This document shows, in pieces, positions 1 to 64,000 of a stretch of 64,000 nucleotides of DNA. The notes under the pieces are model-generated. The model worked only from the letters and a program-made list of their open reading frames with translations. It had not been told where the DNA came from and made no database searches. The stretch is from contig JAXMBV010000036.1 in the NCBI GenBank assembly GCA_046349695.1, forward strand, positions 5,713-69,712, written 5' to 3'. Within the stretch, counting starts at the first letter, position 1, and each line of letters begins with the position of its first letter. The position numbers and the translations under genes are program-made. Source of the DNA: Planctomycetaceae bacterium (GTDB lineage Bacteria; Planctomycetota; Planctomycetia; Planctomycetales; Planctomycetaceae).

Positions 1-625
1 GGTGATGAACTCCGCAATTCTTCCCGCGGCGGGATGTGAGTGTAGCGCGTCTGACCGGTCCTGCAGCCGATGTTCAGTATGGCTGCCACAACCATGATGG
101 TCCAAGCCGTGATTCGTTGCCGATGACGCAACATCTGACGATGACCAACAAGACAAACGAGGTGAATAAGCCAACTGGACCGCGGATCGGAGCCATCTGC
201 CTTTTCAGCGAAAACCCGACCACCTGCCACGAGGGTATTCGGCATGTGACGGCACTGTGATTCAGCAGCGCCAGACAATACCTGGTATCGGTCCCGGCGA
301 GATCGTCCTGTCGATCGTCCTGCGCAAGCCGTACCGGAAGTGTCCGGCAGAATTCGCCGAACGATGCCTGTTGAGGCCATCTCAAAAGACAGTGTGACAA
401 AGTGATGGCCGTGGCACCTGGCTCCTGGTAGGTATCAGAGATCAGGCATGCACACTTAGGGCTGTTGGCGTTATCGACTTGCTGAGATTGCCAACAGGAC
501 ATGTCCGTTTGTCACTTCGATCAGTGATTGCGAAGTCTTTTTGGGGCTGGTAACTTCCTGACATTGCTGGAAAACACTTTCGTGTCAGGTCGGTGCGAGG
601 ACATCTGGTGTCAACGAAGATTCGA

Positions 626-1288
626 ATGAAATGTACGGGCTGCGACCGTGCGCTCACCGTCGGCGCAGAGAAAATCGGAAAGAAGCTTCGCTGTCCGACG
701 TGCGATACCGTGAGCACCGTGCCATCGACTTCTGACTCCGAGGACAACGCGGCATCTGGTGGGGCCAGAAAAGCCAAACGAAAGAAGGCAGAAGATCCTG
801 ACGACATCTGGTCAACGCCAATGTCCAGTTATTCGTCTCCCGCAATTGAGGAGCACGAGTTTGAGCAGTATGGAATCCCGCCAAAGAGACCCCGATCGTC
901 GGACGTAGAGATTTCAACCAATGAGATGACTCTGAAGGGCCCGATGATCTTCTTTGTGATCGGACTGGTGATCGGGGTCGTTTCGATCGTGCTTGCACTT
1001 TCAGCACCGGAGGCCGGAAGAATCGTCTCGTTTGGGGCCATTATCATCGGCGCTCTGATCAGTGTTGTTGGGCACTGGAAGATTCGCGAAACGGCGTATG
1101 AGGAGTCGACATCCTGCGGGCTGATGTTCGTCTGGCTGCCACTCTACCAGCCGTACTACATCATCAGCAGGTTCTCGCAGATCAAGATTCCGTTTCTCGT
1201 CACGATCCTTGGAAACGTCGACGCGATCGTCGGAGTGATCGGCCTGGTAATGGCCAATGTTCAATTGGCAAAAGCTGGTGGAGGTTGA
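626..1288 (+). CDS. zinc-ribbon membrane protein, function unknown
   Basis: The ORF is open from GTG 593; ATG 626 gives MKCTGCDRAL...RCPTCDT, a CxxC-N17-CxxC zinc ribbon. A charged linker is followed by about 4 hydrophobic helices in the C-terminal half (e.g. MIFFVIGLVIGVVSIVLAL, IVSFGAIIIGALISVV). The start is uncertain (593 or 626). Confidence 0.55.
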   Translation: MKCTGCDRALTVGAEKIGKKLRCPTCDTVSTVPSTSDSEDNAASGGARKAKRKKAEDPDDIWSTPMSSYSSPAIEEHEFEQYGIPPKRPRSSDVEISTNEMTLKGPMIFFVIGLVIGVVSIVLALSAPEAGRIVSFGAIIIGALISVVGHWKIRETAYEESTSCGLMFVWLPLYQPYYIISRFSQIKIPFLVTILGNVDAIVGVIGLVMANVQLAKAGGG

Positions 1289-1324
1289 AGAGCGCGGCCT
1301 CATTGCGGCGCGCAATAGACTCCT

Positions 1325-2227
1325 CTACGGCTTGCCAATGAACTTCACGTAGCCCCATGTTTCCGGTGCGTGCATGTCGATCTTTCCCTGAGGCGACCAG
1401 ACCCAGTTGTTTTCTTTCGTGTTCGGAGCTTTTTCGTAGCGGCCGTTCACGATATGAAGCTGCCATTCCACGCGAGAAAAATTGATGCGCCATTCGTCGC
1501 CCGGCGTCGGTGCTCGGGAAGCGACTTGTTTCTTGGAAATGATCTCCGTGTCTCCTGGAATCGCTGGCTCGTATCCCTGAAATACGGCTCCGACTCGCCT
1601 GGCTTTTCGCACTGGAGTTGATGTGTCATCCAGCGCCGCGAGTCCCTTCCAGGGAATGGCCAGCTCGATCGTCCATGAATCGTCTGCGTCACTGGGATCA
1701 TTGAGTGTGCCATTCAGATGAACGGCCGTCTGAATTCCATCAATCGTCCACCCGTCGTCTGCTTCGCCGCCTTTGCTGTAAGGCTTTGTGAGCCGAAGGT
1801 CCCAGCCTGTGTTCAGCGTGTTGATCTCAAATTCGCCGTAGTTCAGTGTGTCGCTGTCTGGATCAATGAACACTTCGAAGTCGTTGTCCTGAAAGATGAC
1901 GGAATCACGAACCGTCAGGCTTCCCTGAAGATGAGGCTCCTTCAGCTCTGCCGCTATGTACAGATGCTTGTCGTCCCAAAGCATCTTTGCCCGAGTCTGC
2001 AGGGGTGGCTTTGGCTTTCGATCACCTTCGATGTCCTGGAAGTCTTCTGTCCACGGCGCTGAGGACCAGACGTCCTCATCCAGCTTGCCATCGACGACCA
2101 CGGATTTCTCCGCGTACGGCGCCGAATAGCGGCGAGGCAGTTCCTGTGCCGCCACGGTTCCGAATGAGATGCCGACCAGCAGAGAAAGCACTATGGCGAG
2201 AACGCCCGTTCGTATCATCGTTGTCAT
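1325..2227 (-). CDS. secreted carbohydrate-binding family 9 (CBM9/DOMON)-like protein
   Basis: ATG start with a signal peptide (MTTMIRTGVLAIVLSLLVGISFGTVAAQ). The 'VVDGKLDEDVWSSAPWTEDFQDIEG' opening and the aromatic-rich beta pattern are typical of CBM9-like domains as I recall them. The family call is from motif memory only. Confidence 0.6.
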   Translation of the reverse strand: MTTMIRTGVLAIVLSLLVGISFGTVAAQELPRRYSAPYAEKSVVVDGKLDEDVWSSAPWTEDFQDIEGDRKPKPPLQTRAKMLWDDKHLYIAAELKEPHLQGSLTVRDSVIFQDNDFEVFIDPDSDTLNYGEFEINTLNTGWDLRLTKPYSKGGEADDGWTIDGIQTAVHLNGTLNDPSDADDSWTIELAIPWKGLAALDDTSTPVRKARRVGAVFQGYEPAIPGDTEIISKKQVASRAPTPGDEWRINFSRVEWQLHIVNGRYEKAPNTKENNWVWSPQGKIDMHAPETWGYVKFIGKP

Positions 2228-2242
2228 GACTTCTTTCCTGTT

Positions 2243-2366
2243 TCGTAGCCGTCACTCTCCGAGTGACGCATTGCGATTCCTGCGATTGCTGCGATTAATC
2301 GATCTTGTGGCCTGGCTGAGGGAGGAGTCGCGGTTCATCACTCAGAGAGTGATGTCTACGGTGTGA
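2243..2366. repeat. copy 1 of a ~125-bp double-hairpin intergenic element
   Basis: Starts tcgtagccgtcactctccgagtgacgcattgcgattcctgcg. It contains hairpins GTCACTC-tcc-GAGTGAC and CATCACTC-aga-GAGTGATG. It is a direct repeat of 2395..2520. Confidence 0.7.
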
Positions 2367-2394
2367 TGTTTTCATTGTAAACACATGTTCCAAA

Positions 2395-2520
2395 TCGTAG
2401 CCGTCACTCTCTGAGTGACGCATTGCGATTCCTGCAATTCCTGCAATTATGCGTTCTTGCGGCTTAGCGGTGGCAGGAGTCGCACTTCATCACTCGGAAA
2501 GTGATATCTACCGTGAGAGG
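2395..2520. repeat. copy 2 of the ~125-bp double-hairpin element
   Basis: Starts tcgtagccgtcactctctgagtgacgcattgcgattcctgca. It has the same two hairpins, the second slightly degraded (ATCACT-cggaa-AGTGAT). It overlaps the 5' end of the longest HerA ORF (ATG 2449). Confidence 0.7.
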
Positions 2521-2526
2521 GCAGTC

Positions 2527-4233
2527 ATGCAGTTTCAGAATGTTGTCGGAGTTGTCACGTCTGTCAGTACCGGGCTCGTCGCGGTGTCACTGGCCGACGG
2601 CAATTCTGCTCGAAGCATTGCAGTCGGAGGATTCTGCGCGATTCCGGATGAGCGCAGTGGTTCACATCTGATCGCACTGGTTGATTCTGTTTCCGGTTCA
2701 GTGGATGCGGAGTCTTCGTCTGCCGACAAGCCTGCAGCGGCCTCTGCGAATGCTCGGATGACGATTATTGGCCAGATCAGTCCGGCCGACGCGGGACGAT
2801 TTCGATTCAAACGCGGTGCGGAGTCTTTTCCGACTCTGGGGAGCCAGTGCTTTGCTCTGAGTAACGTGGAACTGGGACAGCTGCTGGATGCCGTGACGGC
2901 GACATTCCAGAAAGATGAACTCTTCGAGCTGGGGACGTATTCTCTGTCTCAGCAGACGCGAGTTCGTGCGAGCGGCAATCGGTTCTTTCAACGCCACGCT
3001 GCGATCGTTGGAAGCACGGGGGCGGGTAAGAGCTGGGCGGTTGCGCTGCTGCTGGAACGAGCGAGTCAGCTGCAGGGAGCCAACATCATCCTGTTCGACC
3101 TGCACGGCGAATACAAGCCGCTGAGTGATCCACAGACCGGCTTCGCGACTCGCCTTCGAATTGCCGGGCCAGGCGACCTCGCCGCGCCCGCTGACGATGT
3201 GCTCTTTTTGCCGCACTGGCTGTTGAGTCGCGATGAGATGTTTAGTGTCGTTGCTGATATCCGCCAGGAATCAGCTTACAACCAGGCGGCTCGGTTCGCC
3301 AAGCACATCTTTGATCTGAAAACAGAATGGCGGGATAAACACAAGCTGAAGAAGTCACTGCAAACCTTCACGCTGGATTCCCCAATTCCCTATTCGCTGG
3401 ACGAACTGATTGACCGGCTGGAGTTTGATAACAACGAAATGGTCGAAGGTGCTCGTTCCGAAAAGAAAGGTCCCTGGAATGGGACTCTGACGAAAGTTCT
3501 GGAACGCTTTCGAGACCGCATCGCTGATCGACGCAATGGCTTTCTGTTTCAGACGCCGGAGTCTGCAGATTCTCCGGACTGGCTGACTCAGCTTGTCACA
3601 AGACTGATGACGTCCGGGGCTGATCAGCGAGGTATCAAGATCGTGGACTTTTCGGAAGTGCCGGCGGATCTTCTGGCCGTCGCCGCCAGCACCCTCGCAA
3701 GACTGCTCTACACCGTCCAGTTCTGGCTTGAGCCTCAGGACCGCCGTCCCATGTGCCTCGTCTGCGATGAAGCCCATCTGTATCTGCCTCGAACGGACAA
3801 CGCTGACGCGGGGCAGTCGCGTTCGCTGGAGACCTTCGAACGCATTGCAAAAGAGGGACGCAAGTACGGCGTTTCCTTGCTGGTTGTCAGTCAGCGTCCC
3901 TCGGATCTGAACACAACGATTCTCAGTCAGTGCAACAACTTCCTTTCGCTGCGGCTGAGCAATGATCGCGATCAGTCGGCTGTCCGAAATCTGCTGCCGG
4001 ATTCAATGAAGGGAGTGTCCGAGCTGCTGCCGATTCTGGATATCGGTGAGGCGCTGTTGATTGGTGACGCGGTGATGTTCCCAACTCGCATTCGGCTCGA
4101 TGCACCGAGCGTCGCGCCTTCCAGTGCGTCCATCGACTTTTGGCTTGAGTGGCAGAAAGGCACAACTTCGGCATCGAAGCTGGCTTTGGCCGTTGAGAAC
4201 CTTCGTCGTCAGGGGCGAAAAATCGCAGAATGA
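2527..4233 (+). CDS. HerA-like (DUF87/FtsK-HerA superfamily) ATPase
   Basis: ATG 2527 is preceded by gagaggg (SD-like). The N-terminus MQFQNVVGVVTSVSTGLVAVSL looks like a HAS barrel. Walker A is GSTGAGKS, Walker B is LVCDEAHLYLP, and a 'KYGVSLLVVSQRPSDL' motif is present. The longest ORF starts at 2449, inside a repeat element. Confidence 0.85.
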   Translation: MQFQNVVGVVTSVSTGLVAVSLADGNSARSIAVGGFCAIPDERSGSHLIALVDSVSGSVDAESSSADKPAAASANARMTIIGQISPADAGRFRFKRGAESFPTLGSQCFALSNVELGQLLDAVTATFQKDELFELGTYSLSQQTRVRASGNRFFQRHAAIVGSTGAGKSWAVALLLERASQLQGANIILFDLHGEYKPLSDPQTGFATRLRIAGPGDLAAPADDVLFLPHWLLSRDEMFSVVADIRQESAYNQAARFAKHIFDLKTEWRDKHKLKKSLQTFTLDSPIPYSLDELIDRLEFDNNEMVEGARSEKKGPWNGTLTKVLERFRDRIADRRNGFLFQTPESADSPDWLTQLVTRLMTSGADQRGIKIVDFSEVPADLLAVAASTLARLLYTVQFWLEPQDRRPMCLVCDEAHLYLPRTDNADAGQSRSLETFERIAKEGRKYGVSLLVVSQRPSDLNTTILSQCNNFLSLRLSNDRDQSAVRNLLPDSMKGVSELLPILDIGEALLIGDAVMFPTRIRLDAPSVAPSSASIDFWLEWQKGTTSASKLALAVENLRRQGRKIAE

Positions 4234-4282
4234 GAATGCTGCACATTGCTCACGAGAACGATCGATGTTCGCCGTTCGCTCA

Positions 4283-5083
4283 TCATCGATCGTTCCACGT
4301 TTCGGCAAGTGATTCAGATGTTTGCTGCAGTTGAGCGATCAGGCTCGCGTGGTGGCGAATCGAATGATCACTGATTTTGCCACGGCCCCAGCGAGCCCCC
4401 GCGATGCTGCCGACAAGGACCGGACAGTAGTTTGCGAGTCCTGCAAATTCGACAGAGCGATCGAGAGCCGATTCTAAGGACTCGGAGGAGTTCACGAAAT
4501 GGACGGCGGCTCGAAGGACATTCGGCGCAAAGCCGTCGTTAGAGAGCGAGACCGACGACATCACGTCGAGTGCTCGTGTGGTTTCGGACAACCGATTTGT
4601 GAGAGCGAAGCTCACTGCATCGTTCCACGAGACGCCCTTGATGAGTGATCGGCAGAGAACAGTAACAGCTGCAGCAACGTCACCAGACAATGGATGTCGA
4701 TGAGTCAGTTCCGCTTCCGACTTTGCCGCTTCTCCAAGGTCTGCATCAGAAACAAACGAGCAGGCAGCAAGAGGTGCGTTCCGGTGAGCGGGGTTGCAGC
4801 CAGCCGTCATACCGCCGAGGGCTCGGTCGACCATCATCGCCGCATCATGGAAGGTTCGCCCGAGGTTGACATGCTCCAGCACCGCCGCCGTTGTCGGTCC
4901 AGTATCGAAAGCACCGTTCCGCCACCATTCCAAATAACGCTGACCAATATCGCGAACATCCAACTGACCGCAGACGACAAGACTCTCCGCCACCCGCAGC
5001 GCCATTCTCACCGGCCCGCCAATTTTGTCTCCCGCCGCGAGCCCGAAGAGCAATCCGGCAATCCGATCGCGACGTTGATCCAT
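4283..5083 (-). CDS. ADP-ribosylglycohydrolase (ARH/DraG) family protein, possibly degenerate
   Basis: ATG 5083 gives MDQRRDRIAGLLFGLAAGDKIGGPV (ARH N-terminal motif) and FDTGPTTAAVLEH (mid motif). The expected C-terminal GGD[ST]D[ST] metal site reads GLANYC. The GTG 5197 extension runs through low-complexity AACCAAGAACC repeats and is probably not coding. Confidence 0.75.
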   Translation of the reverse strand: MDQRRDRIAGLLFGLAAGDKIGGPVRMALRVAESLVVCGQLDVRDIGQRYLEWWRNGAFDTGPTTAAVLEHVNLGRTFHDAAMMVDRALGGMTAGCNPAHRNAPLAACSFVSDADLGEAAKSEAELTHRHPLSGDVAAAVTVLCRSLIKGVSWNDAVSFALTNRLSETTRALDVMSSVSLSNDGFAPNVLRAAVHFVNSSESLESALDRSVEFAGLANYCPVLVGSIAGARWGRGKISDHSIRHHASLIAQLQQTSESLAETWNDR

Positions 5084-5095
5084 GGGAGGAAGTCC

Positions 5096-5136
5096 GGTTC
5101 CTGGTTCTTGGTTAGTGGTTCTTGGTTCTTGGTTGG
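5096..5136. repeat. GGTTCTTGGTT-type short tandem repeat
   Basis: Sequence is ggttcctggttcttggttagtggttcttggttcttggttgg. Its reverse complement matches the run at 6366..6402. A related run lies at 5229..5254. Confidence 0.6.
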
Positions 5137-5333
5137 AGAATGGGGGATGAGGATTTCTGGGGGCGTCGGATGTCTTCTGGAAATTCAGGTCCTGCACTCA
5201 CCGGTCTGCACCTCAGAGAACTGTCTCAACAAGGAACCACCAACCAGGACCAGTAACTGAGCGTTACAACCCTCGCATTCTACTTCCAACACTCTAAAAC
5301 ACACACACCAAGGTGGTTGCAGGAGTCGGAGTC

Positions 5334-6329
5334 ATGCCATGGTTTGAAGAGCTGATGGGTTTCCGGGAAGTTTCGCCGGAACAAGTGCGACAGGACATTG
5401 AAGTTTCGGGAGAAGAACTCATCTCACGCCGCAACGGACGACGATTCCGATACGGCAGGCTGGAGATCCTTTCTCTGAACGAACTCGCAGCGCGGAGTCA
5501 GACCGTTCTTGGATTGGAAGGCCGATCCTCGATCCAGGAAGTCGTGGGAAATGTCCGTGATCTGCACCTCGACGCCGCGAATGCCGAATGTCTTTTTCAG
5601 GTGGCTTCGCAGTTCAATCTGCTGGAAATGACTGGCCCGAGTGTGACGCCTGAGGAAGGTGTTGGCATCTATGAACACGACAATACTCAGGGCCCGGCCT
5701 GTGCCATTGCCGCGGGAGCCGGAACGATCTATAGAAACTACTTTGTGCCTGTTCGAGGGCGAATCGGCCAGACATTCGACAACCAAATCAATTGTCTTGA
5801 CGAACTGGAAGACGCACTGAATGCCGTTTGTCCGAAACCATGGTATTACCGAAACGGTTATGTTCTGACAGACGCGAAAAGTCTTGAACTCATTGGACGT
5901 CATCTCGGACAAATCGCGGAGGACGAGCGGAACCGGCTGAAAGGACTGATTCGCATTGGGATTCAATGGCGAACGCAAGTCACGCTTCACGGGGCCACCC
6001 ACTGTGTCAGTCAGGCGTATTGTTCCGCCCTGCCCGTCGCTTACGGCCAGCATGAAGTTTTCGCGTGGGAACCGTTTGCCCGCCTGATCCTGGAAGCTGC
6101 GTACGAAGCAACCTTCCATGCTGCCGTTCTAAATGGTGCTGCGACTGGGATTCGAACTGTGTACTTGACGTTGCTTGGCGGAGGAGCCTTCGGTAACGAA
6201 TACTCCTGGATCCTCGATAGCCTGGAGTCTGCATGGAAATCCTTCCGTGCCGCCAGTCTCGACGTTCGCATCGTCAGCTACCGACGTTCGATCCCTGCCA
6301 TTCAGGCTCTCATCAACCGAACGCAGTGA
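5334..6329 (+). CDS. PARG/TIGR02452-like macrodomain-fold protein (tentative)
   Basis: ATG 5334 lies after ggagtcggag. 'FQVASQFNLLEMTGP...' resembles the LNFAS..NPGGG block. 'LTLLGGGAFGNEYSWIL' resembles the LGAWGCGVFGN diphosphate-binding loop of microbial PARG-like macrodomains. The coding call is solid; the family call is from memory only. Confidence 0.55.
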   Translation: MPWFEELMGFREVSPEQVRQDIEVSGEELISRRNGRRFRYGRLEILSLNELAARSQTVLGLEGRSSIQEVVGNVRDLHLDAANAECLFQVASQFNLLEMTGPSVTPEEGVGIYEHDNTQGPACAIAAGAGTIYRNYFVPVRGRIGQTFDNQINCLDELEDALNAVCPKPWYYRNGYVLTDAKSLELIGRHLGQIAEDERNRLKGLIRIGIQWRTQVTLHGATHCVSQAYCSALPVAYGQHEVFAWEPFARLILEAAYEATFHAAVLNGAATGIRTVYLTLLGGGAFGNEYSWILDSLESAWKSFRAASLDVRIVSYRRSIPAIQALINRTQ

Positions 6330-6365
6330 CTCGTTCCAGGGTTTTAGTCATTCGTAAAGCCAACG

Positions 6366-6402
6366 ACCAACCAGGAACAATAAACCAAGAACCAAGAACA
6401 CC
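6366..6402. repeat. AACCAAGAACC-type short tandem repeat (inverted relative to 5096..5136)
   Basis: Sequence is accaaccaggaacaataaaccaagaaccaagaacacc, located just downstream of the macro-like gene. Confidence 0.6.
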
Positions 6403-6427
6403 GAACTAAACCCTCGCCCTCCGGCAC

Positions 6428-7117
6428 TTAGTCCCGAAAGTGCTGACGGATTTTCGCGATCAATTGAGGTTCGGTCATGCGATCGGACGGTTCCACCTGC
6501 ACATTTTTCGTCAAGCCTGTGTGCTCCGCCATGTGGTGCTTCAGTTGCGTTCGAGTTTCGCCGGGTCCGCAGATGTAGACGGCGTCGGCGTTGCGGAAGT
6601 GCGAGATCACTTCATCGTAAAACTTCGCAAGTTCCGCGCTCTCTTTGCGATTGCGAGTCGTATCGGCCGGGACCTGGACAGGCTCATACGGACCGTCTGT
6701 CCGATCCGCCGCTCGCCGTTCCTGACTTTCCACGTGCGACTCCACATGAACGCAGGTTTCTTCACTGCCCGAGATCTTCACAACAATCGCTTGTCGTCGA
6801 TCAATCCAGACTCCAATGCATGTCGTCATAGCCAAACTCCGGGAACAGAGAAGAGGAGAAGTCACGACAGATGCGAACGAGATGTCGCGAATTTCGTAAG
6901 GACTTTGCATCTGTGCCAAAGCATCAATCACTCGGACGTTGAGGCCATCTGTGCCGCGCCCGACCGTGACCTCTCTCAACCATGCAACGCGCGCGCCATC
7001 TGGATGCAAACCGGGGGATCCTGCAGGGCAAAGGAAAGAGTTCTCAGTGATACCAAAGCCCTGGTCCTCGCTGAAAACTCTGTAGAAACCACCGTTTCCC
7101 GGGTCCTCGCAAGTCAC
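6428..7117 (-). CDS. hypothetical protein
   Basis: 229-codon ORF with ATG at 7117. An alternative ATG at 6829 has a GGAG 8 nt upstream and gives MTTCIGVWIDRRQAIVV.... The antisense frame is also open over the whole 6440..7141, which favours coding over the full length. 'VYICGPGETRTQLKHHM' is faintly eRF1-domain-like. Function unknown. Confidence 0.5.
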   Translation of the reverse strand: MTCEDPGNGGFYRVFSEDQGFGITENSFLCPAGSPGLHPDGARVAWLREVTVGRGTDGLNVRVIDALAQMQSPYEIRDISFASVVTSPLLCSRSLAMTTCIGVWIDRRQAIVVKISGSEETCVHVESHVESQERRAADRTDGPYEPVQVPADTTRNRKESAELAKFYDEVISHFRNADAVYICGPGETRTQLKHHMAEHTGLTKNVQVEPSDRMTEPQLIAKIRQHFRD

Positions 7118-7328
7118 TCAGCGAACATTCGCACACCTTGAGCAAGAAGAACGAGTCCGACACAAAACACTCGCACACTGTGCTCATAAGTCACATGTCC
7201 GCGCGGCGGATCGGTCCAGCTTTCCATATCGTGCGTGACATCCCAGGTTTCAGGTCTCAGTGTCGTACCGCAATGCGCAGTACGAACCCGATCGGAGACC
7301 ATCGTCTGACACCGTCAGCATCGGAAGT

Positions 7329-9869
7329 TTACAGTGTGAGGGACGGCGATTCCCATTGAACAAAGAGTTCATCGAGTTGAGCATGAATTGGCAGTGCTGG
7401 CCGTTGATGTGTTGACGAAATGGATTCCAGCTCAGGTTGATGCACTGACAATTCGTGGCTAACCGGAGCTTTGCGTGATTTGCTCGCAGGCAGCTTCTGT
7501 GTAATGCCCTCCCTGCTGGCATGTTGTGCGACACTTCGTCCCGTTGAAGCTGATTCTGTCAGAGGTCGGAATCGCAATTCAGCTCGGGCAATCCCCTGCC
7601 CTTCCATGGTATTGTCTTTACGACGCGACGTGACGACTTTCGTTTGTTCATTACTGATCAACGGTTCGGATTCAGCAGCAGCCATTGAAATCGGCGGGTC
7701 AGCAATGTCCTGTGGATTCGTATTTCCGGCTGCGAGCGGATAACTCGCAGCAGCCGTTTGGGTTCCCGAAGTCCGGCTCGCTGCAGCATTGTACTGGTAG
7801 ATCTTTCTGGTCCCGCTGTCGACCGTCCAGATGTTGCTGACATTGGATGGATCAATCGTCAGGCCTGTTGGAGATGAATTGGCTGCATCAATCGTCCAAC
7901 TGCCCAGCAGAGTTCCGCTCAGACTGTATTTGAAAATCTTATCTGTTGTGCTGTCGTTGATTACCCAGATAGACGTTCCATCCGTCACAAGTCCCTTGGC
8001 ATTGCTATTGGTGCTGTTCAAGCTGAAACTGCTCGAGGCACTCAACGAGCCACCAAGAGTATTGGCAGCAGAATTGTATCGATACACTCTGTCCGTTTTG
8101 TTGTCGAGGATCCACACATCCGATCCGTTCGTCGTGATTCCTTCGACTTGTGCTGTCGACGAAAGGTTTGCGGCTGACCACGATCCGAGCCGCGTGCCAC
8201 TGGCCGAGTACACGTAGACGTTACGGTTCGCATCGGCGACCCAGACCTTGGTGCCCGCAGCAGTGCTGGCAGCACCCCTTGGGGCTGTGTTGCCGGTATT
8301 CAGGCTGAAGTTATCGATCGTCAGCTCACCACTCGGTGCATACTGAAACGTGCGATCGTATGAGGAATCATTGACAACGAAGAACTTCGTTGGGGCGGAT
8401 GGTGGCAGCATGATCATGTAGCCCGCCCCGTAGTTGCCAGTAAGTGACTTTTGTGGTGTCTGGATCGTAGCTCCTGCAAACCAGCCCGCCACAAACGTGT
8501 TTCCCGCTGCGTCGATGTGTAGCCCGCGGAGAGGCACAACAATATTGATGCCTGCGGAAAAGGTACCTGTTACAACACGGTCAGTTTCGATGAATGCGCC
8601 AGACGAAGTAAGCGTTGCAACAAATGCATTCTCAACGCCACCGTCCGTTGTCAGGATCTGGGAGCCGAAGCTTGCGGTTCCTCGAAAGGTCCCTGCGATT
8701 TTCACATTCCCCAGCAGGTCAAACGCCAGATCGCCGCCGTAAAGTTCCTTGTCCGTTCCTCCCATTCGCTGTGCCCAACTGACCGCACCGGTCGAACTGC
8801 TCGCTTTGGCGACATAGAAGTCGGTGTAACCAGTGCTGGTGATGGTGGTCCCGTCGAGAACGGATGTCCCTTCGAACTTACCGGAGATGTAGAGCTGTTG
8901 ATCGGGGCCGATGGCAACATCCGTCACAATATTGCTGCTGTCTCCGCTCAGTGACCGTGCCCACACAAAGTTGCCAGCCGTGTCAAGTTTGGTCAGTAGT
9001 CCATCAGCAACCGGGCTGCCAAACGGGCTCGGGAGATAAGCGGTGCTGACGAGCGTTCCCGTTGGAAGTTCGAGCGTGCCCTGGAACCTGCCGGCGGCGT
9101 AGATCATGCCGCTGGAGTCGATCGCAAGGCTCTGCAAAGAGCCGGACATTGTTCCGCTGGCTGATTGAGTCCACACAGAAGATCCATCGGCGGCGAACTT
9201 GCTGACGTAAACAGTCTGACCATTCCAGAAATCGCTGTTGCCTGACCCTGTCGCCTGGTCCAGAACCCCTGACACGACGACGTTACGATCACCATCCACG
9301 GCTATTCCGTTGCCACTGTCGTTGAGACTACCGCCAATGGATCGAGCCCAAAGGAACTGTCCCGTGCTTCCATTGAGCTTTGCAACAAATCCGTCTGTTC
9401 CTCCCAAACTGGTTAATGTTGTTGAACCGAATTTCGCAGTGCCGTCAAACGACCCGGTGATGACAACGTCACCATTGATATCAAGGGAGATGTTGTTGCT
9501 CCAGTCGTTGTCTCCTGTTGCATTACCGGCTGTCACGGCCCAAAGGAACTGTCCGGCAGCGTTTTGCTTCGCCACAAAGATCTCTCGATTTGTGACGGCT
9601 GGCAAGGTGATGCTGCCAAAGGTTGCAGGATCTGCAGAATAAAGCAGAGTTCCCGTAAAAACATGATTTCCCGCGGCATCTCCGTCCATGTCGGACACGA
9701 GAGCCGACTGCATGGAAGTGGACCAGCCTGCGGTCAGAAGAGAACGAACCTCAAGGGATTCAAGTTGCTGTGGAACCGAGACTCGACATCGCCGAAGTGA
9801 CGAACGGCACAGACGGGTCTGGCAGAAGTGCAGGGTCTTCTGAATCTTGGCAATTGTTGTGGACAGCAT
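7329..9869 (-). CDS. secreted SBBP-type beta-propeller repeat protein
   Basis: ATG start. The N-terminus carries 'QQLESLEVRSLLTAG'. There are multiple ~45-aa repeats of the form 'GDVVITGSFDGTAKFGSTTLTSLGGTDGFVAKLNGSTGQFLWA' (SBBP-like). The C-terminal half has 4-5 further blades of the form 'G(I/L)TTDG..(I/V)W(V/I).D....++IY.Y'. Confidence 0.8.
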   Translation of the reverse strand: MLSTTIAKIQKTLHFCQTRLCRSSLRRCRVSVPQQLESLEVRSLLTAGWSTSMQSALVSDMDGDAAGNHVFTGTLLYSADPATFGSITLPAVTNREIFVAKQNAAGQFLWAVTAGNATGDNDWSNNISLDINGDVVITGSFDGTAKFGSTTLTSLGGTDGFVAKLNGSTGQFLWARSIGGSLNDSGNGIAVDGDRNVVVSGVLDQATGSGNSDFWNGQTVYVSKFAADGSSVWTQSASGTMSGSLQSLAIDSSGMIYAAGRFQGTLELPTGTLVSTAYLPSPFGSPVADGLLTKLDTAGNFVWARSLSGDSSNIVTDVAIGPDQQLYISGKFEGTSVLDGTTITSTGYTDFYVAKASSSTGAVSWAQRMGGTDKELYGGDLAFDLLGNVKIAGTFRGTASFGSQILTTDGGVENAFVATLTSSGAFIETDRVVTGTFSAGINIVVPLRGLHIDAAGNTFVAGWFAGATIQTPQKSLTGNYGAGYMIMLPPSAPTKFFVVNDSSYDRTFQYAPSGELTIDNFSLNTGNTAPRGAASTAAGTKVWVADANRNVYVYSASGTRLGSWSAANLSSTAQVEGITTNGSDVWILDNKTDRVYRYNSAANTLGGSLSASSSFSLNSTNSNAKGLVTDGTSIWVINDSTTDKIFKYSLSGTLLGSWTIDAANSSPTGLTIDPSNVSNIWTVDSGTRKIYQYNAAASRTSGTQTAAASYPLAAGNTNPQDIADPPISMAAAESEPLISNEQTKVVTSRRKDNTMEGQGIARAELRFRPLTESASTGRSVAQHASREGITQKLPASKSRKAPVSHELSVHQPELESISSTHQRPALPIHAQLDELFVQWESPSLTL

Positions 9870-10102
9870 TGGTCACTCCATCTTCTCAGTTCAACTGGGG
9901 GGATTCATCACGACTTCGAACGTAATGCGACGTCACGCCGAAAACGGCTCATGGATTCTTCAGAATTCTCTGGAAACACAGCGGTCCGGAGTCAGGGCAG
10001 CCAACGCGGGACGTGGCACCGTTTGCGGACTCATAGTCAAAGGCATGGCCCGGGCCGCACCGTGGTCAGTACACACGTCGCCATCGTCGCTTCGATGCGA
10101 GC

Positions 10103-13100
10103 CTATTTCGGCATTTGAGACTCGATCTGACGTTTGCAGGATTCGACCCATTCAGCAGATGGGTACGTCCAGTCGGGGTTCCTTGACCCGAGTTCGTGTC
10201 CCTTCTGCAGTTCCACAAGAGCTTCAGCAAGCAATCCCTTGTTGCGCAGAGCGTGCCCGAGATTGCAATGCGCATCGGGGACGTTCGGGTCAAGTTGTAT
10301 CACAGCCTGTGCTTCGGAAATGGCTGAGTCCCAGTCCATGCGTTTCATGAATTCGATACAGAGATTCATGTGAGCCGAAAGATCCTTTGGATCGATCTCT
10401 GCGGCCTTCCGATAAGCGGTCAATGCTGCGTCATCATCACCTGCTTTTGAAACGTTATTGCCCAGTGAAACAAATAGCTGCGCATTCTTCGGCTGAATTC
10501 TGACGGCTTGTTGCAGTGCGGCCGCGGCACCGGGAAAGTCACCTTTCAGTTCGCATGCGGTAGCGAGGTTTGCGTAGTACAGGGCATCGTCAGGTTGCAG
10601 TTCGATTGCCTTTTGAAATGCTGCGATCGCTTCATCGTAGTGTTGACGCTCATCACAGAGCAGACCGCCCAGCCCGTTCCATGCATTAGATTCATTAGGC
10701 TTTAGCTTGATGGACGTACGAAAGGCCTGCTCCGCTTCGTCGATCATCCTGGTGTGTTTCAGGGAATTCCCGAGATTCGTGTAGGCTCGGGCCGTCGGTG
10801 CTAATCGGACAGATTCCCGAAGAGCAGTGACCGCAGCGTCGAATTGCCCCTTGTGATAATAGAGTGTGCCAAGATTGTAGTGAAAATCAGGTTCATCTGG
10901 TTGAAGTGAGATTGCGGTCTTGATGGACGCCATCGCATCATCCAACTGTCCAGCGTCCGCCTGTGCGCGGCTCAGGTTGCTGTACGCCAGCGCAAACTCT
11001 GGCTGAATTTCGATCGCTTGTTTGTGCGATGAAATGGCCTCCTCAACTCGACCCGACCTGGCGAGTGCATTACCGAGGTTCGTCAATACAGCAGAATTGC
11101 CCGGACGAACAGCGAGCGCTGCTCGATAGTAACCAATTGCTTCACTTACCTCTGGTGGATTCGAATTCAGATAATGCTGCGCCAGTGCGAGATTCAGCCA
11201 GAAGTCCGCAGGATTCCTTCGTTGAGCCTCGGACAACACGGTCCAGACGTTCGGGTCGAGGATCAACCATCGGAGCAGAACGATTTCTGACGGATGGAGA
11301 ATCCGATCAGGCTGGAGACTTGCATGAAACTCTCGAAGATTCTTCATGTCACGAGTTTTCAGCAAGTCTCTCAGCCGGACACGCTGCGGATCCGGATCCA
11401 CAACGTTGGCTACATTCAGCAGCTGACGCGACCGCACTTTTTCTTCTTCTGTGACGCCCCACTCGTAGATGGCCCACCTATCGATGGCTGCCACAAATTC
11501 ATCTCGAATTGGCCCTTTCGGCAGCTTTGCAGAAATCAGTTCTGGAGCACTGGATTCGAGGTCCACTCCATAGGCAAGAAAAGCGTTGCGGTACACTTCT
11601 CTTCCACCCCTGAAAGAAAATCCGGCCTGGTTTGTGGCTGCTGATTCGGATTGAATCTCATCAAAACGCTGAACAGTTTTCAGGGCGTTCTTTCGAGCCT
11701 GAATGTCTGAATTCAGCGACTCATCGAGATTCGTCGAACGCAGCAGTGCTTCTGCCTGTCCAAGAGACGCGAGAGCTTCATACCAGTGTTTCGTCTGTTG
11801 CCATCGATCACACTCCTCCAGAGCCTTCATGGCAAGAAGCGACGATTCGGCTCTGTGCGCTGCCGCCACAGAAGCTTGCCACAGAAGCACACAGAGAAGA
11901 CAGAGCACCGGTATTGAAATGGAAGCAACAGTGGTCAGCTGACGCCGATTCCTTCTGACGAATTTTCTGAGCGAATACAGAAGTGAAGGCGGTAATGCCT
12001 GAACAGGTTCGTCCTGCAGATACCGTTGCACATCTGCAGCCAGTTCTCCGGCAGAGTCGTACCGTCGATTTCGATCCTTCTCAAGACTCTTCATCACGAT
12101 CCAGTCAAGCTCTCGCCGGAGTTCGTTGCCGAGGTCTCGAGTTTCGTGTTCGGAAAGACTGGATGATGTTCCGGGAACTGTGTCTTTTGTCTTTAAACGA
12201 AGACTGGGGCGTTGCGGCTCGTCTTCGCAGATGATTCGGCAAACATCTTCGAAGCTGTGATTGTTCATGAACTCTCTTGTCACCGGAGTCGTCTCGGTGA
12301 GCAGTTCGTAGAGCACAACTCCCAGGGAATACACGTCGCTCCGTGTATCAATGTCGATGGCACCGTGCGATGCCTGTTCCGGACTCATGTAGAGTGGCGT
12401 GCCAAGAAACTGGCCCGGTTTTGTCAGCAGAGTCTGCTCAACCATGGCGACGGACTTGGCAACTCCAAAATCAATCACTTTGACCAGTGGAATACCATCC
12501 TGTTCTGCCACCAGAATATTCGAGGGCTTTAAGTCGCGGTGAATAACCCCCTTCTGATGAGCGTGCTGAAGTGCCTCGCACACGTCCACAAACAAGCCTA
12601 GTCGTTCACGAATGGAGGCATTTCGTCTTTCACAGAATCGGGTGATGGGAATTCCAGCGATATATTCCATCACGAAGTAAGGTTGGCCCGTCTCGGTCGT
12701 CCCTCCATCAAGGATTCTCGCAATATGCGGATGGTCCATCAGGGCCAGGGCCTGCCGCTCAATATCAAATCGAACAAGATCATGGTGTGTCGTGAGTCCC
12801 GGCTTGATGATCTTCAGGGCAACATTTCGTCGGATTGGTTCTTCCTGCTCTGCAAGAAAAACAACACCCATTCCTCCTTCACCCAGGATGGATCGGAGCA
12901 AATAGGGACCAATCTGCGTCCCAACCGAAGTTAGCGAATCCGAAGGCACCAGAGTAGGAGCGTCAACAAGTGCGGAGTCGTTGAGGAAGTCGCCAGCTTC
13001 CAGGAAATTGGCAACCATTGCTTCGACATGTTTCTGGAGTTCCGCATCCCCTGCGCACGCCGCAAAAATGAGTGCGGCTCTCTCCTCGGCAGACGGAAGT

Positions 13101-13150
13101 TCGACGGCGGCGGCGAGAATCGTGTCAACGTTCTTCAGAATCCGTGGCAT
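10103..13150 (-). CDS. Ser/Thr protein kinase with TM segment and periplasmic TPR repeats
   Basis: Kinase motifs: GEGGMGVVFLA, ALKIIK, HRDLKPSNIL, DFG, SPEQ. TM segment: TVASISIPVLCLLCVLLW. More than 10 TPR-like 34-aa repeats follow (e.g. AYSNLSRAQADAGQLDDAMASIKTAISLQPDEPD). Confidence 0.9.
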   Translation of the reverse strand: MPRILKNVDTILAAAVELPSAEERAALIFAACAGDAELQKHVEAMVANFLEAGDFLNDSALVDAPTLVPSDSLTSVGTQIGPYLLRSILGEGGMGVVFLAEQEEPIRRNVALKIIKPGLTTHHDLVRFDIERQALALMDHPHIARILDGGTTETGQPYFVMEYIAGIPITRFCERRNASIRERLGLFVDVCEALQHAHQKGVIHRDLKPSNILVAEQDGIPLVKVIDFGVAKSVAMVEQTLLTKPGQFLGTPLYMSPEQASHGAIDIDTRSDVYSLGVVLYELLTETTPVTREFMNNHSFEDVCRIICEDEPQRPSLRLKTKDTVPGTSSSLSEHETRDLGNELRRELDWIVMKSLEKDRNRRYDSAGELAADVQRYLQDEPVQALPPSLLYSLRKFVRRNRRQLTTVASISIPVLCLLCVLLWQASVAAAHRAESSLLAMKALEECDRWQQTKHWYEALASLGQAEALLRSTNLDESLNSDIQARKNALKTVQRFDEIQSESAATNQAGFSFRGGREVYRNAFLAYGVDLESSAPELISAKLPKGPIRDEFVAAIDRWAIYEWGVTEEEKVRSRQLLNVANVVDPDPQRVRLRDLLKTRDMKNLREFHASLQPDRILHPSEIVLLRWLILDPNVWTVLSEAQRRNPADFWLNLALAQHYLNSNPPEVSEAIGYYRAALAVRPGNSAVLTNLGNALARSGRVEEAISSHKQAIEIQPEFALAYSNLSRAQADAGQLDDAMASIKTAISLQPDEPDFHYNLGTLYYHKGQFDAAVTALRESVRLAPTARAYTNLGNSLKHTRMIDEAEQAFRTSIKLKPNESNAWNGLGGLLCDERQHYDEAIAAFQKAIELQPDDALYYANLATACELKGDFPGAAAALQQAVRIQPKNAQLFVSLGNNVSKAGDDDAALTAYRKAAEIDPKDLSAHMNLCIEFMKRMDWDSAISEAQAVIQLDPNVPDAHCNLGHALRNKGLLAEALVELQKGHELGSRNPDWTYPSAEWVESCKRQIESQMPK

Positions 13151-13261
13151 ATGTGCAAAAGCCGATCAGAGAGCATTCTTAGGATATGTGAGTACTGCCG
13201 GTCTGCGGCAGACGAACGACATTTGATCATCTCCTAATGCGACTTCTGCCCAAAATTCGGC

Positions 13262-13858
13262 TCACTGATTTTCCAGCGAAGAACGTTCCGTCTTTGCGTC
13301 TCGAACTGCTCCGTACAGCCAGGCTCGTGCGTACACCCAGTGCCGCTTCACAGTCGCCAATGAAATTCCAAGGTTTTCGGCGATTTCTTCGAGTGTCATT
13401 CCCGCAAAGTATCTGAGCTTTACGATCTGGGCCTTTTCAGGAACCTCCTGCTCAAATTCGGACAACGCTGTGTCGAGTGCAAGGAGTTCATCACTCCGAG
13501 AATTTGAGTCATCTGAGAGGGAAACTGCGGCCTCCAGATCGATTCTTTGAGCTCCGCCACCGCGTTTCTGCCGCTTTTTGCTTCTTGCGGACTCAATCAG
13601 GATTCGTCGCATGGCCTCAGCCGCTGCGGCAAAAAAATGGGCTCGCGAATGGAATTTCTGTGCCTGTTGCACATCGACCAGTCGAACAAAAGCATCATGG
13701 ACCAGGGCAGTCGCCTGCAGCGTTTGCCCTGGGAGTTCGCTGGCCATTCGCGCGGCTGCCAGTCGCCTCAGTTCTTCATAAACCAACGGAAACAAGTTCC
13801 GTGCAGCATTCGCATCTCCGGAATCAACTTGCTTCAAAATCTGAGTAACATCAGGCAT
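13262..13858 (-). CDS. ECF-type RNA polymerase sigma factor (kinase-associated type)
   Basis: 'VTQILKQVDSGDANAARNLFPLVYEELRRLAAARMASELPGQTLQATALVHDAFVRL' matches the TIGR02999/Sigma70_ECF-type N-terminus as I recall it. The C-terminal region 4 HTH is 'MTLEEIAENLGISLATVKRHW'. Confidence 0.9.
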   Translation of the reverse strand: MPDVTQILKQVDSGDANAARNLFPLVYEELRRLAAARMASELPGQTLQATALVHDAFVRLVDVQQAQKFHSRAHFFAAAAEAMRRILIESARSKKRQKRGGGAQRIDLEAAVSLSDDSNSRSDELLALDTALSEFEQEVPEKAQIVKLRYFAGMTLEEIAENLGISLATVKRHWVYARAWLYGAVRDAKTERSSLENQ

Positions 13859-14261
13859 TCATTCAGTCTAACCGGATTGCATCCGTCGTTCCACAGATCC
13901 ACTGGGTGAGATACCAGTTCGGGGGCCGACCGAATGATGCCGCGCGGCAAGGAACGCTGACTGAAGTGACGGTGAGGATCAGAAATGTCGAATTCGGTAC
14001 ACTGCAAACGCTTCGTCGGTGTTCCCGATCAATTGCTGGTCTGACGTGAAGTGTCACCCCGGAAACATACGTTCCAGCTCTTCCACTAACGACCGCATCG
14101 TGAGTGCCAGCAAGGCGACGAACGACATCGTCACTGGCTTTCTTGAACCGTTCGTTATGTCTGCAAAGTGAGTCCCATTTTTAGAACAGCTGTTGGGACG
14201 CTCTACCAGATCTGCATTGGTTGACACAAGCTTCCAGTGTACTCAACCACGAGAGAAAAAC

Positions 14262-14335
<74 letters not shown>

Positions 14336-14486
14336 GGAGGATGCGGTTTGAGACACCCATCGGAGGGATAGGATACAAAGATTTTGGGCGGTTTGAACGT
14401 TGAACCTCGGTTTGGTCAAAAATGGGCGGACGCAGCGGTTGGAAGCTGTGCGCGTGGGTGTCTCCAGGGCGATGGGGAAACAGGCG

Positions 14487-15704
14487 TCACGTGACCTCCG
14501 GCAGGGCTTCAAAGACCTGCTTGACCAGCAATGTGGTCTTGTAGCGGATGATTTTGGCGTTGGTTTCGAGGGTGGTGAACTGGTCGGCGGTGAGTTCGGG
14601 GATGGCGAGCAGGATGGGGGCGTCACGGAAGACTTTGAGGGTTTCAAGGCGATGTTCGATGTATTCGGGGGTCCAGAAGCCGACGATTTCCATGAGCACT
14701 TTTCGCCCCGATTCATGCTGGAGCACGAAGTCGGGGACGAATGTCTTCTGGCCGGCATGCAGGATCTGGGCTTCGCGATGAAGACTCCATCCGCCACGGG
14801 GTTCTTCGCCCCACTTGCTGTAGAACTCCGCTTCGATCGATGAGTCAAATTCGGAATCCGGTGGAAGGTGACTCTGCAGGCCATCTTCCGATGTGAGCTT
14901 CAGCTGAAACTTCATGCGAGCAAATCGAGTTTCTGCAGTGACGACCATCGTCCAGTCGCGACAGCAAATCAGAGCAGGAAGAAACCTGGCCATGTTGACG
15001 CCGTAGCGCCGAGTTTCCCGGAGCACTGATGCCGGGCCGGTCAGATCGACTCGATACATCCCCGGCGTTGGACACGTGATCGTATGCATGAGCCTGGCCA
15101 GACGAGCGGCTCGAAGGATGCGTTTGAAATCGGACTGAATCAGAATGGTCATCGACGTCGCCGTGAACAACGCGGCCTGGACCTGAGCCACGTTGTAGCG
15201 CGACAAAAGTGCTCGGGGCGATTCGTACCCTTCGAACGATTCCAGTTGATGATATTCCACGACATCCGCAAACAGCTCTTCCTGAATCTCATACCAGTCG
15301 CGACCCAGCTCTTCGGCGATCATCATCTGGATATCAGTGGCAGAACGTTCGAAGAGAGTATCGCGCTGAAGAACCAGCGGATGATACTGAGCGGCTCGAC
15401 GAAACACGTCACGTCGCAGACTGGCAGCGTTTCGGCGGGCTGAGCTGGCATAGGTCGACTGATCGTCCAGCAGTTTGCAAAACGCTTCGATGCGTCGCAG
15501 CGGGCAGTCCGGTTCATTCTCGAAGACTCGATGCACGTCCCGATGAAGGTCTTTGCGGCGACGTCCCCTGCCCTTGCGATAAATGTCCAGCATCTGTTCG
15601 GCCAGCGCTGGATACTGCGCATGATGGCGCGTGCTGAGCCGATCCGGGATGATCAGTCGCCGTGGAAAATCGTACTCGGCAATCGCGTGTTCTCGAGTCA
15701 GCAC
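14487..15704 (-). CDS. DUF790 (Bax1-like) endonuclease partner of XPB helicase
   Basis: The GTG start lies 2 nt after the helicase stop (TAAccGTG). The N-terminus 'MLTREHAIAEYDFPRRLIIPDRL...' and the ~400 aa size fit DUF790. The pairing with an XPB-type helicase is the classical XPB-Bax1 arrangement. Confidence 0.75.
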   Translation of the reverse strand: MLTREHAIAEYDFPRRLIIPDRLSTRHHAQYPALAEQMLDIYRKGRGRRRKDLHRDVHRVFENEPDCPLRRIEAFCKLLDDQSTYASSARRNAASLRRDVFRRAAQYHPLVLQRDTLFERSATDIQMMIAEELGRDWYEIQEELFADVVEYHQLESFEGYESPRALLSRYNVAQVQAALFTATSMTILIQSDFKRILRAARLARLMHTITCPTPGMYRVDLTGPASVLRETRRYGVNMARFLPALICCRDWTMVVTAETRFARMKFQLKLTSEDGLQSHLPPDSEFDSSIEAEFYSKWGEEPRGGWSLHREAQILHAGQKTFVPDFVLQHESGRKVLMEIVGFWTPEYIEHRLETLKVFRDAPILLAIPELTADQFTTLETNAKIIRYKTTLLVKQVFEALPEVT

Positions 15705-15706
15705 GG

Positions 15707-17065
15707 TTATCGCCCCGGCTTTCGGCGAGTGCCCTTGAAGGTCTCATGCTGACGTCGCTGGCGAGAACGTTTTTCGTCGTTCGTACCCGCGCAGACGACT
15801 TCATACAGGATGGCTCGTTCATCGCCGCTGCGGCGAAGAATGCGGCCCAGTCGCTGGCGAGCCTGACGCGAAGACGACATACCTCCGATGACGATCGCAA
15901 CTTTGGCGGCCGGCACATCAACGCCTTCATCGAGAACCTGGTTGGCGACGATGGCGGGATAGTCGCCGGATGCAAAGCCTTCCAGGATGTCGAGCCGTTC
16001 TTTCTTGCCACAGTGGCTGAGCAAACAGGGGATCAGGAATCGAAGCGACACATCGCGAGCCATCGCATTCGATCCCGCGAAGACGATGCAGCGTTCTCGC
16101 GAATGAAGGCGAAAGAGATCTTCCAGCGTCTTCAGTTTTTCTTCGGCTCGATCTTCAATCGCCTTCTTCGCATGGAAGGCCTTGAGTGCCCGGCGAGCTT
16201 CTCCGGAGACGCTGCTGGAGGAACAGAGGTCTTCCCAGGAGAATGTGGAATCTTCCTGGCGCTGTTCGTACATGTACGTGCTGACTTCTTCGGCCAGAAG
16301 ATCGTATCGCTTTTGTTCTTCGTCGCTGAGATGAACTGGGATGCGAACGATGTCATAGTCCGCCAGCGTTTTTCCTCGAACGGCACTGATGGGAAGTTCA
16401 TAAACGGTTGGCCCGATCAGCTGTCGAAGATCCGCATGTCGACCGTCGGAACGTTCAGGAGTTGCCGTCAGCCCCAGGCGAGCCCTCGCAGCGCACATGG
16501 CGGCGGCATCGCGTCGAATGGGGCCAGGCAGGTGATGGCATTCATCGAAGACGATCAGGCCAAAGCGGTCACCGAGCGTCGGCATGTGAATACAGGCGCT
16601 GTCGTAGGTGGTGACGGAAACCGGCCGGACCTGGAAGACACTGTCGCCGATGATGCCGGCCTCGTAGTTCAGACTTCGCAGGATGCGTCGATGCCACTGG
16701 TACATCAGATCGCGAACCGGAGCGACGACCAGAGTTGCTGTCTTTGTCAGTTGCATGATTCGCAGAGCCACTTCGGTCTTGCCCGTGCCAGTGGGCATCA
16801 CGATGCAGCCTCGCTGCCCGCCGCTCATCCATGCATCGACGGCAGCAATTTGTTCCGGCCGAAGCTGGCAGGTCAGTTCCGCCTTCCATCGCACTTCTCG
16901 AGGCTGATCAATCGCGTCATGAAACGTGACACCGCGACTGTGGAGCCCATCGACAACCCGAGCATACTCAATCGCATCACAGCGGACCGCACCGACTCGC
17001 TGATCGAACACCCAGAAGACCTGAGGAAACCAGTTCCGCAGTTTCTCAATCGCGAGCCCCGTCAA
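15707..17065 (-). CDS. XPB/Rad25-like SF2 DNA helicase
   Basis: Motif I is VMPTGTGKTEVA, motif II is VFDECHHLPG, motif III is LGLTATPERSDG, and C-terminal 'RQRLGRILRR' is motif VI. The only canonical start in the frame is TTG 17065, so the N-terminus is uncertain (see findings). Confidence 0.85.
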   Translation of the reverse strand: MTGLAIEKLRNWFPQVFWVFDQRVGAVRCDAIEYARVVDGLHSRGVTFHDAIDQPREVRWKAELTCQLRPEQIAAVDAWMSGGQRGCIVMPTGTGKTEVALRIMQLTKTATLVVAPVRDLMYQWHRRILRSLNYEAGIIGDSVFQVRPVSVTTYDSACIHMPTLGDRFGLIVFDECHHLPGPIRRDAAAMCAARARLGLTATPERSDGRHADLRQLIGPTVYELPISAVRGKTLADYDIVRIPVHLSDEEQKRYDLLAEEVSTYMYEQRQEDSTFSWEDLCSSSSVSGEARRALKAFHAKKAIEDRAEEKLKTLEDLFRLHSRERCIVFAGSNAMARDVSLRFLIPCLLSHCGKKERLDILEGFASGDYPAIVANQVLDEGVDVPAAKVAIVIGGMSSSRQARQRLGRILRRSGDERAILYEVVCAGTNDEKRSRQRRQHETFKGTRRKPGR

Positions 17066-17167
17066 CAGCAGAGTGCCACTGGCGAAGGTCAGTTCTGTGA
17101 CTCGCGATTGCGGGAGTTGCTGGTTCAGACAAGAGGTCTCCGTCAGTTCTTCCGACCCGGCAGGCTG

Positions 17168-17884
17168 TTAACCATCTGTTTTCGCTGCGTTCGCAGTGGA
17201 TTTACTTTTTCTGTCAGCTTTGCCGGAGTCAGGCTGGCTTTTCATCCACCAAAACAGACTGATGATCAATACCAGCATGCAGATTGTAAAGGTGGCGAGA
17301 CCGGCTTTGTAGAGGCCTTCGCCTGGAACCGGTTCTGCGTCGCCTTCCAGTGGTTCATCGGGGGCTTTCGCAATGGCGTCGTTCTGAATTTGCCGTTCGA
17401 GCTGGCGTGCCCATGCACTTCGAGCCTCCGTCGCGTCATTCCTGCCACCCGGAAGGTCACGACCCAGTTCACGAAATCCGTCCTGGATGTCCCCTATGAA
17501 ACCAAGTGCAAGCGCCAGGTAAAAATGCTCGGCAATGATCGGACTGGATGACGCGACAACGGATTCTCCCTGCTCATAAAATTTCCATGCACGATTCTTC
17601 TGCTCAAAGTAGTCATACTCGAGTGCATAGTTTTCCCATGCTGGCATATGGTTTGTCAGCACTTCATCAGCCCAGTAGATGAGCATGGCTTTCAGGTTTC
17701 GCCACTCAGCTGACGGAAGCCCGGTATTTTCGACGGTGATTCGGTGTTCAATCAGCTGGAGGTCCTGCTTTAGTCGGCGCTGCAGATCCATCAGCTGTGA
17801 ATCGTCGGGTGACTTGTTGTGATTGATCAGCGTCAGCACTTTGAGGAAAAACGGTTCCGTCAGTGTGGCAACAGAGTTTGCCAT
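17168..17884 (-). CDS. tssL: T6SS membrane protein TssL (DotU family), no peptidoglycan-binding extension
   Basis: ATG start. DotU-like blocks: 'AMLIYWADEVLTN', 'YDYFEQKNRAWKFYE', 'AEHFYLALALGFIGD'. There is a single C-terminal TM (GLATFTICMLVLIISLFWWM). Confidence 0.75.
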   Translation of the reverse strand: MANSVATLTEPFFLKVLTLINHNKSPDDSQLMDLQRRLKQDLQLIEHRITVENTGLPSAEWRNLKAMLIYWADEVLTNHMPAWENYALEYDYFEQKNRAWKFYEQGESVVASSSPIIAEHFYLALALGFIGDIQDGFRELGRDLPGGRNDATEARSAWARQLERQIQNDAIAKAPDEPLEGDAEPVPGEGLYKAGLATFTICMLVLIISLFWWMKSQPDSGKADRKSKSTANAAKTDG

Positions 17885-17914
17885 AGTCGTTTGCTCCGCT
17901 CTCTTGCGTTCGCC

Positions 17915-19330
17915 TTAGTTGGCTGTGGTTTTGATAGCGAACAGTGAGAACGCCATGCTTGCGGTCCCAGCGCCTTCGCGATCGTCGACGAATGCGACGT
18001 TGGGGGAATTCTGTTCCTTTTCCACATGCCGTTCATTGAACCGAATCCCGAGGTTCAGTGTGCGTTCAACATTGCCCCAGGCTTCGCTGCGTTCGATTCG
18101 GAAATAGTGCCAGTTCTGGCGAGGAAATACGCGAGGAGTGTCAGTCGCGGCAACAATGTTCAACCCCCGACGGCCCCTGCGGAAAATGTCGTCCACTTCA
18201 TCAGAGCTGCCGGCTTTCATATGGAGCTTTCGCTCTGAGAGCATCTCCGCGACTTTCGAACTGCTGAGCAACGATTCTACGCCGATGTAGAAGGCCCAGC
18301 TTGGTTCGAGCCATTCCTGCTGCAGTCGAACCGACATCTGAAGTCCCTGCCAGGCGAACGGGATGCGCACATAATCAGCGTCTGCCCCAATTTCGATATC
18401 AAGGAGTCGGCGAAGTTCCTGAAAACACAGCGCAATGTTGTCATGGTTATAGACAGGCAGTTCACTGAGCTTGCGGCTGCGCCGAAAGATGGCCAGTTCA
18501 CCGGCGGCCCGGCAAAGTTCCATGTAGACGAGGAATGGATGAATGCCGCGATGGAATGGAAGCGGAGCAATGCCGCCAAGCGCGGAATTGAGTGCATGCA
18601 GATGAAGAATACGCTCAAGGTCCTCGCGGTGCCCGCTGCCAAACGAGACTCCGCGATCGATCATCTGACGGGCGAGTTGATCGGCCGTTGCTGACAGCCG
18701 ATCATACACCGATCGCACAAAGTAGCTGACGTAAGGCCAAGCTTCCTGACAGAGTATCGGAGGAATGTAGTCCGGGTCTACCTGCGGAGGAGCCTCCGCC
18801 GTGGTGCCCAGTTTCAGTTGCATGATGGGCAGCGCATCGAATCCCCTGGCGGCTTCATCGCCGATCAGCAATCTTGGATTGGCGCGCCGGAGTTCTATCT
18901 CCTGAGGATTGCCAGCTCGATTTTCGTCTTCAACCTCTTCCCGATGGCGGAGGTACCGACGCGGCGGAGTTTCGGATTCAATGCCGACGTTGGAAATGCC
19001 GCGTCGAAGTTCTGAGATTCCAAGGTAAACCTTAACCCTGGTTTCGGCTGTTCGAAAGATGGTTTTCGGGATCGGTTCCGGAGAGATATGACAGTCTTCC
19101 GGGAACTTCAGCTGAGTTCCATCCTGCAGCCGAATATGACATCGGCTCAACGAGACACGCCAGTTAGCGAGAGCATCCGAATCCACTTCCAGCTGATAAA
19201 GCCCATAGAACGCCGGCGTCAGCCATGATGCCGACTGGTGCAGTGCCTGCTGGAACTGAACTTCAAGGCGCTGAAAATGATGCGGGCGAAGGAAGAGGCC
19301 TTCGTCCCAGAACATAGAATGAGATGCCAT
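17915..19330 (-). CDS. tssK: T6SS baseplate subunit TssK
   Basis: 'MFWDEGLFLRPHHFQ' is the hallmark TssK N-terminus. ATG 19330 is preceded by agaggg. The longest ORF begins at TTG 19378. Confidence 0.85.
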   Translation of the reverse strand: MASHSMFWDEGLFLRPHHFQRLEVQFQQALHQSASWLTPAFYGLYQLEVDSDALANWRVSLSRCHIRLQDGTQLKFPEDCHISPEPIPKTIFRTAETRVKVYLGISELRRGISNVGIESETPPRRYLRHREEVEDENRAGNPQEIELRRANPRLLIGDEAARGFDALPIMQLKLGTTAEAPPQVDPDYIPPILCQEAWPYVSYFVRSVYDRLSATADQLARQMIDRGVSFGSGHREDLERILHLHALNSALGGIAPLPFHRGIHPFLVYMELCRAAGELAIFRRSRKLSELPVYNHDNIALCFQELRRLLDIEIGADADYVRIPFAWQGLQMSVRLQQEWLEPSWAFYIGVESLLSSSKVAEMLSERKLHMKAGSSDEVDDIFRRGRRGLNIVAATDTPRVFPRQNWHYFRIERSEAWGNVERTLNLGIRFNERHVEKEQNSPNVAFVDDREGAGTASMAFSLFAIKTTAN

Positions 19331-19441
19331 CAGAACCCTCTGGATGTTCCGCATACTGCGGAAGAACAAAGTCCACAAAACATCCCTGACCCTGGTCCGC
19401 CGTCACAGTCCCTGACTGGACTGAAAGGCAACGTGCGATGT

Positions 19442-22400
19442 TCAGGGATTGATGATTTCCGTTGGAATTGACAATGGCTGTTTGAGCACGAGAGCACCGT
19501 TTTGCCGAGTTGTCCTCGACGTCAGAGCGATCTCCCGCTCAGCGAGTTTATCGTCCGTCCAGTCACCCTCAAACTCCCACACGACAGATCCACTTTCGAA
19601 TCGCCGACAAACAGAATTCACTCGGTCCGGATAAAATTCCCGGTTTGTCGCATCCCGCTTGCCAATTTCAATTCGGACATCCGGAAGCTCTTTGGCGCTT
19701 TCGGGGCTGCTATCCGGTACATCCAGGCGGATCTGAAGTTTGTCCGGCAGTTTTCGATACCAGAGATCTGCGTTCGGCAGTTCTCCGGATGCAGGATGAT
19801 GTAGGAGCTTGTCGGGACCGTTGTGTTCCACGATCTCGGACCATTTGAAGACATGGTCGGGCCTGGTGCGGGTCATGCGACACACGGCATTGACTCGAAC
19901 ATTGGACCGTGGCCAGTCCTGGAGGCGAATTCTCCACGCGGGTGTTCCGATCAGCATTCCGTTGGAATCCTGAAGCAATCGTTCTTCGGACCGGTGAAAC
20001 TGCTGTCCCGGCGCAGAATCCGCTTCAAACCAGAATTCGACTTCCTCCGGCGTTTTGACTGGCAGGGAACTGTCATCGCCAGTGAGCATCAAATCCACTT
20101 CCAGCGAACTGTCAACGCCGTTTCGTTTTGCTGTGGAGATGGCGGAAAGTCTGGATGGAGTCAGTCGGTCTTCACCACTGCTCCCACGAAATTCTGCTGA
20201 GGCAACAGCTGGAGGGCGCATGAACAGGAACTCATTGTTGCGCCAGTCGACCTGCATTTTCTGAGTATCACCTGCTTTGAATTCCAGAAGAATGTTGTCC
20301 TTTGTTTTGACGTCCTGATACAGCAGCTGGTACGAGTTCCCAGCGGGGATTTGATCATCCATATACTGAAAGCGATTCCTTTCCTTCTCCGCCGTGATCT
20401 GGATGGGTTCCAACGGCGCGTTCTCCAGACGAAACACTGGCGGCTTCCGAAATTCATCAAGAGCCCGAATAATCCCATCATTGTCTTTGGCATCTTTGAC
20501 TGTGCACCACTGTTTGAGCCCATCGCGTGCGAAGAGCTTTGTGATGGACTCTTTTTCTTCGTTGGCATTGATGTCAAACATGATGACCAGGACGTTGATC
20601 CTGCCGCCTGAGCCTTTCAGCAACTGGATCAGTTCATCCATGTTGTCCAGATCGGTGGCTGCACCATCAGTAATTGCCACCACGACACCAGGCTGGTACT
20701 GCAGGTCCTGTGTGATGGCTCTGCACAGCGAATAAAGCAGAGGCGTTGCTCCGAACGGCTGGGACTTCTCAAGTCGCTTCAAAACGTCATCAAAAGCCTT
20801 CTGTCCGTCGTCATTCAGACGCGTGAGCGGAACAAGTTGCTGGGAATCTTTCTGAGGATCGTCGGGTGGTTCAATAGACTGGTCCGGGAACTTGAAGCCC
20901 TGAAAGTGCTTAGCAAAATCCGGATTAGGGCTGCTTAGTCCCAGTCGGTGTCCAAACACTCTGAGACTACCGGGGCAAAATGGATCCTGCAGTGAAATCA
21001 CCTTGCGCATCGCTTCCAGCGCTTCTGCAGCGCGGGTGTTGACGGCATTCCCACGTACAGTTTTCATGCTGCCGGACCAGTCGAATACAAAAGCGATTGG
21101 CCGGGTGTCGGTTGTTTCCAGATACACGGCCCCATTTTCAGGAGGGATTCTGCGAACAACTTCCCAGGAGCGTCCTTCGCGCGGATCAACTTGTATCGCG
21201 CCAAGCTGTTGATGTCGCCCGCGGAAGTATAGAGAGACGCCATAGTCCACTGCCTGTGACAATTCGGCTTCCGTGGCTGATTGAGTGACTTTGAAGTTAA
21301 AGTTGGGCACTGGAATGGACTCCTGCCCAATACTGATGAGAGCAGAAAATTCATCCAGCGGTGTGCCATTCGCCATCAAATGTAAACCGGAAGGAACCGG
21401 ATCCGCAGTTGTCGGCGTGACTAAGAATGTCGCCTTTCCCTGAAACAACTTTGGTTCCGGAAACTCAATGACGCCCCGTCCGTACCATGTTTTGCCATCG
21501 GTCAGTTTGACTACGGAAGGGGCGAGAGGAGACTTGAGTGATGCTGACCATTTGCCAGTGCTGCGGGCCTTCAGTCTCTCCTGGCAGGCGCGATCGTCTC
21601 CAGCCCATTTCTCTGCCGTCTTGAAGTACCAGTCGGGGCTTTTTCCGGAGATCCAGCCGCCTGTCAACAGTCGCTTCACATGTAGGTCACGATAGTCATG
21701 CAGGTATCGATCCAGCAGCGATTTCGTGAGAAGGTTTTTTCGCTTGTCCCACAGAGTCATGCAGTCATAGACTGGCAGGACTCGGCAGAGAAATTCAGCA
21801 TTGCCAAGCTGTTGAGTTTTTGTGGAATCGTCAGGTGGGGTCATGAGTTCTCGCCGGACTGATTTCCAGACATCGCTGATCTCATAACCACGCTCGAAGA
21901 GTTCATCCAGGGTTTTCACAGGGACCTTGTCCTGTGGCAAAAAGGTCAGGATCTGGGCCTTCCAGCGAACGGCACTTTGGTTTCCAGAGGCCAGGAAGCA
22001 TGGCTGGAACGGCGACTCTTCCGCGAGCGGAGTCTTATTCTGAGCCATCGCGATGTCAGTATTTGCCACCATCCTCAGGATGGCGGTACGGTCTTCGGCA
22101 GAGACGAACGTCAGTTTCAGCAAGCCACGAGTGGCCTGATAATGTGCTCGCAGATTTGACCCTGGAATGGCCTTCTTTCCGTCCTCTCCGATGGCGTTGC
22201 TGACCAGCGATTTTCCGAGAGCCTGAGTCTGTCGATACGATTCATCAAGACGTGTTCGCCATTTTGCCAGTGATCCATGATGTTCCTGCAGGGGCGACAG
22301 AGCGTCGGGCACTGGCGTTTGAAAGAGCAACTGTTGCAGTACGCGGGAACAAAGCAAAATTCGGAGCGTTTCGTTCGCAAGTTCTTTATTCAGAACTGCC

Positions 22401-24256
22401 GGCTCGTCTTTTGCAGAAATTTGCTGCCTCGGAGGCATTCGGTCCCACAGCGAACCTGCGTCCCGCCGCTGAAAGTTGTCGCTGAGGAGCAAGGCTGTGT
22501 CAGAGTCTTTCTCGACGTGGGCGGCCGTGCTGCACCATTCCAGCAGACCAGGGATGAGTGGCTGAACATCCGCCAGAAGGCTTTCACTCAACCGGCGTTC
22601 CCGTGCCGTTTCGGTGATCACGTTCAGAATGGTTTCGATGGACTTTGGATCTCCGGAATCCACATTGGGTGCCGCAAAAAACGAATCTTCCACATCGAGG
22701 ATTTCTGTGTCGGCTTTTGACATCAGCGATTCAAGCATGTGAACACCACCGAATGTTTGTGCTGCTGTCCGTTCAGCCCTGGCTCGCTGGTCCGCCAGAA
22801 ATTTCTTTCGTGTTTCATTGTCCGTCGTCCGTGCATCAGCTTCTGTCCGGATGATCTGTTCCCACGAAGGCAATGGTGTCGGCTCAGTATCTCCGGATGC
22901 GTCTTCCGACGAGGCCGTCCAGGAATTGCTGATTCTCGAAAACGCGGGCGTGGACTTGAACCAGATTTTTGGCAATTGTCCGTCAGTGGACAGGTCGGAT
23001 CGCGATTGTACGTCGGTCCCCGGCTGAGTCTTCAGTTCAGCGTCGGCAGCAGTGAGGTAGACTGTTTCGGCGATCCGACACAATGAGTTTGCCGTTTCAA
23101 AATCGCCGGACAGAAATGACTCCTCGGCCGCCTGAAGATAATCGACAGCGATGCGCAGAGGAATCGGAGCGAAGCGGCTGCCACAGCGATCATTAATCTG
23201 CTGGCAGTGTTTCCATGTGGCTTCAATTCGACGCAATGCCGGATCGTCGATCGCAGACAGCAGCTTCTGTTCCGGGGGTGTTCCGGGACTTTTGACGACG
23301 ACAAAGTTTGTGTTCGTGCTGTCCCTGGTAACATGCTGGAGCTCCGGGCCCCGAAAAGCTGTTACCCATTCCTGTGTTCCTGCCTGCAGGTATCCAAAGA
23401 ACTCATTCACGTCAATCAGTTGGTCGGAGTTGGCATCTGCGTCGGTTGAAAGTGCAGCGTTCACAAAGTGTGCGAAAGCTGTCTGTCCCTTGAAGTGGAT
23501 CGAACCTGGCCAGCTGATTTCCTGATCGCCGGAGGCTGCAATCACCGCCAGCCCGGAGATTTCTTCCGGCCACTTAAGGCATTCTGTGATCCCCGTGTTG
23601 CCTGTTGATCCGTACCGCAGAGAGTCTCTCAGTGGAGGAGTATCAAGCAAAAGAAGAACACTGACGTTTTCGCGTTCTTCAACGAGCTTGCTGATGGCTT
23701 CCTTAACATTCTCAAGTGAGACTGTGTCATCGGCTTCCAGATCCGGGCTTCCCCGTCCGCTCAGAACCTGGATTTTGTTTGCAGAATTGCTGACCAGACC
23801 GGTCTGAAGATAGAGAATCAGAATCTCGTGATCACTGTCGCGGTAACGAGTTTCTTCTCGAACCGCGTTGAGTCCTTCGGACCATCGGTCAAACAATGAT
23901 GATCTCGCTGCAGGAACTTTCAGATTTCTGAGCACTGCGTTGTCTGCCGTCAGATCCTGGACGGCGGGTTCCTGGTTGACAAGACCTGGCCACTGGAGCT
24001 GAACGGCGTCGAGAGCCCCGGCCGGATTTCGCACGGTAACGAGATTGAAACTTGTGGCGAATCGGTCTGGTATGACAAAGATCCAGATTGCCAGCCCAAC
24101 AAGTATGAACAGCAACAGCGAGGCAACGGCAATCAATCCCCATCGGAGACTGCCGTCGGCATTTGCTGCCCGCCGGCGCGATTGTTTCCATGCAGGGCTT
24201 TCAGAGGAGTCCGACCGGCCGCGACTTTCTCTTCCGCCTCTCCATCCTCGTGCCAT
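19442..24256 (-). CDS. giant single-pass membrane protein with VWA (MIDAS) domain, T6SS-associated
   Basis: 1604 aa with an ATG start. It has an Arg-rich N-tail, one TM (WGLIAVASLLLFILVGLAIWIFVI), an alpha/beta domain, a long helical region, and a VWA domain. The VWA domain has MIDAS 'FVFDWSGSM' (nt 21065..21091), 'GATPL' and 'ITDGAAT'. The C-terminus is beta-rich. Confidence 0.85.
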   Translation of the reverse strand: MARGWRGGRESRGRSDSSESPAWKQSRRRAANADGSLRWGLIAVASLLLFILVGLAIWIFVIPDRFATSFNLVTVRNPAGALDAVQLQWPGLVNQEPAVQDLTADNAVLRNLKVPAARSSLFDRWSEGLNAVREETRYRDSDHEILILYLQTGLVSNSANKIQVLSGRGSPDLEADDTVSLENVKEAISKLVEERENVSVLLLLDTPPLRDSLRYGSTGNTGITECLKWPEEISGLAVIAASGDQEISWPGSIHFKGQTAFAHFVNAALSTDADANSDQLIDVNEFFGYLQAGTQEWVTAFRGPELQHVTRDSTNTNFVVVKSPGTPPEQKLLSAIDDPALRRIEATWKHCQQINDRCGSRFAPIPLRIAVDYLQAAEESFLSGDFETANSLCRIAETVYLTAADAELKTQPGTDVQSRSDLSTDGQLPKIWFKSTPAFSRISNSWTASSEDASGDTEPTPLPSWEQIIRTEADARTTDNETRKKFLADQRARAERTAAQTFGGVHMLESLMSKADTEILDVEDSFFAAPNVDSGDPKSIETILNVITETARERRLSESLLADVQPLIPGLLEWCSTAAHVEKDSDTALLLSDNFQRRDAGSLWDRMPPRQQISAKDEPAVLNKELANETLRILLCSRVLQQLLFQTPVPDALSPLQEHHGSLAKWRTRLDESYRQTQALGKSLVSNAIGEDGKKAIPGSNLRAHYQATRGLLKLTFVSAEDRTAILRMVANTDIAMAQNKTPLAEESPFQPCFLASGNQSAVRWKAQILTFLPQDKVPVKTLDELFERGYEISDVWKSVRRELMTPPDDSTKTQQLGNAEFLCRVLPVYDCMTLWDKRKNLLTKSLLDRYLHDYRDLHVKRLLTGGWISGKSPDWYFKTAEKWAGDDRACQERLKARSTGKWSASLKSPLAPSVVKLTDGKTWYGRGVIEFPEPKLFQGKATFLVTPTTADPVPSGLHLMANGTPLDEFSALISIGQESIPVPNFNFKVTQSATEAELSQAVDYGVSLYFRGRHQQLGAIQVDPREGRSWEVVRRIPPENGAVYLETTDTRPIAFVFDWSGSMKTVRGNAVNTRAAEALEAMRKVISLQDPFCPGSLRVFGHRLGLSSPNPDFAKHFQGFKFPDQSIEPPDDPQKDSQQLVPLTRLNDDGQKAFDDVLKRLEKSQPFGATPLLYSLCRAITQDLQYQPGVVVAITDGAATDLDNMDELIQLLKGSGGRINVLVIMFDINANEEKESITKLFARDGLKQWCTVKDAKDNDGIIRALDEFRKPPVFRLENAPLEPIQITAEKERNRFQYMDDQIPAGNSYQLLYQDVKTKDNILLEFKAGDTQKMQVDWRNNEFLFMRPPAVASAEFRGSSGEDRLTPSRLSAISTAKRNGVDSSLEVDLMLTGDDSSLPVKTPEEVEFWFEADSAPGQQFHRSEERLLQDSNGMLIGTPAWRIRLQDWPRSNVRVNAVCRMTRTRPDHVFKWSEIVEHNGPDKLLHHPASGELPNADLWYRKLPDKLQIRLDVPDSSPESAKELPDVRIEIGKRDATNREFYPDRVNSVCRRFESGSVVWEFEGDWTDDKLAEREIALTSRTTRQNGALVLKQPLSIPTEIINP

Positions 24257-24312
24257 GACCTACTCCAGGATATCGGATTGCTTCTGCACTTTATTGATGT
24301 CTGCGGCAGAGG

Positions 24313-25956
24313 CTACTTGTTCTTCATTGTGTAAAGAATGAAAATCGTCGCGACCGTCGCAGCGCTGGCGGCAACAAACAGAAGAATGGCAAATGAGCGG
24401 GAACGCTGCACACTTCGAACGTAGTGCGGTGCCCACGCCACTTCATTTTGATCCTGCCGAAGTTTGTCCACGACTCCCTCAATGAAGCCCTGTTCTGTAG
24501 CGAGTCTTCCGGTCGCGGCAAAATAAACTCCGTGGAGCCGAAGGGCAGGCTTGATTCCGGCATACAGGCATTCCCGCAGAAGAACCATGATGCCATCTCG
24601 GCGCTGGCCAAGTTCACAGACCATCTGGAACATCTTAGGGTTTTCGCGGTGATCAAGATCGTTTGCAAACCCCGCGTAAACCCAGCGACGAAACCACTGG
24701 AGTCCAGAGTCTGTAATCCACTGGGCCATCGATTCTGTCATCTCCACGCCTTTTGGAAAGCTGGAGCCAGCACGTGTTTTTCTAAGACCCGGGCAAATTC
24801 GCTCCGTTCTCAACAGGAACTCCCGCATTCCTGACAAGTCATCCAGTTCTGTAAACATGGCAATCACAGGAAACTGCAGGTGCAGAACACTGTGAACAGC
24901 GACGAGGTCGTCACGGACTGCCGGAGCCAGCTTTCTGGCATAATCCGGGTCCGAGGCCCACGAGAGCGGGATTGCCTGGAGCATCCCATTGAGGCCACAG
25001 AAAGGCTTTCGAACCAAGTTAATCAACTGACACAGGAATCGTACTCGCCGTATACCAACGAGGCTTTCCAGATCGGTGACGGGCTGAACCTTTTTCTTTC
25101 CGTAACCCTTGAGGCCACTAAAATTGGTGGCGGAAAATGTCTGCATCGCTTTCTTCATACCACCGGGAACCATCGTTCCCATGAAGGAACGCGGAGCCGG
25201 GGCTGATCCGCCCTGGGTCATCGCCAGAACAGGCGCCGCAGAAGGCGCGGGCATCCCTGTCACAGTTCCGGTGAGTGGCCTGGGTTTCTCCGGCATTTGC
25301 CCGGCCTTCATCGTTCCCGTCAGTTTCTCCGAGGCTCCGCTTCGCGAGATTGAAGAATCGCTGTCCGCAACGACCTTTCCCTGCTGGCAAGTTGTGACTC
25401 CCACTCCGGACATACAAAGAAAGATGCCATTTTCGCGAGCGTAAGCCCGAAGTACCGTCGAATTGCGGTCCAGCGGAGGAGCAATAACTTTCCATTCGCT
25501 TCCTGCTCCGTTGTCCGACGAAGTTTCGAATGCTGATCTTTCCTGTTGTGGCGTCATCCCGTTGACAAGGAACAACGGGAGTTCATCGATATAGAGCCGC
25601 TCTCTCTCCAGCGCTGTCAGGATTTCTTTCCAGTCTGCTTCGATATCCGGAAAATCCGATTCCTCTTCGATTCCCAGCAGCCCAATCAGAAAAAGTACAG
25701 TGCGAACAATGCCGTAAAGCAGCAAAAACAAAACACCGCACCAAATGTCACTGATCCACCGAATCTCAAACTTAGGTGGTGTAAAGTGAAGAGAATTGAC
25801 AATGGAATCGCTGAAGATCGCCAGCAGCAGTGTGATCACTGCGATGAAAATGTAGTGAACGAACAGGTAGGATTTGGGGGAGCCAATCGCTGACTTCGGC
25901 ACGACACCAAACAGCCATCGGCACCAGTCGAGCATTCGGTAGAAAAAACTGCCCAT
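24313..25956 (-). CDS. tssM: truncated TssM/IcmF-like protein (N-terminal TM pair + cytoplasmic domain + one TM; no periplasmic domain)
   Basis: Two N-terminal TM helices (about res 31-49 and 70-95). 'ELPLFLVNGMTPQQER' sits at the position of the TssM 'LPWYLxIGxxGSGKT' block, so Walker A is lost. 'RRVRFLCQLINLVRKPFCGLNGMLQAIPLSW' and 'FPVIAMFTELDDLSGMREFL' match the TssM N-domain blocks (LNGvllaiS; PVYvvfTKxDLlxGFxEFF). The final TM FAILLFVAASAATVATIFILY is followed by only a few residues. The call is from motif memory. Confidence 0.6.
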   Translation of the reverse strand: MGSFFYRMLDWCRWLFGVVPKSAIGSPKSYLFVHYIFIAVITLLLAIFSDSIVNSLHFTPPKFEIRWISDIWCGVLFLLLYGIVRTVLFLIGLLGIEEESDFPDIEADWKEILTALERERLYIDELPLFLVNGMTPQQERSAFETSSDNGAGSEWKVIAPPLDRNSTVLRAYARENGIFLCMSGVGVTTCQQGKVVADSDSSISRSGASEKLTGTMKAGQMPEKPRPLTGTVTGMPAPSAAPVLAMTQGGSAPAPRSFMGTMVPGGMKKAMQTFSATNFSGLKGYGKKKVQPVTDLESLVGIRRVRFLCQLINLVRKPFCGLNGMLQAIPLSWASDPDYARKLAPAVRDDLVAVHSVLHLQFPVIAMFTELDDLSGMREFLLRTERICPGLRKTRAGSSFPKGVEMTESMAQWITDSGLQWFRRWVYAGFANDLDHRENPKMFQMVCELGQRRDGIMVLLRECLYAGIKPALRLHGVYFAATGRLATEQGFIEGVVDKLRQDQNEVAWAPHYVRSVQRSRSFAILLFVAASAATVATIFILYTMKNK

Positions 25957-26025
25957 AGATCTGGATCACTCTCAGTTCAGGTTGACGACATTCCGGGGCG
26001 ATCGGACTGTATCAGGATTGTCTTT

Positions 26026-29000
26026 TCACGGCAGCTGGTAAACTTTTGGCTTATCCATCATCGTGCCTTTGTCGTCGAGTTTTATTCGCTCGGAACCGCT
26101 GGTCTGGCCTTTGTCTTCCCATTTGACATCATGACTGCCGGCAGAAAGTGGTCCAAACTGCAGGACTTCCCCCGCTTTTGCTGTCTTTGTTTCACGGTCG
26201 ACGCTGGCTTTGAATTCTCCAACGACGCCACTTCCCAGGATGAAAGTGACGTAGAACGGTAACGGTTCCTTTTTCTCCATCGTCGCGGGCGTCGCCGATT
26301 TGACGAAAAACGCCGCATTCCTTTTCTTCTGCAGACCGGCATAGTTTGTCACGCGAACGATAAGTTCCTGTTTGGCCGGACCAGGACCCTCAGGAACCAC
26401 GAATGCCTCCGGGGGAATCGTGAACTTTTCAGATGCCATTCGATCCGATGGCGCTCGCCCGACAAATGCAGTCAGCGGCTTCAAATCTTCCAGTTTGCAT
26501 CCGACTTCGATCATTGCAATTCCTGAATCAGAATCACGAAGCCCCGTGATCTCTCCAATGAGAGGCATGTCTGGAGGAACAGTCCTTATCTCTGTGTTCC
26601 CGGTCGCGGAACCGGAAGCGATTTTGATCTCTCCAACCTCCGGCTCTGTGGCGTCAACCGCCAGTTCGATCGAATCTGTGGTGGACTTCGCAAGGTGTTT
26701 CAGTTCAGCCGTGATTTGGATTCGGCCGGGTTTCAGGGACAATGGTTCTGTTGCATCCCATGGCTCAGTCGTGGTCGTAACATTCCAGCGGCCTTCTTCT
26801 CCGCCAGTCACCTGGATTGCGTGTTCCTTGAAGCGGCTGATGCGACGGGATGCTCCAAGGCGTGTCTGGCTGTTAGTGGAAGGAGATTGCTGTTGCACGA
26901 AGAAATCAATCAGTGCGCTCTGGTTGACTGGTCGCCCCAGTATGTGAACTCGGGGGCGCAGAGGTTTCCCATTCGCCTGTGAATCGAAAATCGTCAGGCC
27001 AGGCAGAGAGTTCTTTGGCGGAACTCCGAAATCACTTAGTTCGGCCACGATAACCGGCGCGTCGTCTTCCCACAGTGGCTTGCAATTCCCGTTTGGCGTA
27101 AGTTTCCAGCCCCAGACAAATGGGTCACCACAGGCACTGACAAAGAACGTCGCTTCGCCCTGCAGCGGCTGAAGGAATTCAAACTCCATCGGGGAGTCCG
27201 CGTTTTGAATATCCTGTCGCTGATCTTCTGACAGCGGAGAAGCCATGTTCGCAAGCAACTGCGGGGAAAAATGCACCTTCACTGGCATGAGGCGGGGAGA
27301 GATCGCAGGAAGGCGCGACTGGCGACGAAACTGCAGACTCAGTTTTCGTTCCGTCGAATTGTAGTTCGCAAGCGGAATCTCAAGGAAGGACTCTGCCGAA
27401 CTGCATCGAGGCACCACTGTAATGATCTTCTCGTCCTGGCTAACCTCCTCACCGGGTGTTTCTGCAGCTTTCACAGAGACAACCCAGCCGTGTGAGAAGT
27501 CAATTCCGCCAGGTGCCGGAGCCTCGGCAGCTGGTGCTGCTGCTCCGGCGACCGGAGGAGGTGTCAGGGGGATTTTGATTTGCCCATCAGCGGGCACATC
27601 AAACGGCACAGCGTTCGGCCAGACCGACTGAAGCTGCCCGTCTTCAGTGATTCTTTTCAACTGCACCATGACTTTTGGGACGGCACCCTTCGTACGGATT
27701 AGGTGAACGCTGAAGTCTGTGGGCGGTTCTTTCCCAAGGTGCGGCGGCAAAGGAAGTTCCCATTGATCGCCGTTTGCGACCAGAATCTCCTGCCCCGATT
27801 TCCTTACAGCAAGCTCCCAGTCAGACACCGGGCTTGGCATGACCTTGACTGATTGTCGAGCCACAACGATGTTGTTTGGGTTGATGAAAAGCAATTGTGT
27901 GTCTATGGCCGTCAGCAGCGGGTCTGAATGCCTGCGGATCAGGTCGACGGATGGGGTTTCCGGATTGCCTGATTCGATGACCTCCAGCCCGGATTCAGCC
28001 GGAGCAAGAAGTTCGATTCGCGGTTTAGCCTGTTTTGAATCCACAGAGAACCCAATCGTGCCTTTGCCATCTTCTGACAAATACAACTGATTCCGGTTCA
28101 CATTGAACGGAGCTGGTGGTGAACGCAGCAGTCCATCGACCCTGGGCCTGGATGCCACTTCCCAGTTGAACGTTTCCCGGTGGGAGAAAAAGCGATTCAG
28201 AAGTGAGATCGCATCCTGAGTCGTGATGAGGCTGCTTTCGGGAGTTGTCGCATTCTGATACTCGTGGAGCGACTGCCAGCCTTCCTTTAGCGCCAACGCC
28301 AGTTCGACCCTCGCTGTTCTCTGTGAAGCGGTTGACTCTTTAGCCTCATCGAATGTGGTCTGCTTCAGCCGATTCCAGTTTTCCCAAATGCGTTCCACAA
28401 CCGGCGACCCGGCGGGAGCAGCGAGAGTCAGTTGCTGCTCCAGGTATCGAGCGGCCCAGTAGCCAGTCCACAGTCCGTTGCCTGACGCTGGCAGATCAGA
28501 TGTTGAAATGGATGTCGCATCCTCAACCGGCGTCAGCCGATTTTCCCCCGCCAGTGAAGGCGGAATCAATTGCCGTTGGCTGATCAACCATCGATCCTTA
28601 GCCCCGTCACCCTGCAGCAATTGTTCCTGAAGTACCTTCACGCTTCGAGTTGCCACAGCCTGATTCGGGTAGTCCCTGGACGTGAGTTCGAAAAGGGCCG
28701 ACTGCAGTTCGTCCGGAGTGGAAACATTCTTGTCCCGCTCAAGGCCTCGAAGTTCATCCAGCTTGAAGGATCGTTCCTGAGACAGAGCAAAGTACTGGAT
28801 CAGATAAGGCAATTCCTGCTGTTGAGCAAGCTGGCTGTCGCTGTCCGACTGAGTCTGCGAAATGCGCGCCTGTAGATCTTTCCAGTCTTCGCGTAGGTCT
28901 GCCACAATCGGCTTTGCCTTTTTCCACTGACCTTCGCCAAGGATCAGCCAGCTCTCTGCGGCAGCAAGTTGAATAAACAGCCGATCAATGGCTGCCAGTT

Positions 29001-30837
29001 GTTCTTTGCCCGCGACCGTTTTTTCCCATGTGGATTTCGAAAGCGGCCTGCCTGCAGTTTCGGGAAAAAGCCCGAGGCTTGCCGCCAGAATTTCATCACG
29101 GATAGAAAGGAGCTCCAGCAGCGTCGGCAGACCTTCGGCATCACCGGCCCACTGCTGATTGGCCATGACGGCATTAATGGTTGCGAGTGTGAGCGGAAGC
29201 GTCTGACTCCCGTGAAGAGAACTACGGACTCGCTGGAAAAAGTCCGCCCGATTCTCCGGTTGCAAATCCCGCAACTGCTGCAACACATACGTTGTCAGCA
29301 TCTCCGGGGGATCGACGCCAACTGGCTTTTGAGACGGTTTTTCTGTTTCTGGCGACGAGGCCTTCAGAAAGTCAGCGCATTGCTTTCGAATTTCCGGTGT
29401 TAGAGTTTCCTTTGCCGCACCGACTCTAAGAAACTGACGCAGCGAGGCGCCACTTTCGCCAATGATTGTGGACTGATACGCAGCCGGATCGTCTGCAAGT
29501 CCGTTGACAAGGCTCTCCGCCTGATCAATCGCACGCTTGCAGTCTGTTTCCTGCTGGTGTCTGAGGAGCTGTTCCGCAAGAAAGACAAGGGCTTCACATC
29601 GCAGCCGCTTCAGGGCAGTGCCAGGTGCCGCAACCTGCCTTGAGCTCCGAAGGTCAGCAATTCGTTTCCAGAGTGCAGCGATTCTCTCGGAAGGCAGAGG
29701 CTCTGACGTTTGCTCTCCCTGCGGCTTCTCCGCCTTATCTGAATTCGCAACAGTCTTTTCATCGGACGGTGCGGACTGACTAACTTTGGGTGGCCAGTTC
29801 GGACGACTGACTCGGTCAAGCAGACCTGTCCGGGGCTCGGGGCCGGCGGTCAGTACAGTAACCGCCTGATCCACGCCATGGATCTTTTGGACCGTCTCCC
29901 TGACCCTTGACTTCAGTTCATCCAGGAAATCAGGCAATGGCGGCGAGTCCATTTCTGCGAGCAGCTGGCAGGCCACATCGCCGAAAACGGTCCCTGAATA
30001 CATGGACGCGATCTTCGACTCGGCTTGCGGCGCTTCAGTTCCTTCCGGCTTTTCAGGATCAGATGTCTTGTCACTCTGCGCGACGAGTTCCCAGCTTCTT
30101 TCTCCGGCAGCGCACGCGGTGACCACGACGAGGTCTTCCCGCTCGAGTTCTTCGACGAGTTGCTTCAGCAAGGCATGGCAGTCGGATCCAAGGCTTGTTC
30201 CTGTGATAGACGGAATCTGGTTCTCCATCTCCAGAAGTATCAGCGTGAGAGTTTCCGGACGCTGCGCATCTGCATTGACAGCGAATTCCTGGAAAAATGC
30301 CTTCGCAGTTCTCCATTCCGTCTTACCGCCGACGTCTTCTGCAAACTCCAGTTCAGTGATGGCACCGACCGAATGGGCTCGGGCCTTCACGGACACATAG
30401 GCCACTACCTGATCCTGCGGTGAGCGGGCTGGGAGCTCAAGATCCTTGTTTCTGCGACACTTCATCGGGACCTGGACGCGTCGCGGCGATGCGGCATGAA
30501 AAGCGTCAAACAATGCATCGAATCTGGACTGATTTGTGCGGAACGACAGATCCATCGAAACTGGAGGGATGGTCGCAGCGATTGACATTGGGTCTGAAGA
30601 ACTGAATGTCACAAACTGGATTTGGACTGCTTCACCGGGCCAAAGCAATCGTACCAGCACTGCAAGCATTGCCACGAGCAGCGCGCTGACTCCAATGATC
30701 CGAGCTTTTCGTGACTTTGCCCTATTGGCTGTTTTTGCTGGTCTCCAGGTTTTTTCACGCCCTGATGACACCGTAACGCTCCGAATCTGTCGGGTTGAAT
30801 TTGCTTCGCCTCGCCACTCCATCGCACAACTGTGCAC
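26026..30837 (-). CDS. giant single-pass membrane protein, T6SS-associated (architecture paralogous to 19442..24256)
   Basis: 1603 aa, starting at GTG 30837 or ATG 30822. It has a basic N-tail, one TM (IIGVSALLVAMLAVLVRLLW), an alpha/beta domain, a long helical region, and a Pro/Ala linker (PPPVAGAAAPAAEAPAPGG). The C-terminal part is beta-rich and Ig-like. Confidence 0.85.
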   Translation of the reverse strand: MHSCAMEWRGEANSTRQIRSVTVSSGREKTWRPAKTANRAKSRKARIIGVSALLVAMLAVLVRLLWPGEAVQIQFVTFSSSDPMSIAATIPPVSMDLSFRTNQSRFDALFDAFHAASPRRVQVPMKCRRNKDLELPARSPQDQVVAYVSVKARAHSVGAITELEFAEDVGGKTEWRTAKAFFQEFAVNADAQRPETLTLILLEMENQIPSITGTSLGSDCHALLKQLVEELEREDLVVVTACAAGERSWELVAQSDKTSDPEKPEGTEAPQAESKIASMYSGTVFGDVACQLLAEMDSPPLPDFLDELKSRVRETVQKIHGVDQAVTVLTAGPEPRTGLLDRVSRPNWPPKVSQSAPSDEKTVANSDKAEKPQGEQTSEPLPSERIAALWKRIADLRSSRQVAAPGTALKRLRCEALVFLAEQLLRHQQETDCKRAIDQAESLVNGLADDPAAYQSTIIGESGASLRQFLRVGAAKETLTPEIRKQCADFLKASSPETEKPSQKPVGVDPPEMLTTYVLQQLRDLQPENRADFFQRVRSSLHGSQTLPLTLATINAVMANQQWAGDAEGLPTLLELLSIRDEILAASLGLFPETAGRPLSKSTWEKTVAGKEQLAAIDRLFIQLAAAESWLILGEGQWKKAKPIVADLREDWKDLQARISQTQSDSDSQLAQQQELPYLIQYFALSQERSFKLDELRGLERDKNVSTPDELQSALFELTSRDYPNQAVATRSVKVLQEQLLQGDGAKDRWLISQRQLIPPSLAGENRLTPVEDATSISTSDLPASGNGLWTGYWAARYLEQQLTLAAPAGSPVVERIWENWNRLKQTTFDEAKESTASQRTARVELALALKEGWQSLHEYQNATTPESSLITTQDAISLLNRFFSHRETFNWEVASRPRVDGLLRSPPAPFNVNRNQLYLSEDGKGTIGFSVDSKQAKPRIELLAPAESGLEVIESGNPETPSVDLIRRHSDPLLTAIDTQLLFINPNNIVVARQSVKVMPSPVSDWELAVRKSGQEILVANGDQWELPLPPHLGKEPPTDFSVHLIRTKGAVPKVMVQLKRITEDGQLQSVWPNAVPFDVPADGQIKIPLTPPPVAGAAAPAAEAPAPGGIDFSHGWVVSVKAAETPGEEVSQDEKIITVVPRCSSAESFLEIPLANYNSTERKLSLQFRRQSRLPAISPRLMPVKVHFSPQLLANMASPLSEDQRQDIQNADSPMEFEFLQPLQGEATFFVSACGDPFVWGWKLTPNGNCKPLWEDDAPVIVAELSDFGVPPKNSLPGLTIFDSQANGKPLRPRVHILGRPVNQSALIDFFVQQQSPSTNSQTRLGASRRISRFKEHAIQVTGGEEGRWNVTTTTEPWDATEPLSLKPGRIQITAELKHLAKSTTDSIELAVDATEPEVGEIKIASGSATGNTEIRTVPPDMPLIGEITGLRDSDSGIAMIEVGCKLEDLKPLTAFVGRAPSDRMASEKFTIPPEAFVVPEGPGPAKQELIVRVTNYAGLQKKRNAAFFVKSATPATMEKKEPLPFYVTFILGSGVVGEFKASVDRETKTAKAGEVLQFGPLSAGSHDVKWEDKGQTSGSERIKLDDKGTMMDKPKVYQLP

Positions 30838-30985
30838 AGATGAACGGTACGTGGTTCACGCTCGAAGCAACAGCCACAAAACACTGATCGGGGATGGTAT
30901 CATCCGCCCCATGGGATGAGAAGTTTGCAGAAGTGCAAATGCGAAGTGTTGAGGTGCGGAATATTTGGGTGGAGGCTGCCCATCT

Positions 30986-31021
30986 GGAAAAGAGAAAAGC
31001 GTCACAGGAATGTGACGCTTT
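30986..31021 (-). terminator. intrinsic terminator downstream of the TIGR03000-type gene
   Basis: On the minus strand: AAAGCGTCAC-attcct-GTGACGCTTT followed by TCTCTTTTCC. The site is 30 nt after the stop at 31051. Confidence 0.7.
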
Positions 31022-31050
31022 GCGTTGCAGGAGCGAGTTGAGTGGACCGA

Positions 31051-31683
31051 CTATTCTGCCGCCTTTTTCGAATCAAACATTGAGACGTTGTGGTTGATCG
31101 CCGGAACCTCGTCTTCAGCAACTTCCGGAACCTCCACTGAGACAGTGATGATGGAACCGGCAGTAATTCCATTCATCGGAATTCGACGGAAGTACTTCTG
31201 ACCATTGATTACAACATCGACTTTGCCTTCGTACTTGTAAGACTTCGCCTGATCCAGAATCTGGACAACGTACTCACGCTTGTTTCCAAGAGACGTCATT
31301 CTCTGGTCGCCCAGCCACACGCCGGCACTTTCCGGAACCTTGAAGATGATCTTTGCCTGAGACAGTTCATAAAGCTTCTTTGACTGGCTCTCGGGTGTCA
31401 GTGATTCAATATCAATCCCTTCTGCGTAGGTGCAGTCCCAGCAGCAGGCATTGATACCACAAGTGGCACAACTGGACAGTCCTCCGCATGTGCCGCACAG
31501 GCCTGTCAGGCTGCAGCCCGAACCGCATGAGTTGCATGGATTTGAACCACAGGAATCACAGGCTGCTATAGGAGCAGCGCAGGACGGGGCAGGGGCACAG
31601 GAGCAGTCGTCAAACGGAGCCGCACTAATCGAAGCGGCCAATGACGATGCCAACAACATCGCTAGGGCGGAAAGTAGACGCAT
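31051..31683 (-). CDS. secreted Cys-rich protein with Planctomycete TIGR03000-type C-terminal domain
   Basis: Signal peptide MRLLSALAMLLASSLAASISA. A ~65-aa stretch carries about 20 Cys (CSCAPAPSCAAPIAACDSCGSNPCNSCGSGCS...CCWDC). Then 'AKIIFKVPESAGVWLGDQRMTSLGNKREYVV...YKYEGKVDVVINGQKYFRRIPMNGITAGSIITVSVEV' fits the TIGR03000 pattern as I recall it. Confidence 0.75.
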   Translation of the reverse strand: MRLLSALAMLLASSLAASISAAPFDDCSCAPAPSCAAPIAACDSCGSNPCNSCGSGCSLTGLCGTCGGLSSCATCGINACCWDCTYAEGIDIESLTPESQSKKLYELSQAKIIFKVPESAGVWLGDQRMTSLGNKREYVVQILDQAKSYKYEGKVDVVINGQKYFRRIPMNGITAGSIITVSVEVPEVAEDEVPAINHNVSMFDSKKAAE

Positions 31684-31885
31684 GCTGAGACTCCGGAATC
31701 TGGAATGGCAGTGAGTGGCCTAAGATAAGGGTAGGTTTGCGGTTGCAAGCCCCTAAAGGGGAGATCGGCAGTATTGACCGGTCGATTTGCCGGGATTTCT
31801 GATCTCCGGGAGTTTCGAAATGACAGTTTCCCGAATGTGCTGATGCTAACAACTATTATGGTCCCAGTGTCGTTCAGCGGACACC

Positions 31886-31923
31886 AAAAGAAAAAGACTC
31901 GCTGCGGCTACCCGCAGCGAGTC
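31886..31923 (-). terminator. intrinsic terminator downstream of the HEAT/YHS-like gene
   Basis: On the minus strand there is a perfect 12-bp stem, GACTCGCTGCGG-gtag-CCGCAGCGAGTC, followed by TTTTTCTTTT. The site is 27 nt after the stop at 31950. Confidence 0.85.
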
Positions 31924-31949
31924 CCTCATTTTGAAGGAAGGCTCTACCG

Positions 31950-33095
31950 TTATCGTGATGCGACAGACTCTGACTTCGTGTTGCCAAGGAACGCCTGAGG
32001 ATTTCCTTCAAACGTCTTCTGGTTGTCCTTTGAGATGAACATGTAGTAGCGGTCGGCATGCTTCAAAAGATAACGTCCCTCTACGACCTTCTTGCTTCTG
32101 ACAAACTCGACTGGGTCACATCCGCCAAAGGCCACAGCAAACTGTTCTGGATTCGCGGTGAAACGATCCATCGCTTCCTGTGACGAGAAGTAATAAATGC
32201 GCCCACGGTAAGTTGTCGAGAACTGCTTTTCCGTTCGAACAACCTTGCCGTCTGACAGGCCAACAATACAGACATCTGTCAGACGGTTGATGGGGGTTGG
32301 CTCAACAGAAACGTTCTGAGGAATCGCGAGGTTCGCTGAGTCGTATGGCTTGTCCTGAGTCTTGGGGGCCGACGGTCCATCCTGGTTTGTGTCCGGAGGA
32401 GTGATCGGGCCAATTTCTTCAACTGGTGACGGAGCTGGTTCTTCGGCATAGTACGGCTTGTAGTTGCAAGGCACTCCGCAGACTTTCAGAGCTTCTACGG
32501 CCATTTGGCGAACGCGAAGTGAAGGCTCGTAGCAGCAGCCATCCTCCTTCATCTCATAGGCCGTTCGGGCAATCGTGTTCATCGTCTTGGCATCGCAGCA
32601 TGTCGTGCAATGGCAGGGGCCTTCCACGCCACCTCGACCAACCTTATCTTTCTTTCCGTCATCGGCCTTGCAAGGTCCGCAGGCATTTCGTGCCAGCATG
32701 TCTCGCAGGCCGACTGCTGCTTCGTAACGTACTTCTTCCCAGCGTTCTTCTTTGGGATCCAGCACTTTCAGAAGCATCTCTTTTGCTTCAGGGAACTGAG
32801 CACAGTCAAAGCTGGCCAGGTACCGGATCGCCTTCTTACGATTCGGAATATCCAGCTCTCTTGCTCGGAGTTTTGATGCCAGGCCCTTTGGGCCTTTCTC
32901 AGCTTCCTCATTGTGAAAAGGCGGCTTTAGAAGCGGATCTTTGTTGAAGCGGCGAAGAAACTCGCCCCACTTCGGAGCCCCTTTATCTGGTCCTGTGTCC
33001 TGACAATAACCGTTGTTCGATATCCCAACCAGGCATCCGACGACGAATGTGGCTGCCCAAAGTCTCTTGTTGAAGAGATGAACCATCCTGGCCAT
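31950..33095 (-). CDS. secreted protein with HEAT-like region and two C-terminal YHS-like modules
   Basis: ATG 33095 is preceded by ggagggaagg, and a signal peptide follows (MARMVHLFNKRLWAATFVVGCLVGI). The middle has 'AIRYLASFDCAQFPEAKEMLLKVL'. The C-terminus has 'YRGRIYYFSSQEAMDRFTANPEQF' and 'HADRYYMFISKDNQKTFEGNPQAF', which are YHS-like repeats. The longest ORF begins at TTG 33239. Confidence 0.75.
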   Translation of the reverse strand: MARMVHLFNKRLWAATFVVGCLVGISNNGYCQDTGPDKGAPKWGEFLRRFNKDPLLKPPFHNEEAEKGPKGLASKLRARELDIPNRKKAIRYLASFDCAQFPEAKEMLLKVLDPKEERWEEVRYEAAVGLRDMLARNACGPCKADDGKKDKVGRGGVEGPCHCTTCCDAKTMNTIARTAYEMKEDGCCYEPSLRVRQMAVEALKVCGVPCNYKPYYAEEPAPSPVEEIGPITPPDTNQDGPSAPKTQDKPYDSANLAIPQNVSVEPTPINRLTDVCIVGLSDGKVVRTEKQFSTTYRGRIYYFSSQEAMDRFTANPEQFAVAFGGCDPVEFVRSKKVVEGRYLLKHADRYYMFISKDNQKTFEGNPQAFLGNTKSESVASR

Positions 33096-33548
33096 CGCCT
33101 TCCCTCCGTGAAAATGCTGAGAAGAAGTTGTCCTCAATTTCTTCGGCAAAACCCAACTACCTCCCCCCCAGGAAATGCTCGACGGTATGCCCTGCAGCCA
33201 ATTCCGGAAACGGTTCTGCCTTTCATTCCATTTAGGCAAACTTTGACGTGCACGATGCAGTTGCAGGCTTTCCGGGCCACAGTGCTGTTATCTGGTGCCA
33301 TCACTCTGGCAAGCAGCAGAACCCGCCGGTTCTCGACTTGCAAAAGACTGAGATGAACTGTGCCAGCAGGACGGAGCGCAGACGCGAGACTTGTTCCCAG
33401 GGCACAGGCAGGCGTGCCCCCTGAGCACGCGAACCGTCGAGTCGGCTTTCGTCAAACACGTGTGACTGCCAGAAGGGGCGACGGGGCACGGAGCCTGATG
33501 GATCACATGCCCTGTTACCCGACAGCCTGTTCGACAGATCGAAATACT

Positions 33549-36500
33549 CTACTCCAAATTTGACCCTGGCCAAACGATGACGCGTCCGGCATCATCAGAT
33601 GAAACGATGCGAGCCGGGATGGCTTTCGGTACCGGCTGAAGTGTCGGCTCGATTGGTGCGGCTTTCAATGACGTGATTCGAGTCGTGTGGCCTGCAATTC
33701 TCTGAGACTCAGGAACGGAAGCATCGTTTGGAACTTTCACATCGATCAGCCACGAAGCGACCCCCTCTTTCTCTGTCGCCACGTCCGGCAGACTCCATTT
33801 GATAATGTTCCCTTCGCTTCCCCCTGTTACAAGCCGTGACTCAAACTGCCAGAGAGAAGTAATTCCGCCGGGGACTTCATTTCTGGTACTGACCTGATGA
33901 CGGTTTTCCCGGTCGATCAACGTCGCAACAAGCGATGCTGTTCCATCCGCTTCAATTCGCCAGACACACGCACCAGGCAGCACAACACCATTCACACGTG
34001 CGATTCCGCCGGCCGAGATCATGTGGTTCGTACGGGAAAAGGTGACATCGTTGAACAGCCACTCTGCCTTGGTCTGATCCGTGCCTGTTGTGTCCAGAGA
34101 GACTGTTGGCGGAGGAGTAACGGCGATCGGCACAAGCTCAGACCCGTTGACTGCCCAGCATTCAATGTGACCGCGGCGGCACGCGACGATTCTTTTTGCA
34201 TCCTGGCTCCAGCAGGCAATCGTTGCGGGCTTTCGAATGCCTTCGTCGCCAGCCCATTCCGGCAAAGGCTCGTCCTTCGCCGGAACCACGAGCAGTGGTT
34301 CCTTTGGTGGACCACTTGAAGGCGTCCACGACCACAGTCGCACCTCGCCCGAATCATCAAAACTCAGGAATCGATAGTCATCAGCAGCAGGGCTGAACAG
34401 TGCTCCTGTCAGAGGATGGTTGTGATTGTGATTGAGGTCCATTCGGAACATCGTTCGTCCGCGAGTTGGCGAAGTTTCTTCCGCATCAAAGACTCGGAGC
34501 GTTTCACTGGCAGTCAGCACGAACCTTCGGTCGGACGAAAATGACGAAGTGAGCCGCTGAGAATGATGGGTTCGGAATTCCGCAAGGTGCTTCCCATCTG
34601 CCAGATTCCACAGGTGAGCCTGTCGCCCGCTGAGTGTTGCGATGTGGATTTCACCATCCTGGAGTGTCGGCGACACAGCCGCTCTGGCTGGAAGGCGATC
34701 CAGATAGTAACGGGCGAGACCCGGATCTTCGGACTTCTGAGCTTCGTCAAGCCGGAACGCCGATTCTTTGGCCCAGTTGGTCGCACTGAAGACCAGCAGG
34801 TTTCCGTCAATTGTGAGCAACAGTCGCGAAGAGTCCGGAAACCAGGCGCAGCCTGATCGGGAGACACGGCGAGATTCTTCACGCTTGAAAGAGAACGGAT
34901 GAATCGTGGTTGGAGACGGAACAGCCCCTTCAGCGGCCTTCGAGACGTCGAGGATCTGGATCGACAACTGCGATTTGGCGTTCGGATCATCGGCGTTAGC
35001 AAATGTGATGTCATGGAACGCGATGAACTTTCGGTCGGGAGACCGCTCCATTCGCAGTATGAAACTGCCTCGGTGAATCTTCGTGGGTTTCAACTGATTC
35101 TGATCGATGGTCCAGAGCAAAATGCTGCCGTCAAACCCGGACGTGACGAAGTGTGTCAAATCAATGAAGGCCGCGCCGGAAACTGCGTCGCCATCATGTG
35201 TGCCTTCAGCACTACTAACGACGCTTCCATCGTTCAGATTCCAGAGCACAATGCGACCTCGTCGTCCGCAGGTCAGGGCCAGTGTTGAATCGGGAGAAAT
35301 GGCCACCGCCGTAATTTCGGCACCCTTGTGCTGCCCGGCAAATGTTCGAATCTCTGCCGGTGCAATGGACTCACGGATGTCCTTAACGCTCCACAGAAGC
35401 GCCTGGTGGAGCAGCTTCTCAGGGCCTTTTGCGGTCTTGTCCGGGTTGACCGCTGCACCACCTGCCAGAACCCATTGGCCGTCTTCTGAAATCGCAAAGT
35501 CGCTCGTGGCATATTGTGGAATCAGTCGTGATCTCTCCTGGCCAATGCCATCTTCATCGGCTTTGGCATCCCATACGGAAATGACGCCCAGGTTTTCCGC
35601 TGTGAGAAGCAGGTCGCCATTGGGTGGCAGAAAGCGAATGGTCTTAACTTCCGAATTATGGCCCTCGACAAAATAGTTTCGATCATTCAGCCCCAGCAGC
35701 CAGTCCCCGCGACCGCTCATGCTGAGACTCTTAGTCCCCGTATCAGACTTATATACATGAGCCGCCAGGTCGCTTGCCCCGATCACGATCCGGCTGCCAT
35801 CCTCACTGAAGTCCGCCGAGAACACTCTTCGGAGTGAATCATCCGATGTCTGCCGAAGTTCATAAGGTCGGTTGTTCTCTACAGGCTGTTTCGGGACTTC
35901 ATCAGACGGCAGGACTGCAAAGACGTAACCATTGTTCCTGGTCAGGCGGGAGATTCGCTGGCTGATTCGAACCTCTGAGCGGCTTTGAAGAGACGCTGAG
36001 GAGGGCACAGTCGTGGCTAGCTCTGTGAACGACTCCTGAATCTGCCGAAGCAGGCTGATGTAGTCTTCGTACTCCTGAAGGTTCCAGAAGCAGATCAGGT
36101 TTGACGCTTCAGGTACGCAGACGATCTCCTCTGCCGTCCGGAAGCCAATCGTTCGAACTCGGTTTGCCATCCCCGACAGCAGCTTGCCGTCTTTTGAATC
36201 ACGAAGGCCTTTCGTGCTGCAATTGGTCACTGTGTAGTCGCGAACATCCCACATCTGAATGTTGTTTCGAGTCATCGAGTTTGCGGCTGCAATTCGTGAT
36301 CCATCCTGTGAGATGGCAATCTCAACCGGAAGATCCTTCTTCGTGCAGTGAAAGAACGATTGCTCAGTTGAGACCGGTTCGAATGGAAACGCAGTGGAAC
36401 TGGCTTCCTTTGTTTTGGGAAGTACAGTCATTGAAACAGAACCGTCCCTGGCCTCAATCGCTGCCAACAAATAACTGCCATCAGGGCTTAGCTTCACCTT

Positions 36501-39413
36501 TTGGATTGTCTGTCCGCTTTCCCCCTCAATCTCAAGGGCCGGGGCGTCACGATCGACCACTTCAATCTGCAGGCTTTCCTGGTCAAAATAGAATACCCGG
36601 CATCGGGGATCAGGACCACGTTTCTGTGGCACAATGATGATGTAGCTGCCGTCATTAGCTACTTCGACAGACTGGGGGGGGATATCGCTGTTAAGTCGTG
36701 GGTAGAGATCCCGTCTGCACAGCAACTTTGTAGCATGAATGTCCAGTATGTGAACCGTTGAAACAGCATTCCGTTCGAATGCGTAGAGATAATGGTCCCC
36801 ATTTGCAAAGCGAAAGAAACTGATCGGCGACGACGGGCGAAATGGCAAGTCCAGTGGCTGATAGCCGGAATCTGTCTTCTTCCAGCCCTCAATCCATGCG
36901 CCATTCGTGCCATTGACAATGAGTACCGAGCCCGTGGGAGAGACAGTTACTGATGCGCCGCCGTTGCCGGATACTTCGACCGTGTGCAACTTGCGACGTA
37001 ATTCTGTTGACCAGATCTGCACCGTACGCTTCGGAGAACTGTTGACTAACAAGGCCAAGGTGGTCCCATCATCTGAAATGGTTGAACCCAGTGTGGGGCT
37101 TTCCGTGTTCACCTGAGCATTCTTTTTAGTCTGCGCAATAGCGATCTTCTCTTTGATGACAGAAACCCGGCTCTTAATCAACTTCGTCAACGTCTCATCG
37201 AGATTGGGGTCAAGCTTTGCCTCTAATTCCTTGACGGCGTTCTCGCCCCGTTCGACAACCTTCCCAAATTCTTCCAGGTCCATTGCTGCATTAACAGATG
37301 ATTCGTGACGTGTGAGCTCGGCCCGTATGGCTTCGTTTCGCGCAGTGCCGACTGCCTTGAGAGCCTCCGTTACCTCGTTGTTTGCCTTTCGGGCGGCTTC
37401 AATTGCCTTTCTGGACTCTTCAACTTTGAGATTAAGTTCCTGATTCTTCTTTGTGAGTTCCTTGTCCTTATCCATAATTTCCTGGTCTTTGGCCCTGGCT
37501 CGATCCTCCGCTTCTTTGGCGCGGTTCGCAGCTGCTGTGGCCTCTTCGGCCTTCTCCGCTGCGAGTTGTTCAGCCCGCTCTGCCGTTGCCGTTAGTCCCT
37601 GTACTCTGGCTTCTGCAACACGCACTACCTCGTCGGCTGTCTTTTTTGCTGCTTCTGCTTCACCGAGAGCATTCTTCTTCAATTCTTCTGCTTGCGCCGC
37701 TTCAGCTTTTGCTTTCGCTGCGCTGCCTTGAAGGTACCGGAGTGCAACAAGTGCAACCACTGAGGCAGCAAACAGCAGGAACCAGGTTGATTTGACGATC
37801 GTTCGAAATCGTCGCGCCTTTTTGAGTTTCACGGACAGATTTGCCAGCTCAGGTTCGCGGCGCCCGCCAACCACCTCGAGACCCAGGTCGTAGTCGCCTT
37901 TCTTCAAGGCAAGACGTGCAAAGGCTTCACGGGCCGCCAGATCGCCTTTGATCGCACGGTGATTGGACGGCCAACGAATGAGTGCATCACTAAACAGCGC
38001 GACGGACTGCTGAAATTCGTCGTAATCATCGTTCTTGCGATCTTTGGCGACTTCAAGCAGTTCTTCAGCGCGGCCGGTGATTCGGTATTCGCGGATTGCC
38101 TCCTGAAACTGCTCCACACTGGCGTAACGGTCTCGTGGGTGTGTGGCCATGGCTTTACGGGCAATTTGCATCAGCTCGCCTGTGTGCTTTACATCGGCCT
38201 CGATTTCGTTATTCACGATCGCCTGGCATACCGCAGCAAATTTCTGGTCCGGATCCGACAGCTGCTGGATCCACTTCAGGTAATGGGGCTGAAACCCTTC
38301 CAGAATCTCGAAGAGAATGGCTCCAAGAAGATAGATGTCACTCTGAGGACAAACTTCTTCCACGTATTCGCTGGCAAGTTCAGGAGCCATATAGACAGGG
38401 GTTCCGACTCCTCCCTGATACTCGATGAGCACACTGTTCCGCTTTTCAAATCGCTCGGTCGTAACGGCCAGTCCCCAGTCAAGCACAATGACTTCACCGA
38501 AGTCACCAACAACGACGTTTTCCGGCTTCAAGTCACGATTGATCACACCACGTGAATGAGCATAAGCGACTGCGTCACAGACCTTCATCAGGATTTCAAG
38601 GTTCTCTTCCTGCGATTTCGTGGCGATGAGTTTATCCCAGCTGGTGCCGTTGACCTGCTTCATGGAATAGAACAGCTTGCCGTCTTCGGTGTGACCAAGG
38701 TCATGGATCGGCACGATGTTGGGATGCACCAGGTTGGCGGTGACAACAGCTTCTGAAACAAACATCTCCTGATGGTGAATCGGATCCTGAATGTCCGCTT
38801 TCAGGGTCTTGATGGCCAGTGGGCGATTCAAGGATGTTTGAGTGGCTCGGTAGACCACGCCCATGCTGCCTTCACCCAGTTCTCCTTTGATCTCATATTC
38901 CGGTGAAGATGCACCCTGGAGGAAAGCAGACATCAATCCGCCGGCCTGCGGATCGCCACCTTGAATCTGGTTGGCAATTCCCGAGATTTGTCCCGCGACA
39001 TGTTTCTTGTGGATCTTGAGGTTCCATGTGCTCTTGCCAACGGTACGTTGCTTTCCGGATGGCTGCGAGCGGCTTCGCGGAATGTTGGTCTGTAATGTCT
39101 CCTTGCGTTGATTGGAAACAGTGCCAAGAATCTGAGAGATCGATCGACCGGCGGCGGTGTCAACCCCCATTGTCTTTGTTACAGAACGATGGGGCGGAGC
39201 CTGAGTCGCAAAAGCTGTATTTCGGCCAGAAGCTCCGATGGGCGGTGCAGCCATCGTTCCCTGAACTGTGTTTGAGCCGGTGGATTCCGGCCGGCCCGCG
39301 GCAGAATTTGAAACAGGAAATCGCTCTGCACTGCCAGCAGAATTTGGAAGCATTGTTCCTGTCACTGGCGGACGTGAATTCGGATTCTCTCGTGAGTTTT
39401 CAGATTGAGTCAT
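33549..39413 (-). CDS. giant Ser/Thr kinase - TM - coiled coil - multi-WD40/beta-propeller protein
   Basis: 1954 aa with an ATG start. The N-tail is S/T/P-rich. The kinase domain spans about res 172-445 (GEGSMGVVYRA, AIKTLK, NRDLKPENVV, DWG, APE). The TM segment is STWFLLFAASVVALVAL. A ~200-aa Ala/Glu/Lys coiled coil follows, then more than 1100 aa of WD40-like blades (e.g. 'GRIVLWNLNDG', 'ILLWTIDQN', 'AHLWNLADG'). Confidence 0.9.
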   Translation of the reverse strand: MTQSENSRENPNSRPPVTGTMLPNSAGSAERFPVSNSAAGRPESTGSNTVQGTMAAPPIGASGRNTAFATQAPPHRSVTKTMGVDTAAGRSISQILGTVSNQRKETLQTNIPRSRSQPSGKQRTVGKSTWNLKIHKKHVAGQISGIANQIQGGDPQAGGLMSAFLQGASSPEYEIKGELGEGSMGVVYRATQTSLNRPLAIKTLKADIQDPIHHQEMFVSEAVVTANLVHPNIVPIHDLGHTEDGKLFYSMKQVNGTSWDKLIATKSQEENLEILMKVCDAVAYAHSRGVINRDLKPENVVVGDFGEVIVLDWGLAVTTERFEKRNSVLIEYQGGVGTPVYMAPELASEYVEEVCPQSDIYLLGAILFEILEGFQPHYLKWIQQLSDPDQKFAAVCQAIVNNEIEADVKHTGELMQIARKAMATHPRDRYASVEQFQEAIREYRITGRAEELLEVAKDRKNDDYDEFQQSVALFSDALIRWPSNHRAIKGDLAAREAFARLALKKGDYDLGLEVVGGRREPELANLSVKLKKARRFRTIVKSTWFLLFAASVVALVALRYLQGSAAKAKAEAAQAEELKKNALGEAEAAKKTADEVVRVAEARVQGLTATAERAEQLAAEKAEEATAAANRAKEAEDRARAKDQEIMDKDKELTKKNQELNLKVEESRKAIEAARKANNEVTEALKAVGTARNEAIRAELTRHESSVNAAMDLEEFGKVVERGENAVKELEAKLDPNLDETLTKLIKSRVSVIKEKIAIAQTKKNAQVNTESPTLGSTISDDGTTLALLVNSSPKRTVQIWSTELRRKLHTVEVSGNGGASVTVSPTGSVLIVNGTNGAWIEGWKKTDSGYQPLDLPFRPSSPISFFRFANGDHYLYAFERNAVSTVHILDIHATKLLCRRDLYPRLNSDIPPQSVEVANDGSYIIIVPQKRGPDPRCRVFYFDQESLQIEVVDRDAPALEIEGESGQTIQKVKLSPDGSYLLAAIEARDGSVSMTVLPKTKEASSTAFPFEPVSTEQSFFHCTKKDLPVEIAISQDGSRIAAANSMTRNNIQMWDVRDYTVTNCSTKGLRDSKDGKLLSGMANRVRTIGFRTAEEIVCVPEASNLICFWNLQEYEDYISLLRQIQESFTELATTVPSSASLQSRSEVRISQRISRLTRNNGYVFAVLPSDEVPKQPVENNRPYELRQTSDDSLRRVFSADFSEDGSRIVIGASDLAAHVYKSDTGTKSLSMSGRGDWLLGLNDRNYFVEGHNSEVKTIRFLPPNGDLLLTAENLGVISVWDAKADEDGIGQERSRLIPQYATSDFAISEDGQWVLAGGAAVNPDKTAKGPEKLLHQALLWSVKDIRESIAPAEIRTFAGQHKGAEITAVAISPDSTLALTCGRRGRIVLWNLNDGSVVSSAEGTHDGDAVSGAAFIDLTHFVTSGFDGSILLWTIDQNQLKPTKIHRGSFILRMERSPDRKFIAFHDITFANADDPNAKSQLSIQILDVSKAAEGAVPSPTTIHPFSFKREESRRVSRSGCAWFPDSSRLLLTIDGNLLVFSATNWAKESAFRLDEAQKSEDPGLARYYLDRLPARAAVSPTLQDGEIHIATLSGRQAHLWNLADGKHLAEFRTHHSQRLTSSFSSDRRFVLTASETLRVFDAEETSPTRGRTMFRMDLNHNHNHPLTGALFSPAADDYRFLSFDDSGEVRLWSWTPSSGPPKEPLLVVPAKDEPLPEWAGDEGIRKPATIACWSQDAKRIVACRRGHIECWAVNGSELVPIAVTPPPTVSLDTTGTDQTKAEWLFNDVTFSRTNHMISAGGIARVNGVVLPGACVWRIEADGTASLVATLIDRENRHQVSTRNEVPGGITSLWQFESRLVTGGSEGNIIKWSLPDVATEKEGVASWLIDVKVPNDASVPESQRIAGHTTRITSLKAAPIEPTLQPVPKAIPARIVSSDDAGRVIVWPGSNLE

Positions 39414-39621
39414 TGGCCCGGCTTTGCACTAAAACGACAACTGGAAAAACCTCGAGATTCGCTCGACTACATCAAAGAGTGTCTGTGTGGAGTCTGGATT
39501 AGTCCGCACACCGGGCGGTTCCCTGAAGACACCCACCGCCATAGATTGACCATCCCCACCGGACTTTGCAATCGAATCGAATCTTCTTACGGCCCGGTTC
39601 GAAACGCCGTTCGAAGTTCGA

Positions 39622-42600
39622 TTACTTGCTGTCGCTGTTGTTTTTCAGGGATTTTGAAACTAACGAAGAGAGGCGGCTACTTACACGTCTGTGCGATTTT
39701 CCATCGCCCTTCCTGATCGCCTGGCTGACCATCATCCCCAGCATCAATGAGGATGCGACGATCTGCTGTTCAGGTTCCAGCGAATTCTGTGGATCCGCCA
39801 GGGCTGGGGTTTCTGAGACCTCGACAGGAGACCGATTCGGCGTCAGCTGCCCTTCCGCTGGAATTGCCGGGGTCTGATCCTGGTCGATCTGGGATGTTGG
39901 ATTTGAATCCGGAGCTGTTGTAGATGAACCGTCTGTTGGGGCCTGTTCGCCTGTGGCCTCGTTTGGATCCATTGGTACCAGTTTCAACTCGGGAATCACT
40001 TCCGGCAAAGCCGACTCGTTGGCAGGGAATGGCCGAGAATTGACCGGGTCGTTGTCAAACTGAAGCAGTGGCCGTTCAACTGTGATCTTGTTGCCCTCGG
40101 CATCTTCCTTGGTTGTAATCTGCCAAAGCTCAAGCGTGCTTCCTTCATTGAGCTTGTTGTCCAGAATCCACTGACGAAGCAATTCCGGATGGAGTAGGTT
40201 TGCTCCATCAGGAATGTTCTCGAATTTCTTGATCGGCTCGGTAGATCCAGCGAATCTGAGCTGATAAATGTCAACAGACGGCGTTGCTACAACTTCGACG
40301 AACACGGATTCCGGCTGACTTACAGTCAGCGCCGATATGGTCGGGGCGACGATCGTAGGAGCCACTTGTGGAGCGTATGTCGGAGGCTGTGGTGGTTCCG
40401 GACGAGGCAACGGTGCGAGTGCAAGCGTCGGAATCGTAACCCGGACGGTTCCGCCTTCAAAATAGAAGTCGGTGTTCGACAACGTCAGATCCAGCAGAAC
40501 GGCCGCCGTTCGATTAACAACAGTTGCTCCCGTGATTGGTCCTTCTGTGCCTGTGGAACTGTTATCTGTCGAACTAAGCAGCCCCGAATTGAATGCCAGT
40601 CCCGTGACCGCACCAACTCCAACAGCCGTCGAAAAAGCACCCTGCTCTATCGTGTCCCCAAGGACCTGAATGGAATTGTGGTGCGAAACACTGAAGTCGA
40701 CCAGGAATGAGTTCTGGCCGGATTGTATGAAGGCGTTCAGGTCATTAAACGAATACTCATGGGAAACGGACTGCATCCCCGGCTGAACAGTAATGGATTC
40801 AACACGGACACTGCCACCATCGGCATTGATGTCGCGCCAGTCAATATCGAGACGAAGGTTCTCCTCACCTGGTGTGCGAATCACGATGTCAAAGGTGGCA
40901 GTATAGGTATTGCTGCTATTTGTCGTTACAACGGCAGCAATTGGATTAGCCGGATAATTGAAGAACGCACGCGGGTCAGCCCCTCCATTCGGATCCGGCC
41001 GACGCTCAAATGTCGTTGCGACGCCGCCGTCAGTGCGGATTGTAACAACTCCGTCGAACGTCACTGTGCCCAGGGCATTTGTCGCATCTTCTCCCTTGGC
41101 CAACAGCGTCAAGTGATCGTTACTACTGCTTTCGCTTTGTCCTGGAGTCGGATCGCCATCCGTCGAGATACTTGATCCTGACGAAATGCGAATGTTACGG
41201 CCGGCGGTGATGGTGATTGTCTCGACACCAGTGGTGGTTCCGGTTGTGGCCTCCAAAGTGCCACTACTTGCGTTACCAATCACTACATCTCTGGCAGCGG
41301 AGATTTGTATCAACTTGCCAGATGTTGAGAGCTTCTCGAGAGTAATGTCGCCTGATGTAGCAGAAGTCGTCGTGTAGGAGATAGAGCCTTTGCTGGTAGT
41401 GCTTGCGTTCGTCTTCATCACGATCGCACCGTTGTCGGCAGTTACCTGAATTACAGACAACTCACTTACCACCGTAACTTCGGTCCCCTGGGCGTTGAGA
41501 TTTGAGAGACCTCCCGAAAGCGTCAGCGTATTTCCCGCCATGCTGACAATCGTCAATACATCTGAATCGATCGCATTGCCTATCCTTACTTGCTGACCTG
41601 GCTCGAAGCCGAGTGAGTTTTGCAGAGTAATGGTCGTGGCGTTTTGGGCGGCAATCGCTGCCAGCGAATCATGAGCTCCACCTCCAGTGGAGATAGAGGA
41701 GTTCTGGTTGACGGCATCTGCGGAGACGGTGATGTTTCCAGTCGTAGATCTGACCGGCGCATTCAGAGTAGCGGAACCTGCGTCTGTATTGAGGAGGATG
41801 TTTCCGGAGCCATGAGCGAGAACTCCTCCGGTGACGACATCCGCGTTCGTGGCCATGTTGGTGGCGAGGTTTGCAGAGAGAGTTACAAGATTGCCTGCGA
41901 TGGCGGTGATCGTGAATGTTTCCTGATTGGAGTCAGCGTCAGAGATGACAATGGTCTGTCCGACCGCCATCCCGACGGTGCTGTTGACCTGAATCTGATT
42001 TGCCCCGGCGACAGCGGGAGCACTGGACGTGGTCTGAGCCGCCGGATCGACGATGAGATTTCCGGCATCGACATCAATGCTGATGTTTCCATTTCCGTTC
42101 TGCGTCTGAACTCCGGAGCCGGTGATGGTGAGACCGTTTGTTTCCTGAATATTGATGTTGCCGGAGGTTGTATTTGTGGCAACCAGCGATCCGATGGTGG
42201 TGTCGATGTCCGCCACACCACCGGCGCTTCCGATACCGGTGGCCGCTGTCAGTGTGGCACGTCCGGCTGGTGTGACAAGGTTTGAGAGTTCAAGAGCGGT
42301 GTTGTCTGAGATTGCTCCATTCGTCGCGGTTACATTGATGTCGCTGGTGTTGCTGAGCTGACTGAGAGCGACATTGGTGAGAGCGGTATAGGTAATGATC
42401 CCGTTTGTCGCAGACGAGACGGTCCTGTCGGCCATCGTGATGGCGGTGGTGTCAGCAGTGACAGAGATGGCCCCGGCACCTCCAGTGGAGATAGAGGAGT
42501 TCTGGTTGACGGCATCTGCGGAGACGGTGATGTTTCCAGTCGTAGATCTGACCGGCGCATTCAGAGTAGCGGAACCTGCGTCTGTATTGAGGAGGATGTT

Positions 42601-45600
42601 TCCGGAGCCATGAGCGAGAACTCCTCCGGTGACGACATCCGCGTTCGTGGCCATGTTGGTGGCGAGGTTTGCAGAGAGAGTTACAAGATTGCCTGCGATG
42701 GCGGTGATCGTGAATGTTTCCTGATTGGAGTCAGCGTCAGAGATGACAATGGTCTGTCCGACCGCCATCCCGACGGTGCTGTTGACCTGAATCTGATTTG
42801 CCCCGGCGACAGCGGGAGCACTGGACGTGGTCTGAGCCGCCGGATCGACGATGAGATTTCCGGCATCGACATCAATGCTGATGTTTCCATTTCCGTTCTG
42901 CGTCTGAACTCCGGAGCCGGTGATGGTGAGACCGTTTGTTTCCTGAATATTGATGTTGCCGGAGGTTGTATTTGTGGCAACCAGCGATCCGATGGTGGTG
43001 TCGATGTCCGCCACACCACCGGCGCTTCCGATACCGGTGGCCGCTGTCAGTGTGGCACGTCCGGCTGGTGTGACAAGGTTTGAGAGTTCAAGAGCGGTGT
43101 TGTCTGAGATTGCTCCATTCGTCGCGGTTACATTGATGTCGCTGGTGTTGCTGAGCTGACTGAGAGCGACATTGGTGAGAGCGGTATAGGTAATGATCCC
43201 GTTTGTCGCAGACGAGACGGTCCTGTCGGCCATCGTGATGGCGGTGGTGTCAGCAGTGACAGAGATGGCCCCGGCACCTCCAGTGGAGATAGAGGAGTTC
43301 TGGTTGACGGCATCTGCGGAGACGGTGATGTTTCCAGTCGTAGATCTGACCGGCGCATTCAGAGTAGCGGAACCTGCGTCTGTATTGAGGAGGATGTTTC
43401 CGGAGCCATGAGCGAGAACTCCTCCGGTGACGACATCCGCGTTCGTGGCCATGTTGGTGGCGAGGTTTGCAGAGAGAGTTACAAGATTGCCTGCGATGGC
43501 GGTGATCGTGAATGTTTCCTGATTGGAGTCAGCGTCAGAGATGACAATGGTCTGTCCGACCGCCATCCCGACGGTGCTGTTGACCTGAATCTGATTTGCC
43601 CCGGCGACAGCGGGAGCACTGGACGTGGTCTGAGCCGCCGGATCGACGATGAGATTTCCGGCATCGACATCAATGCTGATGTTTCCATTTCCGTTCTGCG
43701 TCTGAACTCCGGAGCCGGTGATGGTGAGACCGTTTGTTTCCTGAATATTGATGTTGCCGGAGGTTGTATTTGTGGCAACCAGCGATCCGATGGTGGTGTC
43801 GATGTCCGCCACACCACCGGCGCTTCCGATACCGGTGGCCGCTGTCAGTGTGGCACGTCCGGCTGGTGTGACAAGGTTTGAGAGTTCAAGAGCGGTGTTG
43901 TCTGAGATTGCTCCATTCGTCGCGGTTACATTGATGTCGCTGGTGTTGCTGAGCTGACTGAGAGCGACATTGGTGAGAGCGGTATAGGTAATGATCCCGT
44001 TTGTCGCAGACGAGACGGTCCTGTCGGCCATCGTGATGGCGGTGGTGTCAGCAGTGACAGAGATGGCCCCGGCACCTCCAGTGGAGATAGAGGAGTTCTG
44101 GTTGACGGCATCTGCGGAGACGGTGATGTTTCCAGTCGTAGATCTGACCGGCGCATTCAGAGTAGCGGAACCTGCGTCTGTATTGAGGAGGATGTTTCCG
44201 GAGCCATGAGCGAGAACTCCTCCGGTGACGACATCCGCGTTCGTGGCCATGTTGGTGGCGAGGTTTGCAGAGAGAGTTACAAGATTGCCTGCGATGGCGG
44301 TGATCGTGAATGTTTCCTGATTGGAGTCAGCGTCAGAGATGACAATGGTCTGTCCGACCGCCATCCCGACGGTGCTGTTGACCTGAATCTGATTTGCCCC
44401 GGCGACAGCGGGAGCACTGGACGTGGTCTGAGCCGCCGGATCGACGATGAGATTTCCGGCATCGACATCAATGCTGATGTTTCCATTTCCGTTCTGCGTC
44501 TGAACTCCGGAGCCGGTGATGGTGAGACCGTTTGTTTCCTGAATATTGATGTTGCCGGAGGTTGTATTTGTGGCAACCAGCGATCCGATGGTGGTGTCGA
44601 TGTCCGCCACACCACCGGCGCTTCCGATACCGGTGGCCGCTGTCAGTGTGGCACGTCCGGCTGGTGTGACAAGGTTTGAGAGTTCAAGAGCGGTGTTGTC
44701 TGAGATTGCTCCATTCGTCGCGGTTACATTGATGTCGCTGGTGTTGCTGAGCTGACTGAGAGCGACATTGGTGAGAGCGGTATAGGTAATGATCCCGTTT
44801 GTCGCAGACGAGACGGTCCTGTCGGCCATCGTGATGGCGGTGGTGTCAGCAGTGACAGAGATGGCCCCGGCACCTCCAGTGGAGATAGAGGAGTTCTGGT
44901 TGACGGCATCTGCGGAGACGGTGATGTTTCCAGTCGTAGATCTGACCGGCGCATTCAGAGTAGCGGAACCTGCGTCTGTATTGAGGAGGATGTTTCCGGA
45001 GCCATGAGCGAGAACTCCTCCGGTGACGACATCCGCGTTCGTGGCCATGTTGGTGGCGAGGTTTGCAGAGAGAGTTACAAGATTGCCTGCGATGGCGGTG
45101 ATCGTGAATGTTTCCTGATTGGAGTCAGCGTCAGAGATGACAATGGTCTGTCCAACCACCATCCCGACGGTGCTGTTGACCTGAATCTGATTTGCCCCGG
45201 CGACAGCGGGAGCACTGGACGTGGTCTGAGCCGCCGGATCGACGATGAGATTTCCGGCGTCCACATCAATGCTGATGTTTCCATTTCCGGCCAGAGTGCG
45301 AACTCCGGTTCCGGCAATGGTGAGGCCATTCGATTCCTGAATATTGATGTTTCCGGAGGTTGTGTTTGTGGCGACAAGCGAGCCGATGGTGGTGTCAATG
45401 TCATCGGCGCTTCCGATGCCGGTTGCAGCACTGAGAGTTGCGGTTCCTGTTGTGCTGAGGTTTGCGGTTTCGCCGGCGAGTGTGTCAGTGATTGCTCCGG
45501 CCGTGCTGGCATCGGAGTCAGCAGTGACCGCGATGTTTCCGGAGGTTGAGCTGACAAGAGCCCCAATCGCGACGTTTCCTGCAGCGGAAAGTGTGACGTT

Positions 45601-48600
45601 GCCGCTTCCGTGAGCCGTGACGACGTTGTTAATTGTCAGATCACCAGCATCAACATTCAGCGTGATGTTTCCGTTGTTTGCAGTTGTTTGAAGTCCCACC
45701 GTCGCTGCAACGGGGAACAGCGAGCTGATCGTCCCGACGACGAGACCATTTGCGTCACGGTAGGACACGGAATTGGCCACGCTGCCGGCGATTGTCGTGA
45801 CGTCGTTATTCTGATGGTTCAGAGTGAAGGGGCCGGAACCAAGTAGCAACAGACTCTGCGAGAGAATTTTGTCGTTGGTCGTGGTACCCACAACGGCACC
45901 TGTGGCGTTGCCCTGAGTGATCGCGGCGGCCTGAGCGTCAATGATGGCGGTGCGGTTGTTCGTGTTAAGGCTGGTCAAGTCACAGTCGAGGTCGGTGAAC
46001 TGCGTGTTTCCAAAGACCCTTAGCTGGATGCTCGTATTTGTGTTGACGTCGAGTTGATTGGAATAGACATCCACAATCTCGTCATTGGCAGTCGCCACTT
46101 CATACTGTACTCTTTCGAATCGCTTTCCGGCTGTGCCTATGATAACTGGATTGTTTGCTGTCACCGCTTCGACGTTTGCTGCTTCAATCCGAAGATCGCC
46201 CGGAGCGTCGCCCAAAATCGGTGGGGCAACGGTCAGTCCGCCATCAGCAATGGTCAAAGTGCCACTTAAGACGATCGCGAGGTTCTTAACATTAAAGGCG
46301 CTCCCCGATACATTAAGGTCTGTCGCCTCAAAATAGGCCGTCTGCGCAGTGATCGTCTGAGTGCCGGCAATCGTCCCGCCAACAGCAACCGCACCCCCGG
46401 CGTTCGCTGTGAGATTTCCGGTGAGTGCAACTTCAACCGGGTCAAACACGCCTTTGAATACGTCAGCCGAAGTCGCTCCAACGCTGCCTGTAGTTGCAGT
46501 CAACGTTGCGTTGGTACCACTGATGTTGGTCGCTGCGCCGTTCCCGTCCGTAATGGATCCGTTCGGTGTTTGCACGAGAACATTCCCGGCACCTGAATTG
46601 ACAGATCCGCCAAGTGAGATGTTGTTCCCGGCAAGCAGCGAAATCAACGCGCCGTTTGATGTCATGGTGCCGCCGGTGATCGTCAGATTTGCTCCAGCGT
46701 TGCTTGCATTGAGTGTAATCGTATCGTTTGATGTGGTGATGTCCCCGGCAGTGGTGATACCACCGTTGGCGGTGATAGAGACAGCTCCGTCAGCGTTGAT
46801 GTCCCCTGCGGCAGCGATGTTGGTGGTGCCGGTGTGGTTCAGCGTTACGATGCCGTTTGCTGTGGTGGTGATCGCCTGATTGACGGCGAGGTTTGTTCCG
46901 GTGAGTGTGACCCCGGCTGCAGTGTTGGTGTTTACCGCTCCGTTGAGAGTTGTGGTTCCGGACCCAGCGTCCTGATTGAGAGCGGCCGCCGTGATTGCAA
47001 CAGCAGTGACGTTGTTGGCACTGTTGATGTCGATGACACCGAGTCGGGTAGTTCCGCCGACCGCTCCGTTAAATGCGACACTTCCCGTGCCTGCTGTGAT
47101 GGTCAAATTCTGGTTGCCACTTGTGGTCCCGTTCATCGTGTTTGAGAATGTGACATCTGCGTTACCAGTGGATACCGTGGTGTTACCGGCGAGTGTCGTG
47201 GTACCACCGACAGAGAAGGCGGCATTGGTTGTCGCGTATGTTCCGTTGAGTGTGGCGTTCTCGCCGTAGGACTGGATTCCGGATGTGGTGACATTCTGCA
47301 GGCTGACCGTGCCGCCGGCATTTGTGGTCAGACTGCCCAGTGCCTGAGCTGCTCCGACGGCCGTACTGAAGAGAGTCGCCCCGGTGGAATTGACAGCGAG
47401 CGTGCGATTATTGGCTGCGGCATCGGCATCGACTGCACCGGTGAAAGTGACATTGCCATTGCCTGCGTTGACCGCGATATTCGCGTTTAAGATGGCATCA
47501 CTTGCAAACAGAACATTTCCACCAACGCCATCCGTGTTTCCGGTTCCCTCAACTGCGAAGATCGACGCACGAAGTGTAGTTGATTGCGCTCCGCCGCTCG
47601 TGATACCAATTGAGCCAGCATTTCCACCAGTGAAACCGTTGGAAGTATCATCTCCGCCGTCTGTGCGAATCAGCGCCACCGCGATGGTTCCATTAGCGGT
47701 ATCAATGGTGACCGCCCCGCCGCTGCTGCCGTTCCCTGCAGAATGGTCTGCCCCTTCTGTGATCAAATCGCCATTCAGGTCAACTGTGCCAGCTCCGGAG
47801 ACGTTGATATCAATGAAACCACTCGCGATGCCACTATCTGCCGCAGCGGAGGTTGTTATGTCGCCATTGGCGTCGCTGTCAACCAGCGTGTCTGCGTTGA
47901 AAGTGACCGATCCGCCCTTGGTCAGAATTGCTCGATTGATGTGGATCGTGTCGGCGGAAACCAGCAGGTTGCCGTCGCCAAGGTCGGTATTGTTTGTCTC
48001 AAAGTTGACCGTATTATTGAGACCTGCATCATCGTTAAGTGTCAGGTCAGCACTGAAATTTGGGTCAAGACCCTGAATGGAAATGGTCTTTACATTGCCA
48101 CCGTCATTGATCGTCAGTGAGTTCGTCGGATTGGCAAAATCGGTCAGCTCAAAGCTGCTTCCATCGATTCTTGAAACGGAGGCATTGACACCATCATCGC
48201 TCAGGACAACATTTGCATCCGCGGCATTTGGAAGATTGATCACAAGGTCAGCGGCAGTGCCACTGAGTGTTAGCGGCTCGATCTCATCAAACGCAACAGT
48301 ACCAATGCCGCTGAGTACGACGGACCCAGTCTCAGTTCCCGTGTGATTCACCGTTACGTCGGCCGTCTGGGAATTCGCATCCGGATCGGAAATTGTGTAC
48401 CCCGTGATCACCAGCGAGTCGTTATCGCCGGCTCCTTCACCGCCAACGAAAGAAATTCCCCCAGTGGGAATGAAGTCAAGCTGGTCAAGATTCAGGATGA
48501 GATGGTCCGACGCTGCATCTGATCCACGAATCTCAAGAATATTGGAGCCATTCAGCAATGGGCCACCATCCTGAAGCAGAGTGGCATCCATGGTCAATGT

Positions 48601-48900
48601 GTTGCCGGCGATCGTATATTTGGATGGATCGACACCAGCATCCACGGATGTCCATGTACCAGCGCTGAGTTCCAGGCTGACCGCCTGCACGGCGCCAGAA
48701 CCGAAGTCCACATTTCCGCCGTTCTTGATCGTCAGTGTTTCTGCACCCGAAAGATCAATTCCGGTCGCCGCGACGGAAGCGTTGAAGACGCGTCGGTCTT
48801 CAAGCTGCATAAAGCGCACAGGTCGAGTTGCCAACTGAGGTCTTGCAAAGAAGCGGGAGAAGACTCGCCGAATGAACTGGAAAATCAATTTTGTGATCAT
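39622..48900 (-). CDS. giant (3092 aa) beta-helix/adhesin-like surface protein with internal 266-aa tandem repeats
   Basis: ATG start. The N-terminus contains 'RFMQLEDRRVFNASVA'. Most of the protein is low-complexity, T/G/N/A/S-rich beta-helix-like repeats ('GNITLNVDAGDLTINN', 'GGSVTFNADTLV'). There are 5 copies of a 266-aa unit, the last partial. The C-terminal ~600 aa are non-repetitive, with a Pro-rich linker. Confidence 0.9.
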   Translation of the reverse strand: MITKLIFQFIRRVFSRFFARPQLATRPVRFMQLEDRRVFNASVAATGIDLSGAETLTIKNGGNVDFGSGAVQAVSLELSAGTWTSVDAGVDPSKYTIAGNTLTMDATLLQDGGPLLNGSNILEIRGSDAASDHLILNLDQLDFIPTGGISFVGGEGAGDNDSLVITGYTISDPDANSQTADVTVNHTGTETGSVVLSGIGTVAFDEIEPLTLSGTAADLVINLPNAADANVVLSDDGVNASVSRIDGSSFELTDFANPTNSLTINDGGNVKTISIQGLDPNFSADLTLNDDAGLNNTVNFETNNTDLGDGNLLVSADTIHINRAILTKGGSVTFNADTLVDSDANGDITTSAAADSGIASGFIDINVSGAGTVDLNGDLITEGADHSAGNGSSGGAVTIDTANGTIAVALIRTDGGDDTSNGFTGGNAGSIGITSGGAQSTTLRASIFAVEGTGNTDGVGGNVLFASDAILNANIAVNAGNGNVTFTGAVDADAAANNRTLAVNSTGATLFSTAVGAAQALGSLTTNAGGTVSLQNVTTSGIQSYGENATLNGTYATTNAAFSVGGTTTLAGNTTVSTGNADVTFSNTMNGTTSGNQNLTITAGTGSVAFNGAVGGTTRLGVIDINSANNVTAVAITAAALNQDAGSGTTTLNGAVNTNTAAGVTLTGTNLAVNQAITTTANGIVTLNHTGTTNIAAAGDINADGAVSITANGGITTAGDITTSNDTITLNASNAGANLTITGGTMTSNGALISLLAGNNISLGGSVNSGAGNVLVQTPNGSITDGNGAATNISGTNATLTATTGSVGATSADVFKGVFDPVEVALTGNLTANAGGAVAVGGTIAGTQTITAQTAYFEATDLNVSGSAFNVKNLAIVLSGTLTIADGGLTVAPPILGDAPGDLRIEAANVEAVTANNPVIIGTAGKRFERVQYEVATANDEIVDVYSNQLDVNTNTSIQLRVFGNTQFTDLDCDLTSLNTNNRTAIIDAQAAAITQGNATGAVVGTTTNDKILSQSLLLLGSGPFTLNHQNNDVTTIAGSVANSVSYRDANGLVVGTISSLFPVAATVGLQTTANNGNITLNVDAGDLTINNVVTAHGSGNVTLSAAGNVAIGALVSSTSGNIAVTADSDASTAGAITDTLAGETANLSTTGTATLSAATGIGSADDIDTTIGSLVATNTTSGNINIQESNGLTIAGTGVRTLAGNGNISIDVDAGNLIVDPAAQTTSSAPAVAGANQIQVNSTVGMVVGQTIVISDADSNQETFTITAIAGNLVTLSANLATNMATNADVVTGGVLAHGSGNILLNTDAGSATLNAPVRSTTGNITVSADAVNQNSSISTGGAGAISVTADTTAITMADRTVSSATNGIITYTALTNVALSQLSNTSDINVTATNGAISDNTALELSNLVTPAGRATLTAATGIGSAGGVADIDTTIGSLVATNTTSGNINIQETNGLTITGSGVQTQNGNGNISIDVDAGNLIVDPAAQTTSSAPAVAGANQIQVNSTVGMAVGQTIVISDADSNQETFTITAIAGNLVTLSANLATNMATNADVVTGGVLAHGSGNILLNTDAGSATLNAPVRSTTGNITVSADAVNQNSSISTGGAGAISVTADTTAITMADRTVSSATNGIITYTALTNVALSQLSNTSDINVTATNGAISDNTALELSNLVTPAGRATLTAATGIGSAGGVADIDTTIGSLVATNTTSGNINIQETNGLTITGSGVQTQNGNGNISIDVDAGNLIVDPAAQTTSSAPAVAGANQIQVNSTVGMAVGQTIVISDADSNQETFTITAIAGNLVTLSANLATNMATNADVVTGGVLAHGSGNILLNTDAGSATLNAPVRSTTGNITVSADAVNQNSSISTGGAGAISVTADTTAITMADRTVSSATNGIITYTALTNVALSQLSNTSDINVTATNGAISDNTALELSNLVTPAGRATLTAATGIGSAGGVADIDTTIGSLVATNTTSGNINIQETNGLTITGSGVQTQNGNGNISIDVDAGNLIVDPAAQTTSSAPAVAGANQIQVNSTVGMAVGQTIVISDADSNQETFTITAIAGNLVTLSANLATNMATNADVVTGGVLAHGSGNILLNTDAGSATLNAPVRSTTGNITVSADAVNQNSSISTGGAGAISVTADTTAITMADRTVSSATNGIITYTALTNVALSQLSNTSDINVTATNGAISDNTALELSNLVTPAGRATLTAATGIGSAGGVADIDTTIGSLVATNTTSGNINIQETNGLTITGSGVQTQNGNGNISIDVDAGNLIVDPAAQTTSSAPAVAGANQIQVNSTVGMAVGQTIVISDADSNQETFTITAIAGNLVTLSANLATNMATNADVVTGGVLAHGSGNILLNTDAGSATLNAPVRSTTGNITVSADAVNQNSSISTGGGAHDSLAAIAAQNATTITLQNSLGFEPGQQVRIGNAIDSDVLTIVSMAGNTLTLSGGLSNLNAQGTEVTVVSELSVIQVTADNGAIVMKTNASTTSKGSISYTTTSATSGDITLEKLSTSGKLIQISAARDVVIGNASSGTLEATTGTTTGVETITITAGRNIRISSGSSISTDGDPTPGQSESSSNDHLTLLAKGEDATNALGTVTFDGVVTIRTDGGVATTFERRPDPNGGADPRAFFNYPANPIAAVVTTNSSNTYTATFDIVIRTPGEENLRLDIDWRDINADGGSVRVESITVQPGMQSVSHEYSFNDLNAFIQSGQNSFLVDFSVSHHNSIQVLGDTIEQGAFSTAVGVGAVTGLAFNSGLLSSTDNSSTGTEGPITGATVVNRTAAVLLDLTLSNTDFYFEGGTVRVTIPTLALAPLPRPEPPQPPTYAPQVAPTIVAPTISALTVSQPESVFVEVVATPSVDIYQLRFAGSTEPIKKFENIPDGANLLHPELLRQWILDNKLNEGSTLELWQITTKEDAEGNKITVERPLLQFDNDPVNSRPFPANESALPEVIPELKLVPMDPNEATGEQAPTDGSSTTAPDSNPTSQIDQDQTPAIPAEGQLTPNRSPVEVSETPALADPQNSLEPEQQIVASSLMLGMMVSQAIRKGDGKSHRRVSSRLSSLVSKSLKNNSDSK
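41679..45288 (-). repeat. ~4.5 tandem copies of a 798-bp (266-codon, in-frame) unit inside the giant adhesin gene
   Basis: Unit boundaries are 41679, 42477, 43275, 44073 and 44871. The ORF-track translations of all frames are identical at +798 offsets (e.g. 42610, 43408, 44206). The three central copies look identical by eye. The copy at 44871+ shows the first mismatches near 45150 and degrades to about 80% identity after 45288. Confidence 0.95.
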
Positions 48901-49362
48901 TTGTCCATTTTCCTTGGGCCGTTGGCAGCATCCCTGGACGACGCGGAGAGATCGTGCTGGACGGAATCTCTAACAAAATCGGTTCGGATCGCGGGGGTAG
49001 ATCAACAGAAAGAGCCGCACGAGAGAATAACCGCGTTGATCACCCATGGGGATGTAAAACTCTTTCGATTTTTCCGTTTTGGTAGTCTCGGTAGAAAGGT
49101 CCGGGCGTCCACTCAGGACGCAATTGCCGTCCGAATCAAACAGCGAAATCCCTGCAACCTGACCGATCGTAACTGTCGAAACCTCTGAGGTGGGTATCTG
49201 TTTGGTCACAACCTTTCTGGATTCGATTGCAGTGTGACCGATCCACGCTTTGATTAAGCATTTGGCGACTGAGGGTCTTGTTCTCATCCCAGTTCAATTT
49301 GGGATAAGCGGAACTCTGTCAACAATTGGAAGCGAGAAGTCTGCAGGGAGGTATGCCTCGTG

Positions 49363-50466
49363 ATGTTCAAAAAGAACTCTCTTCTCATCCTTTGTCTTTC
49401 TTCACTTGCAGCTCCATCATTCGGTGGTGACTTGCTTCAGAAGAGTGGTGCGGAGGGGCAAAAGCCGAAGACTTCTGAGGCTTTTCGTGAAGACTGCGCA
49501 GTGGTTCCGGTGAGTTGGCTGGTTCCAGAAACTCGCCAGAAACTCGAAGGCAAACCTTCGACTGCGGGCGTGGAGTTTTCCGCTTTTGATATTTCGGTGC
49601 TTTCGATCACCAATTATGCGCCGGAGGCCACTGCTCAGCCGTCTGCAGTTGTTTCACGTGAAGTGCTGGATGAGCTTGAAGGGCTGCTGAAAGACACGAA
49701 GCGGGGAATCGCCACGAAATCTCAGCTGGACACCGCCGCAGACAAATCAGAACAAGTCGCGGATGCCGGGCAGGATTATCTTCAGGAACTGGGGGAATTG
49801 GGGAAAGCGGATAGTTCGTGGATCTTGTTGAACAGGCAATATGCAGAGAATGCAAAGTCCGAAGTTGCAAAAGCCGAGCCCTCTTACTTAAGCGAACTTC
49901 GTCAACTCGACAGCCGTATTCACCTCTTGCGACCTCTGGTCGAAAAAAGAGTCCACCATACGGCGCATGTGTCTGCCGGGCGAGAGGCAGGCATCGGCGA
50001 AGAGCGGTCTCTGGCGGCGCTTTTTCCGTCAGTCCGTGAACTGGCAATTGGAACTTCTTCGAAGGCAATTCGACTTCCAGCCGACTCTGGTCACGGAATC
50101 GACTACTTAAGCGGCCCTTCACCCAGCTATTACTACACACCGGTGCGGTATTCCGTTTCGCGACCGAATCGAATGCTCTACCCATTTCGAAATAACCCGC
50201 TGTATTTTGAAGATCCGAATCTTGAGCGTTGTGGAATCTCCAGGGGATGTCTGACCGAAGTTTCTTCAGCCGGACTCTTCATGTTCAATACTGTGATTCT
50301 TCCTTATCGAGTGGCGGCTCAGCCTCCATGCGAATGTGTGCCATCTCTTGGTGACTGTCCCACCTGCAACGAATTTGATTCGACTGCTGCACTGCCGCCT
50401 TGGTCATGGCGGGGTGTGGTTGCTGAGGCGGGTGTGATTACAGGGCTGGTCTTCATCATTCCGTAG
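49363..50466 (+). CDS. secreted hypothetical protein
   Basis: ATG 49363 lies 12 nt after gggagg. The signal peptide is MFKKNSLLILCLSSLAAPSFG. There is a Cys cluster near the C-terminus (CECVPSLGDCPTCNEF) and a hydrophobic C-terminal tail. No family was recognised. Confidence 0.6.
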   Translation: MFKKNSLLILCLSSLAAPSFGGDLLQKSGAEGQKPKTSEAFREDCAVVPVSWLVPETRQKLEGKPSTAGVEFSAFDISVLSITNYAPEATAQPSAVVSREVLDELEGLLKDTKRGIATKSQLDTAADKSEQVADAGQDYLQELGELGKADSSWILLNRQYAENAKSEVAKAEPSYLSELRQLDSRIHLLRPLVEKRVHHTAHVSAGREAGIGEERSLAALFPSVRELAIGTSSKAIRLPADSGHGIDYLSGPSPSYYYTPVRYSVSRPNRMLYPFRNNPLYFEDPNLERCGISRGCLTEVSSAGLFMFNTVILPYRVAAQPPCECVPSLGDCPTCNEFDSTAALPPWSWRGVVAEAGVITGLVFIIP

Positions 50467-52659
50467 TCACGTGCGGAAGGCAAACGCATGGCTGAGAAAC
50501 CGCCATGCCCAGCCCACGAGTGATCGCGGGCGAGAATCAAGGCGAACAGCCCCGGCTGAATAGAGCACATGTTGTGCTGCCGGGGGCTGCAGTTTGATGG
50601 TCGCCCGAAAGCTTGTTTCAGCCGGCTGCATGGCGTTACCTGGGGCCGTGGGAATCAGTCGGTGAATCAGCAGTTCGCGGTCGAGTGATTCAATTTTTTC
50701 TCCGCTGATATCCTCAAGCTGGCCCTGAATGGGATTGTCGGGACTCGACAACAGTCGCACTGTGGCCGATGTTCCTTTTTCCAGCAGCTCAAGAGACGCT
50801 TCTTCGACCACCGCGGAAACACGGACGTCTTGTTCTGAACCGATCCAGCAGAGAAGTGTTTGCTGCTCTATCCATGCACCCTGATTCCGTTTGTCCAGCG
50901 GACAGTGCGACCACTGCTGTGGTGAATCGGGGCCCTGAGTCTCTGGTGGACGATTCCTGGGCATCCAGACAATACCATCCCGAGGACTGCGAATCTCAAG
51001 GCCAGCCGACAGCTCTTTCAAAGTTTCAAGTCTTGATCTGGCTGAGACAATAGACTGTTCTGCTGCGGTGATTGCTCCAGCCGCTGAGGAGTCTCTCAGG
51101 CGAAGCAGCTCAAGGTTCGAAAGCTGGACCTTCTTCAAAGAGATTTCACCCTCCAGTTCCTCGATCTGAAACGCCAGTTCGTCATTTCTGAGTCTTGCAA
51201 TCAGGTCGCCGGCTTTGACTCTTTCACCACTCGAAATGGCGTTGACAATAGAACCACTCACAGTCACAAAGACTGGTGTTGAGTTCCCGGGAGTGATCAC
51301 ACAGGGCGCTTTGACCGGAAGAGAGATTGGTGTCAGGCACAGAAAACCCATAATTGTGGCTATGAGAATCAGCCGCAGGCTGACTTTGCGATGTGACATG
51401 GCCGCATTGTACGCGGACTTAACTTCGGTGCGAAACATAGAGACGATGCCCCAGATCAGTGATATGGCAGGCAGAGCAGCAAAGAACTGCAGTCCCCACG
51501 GCTTTAGTGCAACATAAATGAACACAACAAGTGCCAGTGTGACGCTGAGACGATACGTTCCGCACGCTATCCCCCAAATTGCCAGCGCGGAGTCAGCAGC
51601 CGGGCTGCGGAAAGACACTGGTGGAGTTGACCCCAGGGCCAGCCATCGAAACATCCTGCCGGCAGACTGGCGGCCCTCTGATGCCAGATTTGGAATTCCA
51701 ATGAGGTCGGAGAGCACGTAGTAACCGTCGTAACGAAGCAGTGGATTACCGTTGACGAGCAGCGTGTTCATTGAACACAGCAGCATGACATTCAGGAAGT
51801 AGCTGTGCAGTAATCCCGGGTTGCTGAAAATCCAGAGAATTCCACAAACAACGGCGACCGCCATTTCGACAAAGATGCCGGCGAATGCGATTGTCATGCG
51901 ATGGCTGCGAGTGCTCATTGTCCACGAGTCGGTCACATCGCAATAGGGGATGGGAAATACAAGAACCCAAAGTACACCCAGTTCGTGGCATTCTCCTCCA
52001 AAATGGTAACAGGCCAGCGCATGTCCCAGTTCGTGCAGTATCTTCACAAGGGTTGCGGTCAGCGTGACATAGATTACATTCTGGAATGTCAGCAAACTGC
52101 TGATTGCCGGTAATTCAGTAATAAGCTGCTGCCATTTTCCAGACAGAAGCAGAGTTGTGAGACCGGCCGCTGCGACAATGATCATCAGTGATAATGAACT
52201 AAAGATCCATTTTAGCCGTGGGTGCAGGATCTTAAGAACGGGGGTCGGGTCGATACCCCTCCAGCGAAAACTCAGCCGCAACGGCAGCATGAGCCAGGCG
52301 GGGAGTGAAGAGGAATTCATGTTCTGGTTAGCGAGGATCTTTCCGTAGCCAGGCGCGGTTGCTGCCATGACGCCGGCATGAATGGCCATCTGCAGAAGCC
52401 TGAGCAGAGTGCTGCGAGAACAGTCTGCTCCGGGAAAATCCAAGGCGAGCTGACAGGAAAGCTCCTCTATGGTCCGCTGACCGTTGCAGAGCTTCAGGAA
52501 AGCGAGTCCCTCGGTGGACACGAAGAAGTATGTGAGTCTTATTGGATCCTTGATAATCCAGTCGTGATCTGTTTTGTCCCTGTCGCGAACGTACAGCAAG
52601 TCAGACCTCAGCCGCCACCTGAGCGGAGTGCTGGTGCTGCCTTGTTTCGCAGTGTTCAT
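50467..52659 (-). CDS. M50 (site-2-protease-like) intramembrane metalloprotease fused to a HlyD-type periplasmic adaptor domain
   Basis: ATG start. An N-terminal PqqD-like module has 'LAFLKLCNGQRTIEELSCQLALDF'. The region is multi-TM and carries HELGHALACYH (HExxH) and 'NGNPLLRYDGYYVLSD' (NxxPxxxxDG). The C-terminal 'GDLIARLRNDELAFQIEELEGEISLKKVQLSNLELLR' is a lipoyl/coiled-coil adaptor pattern. Confidence 0.8.
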   Translation of the reverse strand: MNTAKQGSTSTPLRWRLRSDLLYVRDRDKTDHDWIIKDPIRLTYFFVSTEGLAFLKLCNGQRTIEELSCQLALDFPGADCSRSTLLRLLQMAIHAGVMAATAPGYGKILANQNMNSSSLPAWLMLPLRLSFRWRGIDPTPVLKILHPRLKWIFSSLSLMIIVAAAGLTTLLLSGKWQQLITELPAISSLLTFQNVIYVTLTATLVKILHELGHALACYHFGGECHELGVLWVLVFPIPYCDVTDSWTMSTRSHRMTIAFAGIFVEMAVAVVCGILWIFSNPGLLHSYFLNVMLLCSMNTLLVNGNPLLRYDGYYVLSDLIGIPNLASEGRQSAGRMFRWLALGSTPPVSFRSPAADSALAIWGIACGTYRLSVTLALVVFIYVALKPWGLQFFAALPAISLIWGIVSMFRTEVKSAYNAAMSHRKVSLRLILIATIMGFLCLTPISLPVKAPCVITPGNSTPVFVTVSGSIVNAISSGERVKAGDLIARLRNDELAFQIEELEGEISLKKVQLSNLELLRLRDSSAAGAITAAEQSIVSARSRLETLKELSAGLEIRSPRDGIVWMPRNRPPETQGPDSPQQWSHCPLDKRNQGAWIEQQTLLCWIGSEQDVRVSAVVEEASLELLEKGTSATVRLLSSPDNPIQGQLEDISGEKIESLDRELLIHRLIPTAPGNAMQPAETSFRATIKLQPPAAQHVLYSAGAVRLDSRPRSLVGWAWRFLSHAFAFRT

Positions 52660-52679
52660 CGCGGCTCCGAAATTCTCTG

Positions 52680-53804
52680 CTATCTGTTGGTTTGCGACTG
52701 TGAGATCGCAGGGCTTGTGTCGATCCAGAGCTGGACTCTCAATCCTGGACGAAGCCTAAGCTCGGTGTTGGGGATCTCTGCGCGGACAAGCACCTGCCTG
52801 TTGGAATCTACTTCAGGGCTGATGAAAGTCAGTGTTCCCACGACCTCGCGAGTTTCGCCCCCAGTTACGGCAATGAGCGGGGCCTTTTGTCCCGGTTTCA
52901 GCAGGTGAGCCTCTTCTGCGTCGACAAAACCCTCCGCGTGAAGTTGTTTCAGTCCAACGATTCGAAGGACCGCTTCGCCTGCTTCTGACCATTCGCCAAG
53001 ATGTTTCTTTTCCTCAACGATGATTCCGTCAAACGGTGCCTTGAGCCGCCGTTTCTCCAGTTTCGCGGCAGCAAGCTCGACCAACTTTTCAAGGCTTTGA
53101 AGCTCCAGTTTCTCGAGTTCGCGGAGCGTCTTTTCTTCGGCCAGCTGATTCTCAAGGCGAGACACCGCAGCCTGTTGTTGTGACACGAGTGCTGCCTTGC
53201 TTTTTGCTCGCATGCCCGCAAGGTCATGTTCAACAATGGCACGTTGAGTGGAGATCTGTTTTTTCGCAAAATCGTTCTGAACCTTCTCCCACTCTTCCTC
53301 TGAGACACTCAGGCGTGAGAGTTGCCGACTGGAACGGTCCCTTTCAAGCGTACCGTTGGCGAGTTCTTCTTCTTTTCTTGCCAGTTGGATGCCCGAATCA
53401 TCCTGGGCTGAACGTGCAGCGATCGAAGCTTCTTCCATAGCCTGAGCCAGAAGGAACCTGGCTTCATCCAGCGAAGCCTGAGCCGTTTCCACAGCACGGC
53501 TTCCTCTGGATTTGGCTTCAGCAATTTTCAGATCCAGTATTGCGGCTTCATGTGCCAGCTTTGCTTCCTGGTCGTCGAGAGATCCCAGCTCCTGACCAGC
53601 CGTCACCATTGTGCCTGCCGACACTGCCAATCGTATCAGGTGTCCCCTTTCGAGAGCTGGAATCTGCGCCTGATCTTTGATCGCGAGGAAAGGTGTTTTC
53701 ACATCAATTTTCTGGCTTCGCGTTTCCTGCTGGGCGATGCCAATGTTGCACGACACCAATACTATGGTGACAGCAACTCGGTGCATCAGAAGGCTGATTC
53801 TCAT
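52680..53804 (-). CDS. HlyD-family periplasmic adaptor protein
   Basis: Signal/anchor MRISLLMHRVAVTIVLVSCNIGIAQ. A lipoyl-like motif 'GTMVTAGQELGSLDDQEAKLAHE' is followed by a long coiled coil and a beta-barrel end ('LRPGLRVQLWI'). The gene ends 20 nt upstream of the M50 fusion gene. Confidence 0.8.
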   Translation of the reverse strand: MRISLLMHRVAVTIVLVSCNIGIAQQETRSQKIDVKTPFLAIKDQAQIPALERGHLIRLAVSAGTMVTAGQELGSLDDQEAKLAHEAAILDLKIAEAKSRGSRAVETAQASLDEARFLLAQAMEEASIAARSAQDDSGIQLARKEEELANGTLERDRSSRQLSRLSVSEEEWEKVQNDFAKKQISTQRAIVEHDLAGMRAKSKAALVSQQQAAVSRLENQLAEEKTLRELEKLELQSLEKLVELAAAKLEKRRLKAPFDGIIVEEKKHLGEWSEAGEAVLRIVGLKQLHAEGFVDAEEAHLLKPGQKAPLIAVTGGETREVVGTLTFISPEVDSNRQVLVRAEIPNTELRLRPGLRVQLWIDTSPAISQSQTNR

Positions 53805-53836
53805 ATGCCAGTTTCTCCAGTGTCAATGAGCCGCAG

Positions 53837-55654
53837 TTACAGGAACAGCTTCTGAGTGAGATATTCAGAGACGTGTCGGAAACAGACGTATCCGAGTGAC
53901 CGTTTCCCACAGTGAATTCTCCCCGTTACACCAGTCCCCGGTCGTTCCGTACCTGACGGAGCCTGTGGAAGCCCCGCAATAACTTCCGTGAACAGGGTGC
54001 CGTTGGAGTCAAGCTCAGTGGTTCTTCCAATCGACGATACGGGGACCGTGACATATTCTCCCGGACGGGTTGCGAGAGCATAGGTGACCATCGGATGTCC
54101 GTCGCTGGTCTGTGCGGATGTCATCAAATGATCGATATCTGCCTCGCTGACCCGAAGCCGCAGTTCCCAGTTGGAGTCCAGTTCGGCGATCTCACAAAAA
54201 TACTGGCCTCGAACGACGGGACGTCCCAGAAACCTCTCCCTGAGACCGCTGCCAAAGAGTTTGCCGCGAATCGGACTTCTAACCTGCAGATTCGAGAGAC
54301 GAGTCTTCAAAAAGATCAGCTGCCGTTCCAGTGCTTCGACTCTGGCAGTGAGTTCAGAGTGCTCAGTGGTGAGGAGCGGATCGCGTGATGTTTCGCGACC
54401 AATTCGAAGAGATTCAATTGCGGCAAGCCGAGTTCGCGATGTTGCAATCTCGCCCTGCAGAGATTCCAGCTGCACAGCGAGTTCATCATTGCGAAGCTTC
54501 AAAATCAGGGCACCGGCATCCAGCTGGTCGCCATCGTTGGGATGTATCTCACTCACGATTCCATTTTCGGAGGCCCAGACATACTGACGGATGGATGGTT
54601 CCAGTTCTCCGCGTGCTTCAATCGTGAAGTCAACAGGCACCAGCAGAGCGAGAATGACAAGTACGATAGCGCCCACCAGAAGAGAATTGCGGATGCGAGA
54701 TTTTCGCGACAGTTGCCTGCGAAAACGCGTCCACAATGTCGCGTTGCGCTGCTCGATCGTATCGAGGACAGTCGATGCCGCGAGCGCGAGCAGTGTGACG
54801 AGATTCTGATCCGGCAACTGCGTCCTGTTCCATTCGCCAACGAATGCATATTCGCTGTTCTGCCACTGGCCGTTCATGGTCAGCGGCAGGACGCGGACGA
54901 TGACATCCGATTCCAGTTCGGATGACTGACTGATTGCGTTCCGGGCCGCTGCCGGAGCCGATTCATTGTCAGCGCAGGCACGAGATTCAAACTGAGCGAC
55001 CGTCTCCGCAAGTTGCAATGCCGCAGCTGATCTGTCATTTGGCTGTGCGACCGATGTGGCCGCAAGGAGTTTCCATTTTGCCGCAGAGCCCCGACCACAG
55101 ACGGCGATACGCTGACAATTGAGAATCGACGGTCCGTCCGTTGCCAGAATATTCAGAGCCTCGGCCGGAGTGCTTGCCAACTGAAGTGACGTGAGGACCT
55201 GTGACAGAAGCTGGTGCCCCGCCGAGTTCTTTCTGAGTACCGACAGGAGTCCGCGACGGTAGAGGTCGGCAGCAACTTCAACGCACTCCTGGAAATCCTC
55301 TGTTCCAGAGGGCCGGTCAATCAGGATCAGAAGCTGCACTCCAGGCAGCACCTCTGCCAAAAAAGTTTTGAGAGAACTGGATCCAGAACCTGCGGCACGA
55401 CGATTCTGACCCAAAATCTCTGCAACGAACTCCGAGACTTCATCCAGCACGGCCTGGCGACGTGATTGTGGCGCTGCAAAACAAATCTGTCGAACACCCT
55501 CAGGCGAAACTTCTGCGATGTAAATGATCTCTGTTGAGAAGGTCGTCTGAATTTCACTCGCAAACTCACGCAGTAGCGCAAACGGAGTGTTTGCCGAGCC
55601 GGCCCGACTGACCGCTGACGCGAGCATGGCAGAGAGGTCGTAGTGATAGGGCAT
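53837..55654 (-). CDS. HlyD-family adaptor with ~320-aa unassigned cytoplasmic N-terminal domain
   Basis: ATG start. The N-domain family is unknown. The TM segment is LLVGAIVLVILALLV. Then 'DAGALILKLRNDELAVQLESLQGEIATSRTRLAAIESLR' gives a lipoyl/coiled-coil adaptor pattern. Confidence 0.75.
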   Translation of the reverse strand: MPYHYDLSAMLASAVSRAGSANTPFALLREFASEIQTTFSTEIIYIAEVSPEGVRQICFAAPQSRRQAVLDEVSEFVAEILGQNRRAAGSGSSSLKTFLAEVLPGVQLLILIDRPSGTEDFQECVEVAADLYRRGLLSVLRKNSAGHQLLSQVLTSLQLASTPAEALNILATDGPSILNCQRIAVCGRGSAAKWKLLAATSVAQPNDRSAAALQLAETVAQFESRACADNESAPAAARNAISQSSELESDVIVRVLPLTMNGQWQNSEYAFVGEWNRTQLPDQNLVTLLALAASTVLDTIEQRNATLWTRFRRQLSRKSRIRNSLLVGAIVLVILALLVPVDFTIEARGELEPSIRQYVWASENGIVSEIHPNDGDQLDAGALILKLRNDELAVQLESLQGEIATSRTRLAAIESLRIGRETSRDPLLTTEHSELTARVEALERQLIFLKTRLSNLQVRSPIRGKLFGSGLRERFLGRPVVRGQYFCEIAELDSNWELRLRVSEADIDHLMTSAQTSDGHPMVTYALATRPGEYVTVPVSSIGRTTELDSNGTLFTEVIAGLPQAPSGTERPGTGVTGRIHCGKRSLGYVCFRHVSEYLTQKLFL

Positions 55655-56269
55655 GACTCAGAGCTTCCGGTTGGCGATCAGGACCGCTAACTCTGTACGA
55701 GGTGGTTAGTGTGACTCAGTTTCCGCAGGCCACGATGTGCTCATCCCTGAGGCAAGCCAACAACGAGAGCGATGACTCGACAACAAGACGGCAGGTTCCG
55801 TTCAGGCACGGACCATCGACCAATGTTGATCGGAACCACGGGAACGGAAGACTATCCGATTCACTGGCTCTTCAACAAGGGGCCGGACGGCCTACCGGGA
55901 ACGCGTCGTCTGTTTGGGTTTTGTCGCCTGGTATTCTGCTGCAGTTCTCGCCGGTCTGAGGACGGCTACCAGACAAGGTCTGTTGTTTGCCTGACAAAAC
56001 GCGTGTTGTTTCCAGATCGTGGAAACGATGCGTAGATCCGCAGATTCTGCCGAAACGCCTCCGTGAGAGTGCCTTAAGTCGGCCTCAGCATGAGCAACAT
56101 GATAACCAACCGGTTTGAAGCGGGGATTTGGTGTAATCAGTATAGCATTCTGCCGATCTACCCTTGGGGGTACCGATTCTCACAGGGTCAGTATTGACCT
56201 TTTGTGGAATGCAGGTTCACGGATGATGCCTGCTGACTCGGTAAGTTGTCGCGAAATGGATTGTCCAAA

Positions 56270-58663
56270 ATGACAGACCGGATGCTCTACACTGCCGTCG
56301 CCAGGTTGTTTCAGAGTCTTGCGGGCAACAGGCAGGCATTTCGCCGCCGAACGATTGGTGTGTTTTGCACCGCGCTGCTGGCTGGCTGCGCAAACACGAA
56401 TCACCGAGTCGTCGAGAAAACAATTGGAAACGACACGTGCGAAGTCGATTCCATTATGAAGCAGGTGGATAACCCGTCGCCGCCCGTCCCAGGCGACCTC
56501 TTTGGTACAACGAAGCCGGTCTCGGCCATGGCGCTTCGTGAACCTGATAAGATCAGCTATCAGGACATGACTTTGTCATCCGCCCTCTACACGGGGCTAT
56601 CTTATTCAAAAGTGCTGCGCGATATTGGTGGAACGATTCTGAGATCCCCGGATACGGTAGCGACTTCTGTGTCTCGCCAGTTGCAGCAAACAGATCCAAG
56701 GTTTGGGGCCGAGGCTGCTCTGAGCGCCTTTGATGCTCAACTTGCTGCGCGGGCGAATTTCAATCAAAACGACCGTCTTTATAACAACAGCTTTTTCGCC
56801 GGCGGTACCAGAGCATTCAATCAGGATTACAACGACTACACACTCGAGCTTTCAAAGCGAACTGCCACAGGCTCGTTGATGGCTCTCCGTGGTGTTTCAA
56901 ACTATGACAGTAATAATGCCCCTGCGAATACATTCTACAGTGCGTGGGACTCGTGGCTTGAAGGGGAATTGCGCCAGCCGCTGCTTCAGGGAGGCGGTTT
57001 GGAGTTCAACCGAATTGCCGGTCCAGGGTCAACACCTGGCGTTTACAACGGCGTGCTGATTGCCAAGGTCAACAGCGATATCACGGATGCTGAATTCCAG
57101 ACGGCGCTGCGAGACTACATCAGCAACGTCGAAAATGCCTACTGGGACCTCTACCTGGCCTATCGCGAATACGACGCACGCAAGAATGCATTTGAGGGAG
57201 TGAAGGCTCGCTTTGAGGAGAAGAAAAAGGGGGGGCAGACTGATGAAGTTGAGTTTGTTCTGCTGCAGCAGCAAATGTACCAGCTGAAGACGGAAGCAGA
57301 TGACGCTCTCTTTGGTCGACTGCTGACAGGAACGCAGGTGCGAAACGGATCGACTGGTGGCACGCTGCAGTCTGGTGGCGGGGTCCTTGGAGCCGAACGT
57401 CGCCTGCGGTTACTAATTGGTTTGCCAGTATCAGAACAAAGTGTCCTGCGCCCGACGGAAGATCCAACGACGGCGGAAGTGAAATTTGACTGGGAATCAG
57501 CCATTCAGGAAGCGCTGACCCAGCGTCCGGAGCTTCAGAAACAGAACAACGCAGTTAAGAAACGAGAACTTGAGCTGGTCGCAGCTCGGAATTTTCTCAA
57601 CCCACGGCTCGATGCTGTTGGACGATATCGATTCCGCGGCTTCGGCAACGACCTGATCGCCGATGGTAACCAGCACAACGGCGTGGGAGCGCCAGTGTCT
57701 TCCGTCGGAAACCTGATGACTGGAGACCAGCAGGAATGGGCTGTGGGTGTCGAGTTGACAGTTCCGCTTGGTTACCGGAAGGCTCACGCGGCGGTCTCTC
57801 ATGCAGAATTGAATCTTGCTCGGGAGAGAATGATCCAGAAAGAACAGCAGCGAGAAATTCTGAGCAACCTGTCCGGTGCATTCACCGATGTTGAACGAAC
57901 CTACGCGGCGATGGAAACGAGCCTGGATCAGTATCTGGCGGCGAGAAAATACCACGAGTCGATTCAGGCTCAGGTGGAAGAGGGAAAGAACGTCCTTGAG
58001 GATCGAATCCTCGACGGATATCGCCGTATGGTGCTTGCCGAAGTTCAGTTCTTCCGAGCACGTGCCGAGTACGCGATTGCTTTGAAGAACTTCCATTACG
58101 AAAAGGGTTCATTGCTGGATTACAAGGACCTGCGGATGGCGGGTGGTCAGATGGCGATGGGCGATTCAGCCATCCCTCAGGATGACCAATTCAACAGTTC
58201 GGTGAGCGTTGGCGAACCTCAGTCCAGTGAGGAAGAAGCAGAGTCGGGCGTTGCTTTCGATGAGGGAGCGACCGGGTTCGAGGATCCCCAGGCTGATAGC
58301 GCTGCAGCAGAGTCCAGTGTTGAAGAGAACGAAGAGGGGGTGCGATCGGCCAGCGCAGAAGTCTCACCCGAGGAGAAGAATCGAGGCATTCGCTCAGTGG
58401 CAAACGGATTTGTCTCCTCTCTTCCGAAGTTTCGGCGTCAGAAGCCAGCCGAAGCAGCCCCGGGGGCAGAACAGTCTTCCGACTCAGACACTGACGAGGA
58501 ATCTGCTGTTGACGAGATTCCGTCTATTCACTTCGAAGAAGTACCGGCGGATTCAGTGGAGCCGAAGTCTGGTTTTGCGAAACTGGATCTCAGCGGTGAT
58601 GCTGACGAACCCGCAGACAGCGAAGTTGAATCTGAAGGTGGTTTTGAACCTGAGCAGGAATAG
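56270..58663 (+). CDS. TolC/NodT-type outer-membrane factor lipoprotein with long acidic C-terminal tail
   Basis: The lipobox is 'FCTALLAGCANT'. There are two OEP-like repeat halves ('NVENAYWDLYLAYREYDARKNAFE', 'AEVQFFRARAEYAIALKNFHYEKGSLL'). The last ~175 aa are E/D/S-rich and low complexity. The ORF is open from TTG 56246; ATG 56270 is preferred. Confidence 0.8.
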   Translation: MTDRMLYTAVARLFQSLAGNRQAFRRRTIGVFCTALLAGCANTNHRVVEKTIGNDTCEVDSIMKQVDNPSPPVPGDLFGTTKPVSAMALREPDKISYQDMTLSSALYTGLSYSKVLRDIGGTILRSPDTVATSVSRQLQQTDPRFGAEAALSAFDAQLAARANFNQNDRLYNNSFFAGGTRAFNQDYNDYTLELSKRTATGSLMALRGVSNYDSNNAPANTFYSAWDSWLEGELRQPLLQGGGLEFNRIAGPGSTPGVYNGVLIAKVNSDITDAEFQTALRDYISNVENAYWDLYLAYREYDARKNAFEGVKARFEEKKKGGQTDEVEFVLLQQQMYQLKTEADDALFGRLLTGTQVRNGSTGGTLQSGGGVLGAERRLRLLIGLPVSEQSVLRPTEDPTTAEVKFDWESAIQEALTQRPELQKQNNAVKKRELELVAARNFLNPRLDAVGRYRFRGFGNDLIADGNQHNGVGAPVSSVGNLMTGDQQEWAVGVELTVPLGYRKAHAAVSHAELNLARERMIQKEQQREILSNLSGAFTDVERTYAAMETSLDQYLAARKYHESIQAQVEEGKNVLEDRILDGYRRMVLAEVQFFRARAEYAIALKNFHYEKGSLLDYKDLRMAGGQMAMGDSAIPQDDQFNSSVSVGEPQSSEEEAESGVAFDEGATGFEDPQADSAAAESSVEENEEGVRSASAEVSPEEKNRGIRSVANGFVSSLPKFRRQKPAEAAPGAEQSSDSDTDEESAVDEIPSIHFEEVPADSVEPKSGFAKLDLSGDADEPADSEVESEGGFEPEQE

Positions 58664-58745
58664 GACGATTTGGTGTGAGGACATCGAATCGTCCGCGATT
58701 TCCTGAGTCGTCTGGTACTAATCGGCATGTTCCAGAAAATGCACT

Positions 58746-59729
58746 TCAGGACCAGAGTCGTTTTCCGGCTGCGATTGACTGTGCCAGTTCCACAAAGGCG
58801 GCACGACGTGCCGGCGCCTTTTCCGGCGACTTGATGACCGATGCGAGGATCACCGAACCGCTGATTGCTTTACCCGGGAGTTCCGGTCCAGGTGGCACCG
58901 CTGGGGCATTCGGGGGAGCCATGCTGCCGTGTGACCAGAAGACCGCAACTCCCGCCCATGCCGCGGCTGTGTTCATTTCTGTGGACTGTGCTAACTCCAT
59001 GATCTTTCGACGCAACGGTTCAGACGGCGCCTTGACCCAGTCAGTTACCTGAGCGATGAGATCGGGATCCTTTGAATCCCTGGCTGCATCGGCCGCTTCA
59101 ATGCAACCAATAGCCCACCAGATCCCAAGTCGCTTCGGGAGAGCCCTCGAAAGAAACTCAAGTGCGTCGTTGTCGGCCCCTTCTTTCAGGCATCTCTGGG
59201 CAAAGGCTTCACAGGTTTCAGTTTCGTGGGGTCTGAGAGTTATGACTTTGCCGAGCTGAAACTGCGCGATGATCTCGGCCGCTCCAGGAACGACAAAACC
59301 CTCCGATCGCAGGCAATCGGCTGGAATTTCTTCTGCTTTGTCCGGCTTCGCACTGTGCTGGTGCTTCGTTTCAGAAGTAACTTCTTTGCGAACAACAGTG
59401 CTGGCAACCTGTGGTGGCGCTGCAGCAGTGCCGCCATCAAGCTCGACAGACAACGTGGTATTGCCACACAGTAGCTTGTCGCCCGGCTTTATGGTGCCTC
59501 TGGTGACCGGTTCCGCGTTGAGAAACGATCCATTAGTGCTCTGCAGGTCTTCGAACTGTAGTTCGGTTCCATGCACACTCAGCCGAATATGGCGTCCCGA
59601 CATCAAGTCATCATCAGGAAACGTCAGGTCAGCAGTCGGAGTTCTGCCGACCACGATCTCCTGACCAGCAGACAAGACGGCAATGTCGCGAAACTCTCGC
59701 CCTGTCTGGACTCTCAGGAACCATCTCAT
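58746..59729 (-). CDS. FHA-domain protein (T6SS Fha/TagH-like) with unassigned C-terminal domain
   Basis: ATG 59729 has a GGAG ~10 nt upstream. The FHA core is 'VVGRTPTADLTFPDDDLMSGRHIRLSVHGTELQFEDLQSTNGSFLNAEPV...GDKLLCGNTTLSVE'. The gene lies directly downstream of vgrG on the same strand. Confidence 0.8.
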   Translation of the reverse strand: MRWFLRVQTGREFRDIAVLSAGQEIVVGRTPTADLTFPDDDLMSGRHIRLSVHGTELQFEDLQSTNGSFLNAEPVTRGTIKPGDKLLCGNTTLSVELDGGTAAAPPQVASTVVRKEVTSETKHQHSAKPDKAEEIPADCLRSEGFVVPGAAEIIAQFQLGKVITLRPHETETCEAFAQRCLKEGADNDALEFLSRALPKRLGIWWAIGCIEAADAARDSKDPDLIAQVTDWVKAPSEPLRRKIMELAQSTEMNTAAAWAGVAVFWSHGSMAPPNAPAVPPGPELPGKAISGSVILASVIKSPEKAPARRAAFVELAQSIAAGKRLWS

Positions 59730-59910
59730 CTTGAAAACTCCAAGCTTGTCTGCTGGATGCGGAAGCGACCGGATGCCGTTCAGCAGCAATCGGAGCGATT
59801 TTTCGTGATCTTGCTGAACGCGGCTGCCAATGATAACCGGAACGCCCGCAAAAATGCCACGCAGTCAGCGACAGACATTGCCGCTCAGAGTTCGCACCTA
59901 ATTCTGAGCA

Positions 59911-61986
59911 TCAGTTGATCATGGTGATTCCGCCTTTGACGGTCAGCATCCCATCGCCCTTAACTGTCGTCATGGGGGCTGCGACTTCGGCCATCGCTTT
60001 TCCGGTGACCTTGACCATGATGCCCTCAAGCGTGATTCCGCTCTGATCAATCTTGATGCTGTTGGCACCGACCTTGAGTTCTATCCCCTGCATCGCTTCT
60101 GTGCTGCTTTTTCCAAGACTCAGTTTTGTTGTCTGGTTCCCCATTTTGATCTGGGTGTCCTGGTTGCCCATTTTCAATGTCGTCGTTTCGTTCCCCATGT
60201 CCAGAGTTCGCTCGGAATTGCCCATCTTCATCACGACCGACATGTTCCCCTGCTCGATGATGAGTGAGTCATTTCCTGTCTTGAGGGTCACGTTGCGGTC
60301 CTTGAAAATCTCCACGGTCTGGCCTCCACCTTTGGAACCCACACCGATTTTGACTTTCTGATCGTTATAGATGTCAATTTCCTGATCCCCTTTATCTTTA
60401 TCTTCGTAGCCGACCTTGCGAGTTTCATTGTTTTCGATCACGCAGTTAAAGTCCTTTTCTGCATGAACGTAGAACTCTTCGTTGTCCTTTTTGTCTTCGA
60501 AGCGGATCTCATTGAAGTTCTCTGAGCTGCCATCCTTCGAACTTCTCGATTTGATGCCGGACTGCGTTGCGTTGTCGGGCAATGTGTACGGCGGCATATT
60601 TTCGGCGTTGTACAACATCCCTGTAATCACGGGACGATCCGGATCACCTTCCAGAAAGCTCACAAGGACTTCCTGACCGATGCGAGGGATGTGGATCATG
60701 CCCCACTGCTTCCCGGCCCAGGGCGTTGAAACTCGAACCCACATGCTGGTCTTCTCGTCTTTTTTGCCCTTGCGGTCCCATGGGAACTGAACTTTCACTC
60801 GGCCATATTTGTCGGTGTAGATCTCTTCGCCACTGGGACCTGTCACGATGGCGGAATGCAGTCCCATGACCCTTGGTTTGCCTCTCTGACGAGGTGGGCG
60901 AAAGACCGTCTTGGCTGGGATGACACGGAATCGATTGGAATAAATCTGATCCGAATGAGAACCACCGGAAAAGTAGTTCCCCCCAACGTTGGCATGATGC
61001 TCGACCGTCGTCAGCACCCATTTCCCACCCTGCTCCGCCGCATCGTGATGTTTTTTCAGTTCAAAGCGACCACCTGGGGAAAACGAGCGACATTCGCTGC
61101 TGCCGGTCGCATGTTCATGAGAGCATTCTTCTTCTTCAATGCGCAGTGTTGTGAGCGCGTCGCCATCACCCTTTTTGAGGTAGTCACCGGGAAAGTCGTA
61201 GAACTCAAGGCTTGTGTTGCCCCTGAGCGACACCACGCTGGATTTCTGAGCCAGGAGTGAAGTAGACGGTGTTTCAAAGTTGTAGTCGGAAAGAGCAAAT
61301 TTCCCTGAGGTGAAATCGTATTCGTGCGACCACTCAGACAAGTTGTCGGGCAACTCCGAAATGGCCATGTTGGCCGCAAGCTGCACGTCTTTGTCCTTTA
61401 CGTCGTATGCGCCATCGGCATGATCGGAGAAGACGATAGTGTGTTTGCTCTTCTCGTGGAGGAAGTAATAGTAAATACCCTCTTCTTCCAGCAGGCGACT
61501 GACAAAGTCAAAATGCGTTTCGCGGTACTGAACACAGTACGTGCGTTTGACCAGCGTGCGCTTGAGCTTCCACTGAAAGTCGGTAATCCCGAGGTCAGTC
61601 AGCAGGGCGCTGACGATTTGCTTCACGTCCTGCTTTTCTTCTGATTCATGAACTCGACAGTCGGAACCGCGGGTGAGCAGCCAGAACTTTGGAACAACAT
61701 GCGCCTGATACATGTGAGCACGATCGCCCTTGCCTGCGTATGCGAACGAATTCACAATACCATTGAACCAGCGTTCTGACTCGTCGGCGTGGCGAACATG
61801 GAAGCTGACGGGAGTGCCGACAATATCCTTGGCCTTGATGCCGCCGGTCTCGGAGAGCATCCTTAACGTAAAGCTGAACAGCCCGGACAGCCGTTCTTCG
61901 CCGTTAAAGGCCATCAGAACAAGCTTGTCTTTACCCAATGCGGTTTCAACCGCGATGGGCCGATTTTCCTGACTGAAGGTAGGCAT
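59911..61986 (-). CDS. vgrG: T6SS spike protein VgrG (TssI)
   Basis: 'RFRVIPAKTVFRPPR', 'VTGPSGEEIYTDKYGRVKVQFPWDR' and 'WVRVSTPWAGKQWGMIHIPRIGQEVLVSFLEGDPDRPVITG' are hallmark gp27/gp5 OB-fold blocks. The C-terminus has beta-helix repeats 'MGNxxTxxKMGN'. There is no extension domain. Confidence 0.92.
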   Translation of the reverse strand: MPTFSQENRPIAVETALGKDKLVLMAFNGEERLSGLFSFTLRMLSETGGIKAKDIVGTPVSFHVRHADESERWFNGIVNSFAYAGKGDRAHMYQAHVVPKFWLLTRGSDCRVHESEEKQDVKQIVSALLTDLGITDFQWKLKRTLVKRTYCVQYRETHFDFVSRLLEEEGIYYYFLHEKSKHTIVFSDHADGAYDVKDKDVQLAANMAISELPDNLSEWSHEYDFTSGKFALSDYNFETPSTSLLAQKSSVVSLRGNTSLEFYDFPGDYLKKGDGDALTTLRIEEEECSHEHATGSSECRSFSPGGRFELKKHHDAAEQGGKWVLTTVEHHANVGGNYFSGGSHSDQIYSNRFRVIPAKTVFRPPRQRGKPRVMGLHSAIVTGPSGEEIYTDKYGRVKVQFPWDRKGKKDEKTSMWVRVSTPWAGKQWGMIHIPRIGQEVLVSFLEGDPDRPVITGMLYNAENMPPYTLPDNATQSGIKSRSSKDGSSENFNEIRFEDKKDNEEFYVHAEKDFNCVIENNETRKVGYEDKDKGDQEIDIYNDQKVKIGVGSKGGGQTVEIFKDRNVTLKTGNDSLIIEQGNMSVVMKMGNSERTLDMGNETTTLKMGNQDTQIKMGNQTTKLSLGKSSTEAMQGIELKVGANSIKIDQSGITLEGIMVKVTGKAMAEVAAPMTTVKGDGMLTVKGGITMIN

Positions 61987-62026
61987 CGCACAGCTCCGTG
62001 GCTGACAGTGGAAAGTTCATCTGGAA

Positions 62027-62088
62027 CATGAAAACGCTGCACTCGCCGGAAAGGACGGTTGAATGCCCTTTCCTGTGACTGCAGCGTT
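62027..62088 (-). terminator. hairpin (possible partial terminator/attenuator) between hcp copy 1 and vgrG
   Basis: On the minus strand: AACGCTGCAGTCACAGGAAAGG-...-CCTTTCCGGCGAGTGCAGCGTT followed by TTTTC. It is related to the terminators after hcp copies 2 and 3 but has a shorter U tract. Confidence 0.45.
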
Positions 62089-62111
62089 GGCTTTTTGTGG
62101 ATGCAGGACGC

Positions 62112-62597
62112 TTAGCTTCGACCTGAAGCTGGTTCGTATTTTGCCGGTACCTGACCCTTTTTGTCGCCTGTCTTCGGGTCAACGACGATGTAGGTCCATT
62201 CGGCCTTTGTGTACCCCATTGTGACTTCTTCTGACGGAAGCGGACTGCCCGATGCATTTGCATGCATGCTGAAGCTGCTGATGATCACGTTGCTCAGTTT
62301 GTAAGTCAGGTAGGGTTCCTGCTTGTTCTTGACTGTTGTGCAGAAGTGGATTTCAACCTCTTTGAAAAACGTCCCGTTCGCACACGCTTCCTGCAGCTTC
62401 GTGGAGGACTTATCCAGCTGGCGGACAACAACCACATCGCCCAGGGTTGTGTCACCTTTAGTTCGCTGCTGGTCCTTGGCACCCTCTGGCACCGATCGGA
62501 AGATTGGTGCTCCCATCGATTCAATCAGAATCCAGTCCTTGTGATCCTGGTCGGTTGCTTCACCCTTGATGTCGCCGAGTTTCATGAATGCTGGCAT
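62112..62597 (-). CDS. hcp: T6SS tube protein Hcp (TssD), copy 1
   Basis: 'MPAFMKLGDIKGEATDQDHKDWILIES' is a typical Hcp1 N-terminus. It is 161 aa, with AAGGAG 8 nt upstream of the ATG. Confidence 0.92.
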   Translation of the reverse strand: MPAFMKLGDIKGEATDQDHKDWILIESMGAPIFRSVPEGAKDQQRTKGDTTLGDVVVVRQLDKSSTKLQEACANGTFFKEVEIHFCTTVKNKQEPYLTYKLSNVIISSFSMHANASGSPLPSEEVTMGYTKAEWTYIVVDPKTGDKKGQVPAKYEPASGRS

Positions 62598-62762
62598 TAG
62601 TAACTCCTTTGAGTGACGAGTTTTTCTATGAATCTTCGTGGCTCAAGCGGTTGTGAGCCCGTATCTGAGATCATTGTCTTGCGGAACGAAGTGACGGTTG
62701 CCAGTTTTTTGCCGTTTTTGGGCAGAAATCTCAAAGCGAGCCGATGCCACGTGCTTTTACGC

Positions 62763-62817
62763 AAAGAAAAAACGCTGAATTTCCCTCCGAGATCCTCGTG
62801 AAGGAAATGTCAGCGTT
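62763..62817 (-). terminator. intrinsic terminator after hcp copy 2
   Basis: On the minus strand: AACGCTGAcATTTCC...GGAAATTCAGCGTT followed by TTTTCTTT. The site is 37 nt after the stop at 62854. Confidence 0.75.
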
Positions 62818-62853
62818 TGGCGATGTTCTGGCGGTGCCCTCGTGTCAGCAGGT

Positions 62854-63339
62854 TTAGCTGCGACCAGAGGCGGGCTCGTACTTTGCCGGTACCTGACCCT
62901 TTTTGTCGCCTGTCTTCGGATCGACAACGATGTAGGTCCATTCGACCTTCGTGTAGCCCATGGTGACCTGCTCCGATGGCAGCGGGCTGCCGGAAGCATT
63001 GGCATGGACACTGTAGCTGCTGACAATCACGTCGCTCAGCTTGTACGTCAGGTATGGTTCCTGCTTGTTCTTGACAGTTGTGCAGAAATGGATTTCAACT
63101 TCCTTGAAGAAGGTTCCGTTTGCACAGGCTTCCTGCAGCTTTGTGGAAGACTTGTCGAGCTGTCGGCTGACAACGATGTCTCCCAGAGTCGTGTCGCCCT
63201 TGGTTCGCTGCTGGTCCTTTGCGCCTTCTGGCACTGAGCGGAAAATTGGTGAGCTCATGGATTCGATCAGAATCCAGTCCTTGTGATCTGCATCAGTTGC
63301 TTCACCCTTGATGTCGCCGAGTTTCATGAATGCTGGCAT
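62854..63339 (-). CDS. hcp: T6SS tube protein Hcp (TssD), copy 2
   Basis: 161 aa and about 90% identical to copy 1 (MPAFMKLGDIKGEATDADHKDWILIES...). The start is set by homology; the longest ORF runs to 63405. GGGAG lies upstream. Confidence 0.92.
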   Translation of the reverse strand: MPAFMKLGDIKGEATDADHKDWILIESMSSPIFRSVPEGAKDQQRTKGDTTLGDIVVSRQLDKSSTKLQEACANGTFFKEVEIHFCTTVKNKQEPYLTYKLSDVIVSSYSVHANASGSPLPSEQVTMGYTKVEWTYIVVDPKTGDKKGQVPAKYEPASGRS

Positions 63340-63505
63340 TGGTAACTCCCTTGTGAATCGGATTTCTTTACGTGACTTGCTCAGGCTTGCACTGTTGCAA
63401 GCCACTGTCTGGTACTATTCTCTTGGGGAACGTTTTGGCGGTTGTCAGTTTTTTGAAGTTTTCAGGTTGAATTTTCAAAGCGAGCCGACGTCGCCATCTG
63501 CTGTG

Positions 63506-63560
63506 AAACAAAAAACGCTGAATTTCCCTCCGAGAATCTCGTGAAGGAAATGTCAGCGTT
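63506..63560 (-). terminator. intrinsic terminator after hcp copy 3
   Basis: Same hairpin as at 62771..62817 (aacgctgaatttccctccgaga.tc.cgtgaaggaaatgtcagcgtt), followed on the minus strand by TTTTGTTT. Confidence 0.75.
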
Positions 63561-63597
63561 TTCAATTTCCAGACAGGGCTGGCAGCGTCAGCAGATC

Positions 63598-64000
63598 TTA
63601 GCTGCGGCCAGACGCTGGCTCGTACTTCGCCGGTACCTGACCCTTCTTGTCGCCAGTGGCAGGGTCAACAACGATGTAGGTCCATTCGACCTTCGTGTAG
63701 CCCATGGTGACCTGCTCCGATGGCAGCGGGCTGCCAGAGGCATTGGCATGAATGCTGTAGCTGCTGACGATCACATCGCTCAGCTTGTACTTCAGGTAGG
63801 GTTCCTGCTTGTTCTTGACGGTTGTGCAGAAGTGAATTTCAACTTCCTTGAAGAAGGTTCCGTTTGCACAGGCTTCCTGCAGCTTTGTGGAAGACTTGTC
63901 CAGCTGTCGGCTGACAACGATGTCGCCCAGAGTCGTGTCGCCCTTGGTTCGCTGCTGGTCCTTTGCGCCTTCTGGCACTGAGCGGAAAATTGGTGAGCTC
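63598..64000 (-). CDS. hcp: T6SS tube protein Hcp (TssD), copy 3, 5' end beyond the window
   Basis: The translation '...SSPIFRSVPEGAKDQQRTKGDTTLGDIVVSRQLDKSSTKLQEACANGTFFKEVEIHFCTTVKNKQEPYLKYKLSDVIVSSYSIHANASGSPLPSEQVTMGYTKVEWTYIVVDPATGDKKGQVPAKYEPASGRS' is near-identical to copy 2. It is truncated at 64000. Confidence 0.9.
   Translation of the reverse strand, partial: SSPIFRSVPEGAKDQQRTKGDTTLGDIVVSRQLDKSSTKLQEACANGTFFKEVEIHFCTTVKNKQEPYLKYKLSDVIVSSYSIHANASGSPLPSEQVTMGYTKVEWTYIVVDPATGDKKGQVPAKYEPASGRS

What the first reader, a model, noticed from the sequence alone, without database searches (positions are those of the whole stretch)
19442..30837. Twin 1604/1603-aa single-pass proteins flank the truncated tssM: candidate novel T6SS envelope-spanning components
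The ORFs 19442..24256 and 26026..30837 sit 56 bp and 69 bp from the tssM-like gene on the same strand, and the first is followed by tssK-tssL. Their lengths are almost identical and they share an architecture: a basic cytoplasmic tail, one TM helix, and then an alpha/beta domain with the same order of hydrophobic strands. In protein A the strands are 'HEILILYLQTGL', 'VSVLLLLDTPP' and 'GLAVIAASGDQEISW'. In protein B they are 'QVVAYVSVKARA', 'LTLILLEMEN' and 'LVVVTACAAGERSWE'. This order is reminiscent of a caspase/CHAT-like fold without the His/Cys dyad (tentative). After that come about 700 aa of helical repeats and a beta-rich C-terminal third. I recognise no characterised T6SS accessory family (TssJ, TagL, TssN/O/P) in them. 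About 1500 predicted periplasmic residues each would be enough to replace the missing TssM periplasmic domain/TssJ and span a Planctomycete envelope.
Basis: inference. Interest (0 to 1): 0.8.

Follow-up and report, generated by a model that had tools for sequence, protein, structure and literature searches.

The report
Planctomycete T6SS pseudo-caspase membrane proteins
Two giant, distantly related inner-membrane proteins flank a type VI secretion TssM gene that has lost its whole periplasmic half. They belong to an unnamed protein family that travels with type VI secretion genes in Planctomycetota, and they probably supply the missing envelope-spanning part of the machine.

Summary
On the minus strand, ORFs A (19442-24256) and B (26026-30837) flank a 547-aa TssM that ends 6 residues after its third TM helix, and tssK-tssL follow.

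- **Shared part:** A and B each have a basic cytoplasmic tail with a conserved W-R motif, one TM helix, and a homologous N-terminal domain (profile-profile E 8e-25). AlphaFold2 plus Foldseek place that domain in the caspase/legumain/metacaspase fold. The catalytic Cys is absent across the family, and the His is absent from both window proteins.
- **Different part:** A carries a VWA domain with an intact MIDAS motif. B carries about 490 aa of helices and about seven beta-sandwich domains.
- **Context:** In all 13 distinct loci of the close TssM clade, truncated TssM is flanked by these proteins wherever a flank is visible. Relatives sit inside complete T6SS clusters (TssA/B/C/E/F/G/K/L, Hcp, PAAR, VgrG). 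The window itself holds Hcp x3, VgrG and an FHA gene.
- **Family:** 241 clusters at E<=1e-30, with no Pfam or NCBIfam model, and every member whose source names it is called "hypothetical protein".

The T6SS linkage is well supported. The envelope-spanning structural role is inference. This looks like a new, phylum-specific variant of the T6SS membrane complex.

The parts
24128..24256 (-). Protein A cytoplasmic tail (aa 1-43), with the motifs 'WRGGR' and 'PAWKQSR'.
   Evidence: K+R 10 against D+E 4 before the TM helix. W5, R6 and W23 are invariant in 12 A-type sequences.
24071..24127 (-). Protein A single TM helix (aa 44-62).
   Evidence: Hydropathy peak of 2.98. It is the only TM-like segment in 1604 aa.
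23267..24070 (-). Protein A pseudo-caspase domain (aa about 63-330). The three strands are EILILYLQ, VSVLLLLD and LAVIA.
   Evidence: AF2 model with pLDDT 65-88 in the core. The top 50 Foldseek hits are all clan-CD peptidases. G153 sits at the His site and P207 at the Cys site.
21167..23266 (-). Protein A middle region (aa 331-1030). The first helices (to about aa 414) are homologous to B. The rest has not been characterised.
   Evidence: The hhalign alignment ends at about A414. AF2 shows helices 276-348 of the model, which correspond to aa 338-410. The remainder was not modelled.
20447..21166 (-). Protein A VWA domain with MIDAS residues D1059-x-S1061-x-S1063, T1171 and D1197.
   Evidence: Pfam VWA 0.006 and VWA_2 0.014 here. 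VWA_2 scores 6e-4 in the L001 orthologue and 28 bits (cut-off 27) in orthologue P0120. D1059, S1061, T1171 and D1197 are invariant and S1063 is >=90% conserved in A10. There are weak PDB VWA hits.
19445..20446 (-). Protein A conserved C-terminal region (aa 1271-1604), fold unknown.
   Evidence: With the N-domain and the VWA, it is the best-conserved part among A-type orthologues (P0003 4e-48). It has no Pfam match.
24313..25956 (-). Truncated TssM (TssM'): TM1, TM2, a cytoplasmic IcmF-related_N domain and TM3, then the protein ends. It has no periplasmic domain and no Walker A motif.
   Evidence: It is 62% identical to the L001 orthologue.
30700..30837 (-). Protein B cytoplasmic tail with the motif 'KTWRPAK'. 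The true start is probably near aa 22.
   Evidence: B-type orthologues begin 'MSxGR(S/T)WRPEK'.
30643..30699 (-). Protein B single TM helix (aa 47-65).
   Evidence: Hydropathy peak of 2.64, the only TM-like segment.
29818..30642 (-). Protein B pseudo-caspase domain (aa about 66-340), paralogous to that of A.
   Evidence: hhalign A-type against B-type: 341 columns, prob 99.6%, E 8e-25. The L006 paralogues match directly by BLASTP at 1.4e-16.
28171..29817 (-). Protein B linker and all-helical region (modelled helices aa 404-889).
   Evidence: AF2 model: residues 1-486 are all helix, mostly at pLDDT 70-90.
26029..28089 (-). Protein B array of about seven beta-sandwich domains (aa 917-1587 of 1603).
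   Evidence: AF2 strands 514-1184 of the model. Foldseek hits are MG/Ig-type arrays: complement C3/C5, alpha-2-macroglobulins including E. coli ECAM (4rtd), cadherins and S-layer proteins.
17915..19378 (-). TssK. The likely start is M17, at 19330.
   Evidence: PF05936 at 9.1e-71. It is 76% identical to the L001 orthologue.
17168..17884 (-). TssL (DotU), with a C-terminal TM helix at 194-212 and a 26-aa tail. It has no peptidoglycan-binding domain.
   Evidence: PF09850 at 4.2e-12..
31051..31683 (-). Secreted Cys-rich protein with a TIGR03000 planctomycete domain. It is conserved just upstream of B.
   Evidence: Signal peptide and 15 Cys. TIGR03000 at 1.2e-6. Orthologues sit upstream of B in L001, L004, L010, L011 and L016.
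58746..63969 (-). Further T6SS genes in the same window: FHA+DUF6931, VgrG, two complete Hcp genes and one partial Hcp.
   Evidence: tblastn with L006 T6SS proteins. Pfam T6SS_HCP at 9e-36 and 1e-34, Phage_GPD at 2.6e-84, FHA and DUF6931.

Best explanation
A and B are two paralogous bitopic inner-membrane proteins with the N-terminus inside the cell. They are dedicated parts of a Planctomycetota-type type VI secretion system.

In this lineage TssM has kept only its membrane and cytoplasmic half, and no TssJ is seen. TssM', TssL and TssK form the cytoplasmic and inner-membrane hub that docks the baseplate. A and B attach to that hub through their TM helices and their short conserved W-R cytoplasmic tails, and they supply the periplasmic body of the membrane complex.

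That body is proposed to consist of:
- a membrane-proximal pair of catalytically dead caspase-fold domains, likely a dimerisation or oligomerisation scaffold;
- a helical stalk;
- distal modules that differ between the two proteins: a metal-dependent VWA/MIDAS binding domain in A, and a chain of about seven beta-sandwich domains in B. If extended, that chain is long enough to reach the outer membrane.

**Shown:** the gene anatomy, the topology prediction, the A-B homology, the fold assignments, and the tight, repeated linkage to truncated TssM and to complete T6SS clusters.

**Inferred:** physical association with TssM'/TssL, A-B pairing, the reach to the outer membrane, and the structural rather than regulatory role.
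For: 1. **Linkage to TssM'.** Truncated TssM' is flanked by A/B-family genes in all 13 distinct loci of the close clade with a visible flank: the window (re-found as L009), L001 (re-found as L003), L002, L004, L005 and L010-L017. This also holds in L004, where housekeeping genes bound the s210-B-M'-A block.
2. **Complete clusters.** L006 and L021 read: TssA (L006 only) | A-like with VWA | TssM' | TssL | TssK | B-like | TssB | TssC | TssC | TssE | TssF | TssG | Hcp | PAAR | VgrG. No full-length TssM and no TssJ appears in the listed 25 kb.
3. **Other loci.** TssF-TssG-ClpV-B-M'-A in L014, B-M'-A-Hcp-VgrG in L015, ClpV and TssG near the block in L010, and further cases in L007, L023, L024, L025 and the P0044 locus.
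4. **The window itself** holds Hcp x3, VgrG and FHA.
5. **Topology.** Each protein has one TM helix after a K/R-rich tail. TssM' ends right after TM3, and TssL has only a 26-aa periplasmic tail, so the cluster encodes no other periplasmic body.
6. **Tail motifs** are conserved: WRGGR...PSWKQSR in A-type and SWRPEK in B-type.
7. **Paired sizes.** A and B lengths track each other across 8 loci (r 0.96, mean difference 10 aa).
8. **Rate gradient between L006 and L021.** Identities are TssC 81%, TssK 74%, TssL 54%, TssM' 46%, A 42% and B 38%. This fits the view, stated for the membrane complex in PMC10564176, that the outermost part of the machine evolves fastest.
9. **Extracytoplasmic-type modules.** VWA with an intact MIDAS motif in A, and beta-sandwich arrays in B.
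Against: - Two family members are orphans with no T6SS gene within 10 kb (L020 and L022).
- In L004, L005 and L025 no other T6SS gene is visible beside the B-M'-A block.
- No similarity to the TssM periplasmic domain or to TssJ was found by sequence profile or in the top 50 Foldseek hits for B.
- The N-domain model has only moderate confidence (pLDDT 61.8), and its TM-scores to caspase-fold chains are low (0.36-0.43 on target length).
- No interaction, localisation or stoichiometry data exist.
- Whether the same genomes also carry a full-length TssM or a TssJ elsewhere could not be checked.
Confidence: 0.6

Rival explanations
1. A and B are T6SS-associated sensors or regulators, not structural parts. 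Their periplasmic VWA and beta-sandwich modules would sense envelope or contact signals and pass them, through the W-R tails, to TssM' and to the neighbouring Ser/Thr kinases and FHA proteins. This would be analogous to the threonine-phosphorylation pathway, in which the kinase PpkA carries a periplasmic VWA-like domain (my own knowledge of P. aeruginosa H1-T6SS).
For: Ser/Thr kinases recur next to the module: STK-WD40 in the window and L001, and kinases in L007, L018, L019 and L023. FHA genes lie near VgrG in the window and in the P0044 locus. The window-clade TssM' carries a 90-aa S/T/G/P-rich insert that could be a phosphorylation target. A has a ligand-binding MIDAS site.
Against: The cytoplasmic tails are only 25-50 aa long and have no output domain. 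The proteins are present in every TssM' locus, including ones without a kinase, such as L004, L006 and L021. TssM' lacks any periplasmic part, so a structural gap remains that something must fill.
Confidence: 0.2
2. TssM', A and B, with the small Cys-rich protein, form an envelope complex of their own. Its function would be independent of the contractile machine, for example envelope architecture or adhesion. It would only often be encoded near T6SS genes.
For: In L004 the four-gene block sits between mutS and glycogen phosphorylase with no T6SS gene nearby. L005 and L025 likewise show none. The orphans L020 and L022 sit among polysaccharide and murein-synthesis genes. The wider N-domain family is large, with 2270 clusters at E<=1e-10.
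Against: TssM' has no known role outside T6SS or T4BSS. In L006 and L021 it is the only TssM in otherwise complete T6SS clusters, and it sits between TssL and A. Scattering of functionally linked genes is usual in Planctomycetota (my own knowledge). The window itself splits its T6SS genes over about 45 kb.
Confidence: 0.12
3. A and B are cargo or surface proteins, such as effectors or adhesins, that are exported or displayed with the help of the T6SS.
For: They are large, fast-evolving proteins with VWA and Ig-like arrays, features typical of adhesins. They sit near VgrG in L023, L024 and the P0044 locus.
Against: They have an N-terminal signal-anchor TM helix with a conserved cytoplasmic motif. 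They have no toxin, PAAR, Rhs or MIX-type domain. The strict one-A-plus-one-B pairing around TssM' is unlike variable effector cargo.
Confidence: 0.05

Closest known systems
Canonical T6SS-i membrane complex TssJ-TssL-TssM (e.g. EAEC; PMC6517824)
   Same: TssL (DotU), TssK and the N-terminal half of TssM (two TM helices, a cytoplasmic IcmF-related_N domain, a third TM helix) are present and homologous. The rest of the machine in relatives is canonical: TssA/B/C/E/F/G, Hcp, PAAR, VgrG and ClpV.
   Different: TssM stops right after TM3, so about 600-700 aa of periplasmic domain are missing, and it has no Walker A motif. No TssJ was seen in the clusters. Two 1600-aa bitopic proteins with no similarity to TssM or TssJ accompany it.
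Bacteroidota T6SS-iii membrane complex TssNQOPR (Bongiovanni et al. 2024, PMC10781749)
   Same: It is a phylum-specific set of envelope proteins that replaces the canonical membrane complex. It includes a predicted vWA domain (TssR_D2) and Ig-like PKD domains (TssP), and it is encoded in or near T6SS loci that are sometimes split.
   Different: The Bacteroidota complex has no TssL or TssM at all and docks TssK through TssN. Here the TssL/TssM'/TssK hub is kept and only the periplasmic part is replaced. NCBIfam and Pfam gave no TssN/O/P/Q/R-type hit for A or B. The pseudo-caspase domain is not reported there.
Acinetobacter non-canonical membrane complex (no TssJ; TsmK and other lineage-specific partners; PMC10564176)
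   Same: A lineage has lost TssJ and compensates with lineage-specific envelope proteins.
   Different: Acinetobacter keeps a full-length TssM with an extra C-terminal feature. Here the whole periplasmic TssM is absent.
Clan CD cysteine peptidases (caspases, metacaspases, paracaspase MALT1, legumain; Pfam Peptidase_C14)
   Same: The predicted fold and strand order match. The motif pattern 'YLSAHG', 'LLLLD', 'LCACxPGQxS' resembles metacaspase motifs (the comparison with metacaspase motifs rests on my own knowledge). Two of 30 relatives, and the A-like protein of L025, hit Peptidase_C14 weakly.
   Different: The catalytic Cys position holds Met, Thr, Ala, Ser or Pro across the family. His is kept in only 61 of 163 aligned members and in neither window protein. 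The domain sits outside the cytoplasm, directly after a signal-anchor TM helix.
Alpha-2-macroglobulin / complement C3-type MG-domain arrays (e.g. E. coli ECAM, 4rtd)
   Same: The C-terminal 690 aa of B are modelled as a string of beta-sandwich domains. Their best structural matches are MG/Ig arrays. ECAM is also an inner-membrane-anchored periplasmic protein of similar size (my own knowledge).
   Different: TM-scores are very low (0.07-0.18). No thioester or bait region was detected, and no Pfam A2M family hit was found. This is a resemblance in domain type only.

Membership tests
Canonical T6SS membrane complex (TssJLM) | TssL/DotU inner-membrane protein encoded with the system. | tested here: met
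   PF09850 at 4.2e-12 for 17168-17884.
Canonical T6SS membrane complex (TssJLM) | Full-length TssM with a periplasmic helical and C-terminal (IcmF_C) domain. | tested here: not met
   The protein is 547 aa. Only IcmF-related_N matches, and TIGR03348 scores 27.5 bits against a cut-off of 388. It ends 6 aa after TM3. The same holds in 5 aligned orthologues.
Canonical T6SS membrane complex (TssJLM) | TssJ outer-membrane lipoprotein. | tested here: inconclusive
   No T6SS-SciN hit appeared among the window ORFs scanned or among the called genes of the complete clusters L006 and L021. Whole genomes could not be searched.
T6SS locus membership of A and B | Conserved gene neighbourhood with T6SS core genes across distant lineages. 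| tested here: met
   All 13 distinct close-clade TssM' loci with a visible flank have an A/B-family neighbour. Eight of 10 informative family look-ups are T6SS-linked, and 2 of those are complete clusters.
T6SS locus membership of A and B | Physical presence in the membrane complex, and requirement for secretion. | not testable with these tools
   This needs pull-down, cryo-ET and deletion experiments.
Clan CD peptidases (Peptidase_C14 / caspase-hemoglobinase fold) | Alpha/beta caspase fold. | tested here: met
   AF2 model of A 63-420 (pLDDT 61.8, core 65-88). The top 50 Foldseek PDB hits are all legumain, MALT1, metacaspase, caspase-9 or GSU0716, with E 5e-6 to 1.5e-3. Confidence is moderate.
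Clan CD peptidases (Peptidase_C14 / caspase-hemoglobinase fold) | Catalytic His-Cys dyad. | tested here: not met
   A has G153 and P207 at the two sites, and B has no His or Cys there. In 163 aligned family domains Cys is not among the six commonest residues at any of the three positions after 'LLLLD', and His is kept in 61.
VWA domain (protein A) | MIDAS motif DxSxS...T...D and a VWA profile match. | tested here: met
   D1059, S1061, T1171 and D1197 are invariant and S1063 is >=90% conserved in 12 A-type sequences. VWA_2 scores 28 bits (cut-off 27) in orthologue P0120. The window protein itself is below the cut-off, at E 0.006-0.014.
Bacteroidota TssN/O/P/Q/R | Sequence or profile homology to TssN, O, P, Q or R. 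| not tested
   No direct comparison was run because no TssNQOPR sequences were at hand. Pfam and NCBIfam gave no such hit for A or B.

The most novel reading that the evidence does not exclude
[quoted passage not shown] It is a hybrid in which the ancestral TssK-TssL-TssM(N-half) hub is retained. The whole periplasmic conduit and outer-membrane contact would be built from a heteromeric pair of giant pseudo-caspase proteins, helped by a small Cys-rich secreted protein. A would carry a MIDAS adhesion site, and B would act as a roughly 30-nm beta-sandwich ruler. Their co-varying lengths would set the span of the unusually wide planctomycete periplasm.
Probability: 0.45. Interest if true: 0.85.

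Novelty: new variant of a known kind. Interest (0 to 1): 0.72.

Why it matters
The membrane complex is the least conserved and least understood part of the T6SS. Two departures from TssJLM have been studied experimentally: Bacteroidota TssNQOPR and the Acinetobacter TssJ-less complex.

This locus defines a third solution, and an informative one. The cytoplasmic docking hub (TssK/TssL/TssM N-half) is kept, and the periplasmic half is swapped for unrelated proteins. That separates the two functions of TssM in nature.

It also gives concrete candidates for how a T6SS crosses the atypical planctomycete envelope. It names a large protein family with no Pfam or NCBIfam model, whose named members are all called 'hypothetical': 241 clusters at 50% identity at E<=1e-30, and thousands more distantly. 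It adds a clear case of a dead enzyme fold, a pseudo-caspase, apparently recruited as a structural module of a secretion machine.

Tried and rejected
- **Pairwise BLASTP of A against B** gave nothing. Only profiles revealed the homology.
- **Family and structure libraries.** Pfam, NCBIfam and PADLOC on the full proteins gave nothing useful. PDB sequence searches with shallow and deep profiles gave only weak VWA hits.
- **Word-indexed homologue searches** badly undercounted the family, finding 3-5 hits. The combined A+B profile search was largely wasted, although it yielded P0010 and so L006.
- **KLM-only module.** I first thought the window held only tssK, tssL and tssM with no tail genes, and I considered a non-T6SS machine built on those three. 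I rejected this after finding complete clusters in relatives and Hcp/VgrG in the window itself.
- **Relocated TssM domain.** I considered that A or B might carry a relocated TssM periplasmic domain or a TssJ-like domain. No sequence or fold evidence supports this.
- **Chou-Fasman estimate for A.** A secondary-structure estimate for the unmodelled regions of A failed its calibration on B and was discarded.
- **TRF** could not see the 798-bp repeats because its period limit is 500. The repeat finder did find them.
- **Literature.** Six full-text searches found no description of truncated TssM or of these proteins in Planctomycetota. The only relevant statements were that R. baltica has T6SS genes.
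Full report
**Observation**

All genes discussed lie on the minus strand. ORF A is 19442..24256 (1604 aa, ATG). ORF B is 26026..30837 (1603 aa, GTG). They flank a 547-aa ORF at 24313..25956 with gaps of 56 and 69 bp.

The middle gene matches only Pfam IcmF-related_N (8.9e-10). It scores far below the cut-off for the full-length TssM model TIGR03348 (27.5 bits against 388, matching model positions 201-365 of 1168). It has TM helices at 31-49, 75-93 and 523-541, ends 6 residues after the last one, and has no Walker A motif. Four orthologues share this layout.

Downstream of A lie TssK (PF05936, 9.1e-71) and TssL/DotU (4.2e-12).

**Anatomy of A and B**

Each protein has exactly one strong hydrophobic helix (A 44-62, B 47-65). 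A K/R-rich tail precedes it (10-12 K+R against 3-4 D+E). By the positive-inside rule the tail lies in the cytoplasm and about 1540 residues lie outside.

The tails carry conserved short motifs:
- A-type orthologues: 'xWRGGR...P(S/A)WKQSR', with W5, R6 and W23 invariant in 12 sequences.
- B-type orthologues: 'MSxGR(S/T)WRPEK'.
- A shorter 900-aa class: 'RDWHWRD' or 'RWRG'.

The B-type pattern implies that the true start of B is about 21 codons downstream of the longest ORF, giving about 1582 aa.

**Are they twins?**

Pairwise BLASTP finds nothing (E 0.12). Profiles do find a relationship:
- A 3-sequence A alignment against a 6-sequence B alignment gives prob 96%, E 1.7e-9 over A216-402 and B210-460.
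- 12- and 13-sequence alignments give 341 aligned columns, prob 99.6%, E 8e-25, covering the TM helix, the alpha/beta domain and the first helices (A 45-414).
- In a distant relative (L006) the two paralogues match directly by BLASTP (27% identity over 314 aa, E 1.4e-16).
- An HMM of this region hits every giant gene flanking TssM' in the related loci.

Beyond about residue 415 no similarity is detectable. The pair shares size, topology and an N-terminal module, but the C-terminal 1200 residues differ.

**Fold of the shared domain**

An AlphaFold2 model of A 63-420, built on a 9-sequence A+B alignment, has mean pLDDT 61.8 and pTM 0.61, with the core at 65-88. All 50 top Foldseek PDB hits are clan-CD peptidases: legumain, MALT1 paracaspase, Geobacter GSU0716, metacaspase-9 and caspase-9. 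E-values run from 4.8e-6 to 1.5e-3, with TM-scores of 0.36-0.43 on caspase-only chains.

There is independent sequence support. Two of 30 family members hit Pfam Peptidase_C14 (best 1e-4). The A-like protein of L025 has a precomputed weak Peptidase_C14 hit.

I aligned 163 family domains:
- The His-strand consensus is 'YLSAH(A/G)', and His is kept in 61 of 163.
- The Cys-strand consensus is 'LLLLD' followed by V/L/I, then M/T/A/S/P. Cys is not among the six commonest residues at any of the three positions after 'LLLLD'.
- Window A has G153 and P207 at the two sites, and window B likewise lacks both catalytic residues.

**The divergent parts**

A contains a divergent VWA domain at about 1031-1270. 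The MIDAS residues D1059, S1061, T1171 and D1197 are invariant, and S1063 is >=90% conserved, in 12 A-type sequences. Pfam VWA and VWA_2 are sub-threshold in the window protein (0.006 and 0.014). VWA_2 reaches 6e-4 in the L001 orthologue and 28 bits (cut-off 27) in orthologue P0120. PDB profile hits are weak VWA domains.

B 404-1603 was modelled with 13 sequences (mean pLDDT 71.9). Residues 404-889 are all helical. Residues 917-1587 form about seven beta-sandwich domains. Foldseek matches MG/Ig-type arrays: complement C3/C5, alpha-2-macroglobulins including E. coli ECAM, cadherins and S-layer proteins. TM-scores are very low, and no TssM or TssJ appears in the top 50.

**Comparative genomics anchored on TssM'**

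Scans of the genome and metagenome collections with TssM' alignments, mapped with tblastn, gave loci from Planctomyces sp., Planctomycetota and 'Ca. Kuenenia' MAGs and from metagenomes. Together with the window (re-found as L009), L001 (re-found as L003) and L002, this gives 13 distinct loci of the close clade: the window, L001, L002, L004, L005 and L010-L017. In every one, the visible flank of TssM' is an A/B-family gene, in the order (s210)-B-TssM'-A.

Other T6SS genes adjoin the block in several loci:
- window and L001: tssK-tssL
- L014: TssF-TssG-ClpV upstream
- L015: Hcp-VgrG downstream
- L010: ClpV and TssG nearby

In L004 the four-gene block sits alone between mutS and glycogen phosphorylase.

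**Comparative genomics anchored on the A/B family**

| Locus | Arrangement |
|---|---|
| L006 (6.75-Mb contig) and L021 | TssA (L006) \| A-like with VWA \| TssM' (458-459 aa) \| TssL \| TssK \| B-like with CarboxypepD_reg \| TssB \| TssC \| TssC \| TssE \| TssF \| TssG \| Hcp \| PAAR \| VgrG |
| L007, L023, P0044 locus | One ~1700-aa member, a ~325-970-aa member and a ~600-636-aa CarboxypepD_reg protein, next to TssK/TssL/TssM', VgrG/PAAR or ClpV |
| L024 | The last two are fused (1636 aa), so this arrangement is a split B |
| L025 | B-like, TssM', A-like again |
| L020, L022 | Orphans among polysaccharide and murein genes |

Eight of ten informative look-ups are T6SS-linked.

The window itself holds FHA+DUF6931, VgrG and three Hcp genes at 58.7-64.0 kb. 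The organism therefore has tail genes, split from the membrane genes by about 28 kb.

**Family size and annotation**

An exhaustive HMMER search with the N-domain profile found 6697 representative clusters at E<=1e-3, 2270 at E<=1e-10 and 241 at E<=1e-30. Lengths among the best 150 are bimodal, at roughly 1540-1800 aa and 780-1010 aa.

Every member that carries a source name is a 'hypothetical protein', and every named taxon is Planctomycetota. No Pfam or NCBIfam model defines the family.

**Most likely mechanism**

The shown facts are these:
- A T6SS lineage has a TssM with no periplasmic part and a TssL with only a 26-aa periplasmic tail.
- Two conserved, paired, N-in bitopic giants are always encoded beside that TssM.
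- Their size pairing holds across 8 loci (r 0.96, mean difference 10 aa). These loci are not phylogenetically independent.
- Their evolutionary rates are like, or slightly faster than, those of TssM' and TssL, and much faster than sheath or TssK. L006 against L021 gives TssC 81%, TssK 74%, TssM' 46%, A 42%, B 38%. Window against L001 gives TssK 76%, TssM' 62%, A 30%, B 26%.

From these I infer that A and B, anchored beside TssM'/TssL and probably contacting them through the W-R tails and TM helices, form the periplasmic body of the membrane complex. The dead caspase-fold domains would act as a membrane-proximal oligomerisation module. That caspase-fold proteins characteristically dimerise is my own knowledge. 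The helices would form a stalk. The A VWA/MIDAS site and the B beta-sandwich chain would be the distal elements. Seven beta-sandwich domains at about 4 nm each would give roughly 25-30 nm if extended; the per-domain figure is a rough estimate from my own knowledge.

The small secreted Cys-rich TIGR03000 protein, conserved upstream of B in six loci, may be a further subunit.

I put the probability that A and B are T6SS-dedicated at about 0.85-0.9, and the probability that they are structural, envelope-spanning membrane-complex subunits at about 0.55-0.6.

**Rivals**

1. A sensor or regulator role, analogous to the periplasmic VWA of PpkA in the threonine-phosphorylation pathway. Recurrent Ser/Thr kinases and FHA genes support it, but the tails have no output domain and the structural gap stays unfilled.
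2. An independent TssM'-A-B envelope complex. The isolated blocks and orphans support it, but TssM' is the only TssM in complete clusters.
3. Cargo or adhesin. The signal-anchor, the conserved cytoplasmic motif and the fixed pairing argue against it.

**Comparison with what is known**

The cytoplasmic and inner-membrane hub is canonical T6SS-i. The system fails the membership test for a canonical TssJLM complex on the TssM periplasmic domain. The TssJ test is inconclusive.

Conceptually it is closest to the Bacteroidota TssNQOPR complex, which also contains predicted vWA and Ig-like PKD domains (PMC10781749), and to the TssJ-less Acinetobacter complex (PMC10564176). It differs from both in keeping TssL and half of TssM while replacing the periplasmic half.

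The N-domain has the clan-CD fold but fails the catalytic-dyad test, so it is a pseudo-caspase and not a peptidase.

The literature I could search notes only that Rhodopirellula baltica carries T6SS genes (PMC2660368, PMC5394234). I found no description of the truncated TssM or of these proteins.

**Verdict**

This is a real and non-trivial feature. It is a new variant of a known kind of system: a T6SS with a lineage-specific membrane complex. It is defined by an uncharacterised protein family. The functional claims still rest on context and predicted structure.

Noticed in passing
window 58746-63969 (-): A second T6SS gene group: an FHA+DUF6931 protein (58746-59789), VgrG (59911-61986), Hcp (62112-62597), Hcp (62854-63405) and a partial third Hcp at the window edge (about 63610-63969). 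It lies about 28 kb upstream of B on the same strand, so the T6SS genes of this organism are split.
   Followed up: partly
window 39622-48900 (-), repeats 41679-45668: A 3092-aa ORF contains five tandem 798-bp (266-aa) units whose compared 300-nt segments are 99-100% identical. The region has a strong positive GC skew (+0.17). Perfect repeats of this kind could be recent expansion or an assembly artefact. A 3014-aa ORF also lies next to the B-like gene in L025, but tblastn detected no similarity to it.
   Followed up: partly
window 31051-31683 (-): A 210-aa secreted protein with a very Cys-rich N-terminal half (15 Cys) and a TIGR03000 planctomycete-specific domain. It is conserved immediately upstream of B in the window, L001, L004, L010, L011 and L016. 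It is a possible extra subunit.
   Followed up: partly
window 31950-33239 (-) and 33549-39413 (-): A YHS-domain protein (possible lipobox 'VVGC') and a 1954-aa Ser/Thr kinase with WD40 propellers are syntenic with the module in L001 as well (60% and 46% identity). They are not present in L004 or L010-L016.
   Followed up: partly
window 24313-25956 (-), aa about 200-295 of TssM': The window-clade TssM' carries a low-complexity S/T/G/P/M-rich insert of about 90 aa in its cytoplasmic domain. The L006-type TssM' (459 aa) lacks it. It is a candidate phosphorylation or disordered linker region.
   Followed up: no
window 24128-24256 and 30700-30837 (-); all related loci: The cytoplasmic tails carry conserved short linear motifs: WRGGR...PSWKQSR in A-type, SWRPEK in B-type, and RDWHWRD in the 900-aa class. 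W and R are invariant across the 12 A-type sequences.
   Followed up: yes
L007, L023, P0044 locus; L024: The B-class protein is split into two genes, one of about 325-970 aa (N-domain, plus helices in the longer ones) and one of about 600-636 aa (CarboxypepD_reg beta domains), in some lineages and fused in others. This explains the bimodal length distribution of the family.
   Followed up: yes
window 14487-17065 (-): An XPB-like helicase (ResIII/Helicase_C/XPB_DRD) and a DUF790 protein lie directly downstream of tssL. They are present in the same-species contig L009 but not in L001, so they are probably unrelated neighbours.
   Followed up: partly
window 10103-13858 (-): An ECF sigma factor (PF07638) lies next to a 1015-aa Ser/Thr kinase with TPR repeats. 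ECF sigma genes also sit beside A/B-family genes in L002 and L007 and near TssK in L023.
   Followed up: no
window 50467-58663: Efflux-type genes: a 730-aa HlyD/M50-like protein, a 374-aa HlyD protein, a 605-aa protein with no match, and a divergently oriented 805-aa outer-membrane efflux protein (OEP).
   Followed up: no
window 2449-5197: A HerA-like ATPase (DUF87/HerA_C) and an ADP-ribosylglycohydrolase lie at the start of the window.
   Followed up: no

Follow-up and report, generated by a model that had tools for sequence, protein, structure and literature searches.

A TssM homolog ending at its third transmembrane helix lies between two giant membrane-anchored proteins in a planctomycete type VI secretion context

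Introduction

How might a type VI secretion system (T6SS) cross the cell envelope if its TssM ended at the inner membrane? The question is raised by an open reading frame (ORF) in a 64,000-nucleotide stretch of Planctomycetaceae DNA, hereafter the window. The T6SS is a contractile toxin-injecting machine in which the periplasmic arm of canonical TssM reaches the lipoprotein TssJ and forms a trans-envelope channel, and the TssJ-TssL-TssM complex is regarded as the envelope gate common to all T6SS-i. To our knowledge, only the TssNQOPR complex of the Bacteroidota, which is unrelated, has been well studied as an exception. The type IVB system borrows IcmF/DotU, and in Legionella IcmF is full-length and has a periplasmic domain. 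An earlier note on the window had read the ORF as a TssM stripped of its periplasmic domain and of its Walker A motif. Here we set that reading against the sequence family, the gene neighbourhood and the known membrane complexes.

Results

A TssM homolog without a periplasmic domain

The ORF opens with ATG and its translation contains the three motifs quoted in the earlier note (LNGMLQAIPLSW, FPVIAMFTELDDLSGMREFL and LVNGMTPQQERS). Its proposed identity as a 547-aa TssM homolog held up: Pfam IcmF-related_N (PF14331) matches with an E of 8.9e-10 and 38.7 bits (cut-off 25), and global hhalign against six canonical TssMs of 1115-1176 aa runs from canonical TM1 through TM3, covering canonical residues 1 to about 465 (probability 99.1%, E 3.4e-18). 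Locally, the IcmF-related_N region aligns with canonical TssM at a probability of 96.9%. A missing match to the N-terminal TssM models, which the note had named as evidence against itself, was thus not what we found. By contrast, TIGR03348 (VI_IcmF) scores 27.5 bits, far under its cut-off of 388.15, and neither ImcF-related (PF06761) nor IcmF_C (PF06744) matches the protein, which together with the end of the hhalign alignment bears out the claimed absence of a periplasmic domain. The proposed topology of two N-terminal TM helices and a third near the end was recovered by the hydropathy scan, and its three segments agree with helices of an AF2 model (pLDDT 81, pTM 0.73). The tail past TM3 consists of six residues, YTMKNK, where about five had been anticipated. 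Searching the PDB with the short-TssM model by Foldseek returned nothing significant (best E 1.2, faint GTPase-like matches only), and a PDB sequence search gave zero matches for the short-TssM profile and for the two giant neighbours described below. An insertion between TM2 and the IcmF-related_N region (pLDDT below 50) varies in length among relatives, keeps its motifs in the short-TssM alignment A1, and has no counterpart in canonical TssM according to hhalign.

The Walker A motif is indeed lost. At the exact aligned position the short TssM reads GMTPQQER against GAPGSGKT in canonical TssM (expected form GxxGxGKT), and we take G133 as the first glycine of the motif because hhalign places LPLFLVNG on LPWYVIFG. 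The AF2 model has a strand (128-132), a 3-residue loop and a helix (136-148) at this site, and P127, F129 and G133 are invariant in alignment A1. GxxxxGK[ST] was found in the aligned P-loop region of 0/229 short-TssM family members. The loss is by itself not unusual, since one of the six canonical TssMs also lacks this motif, which the other five keep.

Table 1. Features of the window discussed in the text (positions count from the first letter of the window)
Feature	Position	Strand	Evidence
TssL/DotU, short form: one C-terminal TM (aa 194-212), without peptidoglycan-binding domain	17168..17884	-	PF09850 E 4e-12
TssK, baseplate subunit	17915..19378	-	PF05936 E 9e-71; TIGR03353 237.6 bits (cut-off 100)
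Giant B, 1604 aa: Arg-rich cytoplasmic tail with W-R motif, TM aa 44-62, N-terminal module, helical region, vWA, beta-rich C-terminus (topology predicted)	19442..24256	-	
vWA domain of giant B, about aa 1050-1250, MIDAS motif DWSGS	20507..21109	-	Orthologs, Pfam
Short TssM, 547 aa: TM1, TM2, cytoplasmic domain, TM3, stop	24313..25956	-	ORF, PF14331, hhalign, family
TM3, aa 523-541, then only 6 residues	24334..24390	-	Hydropathy scan, AF2, alignment A1
IcmF-related_N homology region, aa 321-481	24514..24996	-	Pfam, TIGR03348 model positions 201-365, hhalign
Insertion aa 199-264, low-confidence, probably disordered; conserved TGT and GTMxPGG motifs	25165..25362	-	AF2, A1, hhalign
Degenerate P-loop LPLFLVNGMTPQQERS, aa 126-141	25534..25581	-	Aligns on canonical LPWYVIFGAPGSGKT (hhalign)
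TM2, aa 75-93	25678..25734	-	Hydropathy scan and AF2 helix
TM1, aa 31-49	25810..25866	-	Hydropathy scan and AF2 helix
Giant A, 1603 aa: cytoplasmic tail (TWRP), TM aa 47-65, N-terminal module, helical region, beta-sandwich-rich C-terminus (topology predicted)	26026..30837	-	
p210: secreted small protein, signal peptide, Cys-rich stretch, TIGR03000-like domain, head of gene string	31051..31683	-	
Ser/Thr kinase with WD40 repeats, 1954 aa	33549..39413	-	Pkinase E 1.5e-35; syntenic in L002, L016
FHA and DUF6931 protein, resembles T6SS FHA protein TagH	58746..59789	-	Adjoins giant B in L010, L013, L022
VgrG spike protein	59911..61986	-	Phage_GPD E 3e-84
Hcp copy 1	62112..62597	-	PF05638 E 1e-34
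Hcp copy 2; start probably Met at 63339	62854..63405	-	PF05638 E 9e-36

The short form as a conserved family

Relatives of the short TssM (n=229) are 325-657 aa long with a median of 548, and the full-length members stop at the last TM. A profile search returned 2897 matches, the best 150 of which were again 325-657 aa long and nearly all spanned most of the profile; 825 clusters were recovered at E<=1e-30. PF14331 is the sole recognised domain in all 82 homologs of a further set (394-584 aa), several of which bear the NCBI name "IcmF/TssM N-terminal-domain-only". The identical protein is also present in independent assemblies.

T6SS genes around the short TssM

On its downstream side, the gene string of the short TssM also contains TssK and TssL; genes for VgrG, Hcp and an FHA protein lie towards the far end of the window (Table 1). 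Past that end we found only an island of Hcp, PAAR, VgrG and toxin genes, and no sheath and baseplate core cluster of this genome was seen in the window or past its end. The WD40-repeat kinase is a possible regulator whose membership of the system is uncertain; kinases adjoin TssK in L045 and L027 too. A 3092-aa ORF with repeats was also observed, the period of which is above the limit of Tandem Repeats Finder.

Related loci place the short form within T6SS clusters. A near-complete T6SS cluster in the Pirellulales (L031) runs TssK/L, short TssM, TssA, TssB, TssC, Hcp, TssE, TssF, TssG, VgrG, with the short TssM filling the canonical tssM slot, and the order TssK, DotU, short TssM recurs in L045, L026, L027, L028 and L030. 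The canonical HMM of the TssM periplasmic domain found no match in six-frame ORFs of the window and 33 related loci (~0.6 Mb). A second, full-length tssM accompanied by tssJ would have told against the earlier note; no full-length tssM was found in the window, the 33 related loci or the L031 cluster, nor was tssJ, for which the test was weak. In the window, where the note had seen no TssJ-like gene, this test consisted of a 3-sequence HMM and a lipobox scan and likewise found none.

Two giant neighbours

On either side of the short TssM lies a very large gene; we call the two giant A and giant B. Giant B lies directly downstream of it in 25/25 close loci, and the giant-B ATG overlaps the short-TssM stop in 14 of the loci parsed and also in L001, a frequent translational coupling. 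Homologs of giant B adjoin distant short TssMs in L031 (99.2%, E 4e-19), L045 (E 2e-39) and L046 (E 3e-31), the short TssMs of which are only 22-24% identical to that of the window. An origin of the short form by frameshifting or slippage was considered and rejected: its conservation is against it, and giant B lies in a different frame and has a conserved start of its own. In 19 loci giant A precedes the short TssM; p210 is kept upstream of giant A in L002, L003, L004 and L016. Homologs of giant A are split in L045 and L026, and L027 has a homolog of its C-terminus; giant A is absent beside the short TssM in L006 and L007, and the flanks available for L028, L030 and L033 yielded no giant. Homolog searches for the giants with a word pre-filter returned 2 and 4 proteins.

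Each giant has a single TM after a strongly positive tail (hydropathy scan), and ~1540 residues are predicted to be periplasmic by the positive-inside rule. An N-terminal module of ~430 aa is common to both (hhalign of alignments A2 and A3, probability 99.7%, E 5e-26). Its resemblance to caspases was an impression from sequence that found no Pfam support at E<=1 and was dropped. In giant B, VWA_2 matches 16/18 orthologs (best E 5.7e-12), the protein of the window itself falling under the Pfam reporting threshold. The MIDAS residues D1059, S1061, S1063, T1171 and D1197 are invariant, and the cysteine pair C1000 and C1026 is nearly so. An AF2 model of giant B aa 405-1604 built from 3 sequences is unusable beyond a rough layout (mean pLDDT 36.9), in which a helical region comes first, then beta and alpha/beta regions and finally an end rich in beta structure.

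We also considered a split TssM in which the giants carry the periplasmic domain, and rejected it at the sensitivity available: hhalign of the giants against canonical TssM gave 0.5% and 0.1%, Pfam found no IcmF family in 35 giant orthologs, and the periplasmic-domain HMM came back empty in six frames. We detected no similarity between the giants and either the TssM periplasmic domain or TssJ.

Discussion

We conclude that the ORF very probably encodes a genuine short TssM of a T6SS. It resembles canonical T6SS-i TssM (TIGR03348/COG3523) in the order TM1, TM2, cytoplasmic domain, TM3, in its neighbours tssK and tssL and, in L031, in its cluster slot. It differs from it in lacking the periplasmic domain and Walker A, in its insertion of ~65 residues and in usually standing beside giant single-TM partners, with TssJ not found. 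Three other systems offer comparisons. In Citrobacter rodentium, transcriptional frameshifting yields a truncated TssM1[1-807] in addition to the full-length protein (Gueguen et al., 2014; PMC4256274). This is likewise a natural TssM without the C-terminal TssJ-binding domain, yet needed for function, but it keeps most of the periplasmic region and the full-length form comes from the same gene (PMC4256274). The short TssM, in contrast, has lost the entire periplasmic part, shows neither a slippery tract nor an in-frame continuation, and is fixed across a phylum-wide family. The T6SS-iii of Bacteroidota has a membrane complex of TssN, Q, O, P and R and does without TssL and TssM altogether (2024; PMC10781749). 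There too, lineage-specific membrane proteins replace the canonical trans-envelope complex while TssK and the baseplate are kept (PMC10781749), a functional analogy only. The planctomycete system, unlike T6SS-iii, still has TssL and the inner half of TssM, with the giants in addition. The IcmF/DotU pair of Legionella type IVB (as summarised in Boyer et al., 2009; PMC2660368) is a further case of a membrane stabilising module outside the canonical T6SS membrane complex, although the planctomycete context is a T6SS and not a type IV system.

We think it rather probable that these genes specify a planctomycete form of the T6SS membrane complex, the trans-periplasmic part of which is supplied in trans by the giants. 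The short TssM would retain the part acting at the inner membrane and beneath it, that is, two N-terminal TMs, the cytoplasmic domain and the third TM, and with TssL would most likely still constitute the inner-membrane platform for docking of the TssK baseplate. The missing periplasmic arm of ~700 aa would be replaced by the flanking pair of giant bitopic proteins. Their short, Arg/Lys-rich tails with a conserved W-R motif and their TM helices may dock on the short TssM/TssL ring, and their periplasmic bodies, with a channel or spacer role, may span the often enlarged planctomycete periplasm, giant B contributing a vWA domain with an intact metal-ion-dependent adhesion site. This replacement is argued from context only, because the giants lack similarity to the TssM periplasmic domain and TssJ. 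Giant B is named here as a candidate periplasmic partner of the short TssM; for the two giants together, we hold the chances of such a partnership to be evenly balanced.

A different job for the giants has to be weighed first. The short TssM and TssL might merely tether the baseplate to the inner membrane with no dedicated trans-periplasmic channel, and the giants might be co-regulated without belonging to the conduit and serve in adhesion, envelope tethering, sensing or vWA trigger control. Their dissimilarity to the TssM periplasmic domain and TssJ would fit this, as would the generic protein-binding nature of vWA domains and the three loci with no giant homolog within the available flanks (L028, L030 and L033). 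However, giant B stays beside the short TssM over very deep divergence, with genes often overlapping stop-to-start, a pattern of conserved adjacency and overlap that is typical for subunits of one complex, and both giants are membrane-anchored with conserved cytoplasmic tails. We therefore regard a pure anchor as unlikely.

The short protein might instead be an extra regulatory or scaffolding copy, with a canonical full-length TssM and TssJ elsewhere in the genome building the real complex; the TssM and TssJ searches covered the window and related loci. The window has no sheath and baseplate core cluster, and C. rodentium provides a precedent for a truncated TssM variant that is needed (PMC4256274). 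Against this, the short gene is the only TssM homolog found in 21 kb of L031, where it sits in the tssM slot; five loci have it in the order TssK, DotU, short TssM; the ~0.6 Mb of related loci yielded no periplasmic-domain match; and no slippery-site logic applies, the next gene lying in another frame behind its own conserved start. An accessory copy is thus quite improbable.

The triad of giant A, short TssM and giant B could also be an envelope machine in its own right that uses a borrowed IcmF-N-like adaptor, much as type IVB secretion does with IcmF/DotU, and lies near T6SS genes by chance. The triad is found away from TssK/TssL in many Planctomycetaceae loci, Fuerstiella (L001) has no T6SS gene within 10 kb of it, and in L009 and L015 its flanks carry TolC-like and HlyD-like genes. 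Yet the flanking T6SS genes differ by genome, being TssK/L in some, a ClpV-like gene upstream of the triad in others (L003 and L017) and VgrG, Hcp and FHA genes elsewhere, and in other orders the short TssM and a giant-B homolog are embedded in T6SS clusters, which leaves a separate machine very doubtful. That the short TssM is a pseudogene or assembly artefact, a truncated remnant of full-length tssM as the earlier note had allowed, is a negligible prospect that its length of about half the canonical would suit, but that we consider already refuted at the level of sequence conservation, because a form with the same length and the same end in hundreds of sequence clusters, in independent assemblies, with strongly conserved motifs and a confident AF2 model, is not a frameshift fragment.

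Returning to the membrane-complex variant with its periplasmic half in trans, a more specific proposal, which we hold at slightly less than even confidence, is that Planctomycetota possess a previously undescribed T6SS trans-envelope complex. Its inner half would be TssL and a periplasm-less, nucleotide-blind TssM and its outer half two giant paralogous bitopic proteins, one with vWA/MIDAS, possibly joined by the TolC-like and HlyD-like neighbours, the whole being adapted to firing through an unusually wide and variable planctomycete periplasm. No description of the short TssM and giants in this arrangement was found in the literature searched, most subscription journals being outside its reach. 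A large conserved lineage probably keeps TssL and the inner half of TssM after dropping the whole periplasmic arm and TssJ, which suggests that the cytoplasmic and membrane half of TssM is a separable functional unit, and the giants are specific, testable candidates for a new periplasmic half. Annotation pipelines that demand a TssM of full length or a TssJ could count or classify planctomycete T6SSs wrongly, and the arrangement bears on how a contractile injection system may cross an atypical Gram-negative envelope.

Domain architecture and conservation of short TssM

The 547-aa product of the ORF (short TssM) had been described in an earlier note as a TssM homolog with two N-terminal transmembrane (TM) helices, an NTPase-like domain and a third TM, ending right after that helix and lacking Walker A, and this description is correct in all checkable details. 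Its sole Pfam match is IcmF-related_N (aa 321-481, E 8.9e-10, above cut-off), and TIGR03348, the full-length TssM model, scores it at 27.5 bits versus a cut-off of 388. Hydropathy and an AF2 model (pLDDT 81, pTM 0.73) place two TM helices at the N-terminus and the last at aa 523-541, followed by six residues. The cytoplasmic domain is modelled as folded alpha/beta plus helical, interrupted at aa 199-264 by a loop of low confidence. The short family was aligned, profile against profile, with six canonical TssMs (1115-1176 aa) annotated on proteobacterial plasmids; the match reaches 96.9% locally (E 1.8e-10) and 99.1% globally (E 3.4e-18), and covers canonical residues 1 to about 465, with TM3 included as endpoint. 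GxxxxGK[ST] is present at aa 113-143 in five of the six canonical proteins; LPLFLVNG of short TssM superposes on canonical LPWYVIFG, so that GMTPQQER replaces GAPGSGKT. The AF2 model has a strand at 128-132 and a helix at 136-148 here, joined by three loop residues; this is where a P-loop would lie, but the loop is too short to form one.

A word-indexed search returned 82 homologs of 394-584 aa, every one with PF14331 only and several named "IcmF/TssM N-terminal domain-containing protein" by NCBI. When 1.8 billion cluster representatives were searched exhaustively with the family profile, 2897 hits emerged (825 at E<=1e-30), the best 150 of which are 325-657 aa long, with most of the profile covered in nearly all. 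Every member of a 35-sequence alignment terminates shortly past the last TM; among 229 sequences the median length is 548, the median tail past the last hydrophobic segment is one residue, and a Walker A is missing from the expected region in all. Residues at the P-loop position are nevertheless conserved, as LPLFLVNGxTPQQEQS (P127, F129 and G133 invariant in the 35-sequence alignment), which suggests that the position keeps a role, though a different one.

Genomic setting

The genes for p210 (a small secreted protein), giant A, short TssM, giant B, TssK and TssL/DotU follow each other in this order on one strand with intergenic gaps of 30-213 nt (see table), giants A and B being single-TM proteins of ~1600 aa. 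The far end of the window encodes an FHA+DUF6931 protein, VgrG and two Hcp, and the genome continues past position 64000 (L041) with what is a typical T6SS effector/immunity island. Besides a third Hcp, a PAAR protein and a second VgrG, this toxin/immunity region encodes DUF2169, a Tox-PAAR-like protein, a GH-E nuclease-type toxin and an ankyrin protein. Together, TssK, TssL, FHA, VgrG, Hcp and the PAAR/toxin set indicate that the region belongs to a T6SS-bearing planctomycete; its GC content is ~54% and its nearest relatives are Planctomycetaceae MAGs.

Positions of features in the window and in related loci (L handles)
Feature	Sequence	Position	Strand	Remark
HerA-like DUF87 ATPase	window	2449-4233	+	adjoins next feature
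ADP-ribosylglycohydrolase	window	4283-5197	-	
XPB/Rad25-like helicase paired with DUF790 protein	window	14487-17065	-	XPB damage-recognition domain; directly downstream of tssL
TssL/DotU	window	17168-17884	-	above Pfam cut-off
TssK	window	17915-19378	-	237.6 bits vs NCBIfam equivalog cut-off 100
Giant B	window	19442-24256	-	1604 aa
Short TssM	window	24313-25956	-	ATG start, 547 aa
Giant A	window	26026-30837	-	1603 aa
p210	window	31051-31683	-	
Large Ser/Thr kinase	window	33549-39413	-	
3092-aa ORF	window	39622-48900	-	repeats at 41679-45170
M50-HlyD fusion	window	50467-52659		next to FHA, VgrG, Hcp genes
HlyD-like adaptor	window	52680-53804		next to FHA, VgrG, Hcp genes
605-aa protein	window	53837-55654		next to FHA, VgrG, Hcp genes
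TolC-like outer-membrane protein	window	56246-58663	+	next to FHA, VgrG, Hcp genes
TolC-like, 605-aa, HlyD-like orthologs flanking triad	L009	2-4883		
TolC-like, 605-aa, HlyD-like orthologs flanking triad	L015	2208-4631, 16981-19946		
ClpV/TssH-like double AAA+ ATPase	L003	922-3654		directly upstream of p210 and giant A
ClpV/TssH-like double AAA+ ATPase	L017	1675-4494		directly upstream of p210 and giant A
Tandem short-TssM paralogs	L026	3047-4717, 5393-7048		Gemmataceae; after TssK and DotU

Several neighbouring genes merit description. p210 combines a signal peptide with successive Cys-rich motifs and a TIGR03000 planctomycete domain that scores below threshold, and is kept at the head of the string in several loci. 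The TolC-like, 605-aa, HlyD-like and M50-HlyD genes, the first three with orthologs flanking the triad (giant A, short TssM and giant B genes) in two related loci, may be further envelope components of the T6SS type. Large Ser/Thr kinases recur beside TssK, TssL and short TssM genes (window, L002, L016, L045, L027), and the probably disordered loop of short TssM carries conserved TGT motifs; with the FHA protein, these raise the possibility of threonine-phosphorylation control of this T6SS. The 3092-aa ORF, which has no convincing Pfam family, carries a 798-nt (266-aa) unit in five or more tandem copies that are 99-100% identical, with strongly positive GC skew across the repeats.

The giant proteins

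Giant B lies directly downstream of short TssM in 25/25 close loci and giant A upstream in 19. In 14 of the parsed loci and in L001 the ATG of giant B and the stop codon of short TssM overlap (ATGA or TGATG), an arrangement that usually points to translational coupling. At the N-terminus of each giant, an Arg/Lys-rich tail bearing a conserved W-R motif is followed by one TM helix, and ~1540 residues of each are predicted to be periplasmic by the positive-inside rule. Their first ~430 residues are mutually homologous (hhalign 99.7%, E 5e-26). Giant B has a nearly invariant Cys pair and a vWA domain (VWA_2 match in 16/18 orthologs) with DxSxS, T and D all invariant; giant A belongs to no Pfam family and gives weak beta-sandwich hints only. 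Neither giant resembles canonical TssM.

Proposed mechanism and alternatives

We propose that short TssM, together with TssL, forms the platform of the membrane complex at the inner membrane and in the cytoplasm, that this platform recruits the TssK baseplate in the canonical manner, through contacts of TssK with the cytoplasmic domains of both TssL and TssM (PMC10781749), and that short TssM has lost nucleotide binding. The envelope-spanning half would come from other proteins in trans, giants B and A being the likeliest; these would be anchored beside TM3 via their own TM helices and W-R tails, and the giant B MIDAS site would engage an acidic residue on a partner or on a component of the envelope. 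We infer the anchoring of the giants and all later steps (topology, contacts, channel formation).

Foremost among the rival readings is an anchor-only complex. What we regard as decisive for a partnership with the giants is that their association with short TssM persists over deep divergence. In L031, a distant locus, a giant-B homolog of 1555 aa (99.2%, E 4e-19 over 1303 columns) with one TM and DCSAS as its MIDAS lies two genes away from TssK. L045 encodes another (1708 aa, E 2e-39), together with a 773-aa protein that bears the N-terminal module common to both giants and one of 633 aa that matches the giant A C-terminus; giant-B pieces lie directly 3' of short TssM in L046, and L026, L027, L029 and L032 hold further giant pieces. 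Such fusion and fission of the same modules beside the same gene is good comparative evidence for one functional unit.

Alternatively, a full-length TssM could exist unseen, with short TssM as its accessory paralog; one of the two nearest precedents, the truncated TssM1[1-807] of C. rodentium, occurs alongside a full-length form (PMC4256274). Six-frame ORFs from the window and 33 loci gave no match to an HMM built on the canonical periplasmic domain, and a small TssJ HMM and lipobox scan yielded no TssJ candidate, in line with the earlier note, to which no such gene was visible in the window. Across the window and these 33 loci there is therefore no support for a full-length TssM at the same locus. 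Short TssM falls short of the full family in periplasmic domain, equivalog score and Walker A, and by sequence is homologous to, and probably works like, the N-terminal half of TssM.

A third reading takes the triad as a separate machine. Against this, T6SS genes of different kinds flank it in the genomes of close relatives: TssK/L in the window and L002, a ClpV-like AAA+ gene in L003 and L017, and VgrG, FHA and Hcp in L010, L013, L015, L016, L022 and L025. A genome scan for short TssM gave 32 loci, nearly all labelled Planctomycetota; at 22-29% identity, in distant loci from Gemmataceae, Pirellulales and others, a homolog of 541-587 aa follows TssK and DotU. The clearest case of short TssM as the T6SS TssM is L031 (582 aa, PF14331 E 1e-19), where TssK/DotU, short TssM, TssA, TssB, TssC, Hcp, TssE, TssF, TssG and VgrG follow in order; in L045 the order is kinase, TssK, DotU, short TssM, and a PAAR gene lies close by. 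A pseudogene or frameshift fragment is refuted by the conservation of length, stop after the last TM and P-loop position across the family, and by an identical protein in two independent assemblies.

T6SS genes in Planctomycetes were noted earlier in R. baltica (PMC2660368, PMC5394234), and the Bacteroidota TssNQOPR, a lineage-specific complex, is the other nearest precedent (PMC10781749); the literature searched held no published description of short TssM or the giants in Planctomycetes. With comparative genomics as its sole basis, the pairing of short TssM with the giants is of real interest for specialists in T6SS and in the planctomycete cell envelope.

Follow-up and report, generated by a model that had tools for sequence, protein, structure and literature searches.

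A pump-less cassette of three periplasmic adaptors, one of them fused to an M50 protease, as a candidate export apparatus for giant proteins

Genes of the adaptor cassette

The window, by which we mean the whole 64-kb stretch of planctomycete DNA analysed here, contains a minus-strand operon encoding three membrane-fusion (HlyD-type) adaptors and, divergent from it, the gene of a TolC-like lipoprotein. All four open reading frames were confirmed at their predicted positions, which are listed here with those of the neighbouring genes and of the domains (evidence in brackets).

33549..39413, minus strand: Ser/Thr kinase with WD40 repeats, 1954 aa (Pfam Pkinase E 1.5e-35, WD40)
39622..48900, minus strand: giant T/A/G/N/S-rich repeat protein, 3092 aa, the proposed cargo (leader, linkage to the cassette)
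48766-48900, minus strand: N-terminal non-Sec leader of the giant, aa 1-45, ending in MQLEDRRVFNAS (motif inspection)
49360..50466, plus strand: convergent partner gene, 368 aa (signal peptide, conserved C-terminal PLYFEDPNLERCG and Cys-rich domain, hydrophobic C-terminal tail)
50467..52659, minus strand: three-part fusion of an RRE/PqqD-fold domain, an M50 core and a periplasmic adaptor, 730 aa (profiles, AF2, motifs)
50470-51324, minus strand: periplasmic adaptor part of the fusion (HlyD_3, Foldseek)
51325-52272, minus strand: M50 intramembrane metalloprotease core of the fusion (motifs, AF2)
52357-52623, minus strand: predicted RRE/PqqD-fold domain of the fusion (AF2 model and Foldseek)
52680..53804, minus strand: lipoprotein periplasmic adaptor, 374 aa (HlyD_3, RND_mfp, lipobox)
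53837..55654, minus strand: GAF-like cytoplasmic region, one transmembrane segment and periplasmic adaptor, 605 aa (TIGR01843, GAF)
54695-55654, minus strand: GAF-like region of the 605-aa adaptor, aa 1-320 (Pfam GAF matches of homologs)
56246..58663, plus strand: TolC/NodT-like outer-membrane factor lipoprotein, 805 aa (Pfam OEP, lipobox)
58746..61986, minus strand: FHA-DUF6931 protein and VgrG, a T6SS context beside the outer-membrane factor gene (Pfam, NCBIfam)

The AF2 model of the 730-aa protein (pLDDT 83) consists of an N-terminal beta/3-helix domain, a polytopic core whose helices span aa 139-442, and a C-terminal adaptor. The core has the site-2 protease pattern of an HExxH followed downstream by an NxxPxxxxDG-type motif: HELGH occupies aa 209-213 (window 52021-52035), NPLLRYDG aa 305-312 (window 51724-51747). 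Both are invariant across 33 homologs, thus the original prediction, which had described these motifs as intact, did not misread them. With Pfam Peptidase_M50 (PF02163) the protein scored 20.7 bits, which is under the gathering cutoff of 27.2, and its E. coli ortholog scored 34.7 bits. It was matched by the NCBIfam model daptide_HExxH (E 5.5e-37, but under the equivalog cutoff) and by the YydH/LiaK model (E 5.8e-10); the closest M50 relatives of the core are proteases of RiPP maturation, not RseP or SpoIVFB. The adaptor part was recognised by Pfam HlyD_3 (27 bits, over the cutoff), and Foldseek aligned it with MacA, MexA and EmrA (E values of 1e-13 to 1e-10).

The original prediction had also proposed a PqqD/RRE-like module at the N-terminus of this protein. 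The proposal is weak by sequence: Pfam PqqD (PF05402) gave E 0.12-0.26 and 12-13 bits, under the cutoff of 23.4, and only 5 of 18 homologs matched it (best E 2.3e-4), although the Methylosinus ortholog, with 28.7 bits, cleared the cutoff. It is supported by the fold. A separate AF2 model of aa 1-128 (pLDDT 83) has a winged helix with a three-stranded sheet followed by three helices, as in RRE domains, and its best PDB matches by Foldseek were PqqD (5sxy, TM 0.65 normalised to the target), the leader-bound RREs of TbiB1 (5v1v, 5v1u), 6jx3 and 8t19, the PbtF RRE being among the top matches. The N-terminal domain is thus predicted to have a PqqD/RRE fold.

The 374-aa adaptor is a lipoprotein (lipobox LVSC, aa 16-19) which matched HlyD_3 at E 5e-20 (72.7 bits) and RND_mfp with 99.5 bits, over the cutoff of the latter. 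In the 605-aa protein the type_I_hlyD model (TIGR01843) aligned over aa 326-456 with E 3e-10, a score under its cutoff. Taken together, these matches place the 374-, 730- and 605-aa proteins in the HlyD family, whose members have lipoyl, alpha-hairpin and beta-barrel domains, and bear out their description as three HlyD-type adaptors. The N-terminal 320 aa of the 605-aa protein had been called unassigned, and indeed gave no direct profile match. By proxy, they can be assigned: 9 of 14 aligned homologs matched Pfam GAF (best E 7e-10), a profile of the region found GAF domains as its best PDB matches, and the counterparts in Methylosinus and Pseudosulfitobacter matched GAF at 5e-13 and 2e-12, respectively. 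From these sequence matches the region is best described as a predicted, divergent GAF sensor region. The divergently transcribed gene is, as predicted, of the TolC/NodT type. Its 805-aa product has two OEP repeats (Pfam OEP, 76.5 bits, split over two stretches), a NodT-type lipobox (LAGC, aa 45-48) and an acidic C-terminal tail of ~170 aa, and in 13 related loci orthologs with 38-73% identity occupy the same divergent position relative to the cassette.

Conservation of the cassette and its neighbours

No ABC, RND or MFS gene was found anywhere in the 64-kb window, nor did the window as a whole contain an ABC signature or a further polytopic transporter-like ORF. A conserved ABC, RND or MFS gene was found in none of the 48 related planctomycete loci of at least 15 kb, and a pump gene in none of the eight annotated proteobacterial versions of the cassette. 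The dedicated ABC transporter of classical type I secretion is thus missing from the window, the 48 loci and the eight proteobacterial modules, and the inner-membrane transporter of a tripartite RND, MFS or ABC efflux pump from the window and the related loci. These results uphold the earlier claim that there is no transporter ORF in or beside the cluster, and the neighbourhood survey makes the pump-less trio a conserved arrangement: orthologous clusters do not consistently hold an ABC or RND transporter that is merely relocated here. Because the trio is conserved without a pump, and the M50 motifs, the adaptor matches and the RRE fold hold, the component in the inner membrane is best sought in the M50 membrane domain, as had been suggested.

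Relatives of the M50-adaptor fusion were found in at least 586 planctomycete loci. In the 48 of these that reach 15 kb or more, the usual arrangement is GAF-adaptor, adaptor and M50-adaptor together in this order on one strand; a minority misses one of the two upstream genes. In a library of 50%-identity cluster representatives 3,386 proteins matched the fusion at E<=1e-30, and E. coli plasmids carry it in 24 of 5,426 complete genomes. An E. coli IncF plasmid carries, between IS5 and IS1, genes for a giant of ~4459 aa (N-terminus ...RFALESRQLFDGAA), TolC, adaptor, adaptor and M50-adaptor, and the same gene order is found in Azospirillum, Niveispirillum and Variovorax. One example of the IncF module is on the plasmid of E. 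coli strain 0H23 (NZ_CP081687.1), where the M50-adaptor is WP_001192442.1; in culture among planctomycetes is Thalassoglobus neptunius KOR42, with its locus around KOR42_40130. The giants of Thalassospira and Pseudosulfitobacter, annotated by NCBI as 'LEPR-XLL domain-containing protein', adjoin genes for DUF3467, GAF-adaptor, M50-adaptor, short adaptor and TolC; Methylosinus has this set beside a giant annotated as LamG-like, whose N-terminus contains LEPRVLL. The proteobacterial M50-adaptors align with about aa 13-650 of the window protein at 24-27% identity (E 1e-43 to 1e-52).

Neither the 3092-aa giant nor its N-terminus matched any Pfam or NCBIfam model. A script found repeats with a period of 798 bp in its gene; Tandem Repeats Finder reported nothing, this period being over its limit. 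The giants lack a Sec signal, and a secretion signal is not conserved at their C-termini, nor are the C-termini themselves. The window giant has no RTX GGxGxD motif, thus both marks of a classical type I cargo, C-terminal signal and RTX repeats, are missing from it, and its C-terminus consists of a weakly hydrophobic segment followed by a basic tail. Its N-terminal leader has the motif MQLEDRRVFNAS at aa 31-42, with an end that reads LEDRRVFNAS. The motif was aligned by eye with the proteobacterial LEPRxLL giants, NCBIfam and Pfam giving no match, and on such inspection the leader appears to be of the LEPR-XLL type.

The linkage of giants to the cassette, which is tight in the clade of the window, was seen from both sides. 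In clade A, 17 of the 26 loci with long flanks have a leader-bearing giant downstream of the cassette, the leader being ~32 aa followed by LE[DEQT]RRVLN; the other nine have no adjacent giant, nor has any clade-B locus. In the reverse direction, five homologs of the giant were found, and the two that lay on long enough contigs were both directly downstream of a cassette. It must be noted that word-indexed searches with the 605-aa adaptor and the N-terminus of the giant returned only 5-6 matches, and homologs were taken from the related loci instead. The proteobacterial giants beside homologous cassettes carry LE(P/S/A)RxL(L/F). The likely cargo is therefore the adjacent giant with its conserved non-Sec leader, and not a small peptide: the search for a nearby small precursor, suggested in the original prediction, revealed no conserved candidate, and the leader motif sits on the giants.

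Several neighbours of the cassette recur. A copy of the 368-aa partner with the PLYFEDPNLERCG motif, which has no Pfam or NCBIfam match, abuts the M50 fusion gene in 17 loci. A gene of the kinase-WD40 type follows the giant or the cassette in L001 and L102 too, making the 1954-aa kinase a recurrent and possibly regulatory neighbour. The position of the cluster between T6SS blocks had been thought notable, and the adjacency of FHA-DUF6931 and VgrG genes to the outer-membrane factor gene does recur (L004, L041, L102), T6SS genes adjoining the cassette in four planctomycete loci including the window. They are absent, however, from most other planctomycete loci and from all proteobacterial modules examined. 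Because cassette and giant widely occur without T6SS genes, the link to T6SS is a secondary one; the idea of a pure T6SS accessory role was rejected. The recurrent T6SS, FHA and kinase neighbours could, against an export function, indicate signalling instead. A scan for promoters and terminators gave counts at chance level, and among the small intergenic ORFs at 55655-56245 and 48901-49359 there was no candidate precursor.

A truncated SecA-like ATPase (SecA_DEAD, PPXD and NBD2, without the wing-scaffold) is encoded in three proteobacterial operons. Such a gene lies directly upstream of the GAF-adaptor gene in eight planctomycete loci, and partial SecA-like copies lie beside the cassette in three more. 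The RefSeq label 'prepilin peptidase' was not accepted at face value, as the genes so labelled are SecA-like. There is no motor gene in the 64-kb window, therefore the motor for this cluster may act in trans.

Proposed export of the giant and alternative explanations

The explanation that we favour, and consider somewhat probable, is that the cluster is the planctomycete form of a cross-phylum, type-I-like trans-envelope apparatus which lacks an ABC transporter and serves giant surface proteins with a non-Sec leader of the LEPR-XLL type. The 3092-aa giant would be made in the cytoplasm, and its leader (...RFMQLEDRRVFNAS) would be bound by the putative RRE/PqqD-fold domain of the 730-aa protein, whose fused M50 protease would then cleave the leader at the inner membrane. 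The adaptor domain of the same protein, the GAF-anchored adaptor and the lipoprotein adaptor may form a mixed ring, which would dock onto the TolC-like lipoprotein to give a duct to the cell surface; the GAF region could gate the system upon binding of a cytoplasmic ligand. The motor, not encoded in the window, might be housekeeping SecA or a paralog supplied in trans from elsewhere in the genome, and in the sister systems it would be the truncated SecA-like ATPase of the operon. Several points speak against export: M50 proteases are not known to act as protein translocators, energy is required to move a chain of 3092 aa through the inner membrane and the window has no motor gene, nine clade-A loci and all clade-B loci have no giant beside the cassette, and the Pfam M50 and PqqD scores of the 730-aa protein are under the cutoffs. 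A precedent in its favour is the M50 protease EpeP, which is thought to cleave and also to export its peptide (PMC10885120). The original prediction offered either protease-coupled peptide processing and export or a signalling conduit; the former is the better supported, with the correction that the cargo is likely a giant, not a small peptide.

Some observations could be understood by a retention and release function similar to that of LapD/LapG. The giant would be exported otherwise, or C-terminus first, the RRE-M50 protein would hold its N-terminus at the inner membrane, and GAF-gated cleavage by the M50 domain would free the adhesin from the surface. A preprint summarises how large adhesins such as LapA stall at TolC. 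It would suit this scheme that a giant adhesin-like protein adjoins a protease and a cytoplasmic sensor domain, that the leader lies at the N-terminus, classical type I cargo leaving with its C-terminus first, and that the weakly hydrophobic C-terminal segment of the giant is followed by a basic tail. Since the giants have no Sec signal, conserved C-terminal signal or RTX repeats, another export route for them is not evident, and the SecA-like ATPase within sister operons suggests translocation, not release only; we regard the scheme as unlikely. Classical M50 site-2 proteases act in signalling by regulated intramembrane proteolysis, and the window cluster could be a conduit of this kind, in which the M50 domain cleaves a membrane regulator on signals sensed in the envelope or by the GAF region and so controls the flanking T6SS or the expression of the giant gene. 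Such a role would fit the FHA-DUF6931, VgrG, TssK/TssL and Ser/Thr kinase genes on the flanks of the cassette of the window, L004, L041 and L102. But T6SS genes are missing beside cassette and giant in most planctomycete loci and in each of the Proteobacteria examined, no gene for an anti-sigma or other regulator substrate is conserved beside the cassette, the closest M50 relatives are not RseP or SpoIVFB, and the three adaptors and the TolC-like channel would be left unexplained, which makes signalling very unlikely.

Still less likely is an exporter and maturase of a small leader-containing, RiPP-like peptide, with the giant gene as a mere neighbour. The similarity of the M50 domain to the daptide and YydH/LiaK maturation proteases, the RRE fold typical of RiPP pathways and the precedent of EpeP (PMC10885120) all point in this direction. 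Yet neither the window nor the related loci have a conserved small precursor gene or a modifying enzyme beside the protease, the intergenic ORFs are unremarkable, the small gene conserved downstream in clade B encodes a DUF3467 protein, not a precursor, and the conserved leader motif sits on the giants; a small-peptide substrate was rejected on these grounds. The least probable explanation is an ordinary tripartite efflux or type I system with its ABC, RND or MFS transporter encoded elsewhere and the M50 domain as an accessory. Such a transporter is the normal partner of adaptors and outer-membrane factors (PMC8277102), and the genome was visible to us over 64 kb. A relocated pump was nevertheless rejected in view of the 48 related loci and eight proteobacterial modules without a conserved pump gene, the IS-bounded, five-gene unit of E. 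coli, and the SecA-like nature of the ATPase wherever one is encoded.

Returning to export of the giant by the cassette, it is tempting, although tentative, to go one step further and regard the system not as a variant of type I secretion but as a distinct secretion pathway, with an RRE-M50-adaptor gate, a SecA-like or housekeeping SecA motor, and a three-adaptor ring with a TolC-like duct. Such a pathway would serve LEPR-XLL giants, the largest with tens of thousands of residues, in a range of phyla that extends from Planctomycetota to Proteobacteria and probably includes Chlorobiota. The clade-B cassette of planctomycetes, which is accompanied by genes of the SecA-like and DUF3467 kinds and has no giant beside it, could be a general exporter of the many non-Sec proteins with LExRxLL N-termini. 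The gene set (RRE-M50-adaptor, GAF-adaptor, lipoprotein adaptor and TolC-like channel) appears to be undescribed: a full-text literature search found no publication on the M50-adaptor fusion or the gene set, a polymorphic-toxin survey and a giant-gene preprint do not mention the system, and in the accessible part of a Chem Rev review on tripartite systems nothing relevant is said of M50, GAF or Planctomycetes.

The analysis links a common N-terminal leader, apparently of the LEPR-XLL type, to a conserved ABC-less gene set, sometimes with a dedicated SecA-like ATPase, and bears on how bacteria export their very largest proteins. If export by this route is true, the family of trans-envelope machines would gain a new engine, M50 intramembrane proteases and RRE domains would have a role beyond signalling and RiPP chemistry, and there would be a candidate explanation for the exit of planctomycete surface proteins with non-Sec LExRxLL N-termini. 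Since the M50-adaptor fusion is present on E. coli plasmids, the hypothesis is directly testable in a standard model organism.

Comparison with known systems

It is instructive to compare the cluster with the giant proteins that NCBI annotates as 'LEPR-XLL domain-containing', including Cag_663 and Cag_665 of Chlorobium chlorochromatii. The window giant resembles them in size, by inspection also in the N-terminal motif of ~24 aa, LE(P)RxLL, in the TolC-like neighbour and in the lack of a recognised export signal; it differs in reading LEDRRVF and in having no match in the NCBIfam library. None of the papers found in the literature search links LEPR-XLL giants to the M50-adaptor cassette. In the giant-adhesin type I systems (LapA-LapBCE with LapD/LapG, SiiE-SiiCDF) the gene of a giant repetitive surface protein likewise lies beside genes for a membrane-fusion protein and a TolC-like outer-membrane factor, and a protease and a cytoplasmic sensor are associated. 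The window cluster differs from these in having no ABC transporter, in its three different adaptors, and in an N-terminal leader, apparently of the LEPR-XLL type, in place of a C-terminal RTX signal; moreover, the protease here is of the intramembrane M50 kind and forms one protein with an adaptor, and the sensor is a GAF region fused to another.

The closest sequence relatives of the M50 core are the RiPP-maturation proteases, namely YydH/EpeP of Bacillus epipeptides, MpaP of daptides and TglG/TmoG, and the leader-recognising RRE fold is also typical of RiPP pathways. Those enzymes stand alone, act on small peptides and are encoded beside modifying enzymes and usually an ABC exporter, whereas the window protease is fused to an RRE domain and a periplasmic adaptor and lies beside a giant protein. 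More than one kind of membrane-fusion protein in a single complex, as proposed here, is known from TriABC-OpmH of Pseudomonas aeruginosa; that system has two different adaptors and an RND pump, TriC, while the window has three adaptor types and no pump. In the PCATs, the C39 peptidase-ABC fusions of class II bacteriocin and some type I systems, an inner-membrane component with a leader-recognising protease passes the cargo on to a duct of adaptor and outer-membrane factor, as we propose for the 730-aa protein. Instead of a cysteine peptidase and an ABC ATPase, however, the latter combines RRE and M50 domains without a nucleotide-binding domain, and the ATPase of the sister systems is SecA-like and a separate protein.

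The cassette, its outer-membrane factor and the giant

With its best homologs in genomes of Planctomyces, Planctomycetaceae and Fuerstiella, the window appears to be planctomycetal. The original prediction described three HlyD-type adaptors, one of them fused to an M50 protease and a PqqD-like module, together with a TolC-like lipoprotein and no pump. This was confirmed and sharpened by ORF listing, profile searches and structural models; neither an ABC signature nor any other transporter-like polytopic ORF was found across the whole 64-kb window. The adaptor genes form a minus-strand operon with intergenic gaps of 32 and 20 bp; the other genes considered here lie on its two sides:

56246-58663, plus strand: outer-membrane factor (805 aa), divergent from the operon
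53837-55654, minus strand: GAF-adaptor (605 aa)
52680-53804, minus strand: lipoprotein adaptor (374 aa)
50467-52659, minus strand: M50-adaptor fusion (730 aa)
49360-50466, plus strand: convergent gene of a secreted protein (368 aa), abutting the stop of the M50 fusion gene
39622-48900, minus strand: giant (3092 aa), beyond the convergent gene
33549-39413, minus strand: Ser/Thr kinase with WD40 repeats (1954 aa), downstream of the giant

The AlphaFold model of the 730-aa protein (33-sequence alignment, pLDDT 83) has a three-part architecture: a small beta/alpha domain (residues about 13-101), a polytopic core (about 130-445) with HELGH at aa 209-213 and NPLLRYDG at aa 305-312, and a periplasmic adaptor (about 446-730), which resembles MacA, MexA, EmrA and AcrA (Foldseek E 1e-13 to 1e-10). 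The two protease motifs are intact, as predicted, and unchanged throughout 33 homologs. The general Pfam model Peptidase_M50 gave 20.7 bits, which is under its cutoff; the core matched the NCBIfam models daptide_HExxH (E 5.5e-37) and YydH/LiaK (E 5.8e-10), both under the equivalog cutoffs, and its nearest relatives are RiPP-maturation proteases. The proposed PqqD/RRE-like module was weak by sequence (Pfam PqqD E 0.12-0.26; PqqD 5sxy on top of a PDB profile search at just E 0.77) and fared better by fold: residues 1-128, modelled separately (pLDDT 83), had their best PDB matches in PqqD, then in the leader-bound RRE (RiPP recognition element) domains of TbiB1, lasso B1 (6jx3) and PbtF. These matches, taken together with one proteobacterial ortholog of the fusion that scores above the Pfam PqqD cutoff, assign an RRE fold to this domain. 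This fold lies on the cytoplasmic side of the M50 protease, and the protease is fused to the periplasmic adaptor. Eight residues past HELGH there is a second motif, GGECHELG (window 51976-51999), whose Cys, His and Glu are invariant in planctomycete homologs and just partly retained in Proteobacteria, a possible additional metal or structural site.

The 374-aa protein, with a lipobox (LVSC) and an RND_mfp score over the cutoff, is a lipoprotein adaptor. In the 605-aa protein one TM segment is followed by a periplasmic adaptor, and the N-terminal 320 aa, previously called unassigned, turned out to be GAF-like: Pfam GAF was matched by 9 of 14 aligned homologs (best E 7e-10), GAF domains were the top PDB matches of the profile of this region, and the proteobacterial counterparts match GAF directly. 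The 805-aa protein (OEP 76.5 bits over two stretches, lipobox LAGC) is a NodT-type outer-membrane factor. Its C-terminal extension of ~170 aa (window 58148-58660), extremely acidic and of low complexity, is unusual among TolC-family proteins.

The convergent gene encodes a member of a planctomycete family without assignment, which has a signal peptide, a conserved C-terminal PLYFEDPNLERCG plus Cys-rich domain (conserved motif PLYFE(D/E)xNLERxG) and a hydrophobic tail ending IIP. The giant is rich in T/A/G/N/S and has no RTX motifs. Its N-terminus is without a Sec-type hydrophobic core (MITKLIFQFIRRVFSRFFARPQLATRPVRFMQLEDRRVFNAS), and at its C-terminus a weakly hydrophobic segment precedes a basic tail. 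The gene contains four tandem 798-bp (266-aa) repeats (window 42211-45402; 97-100% amino-acid identity) and a fifth copy at about 70%; the array coincides with a strong GC skew at 42-46 kb. An 846-aa beta-propeller-repeat (SBBP) protein (window 7329-9869, minus strand) also has a non-Sec, LExRxLL-type N-terminus (...QQLESLEVRSLLTAGW), thus this leader class is not confined to the cassette-adjacent giant.

Distribution of the cassette and of the leader

When each species was represented by a single genome, a pattern scan gave at least 586 loci with a relative of the M50-adaptor fusion, all planctomycetal. In the 48 loci of at least 15 kb, where ORFs were called and labelled by BLAST against the window proteins, the usual core order on one strand was GAF-adaptor, adaptor, M50-adaptor, one of the two upstream genes being missing in a minority. 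No ABC, RND or MFS gene was conserved within 10 kb on either side of these 48 loci, which speaks against a transporter that is merely relocated in the window. A neighbour-joining tree of the fusion protein had two groups. Clade A, which includes the window, usually has three genes more: the outer-membrane factor gene in divergent orientation, the PLYFE-motif gene in convergent orientation (single copy in each of 17 loci) and the downstream giant (17 of the 26 clade-A loci having enough flank). The leader of the linked clade-A giants hardly varies in length, with LE[DEQT]RRVLN coming after about 32 residues. The reverse test found five giant homologs; two are on contigs long enough for neighbours, and in each of the two a cassette and a small convergent gene lie immediately upstream. 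Clade B, mostly Pirellulaceae, lacks these three additions and has instead a small conserved downstream gene for a DUF3467 protein (...YANFCRVTGSPEELIIDFGLNPQP...), conserved in clade-B planctomycete and alphaproteobacterial versions (related loci L030:12430-12834 and about 20 other clade-B loci; L092:9678-9974; L089:5699-6019) and absent from the window.

When the fusion protein was searched against plasmids by tblastn, full-length homologs were found (24-27% identity over about aa 13-650, E 1e-43 to 1e-52), whose annotated neighbourhoods are strikingly similar to that of the window. In E. coli IncF plasmids the unit has five genes and no ABC gene (loci L087 and L090; plasmid NZ_CP081687.1, 44829-64580). 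Its products are a giant of about 4459 aa annotated as "Ig-like domain-containing protein", TolC, two adaptors, one short and one mid-sized, and an M50-adaptor. The module is flanked by IS5 and IS1 copies; among 5,426 complete E. coli genomes 24 have it, mostly plasmid-borne, and Citrobacter plasmids carry it as well. It appears to be mobile and self-contained. The gene order is the same in Variovorax (giant about 16,200 aa), Azospirillum and Niveispirillum. In Thalassospira, Pseudosulfitobacter and Methylosinus (giants of about 4,000, 12,900 and 8,800 aa) the order is giant, DUF3467, GAF-adaptor, M50-adaptor, sometimes SapC, short adaptor, TolC; NCBI names the first two giants "LEPR-XLL domain-containing protein".

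N-termini of the giants
Window: ...RFMQLEDRRVFNAS
Thalassospira: ...HVEPIEPRILLSAD
Pseudosulfitobacter: ...KMEALEPRFLLSAD
Methylosinus: ...IFDTLEPRVLLNAD
Variovorax: ...RAMALEARYMFDAA
E. coli: ...RFALESRQLFDGAA

The cassette is thus linked, across phyla, to giants bearing a common non-Sec leader. Since the window and proteobacterial giants have no conserved C-terminus and RTX repeats are confined to some of them, the N-terminal motif appears to be the one feature that the cargo candidates share. What the machinery has in common is the RRE-M50-adaptor fusion, accompanied by two more adaptors and a TolC-like protein. A 2026 preprint on Chlorobium chlorochromatii lends independent support, where the giants Cag_663 and Cag_665, which bear a 24-aa LEPRxLL N-terminus, flank TolC-like and SapC genes.

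SecA-like ATPases and the proposed mechanism

The absence of a pump holds for ABC, RND and MFS transporters, but it must be qualified, as sister systems encode a SecA-like ATPase. In the Methylosinus and Pseudosulfitobacter clusters RefSeq labels this protein "prepilin peptidase"; by SecA profile matches (SecA_DEAD E 1e-103, plus SecA_PP_bind and P-loop_SecA) these are actually truncated SecA-like ATPases, with SecA_DEAD, PPXD and NBD2 domains and no match to the wing-scaffold region. The genes lie inside or directly upstream of cassettes (related loci L089:10177-12093, L093:15029-17053, L030:3977-5950 and seven other planctomycete loci). Eight clade-B loci of planctomycetes have the gene immediately upstream of that for the GAF-adaptor. 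Three more loci have partial copies next to the cassette, and Ensifer also has the gene. A tblastn search found no copy in the window, and the E. coli, Thalassospira and Variovorax modules lack one too. Given the sister operons, the obvious candidate is a motor of the SecA type, which could be dedicated or housekeeping.

What we say about function we infer from sequence, predicted structure and gene context. The RRE would bind the LEPR-XLL-type leader, and the M50 site would remove it or otherwise process the N-terminus. The three adaptors would form a mixed ring beneath the TolC-like trimer, and the chain would thread this duct, driven by the SecA-type motor and perhaps also by extracellular folding; the GAF region may gate the process. 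A precedent is EpeP, an M50 protease thought to cut as well as export (PMC10885120).

It is highly probable that the cassette serves the neighbouring giant. That it does so as a leader-recognising, M50-processing, ABC-less export duct is a reading that we favour with moderate confidence. Its main rival is a LapD/LapG-like role, in which the M50 protease would act in retention and release. Small-peptide export is less likely, since neither the window nor the related loci showed a conserved small precursor gene or a modifying enzyme and the leader motif is on the giants. A signalling role, which would leave the three adaptors and the TolC-like channel unexplained, is also less likely; the same holds for a pump encoded elsewhere, with the neighbourhood survey speaking against it.

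T6SS neighbours and relation to known systems

The position of the cluster among T6SS genes (58746-63405 and 17168-25956) had been considered notable: FHA-DUF6931, VgrG and Hcp are on the far side of the outer-membrane factor gene, and TssK, TssL and an IcmF-N-like gene at 17-26 kb. Such genes directly border the outer-membrane factor gene or the cassette in three other planctomycete genomes as well (related loci L004, L041 and L102, the last from cultured Thalassoglobus neptunius KOR42). Genes of the kinase-WD40 type recur adjoining the giant or cassette in L102 and in another related locus, L001. Within Planctomycetaceae the T6SS/kinase adjacency is more than chance. It could stem from co-regulation or from cooperation, such as that of an adhesin with a contact weapon. 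Because the combination of cassette and giant occurs much more widely than this adjacency, the T6SS is not part of the definition of the system.

We found no description of this system in the full-text literature, of which coverage was incomplete, nor in the available part of a large review of tripartite systems. The proposed duct would operate in the manner of type I giant-adhesin systems and of peptidase-containing ABC transporters, but it has no ABC transporter and therefore lacks what defines both. Though it has an RRE and an M50 protease like those of RiPP maturation, it is not a RiPP cluster. We rate the system as an MFP/OMF trans-envelope machine in which the inner-membrane engine and the cargo signal are new, and see a real possibility that it should be recognised as a secretion pathway in its own right.
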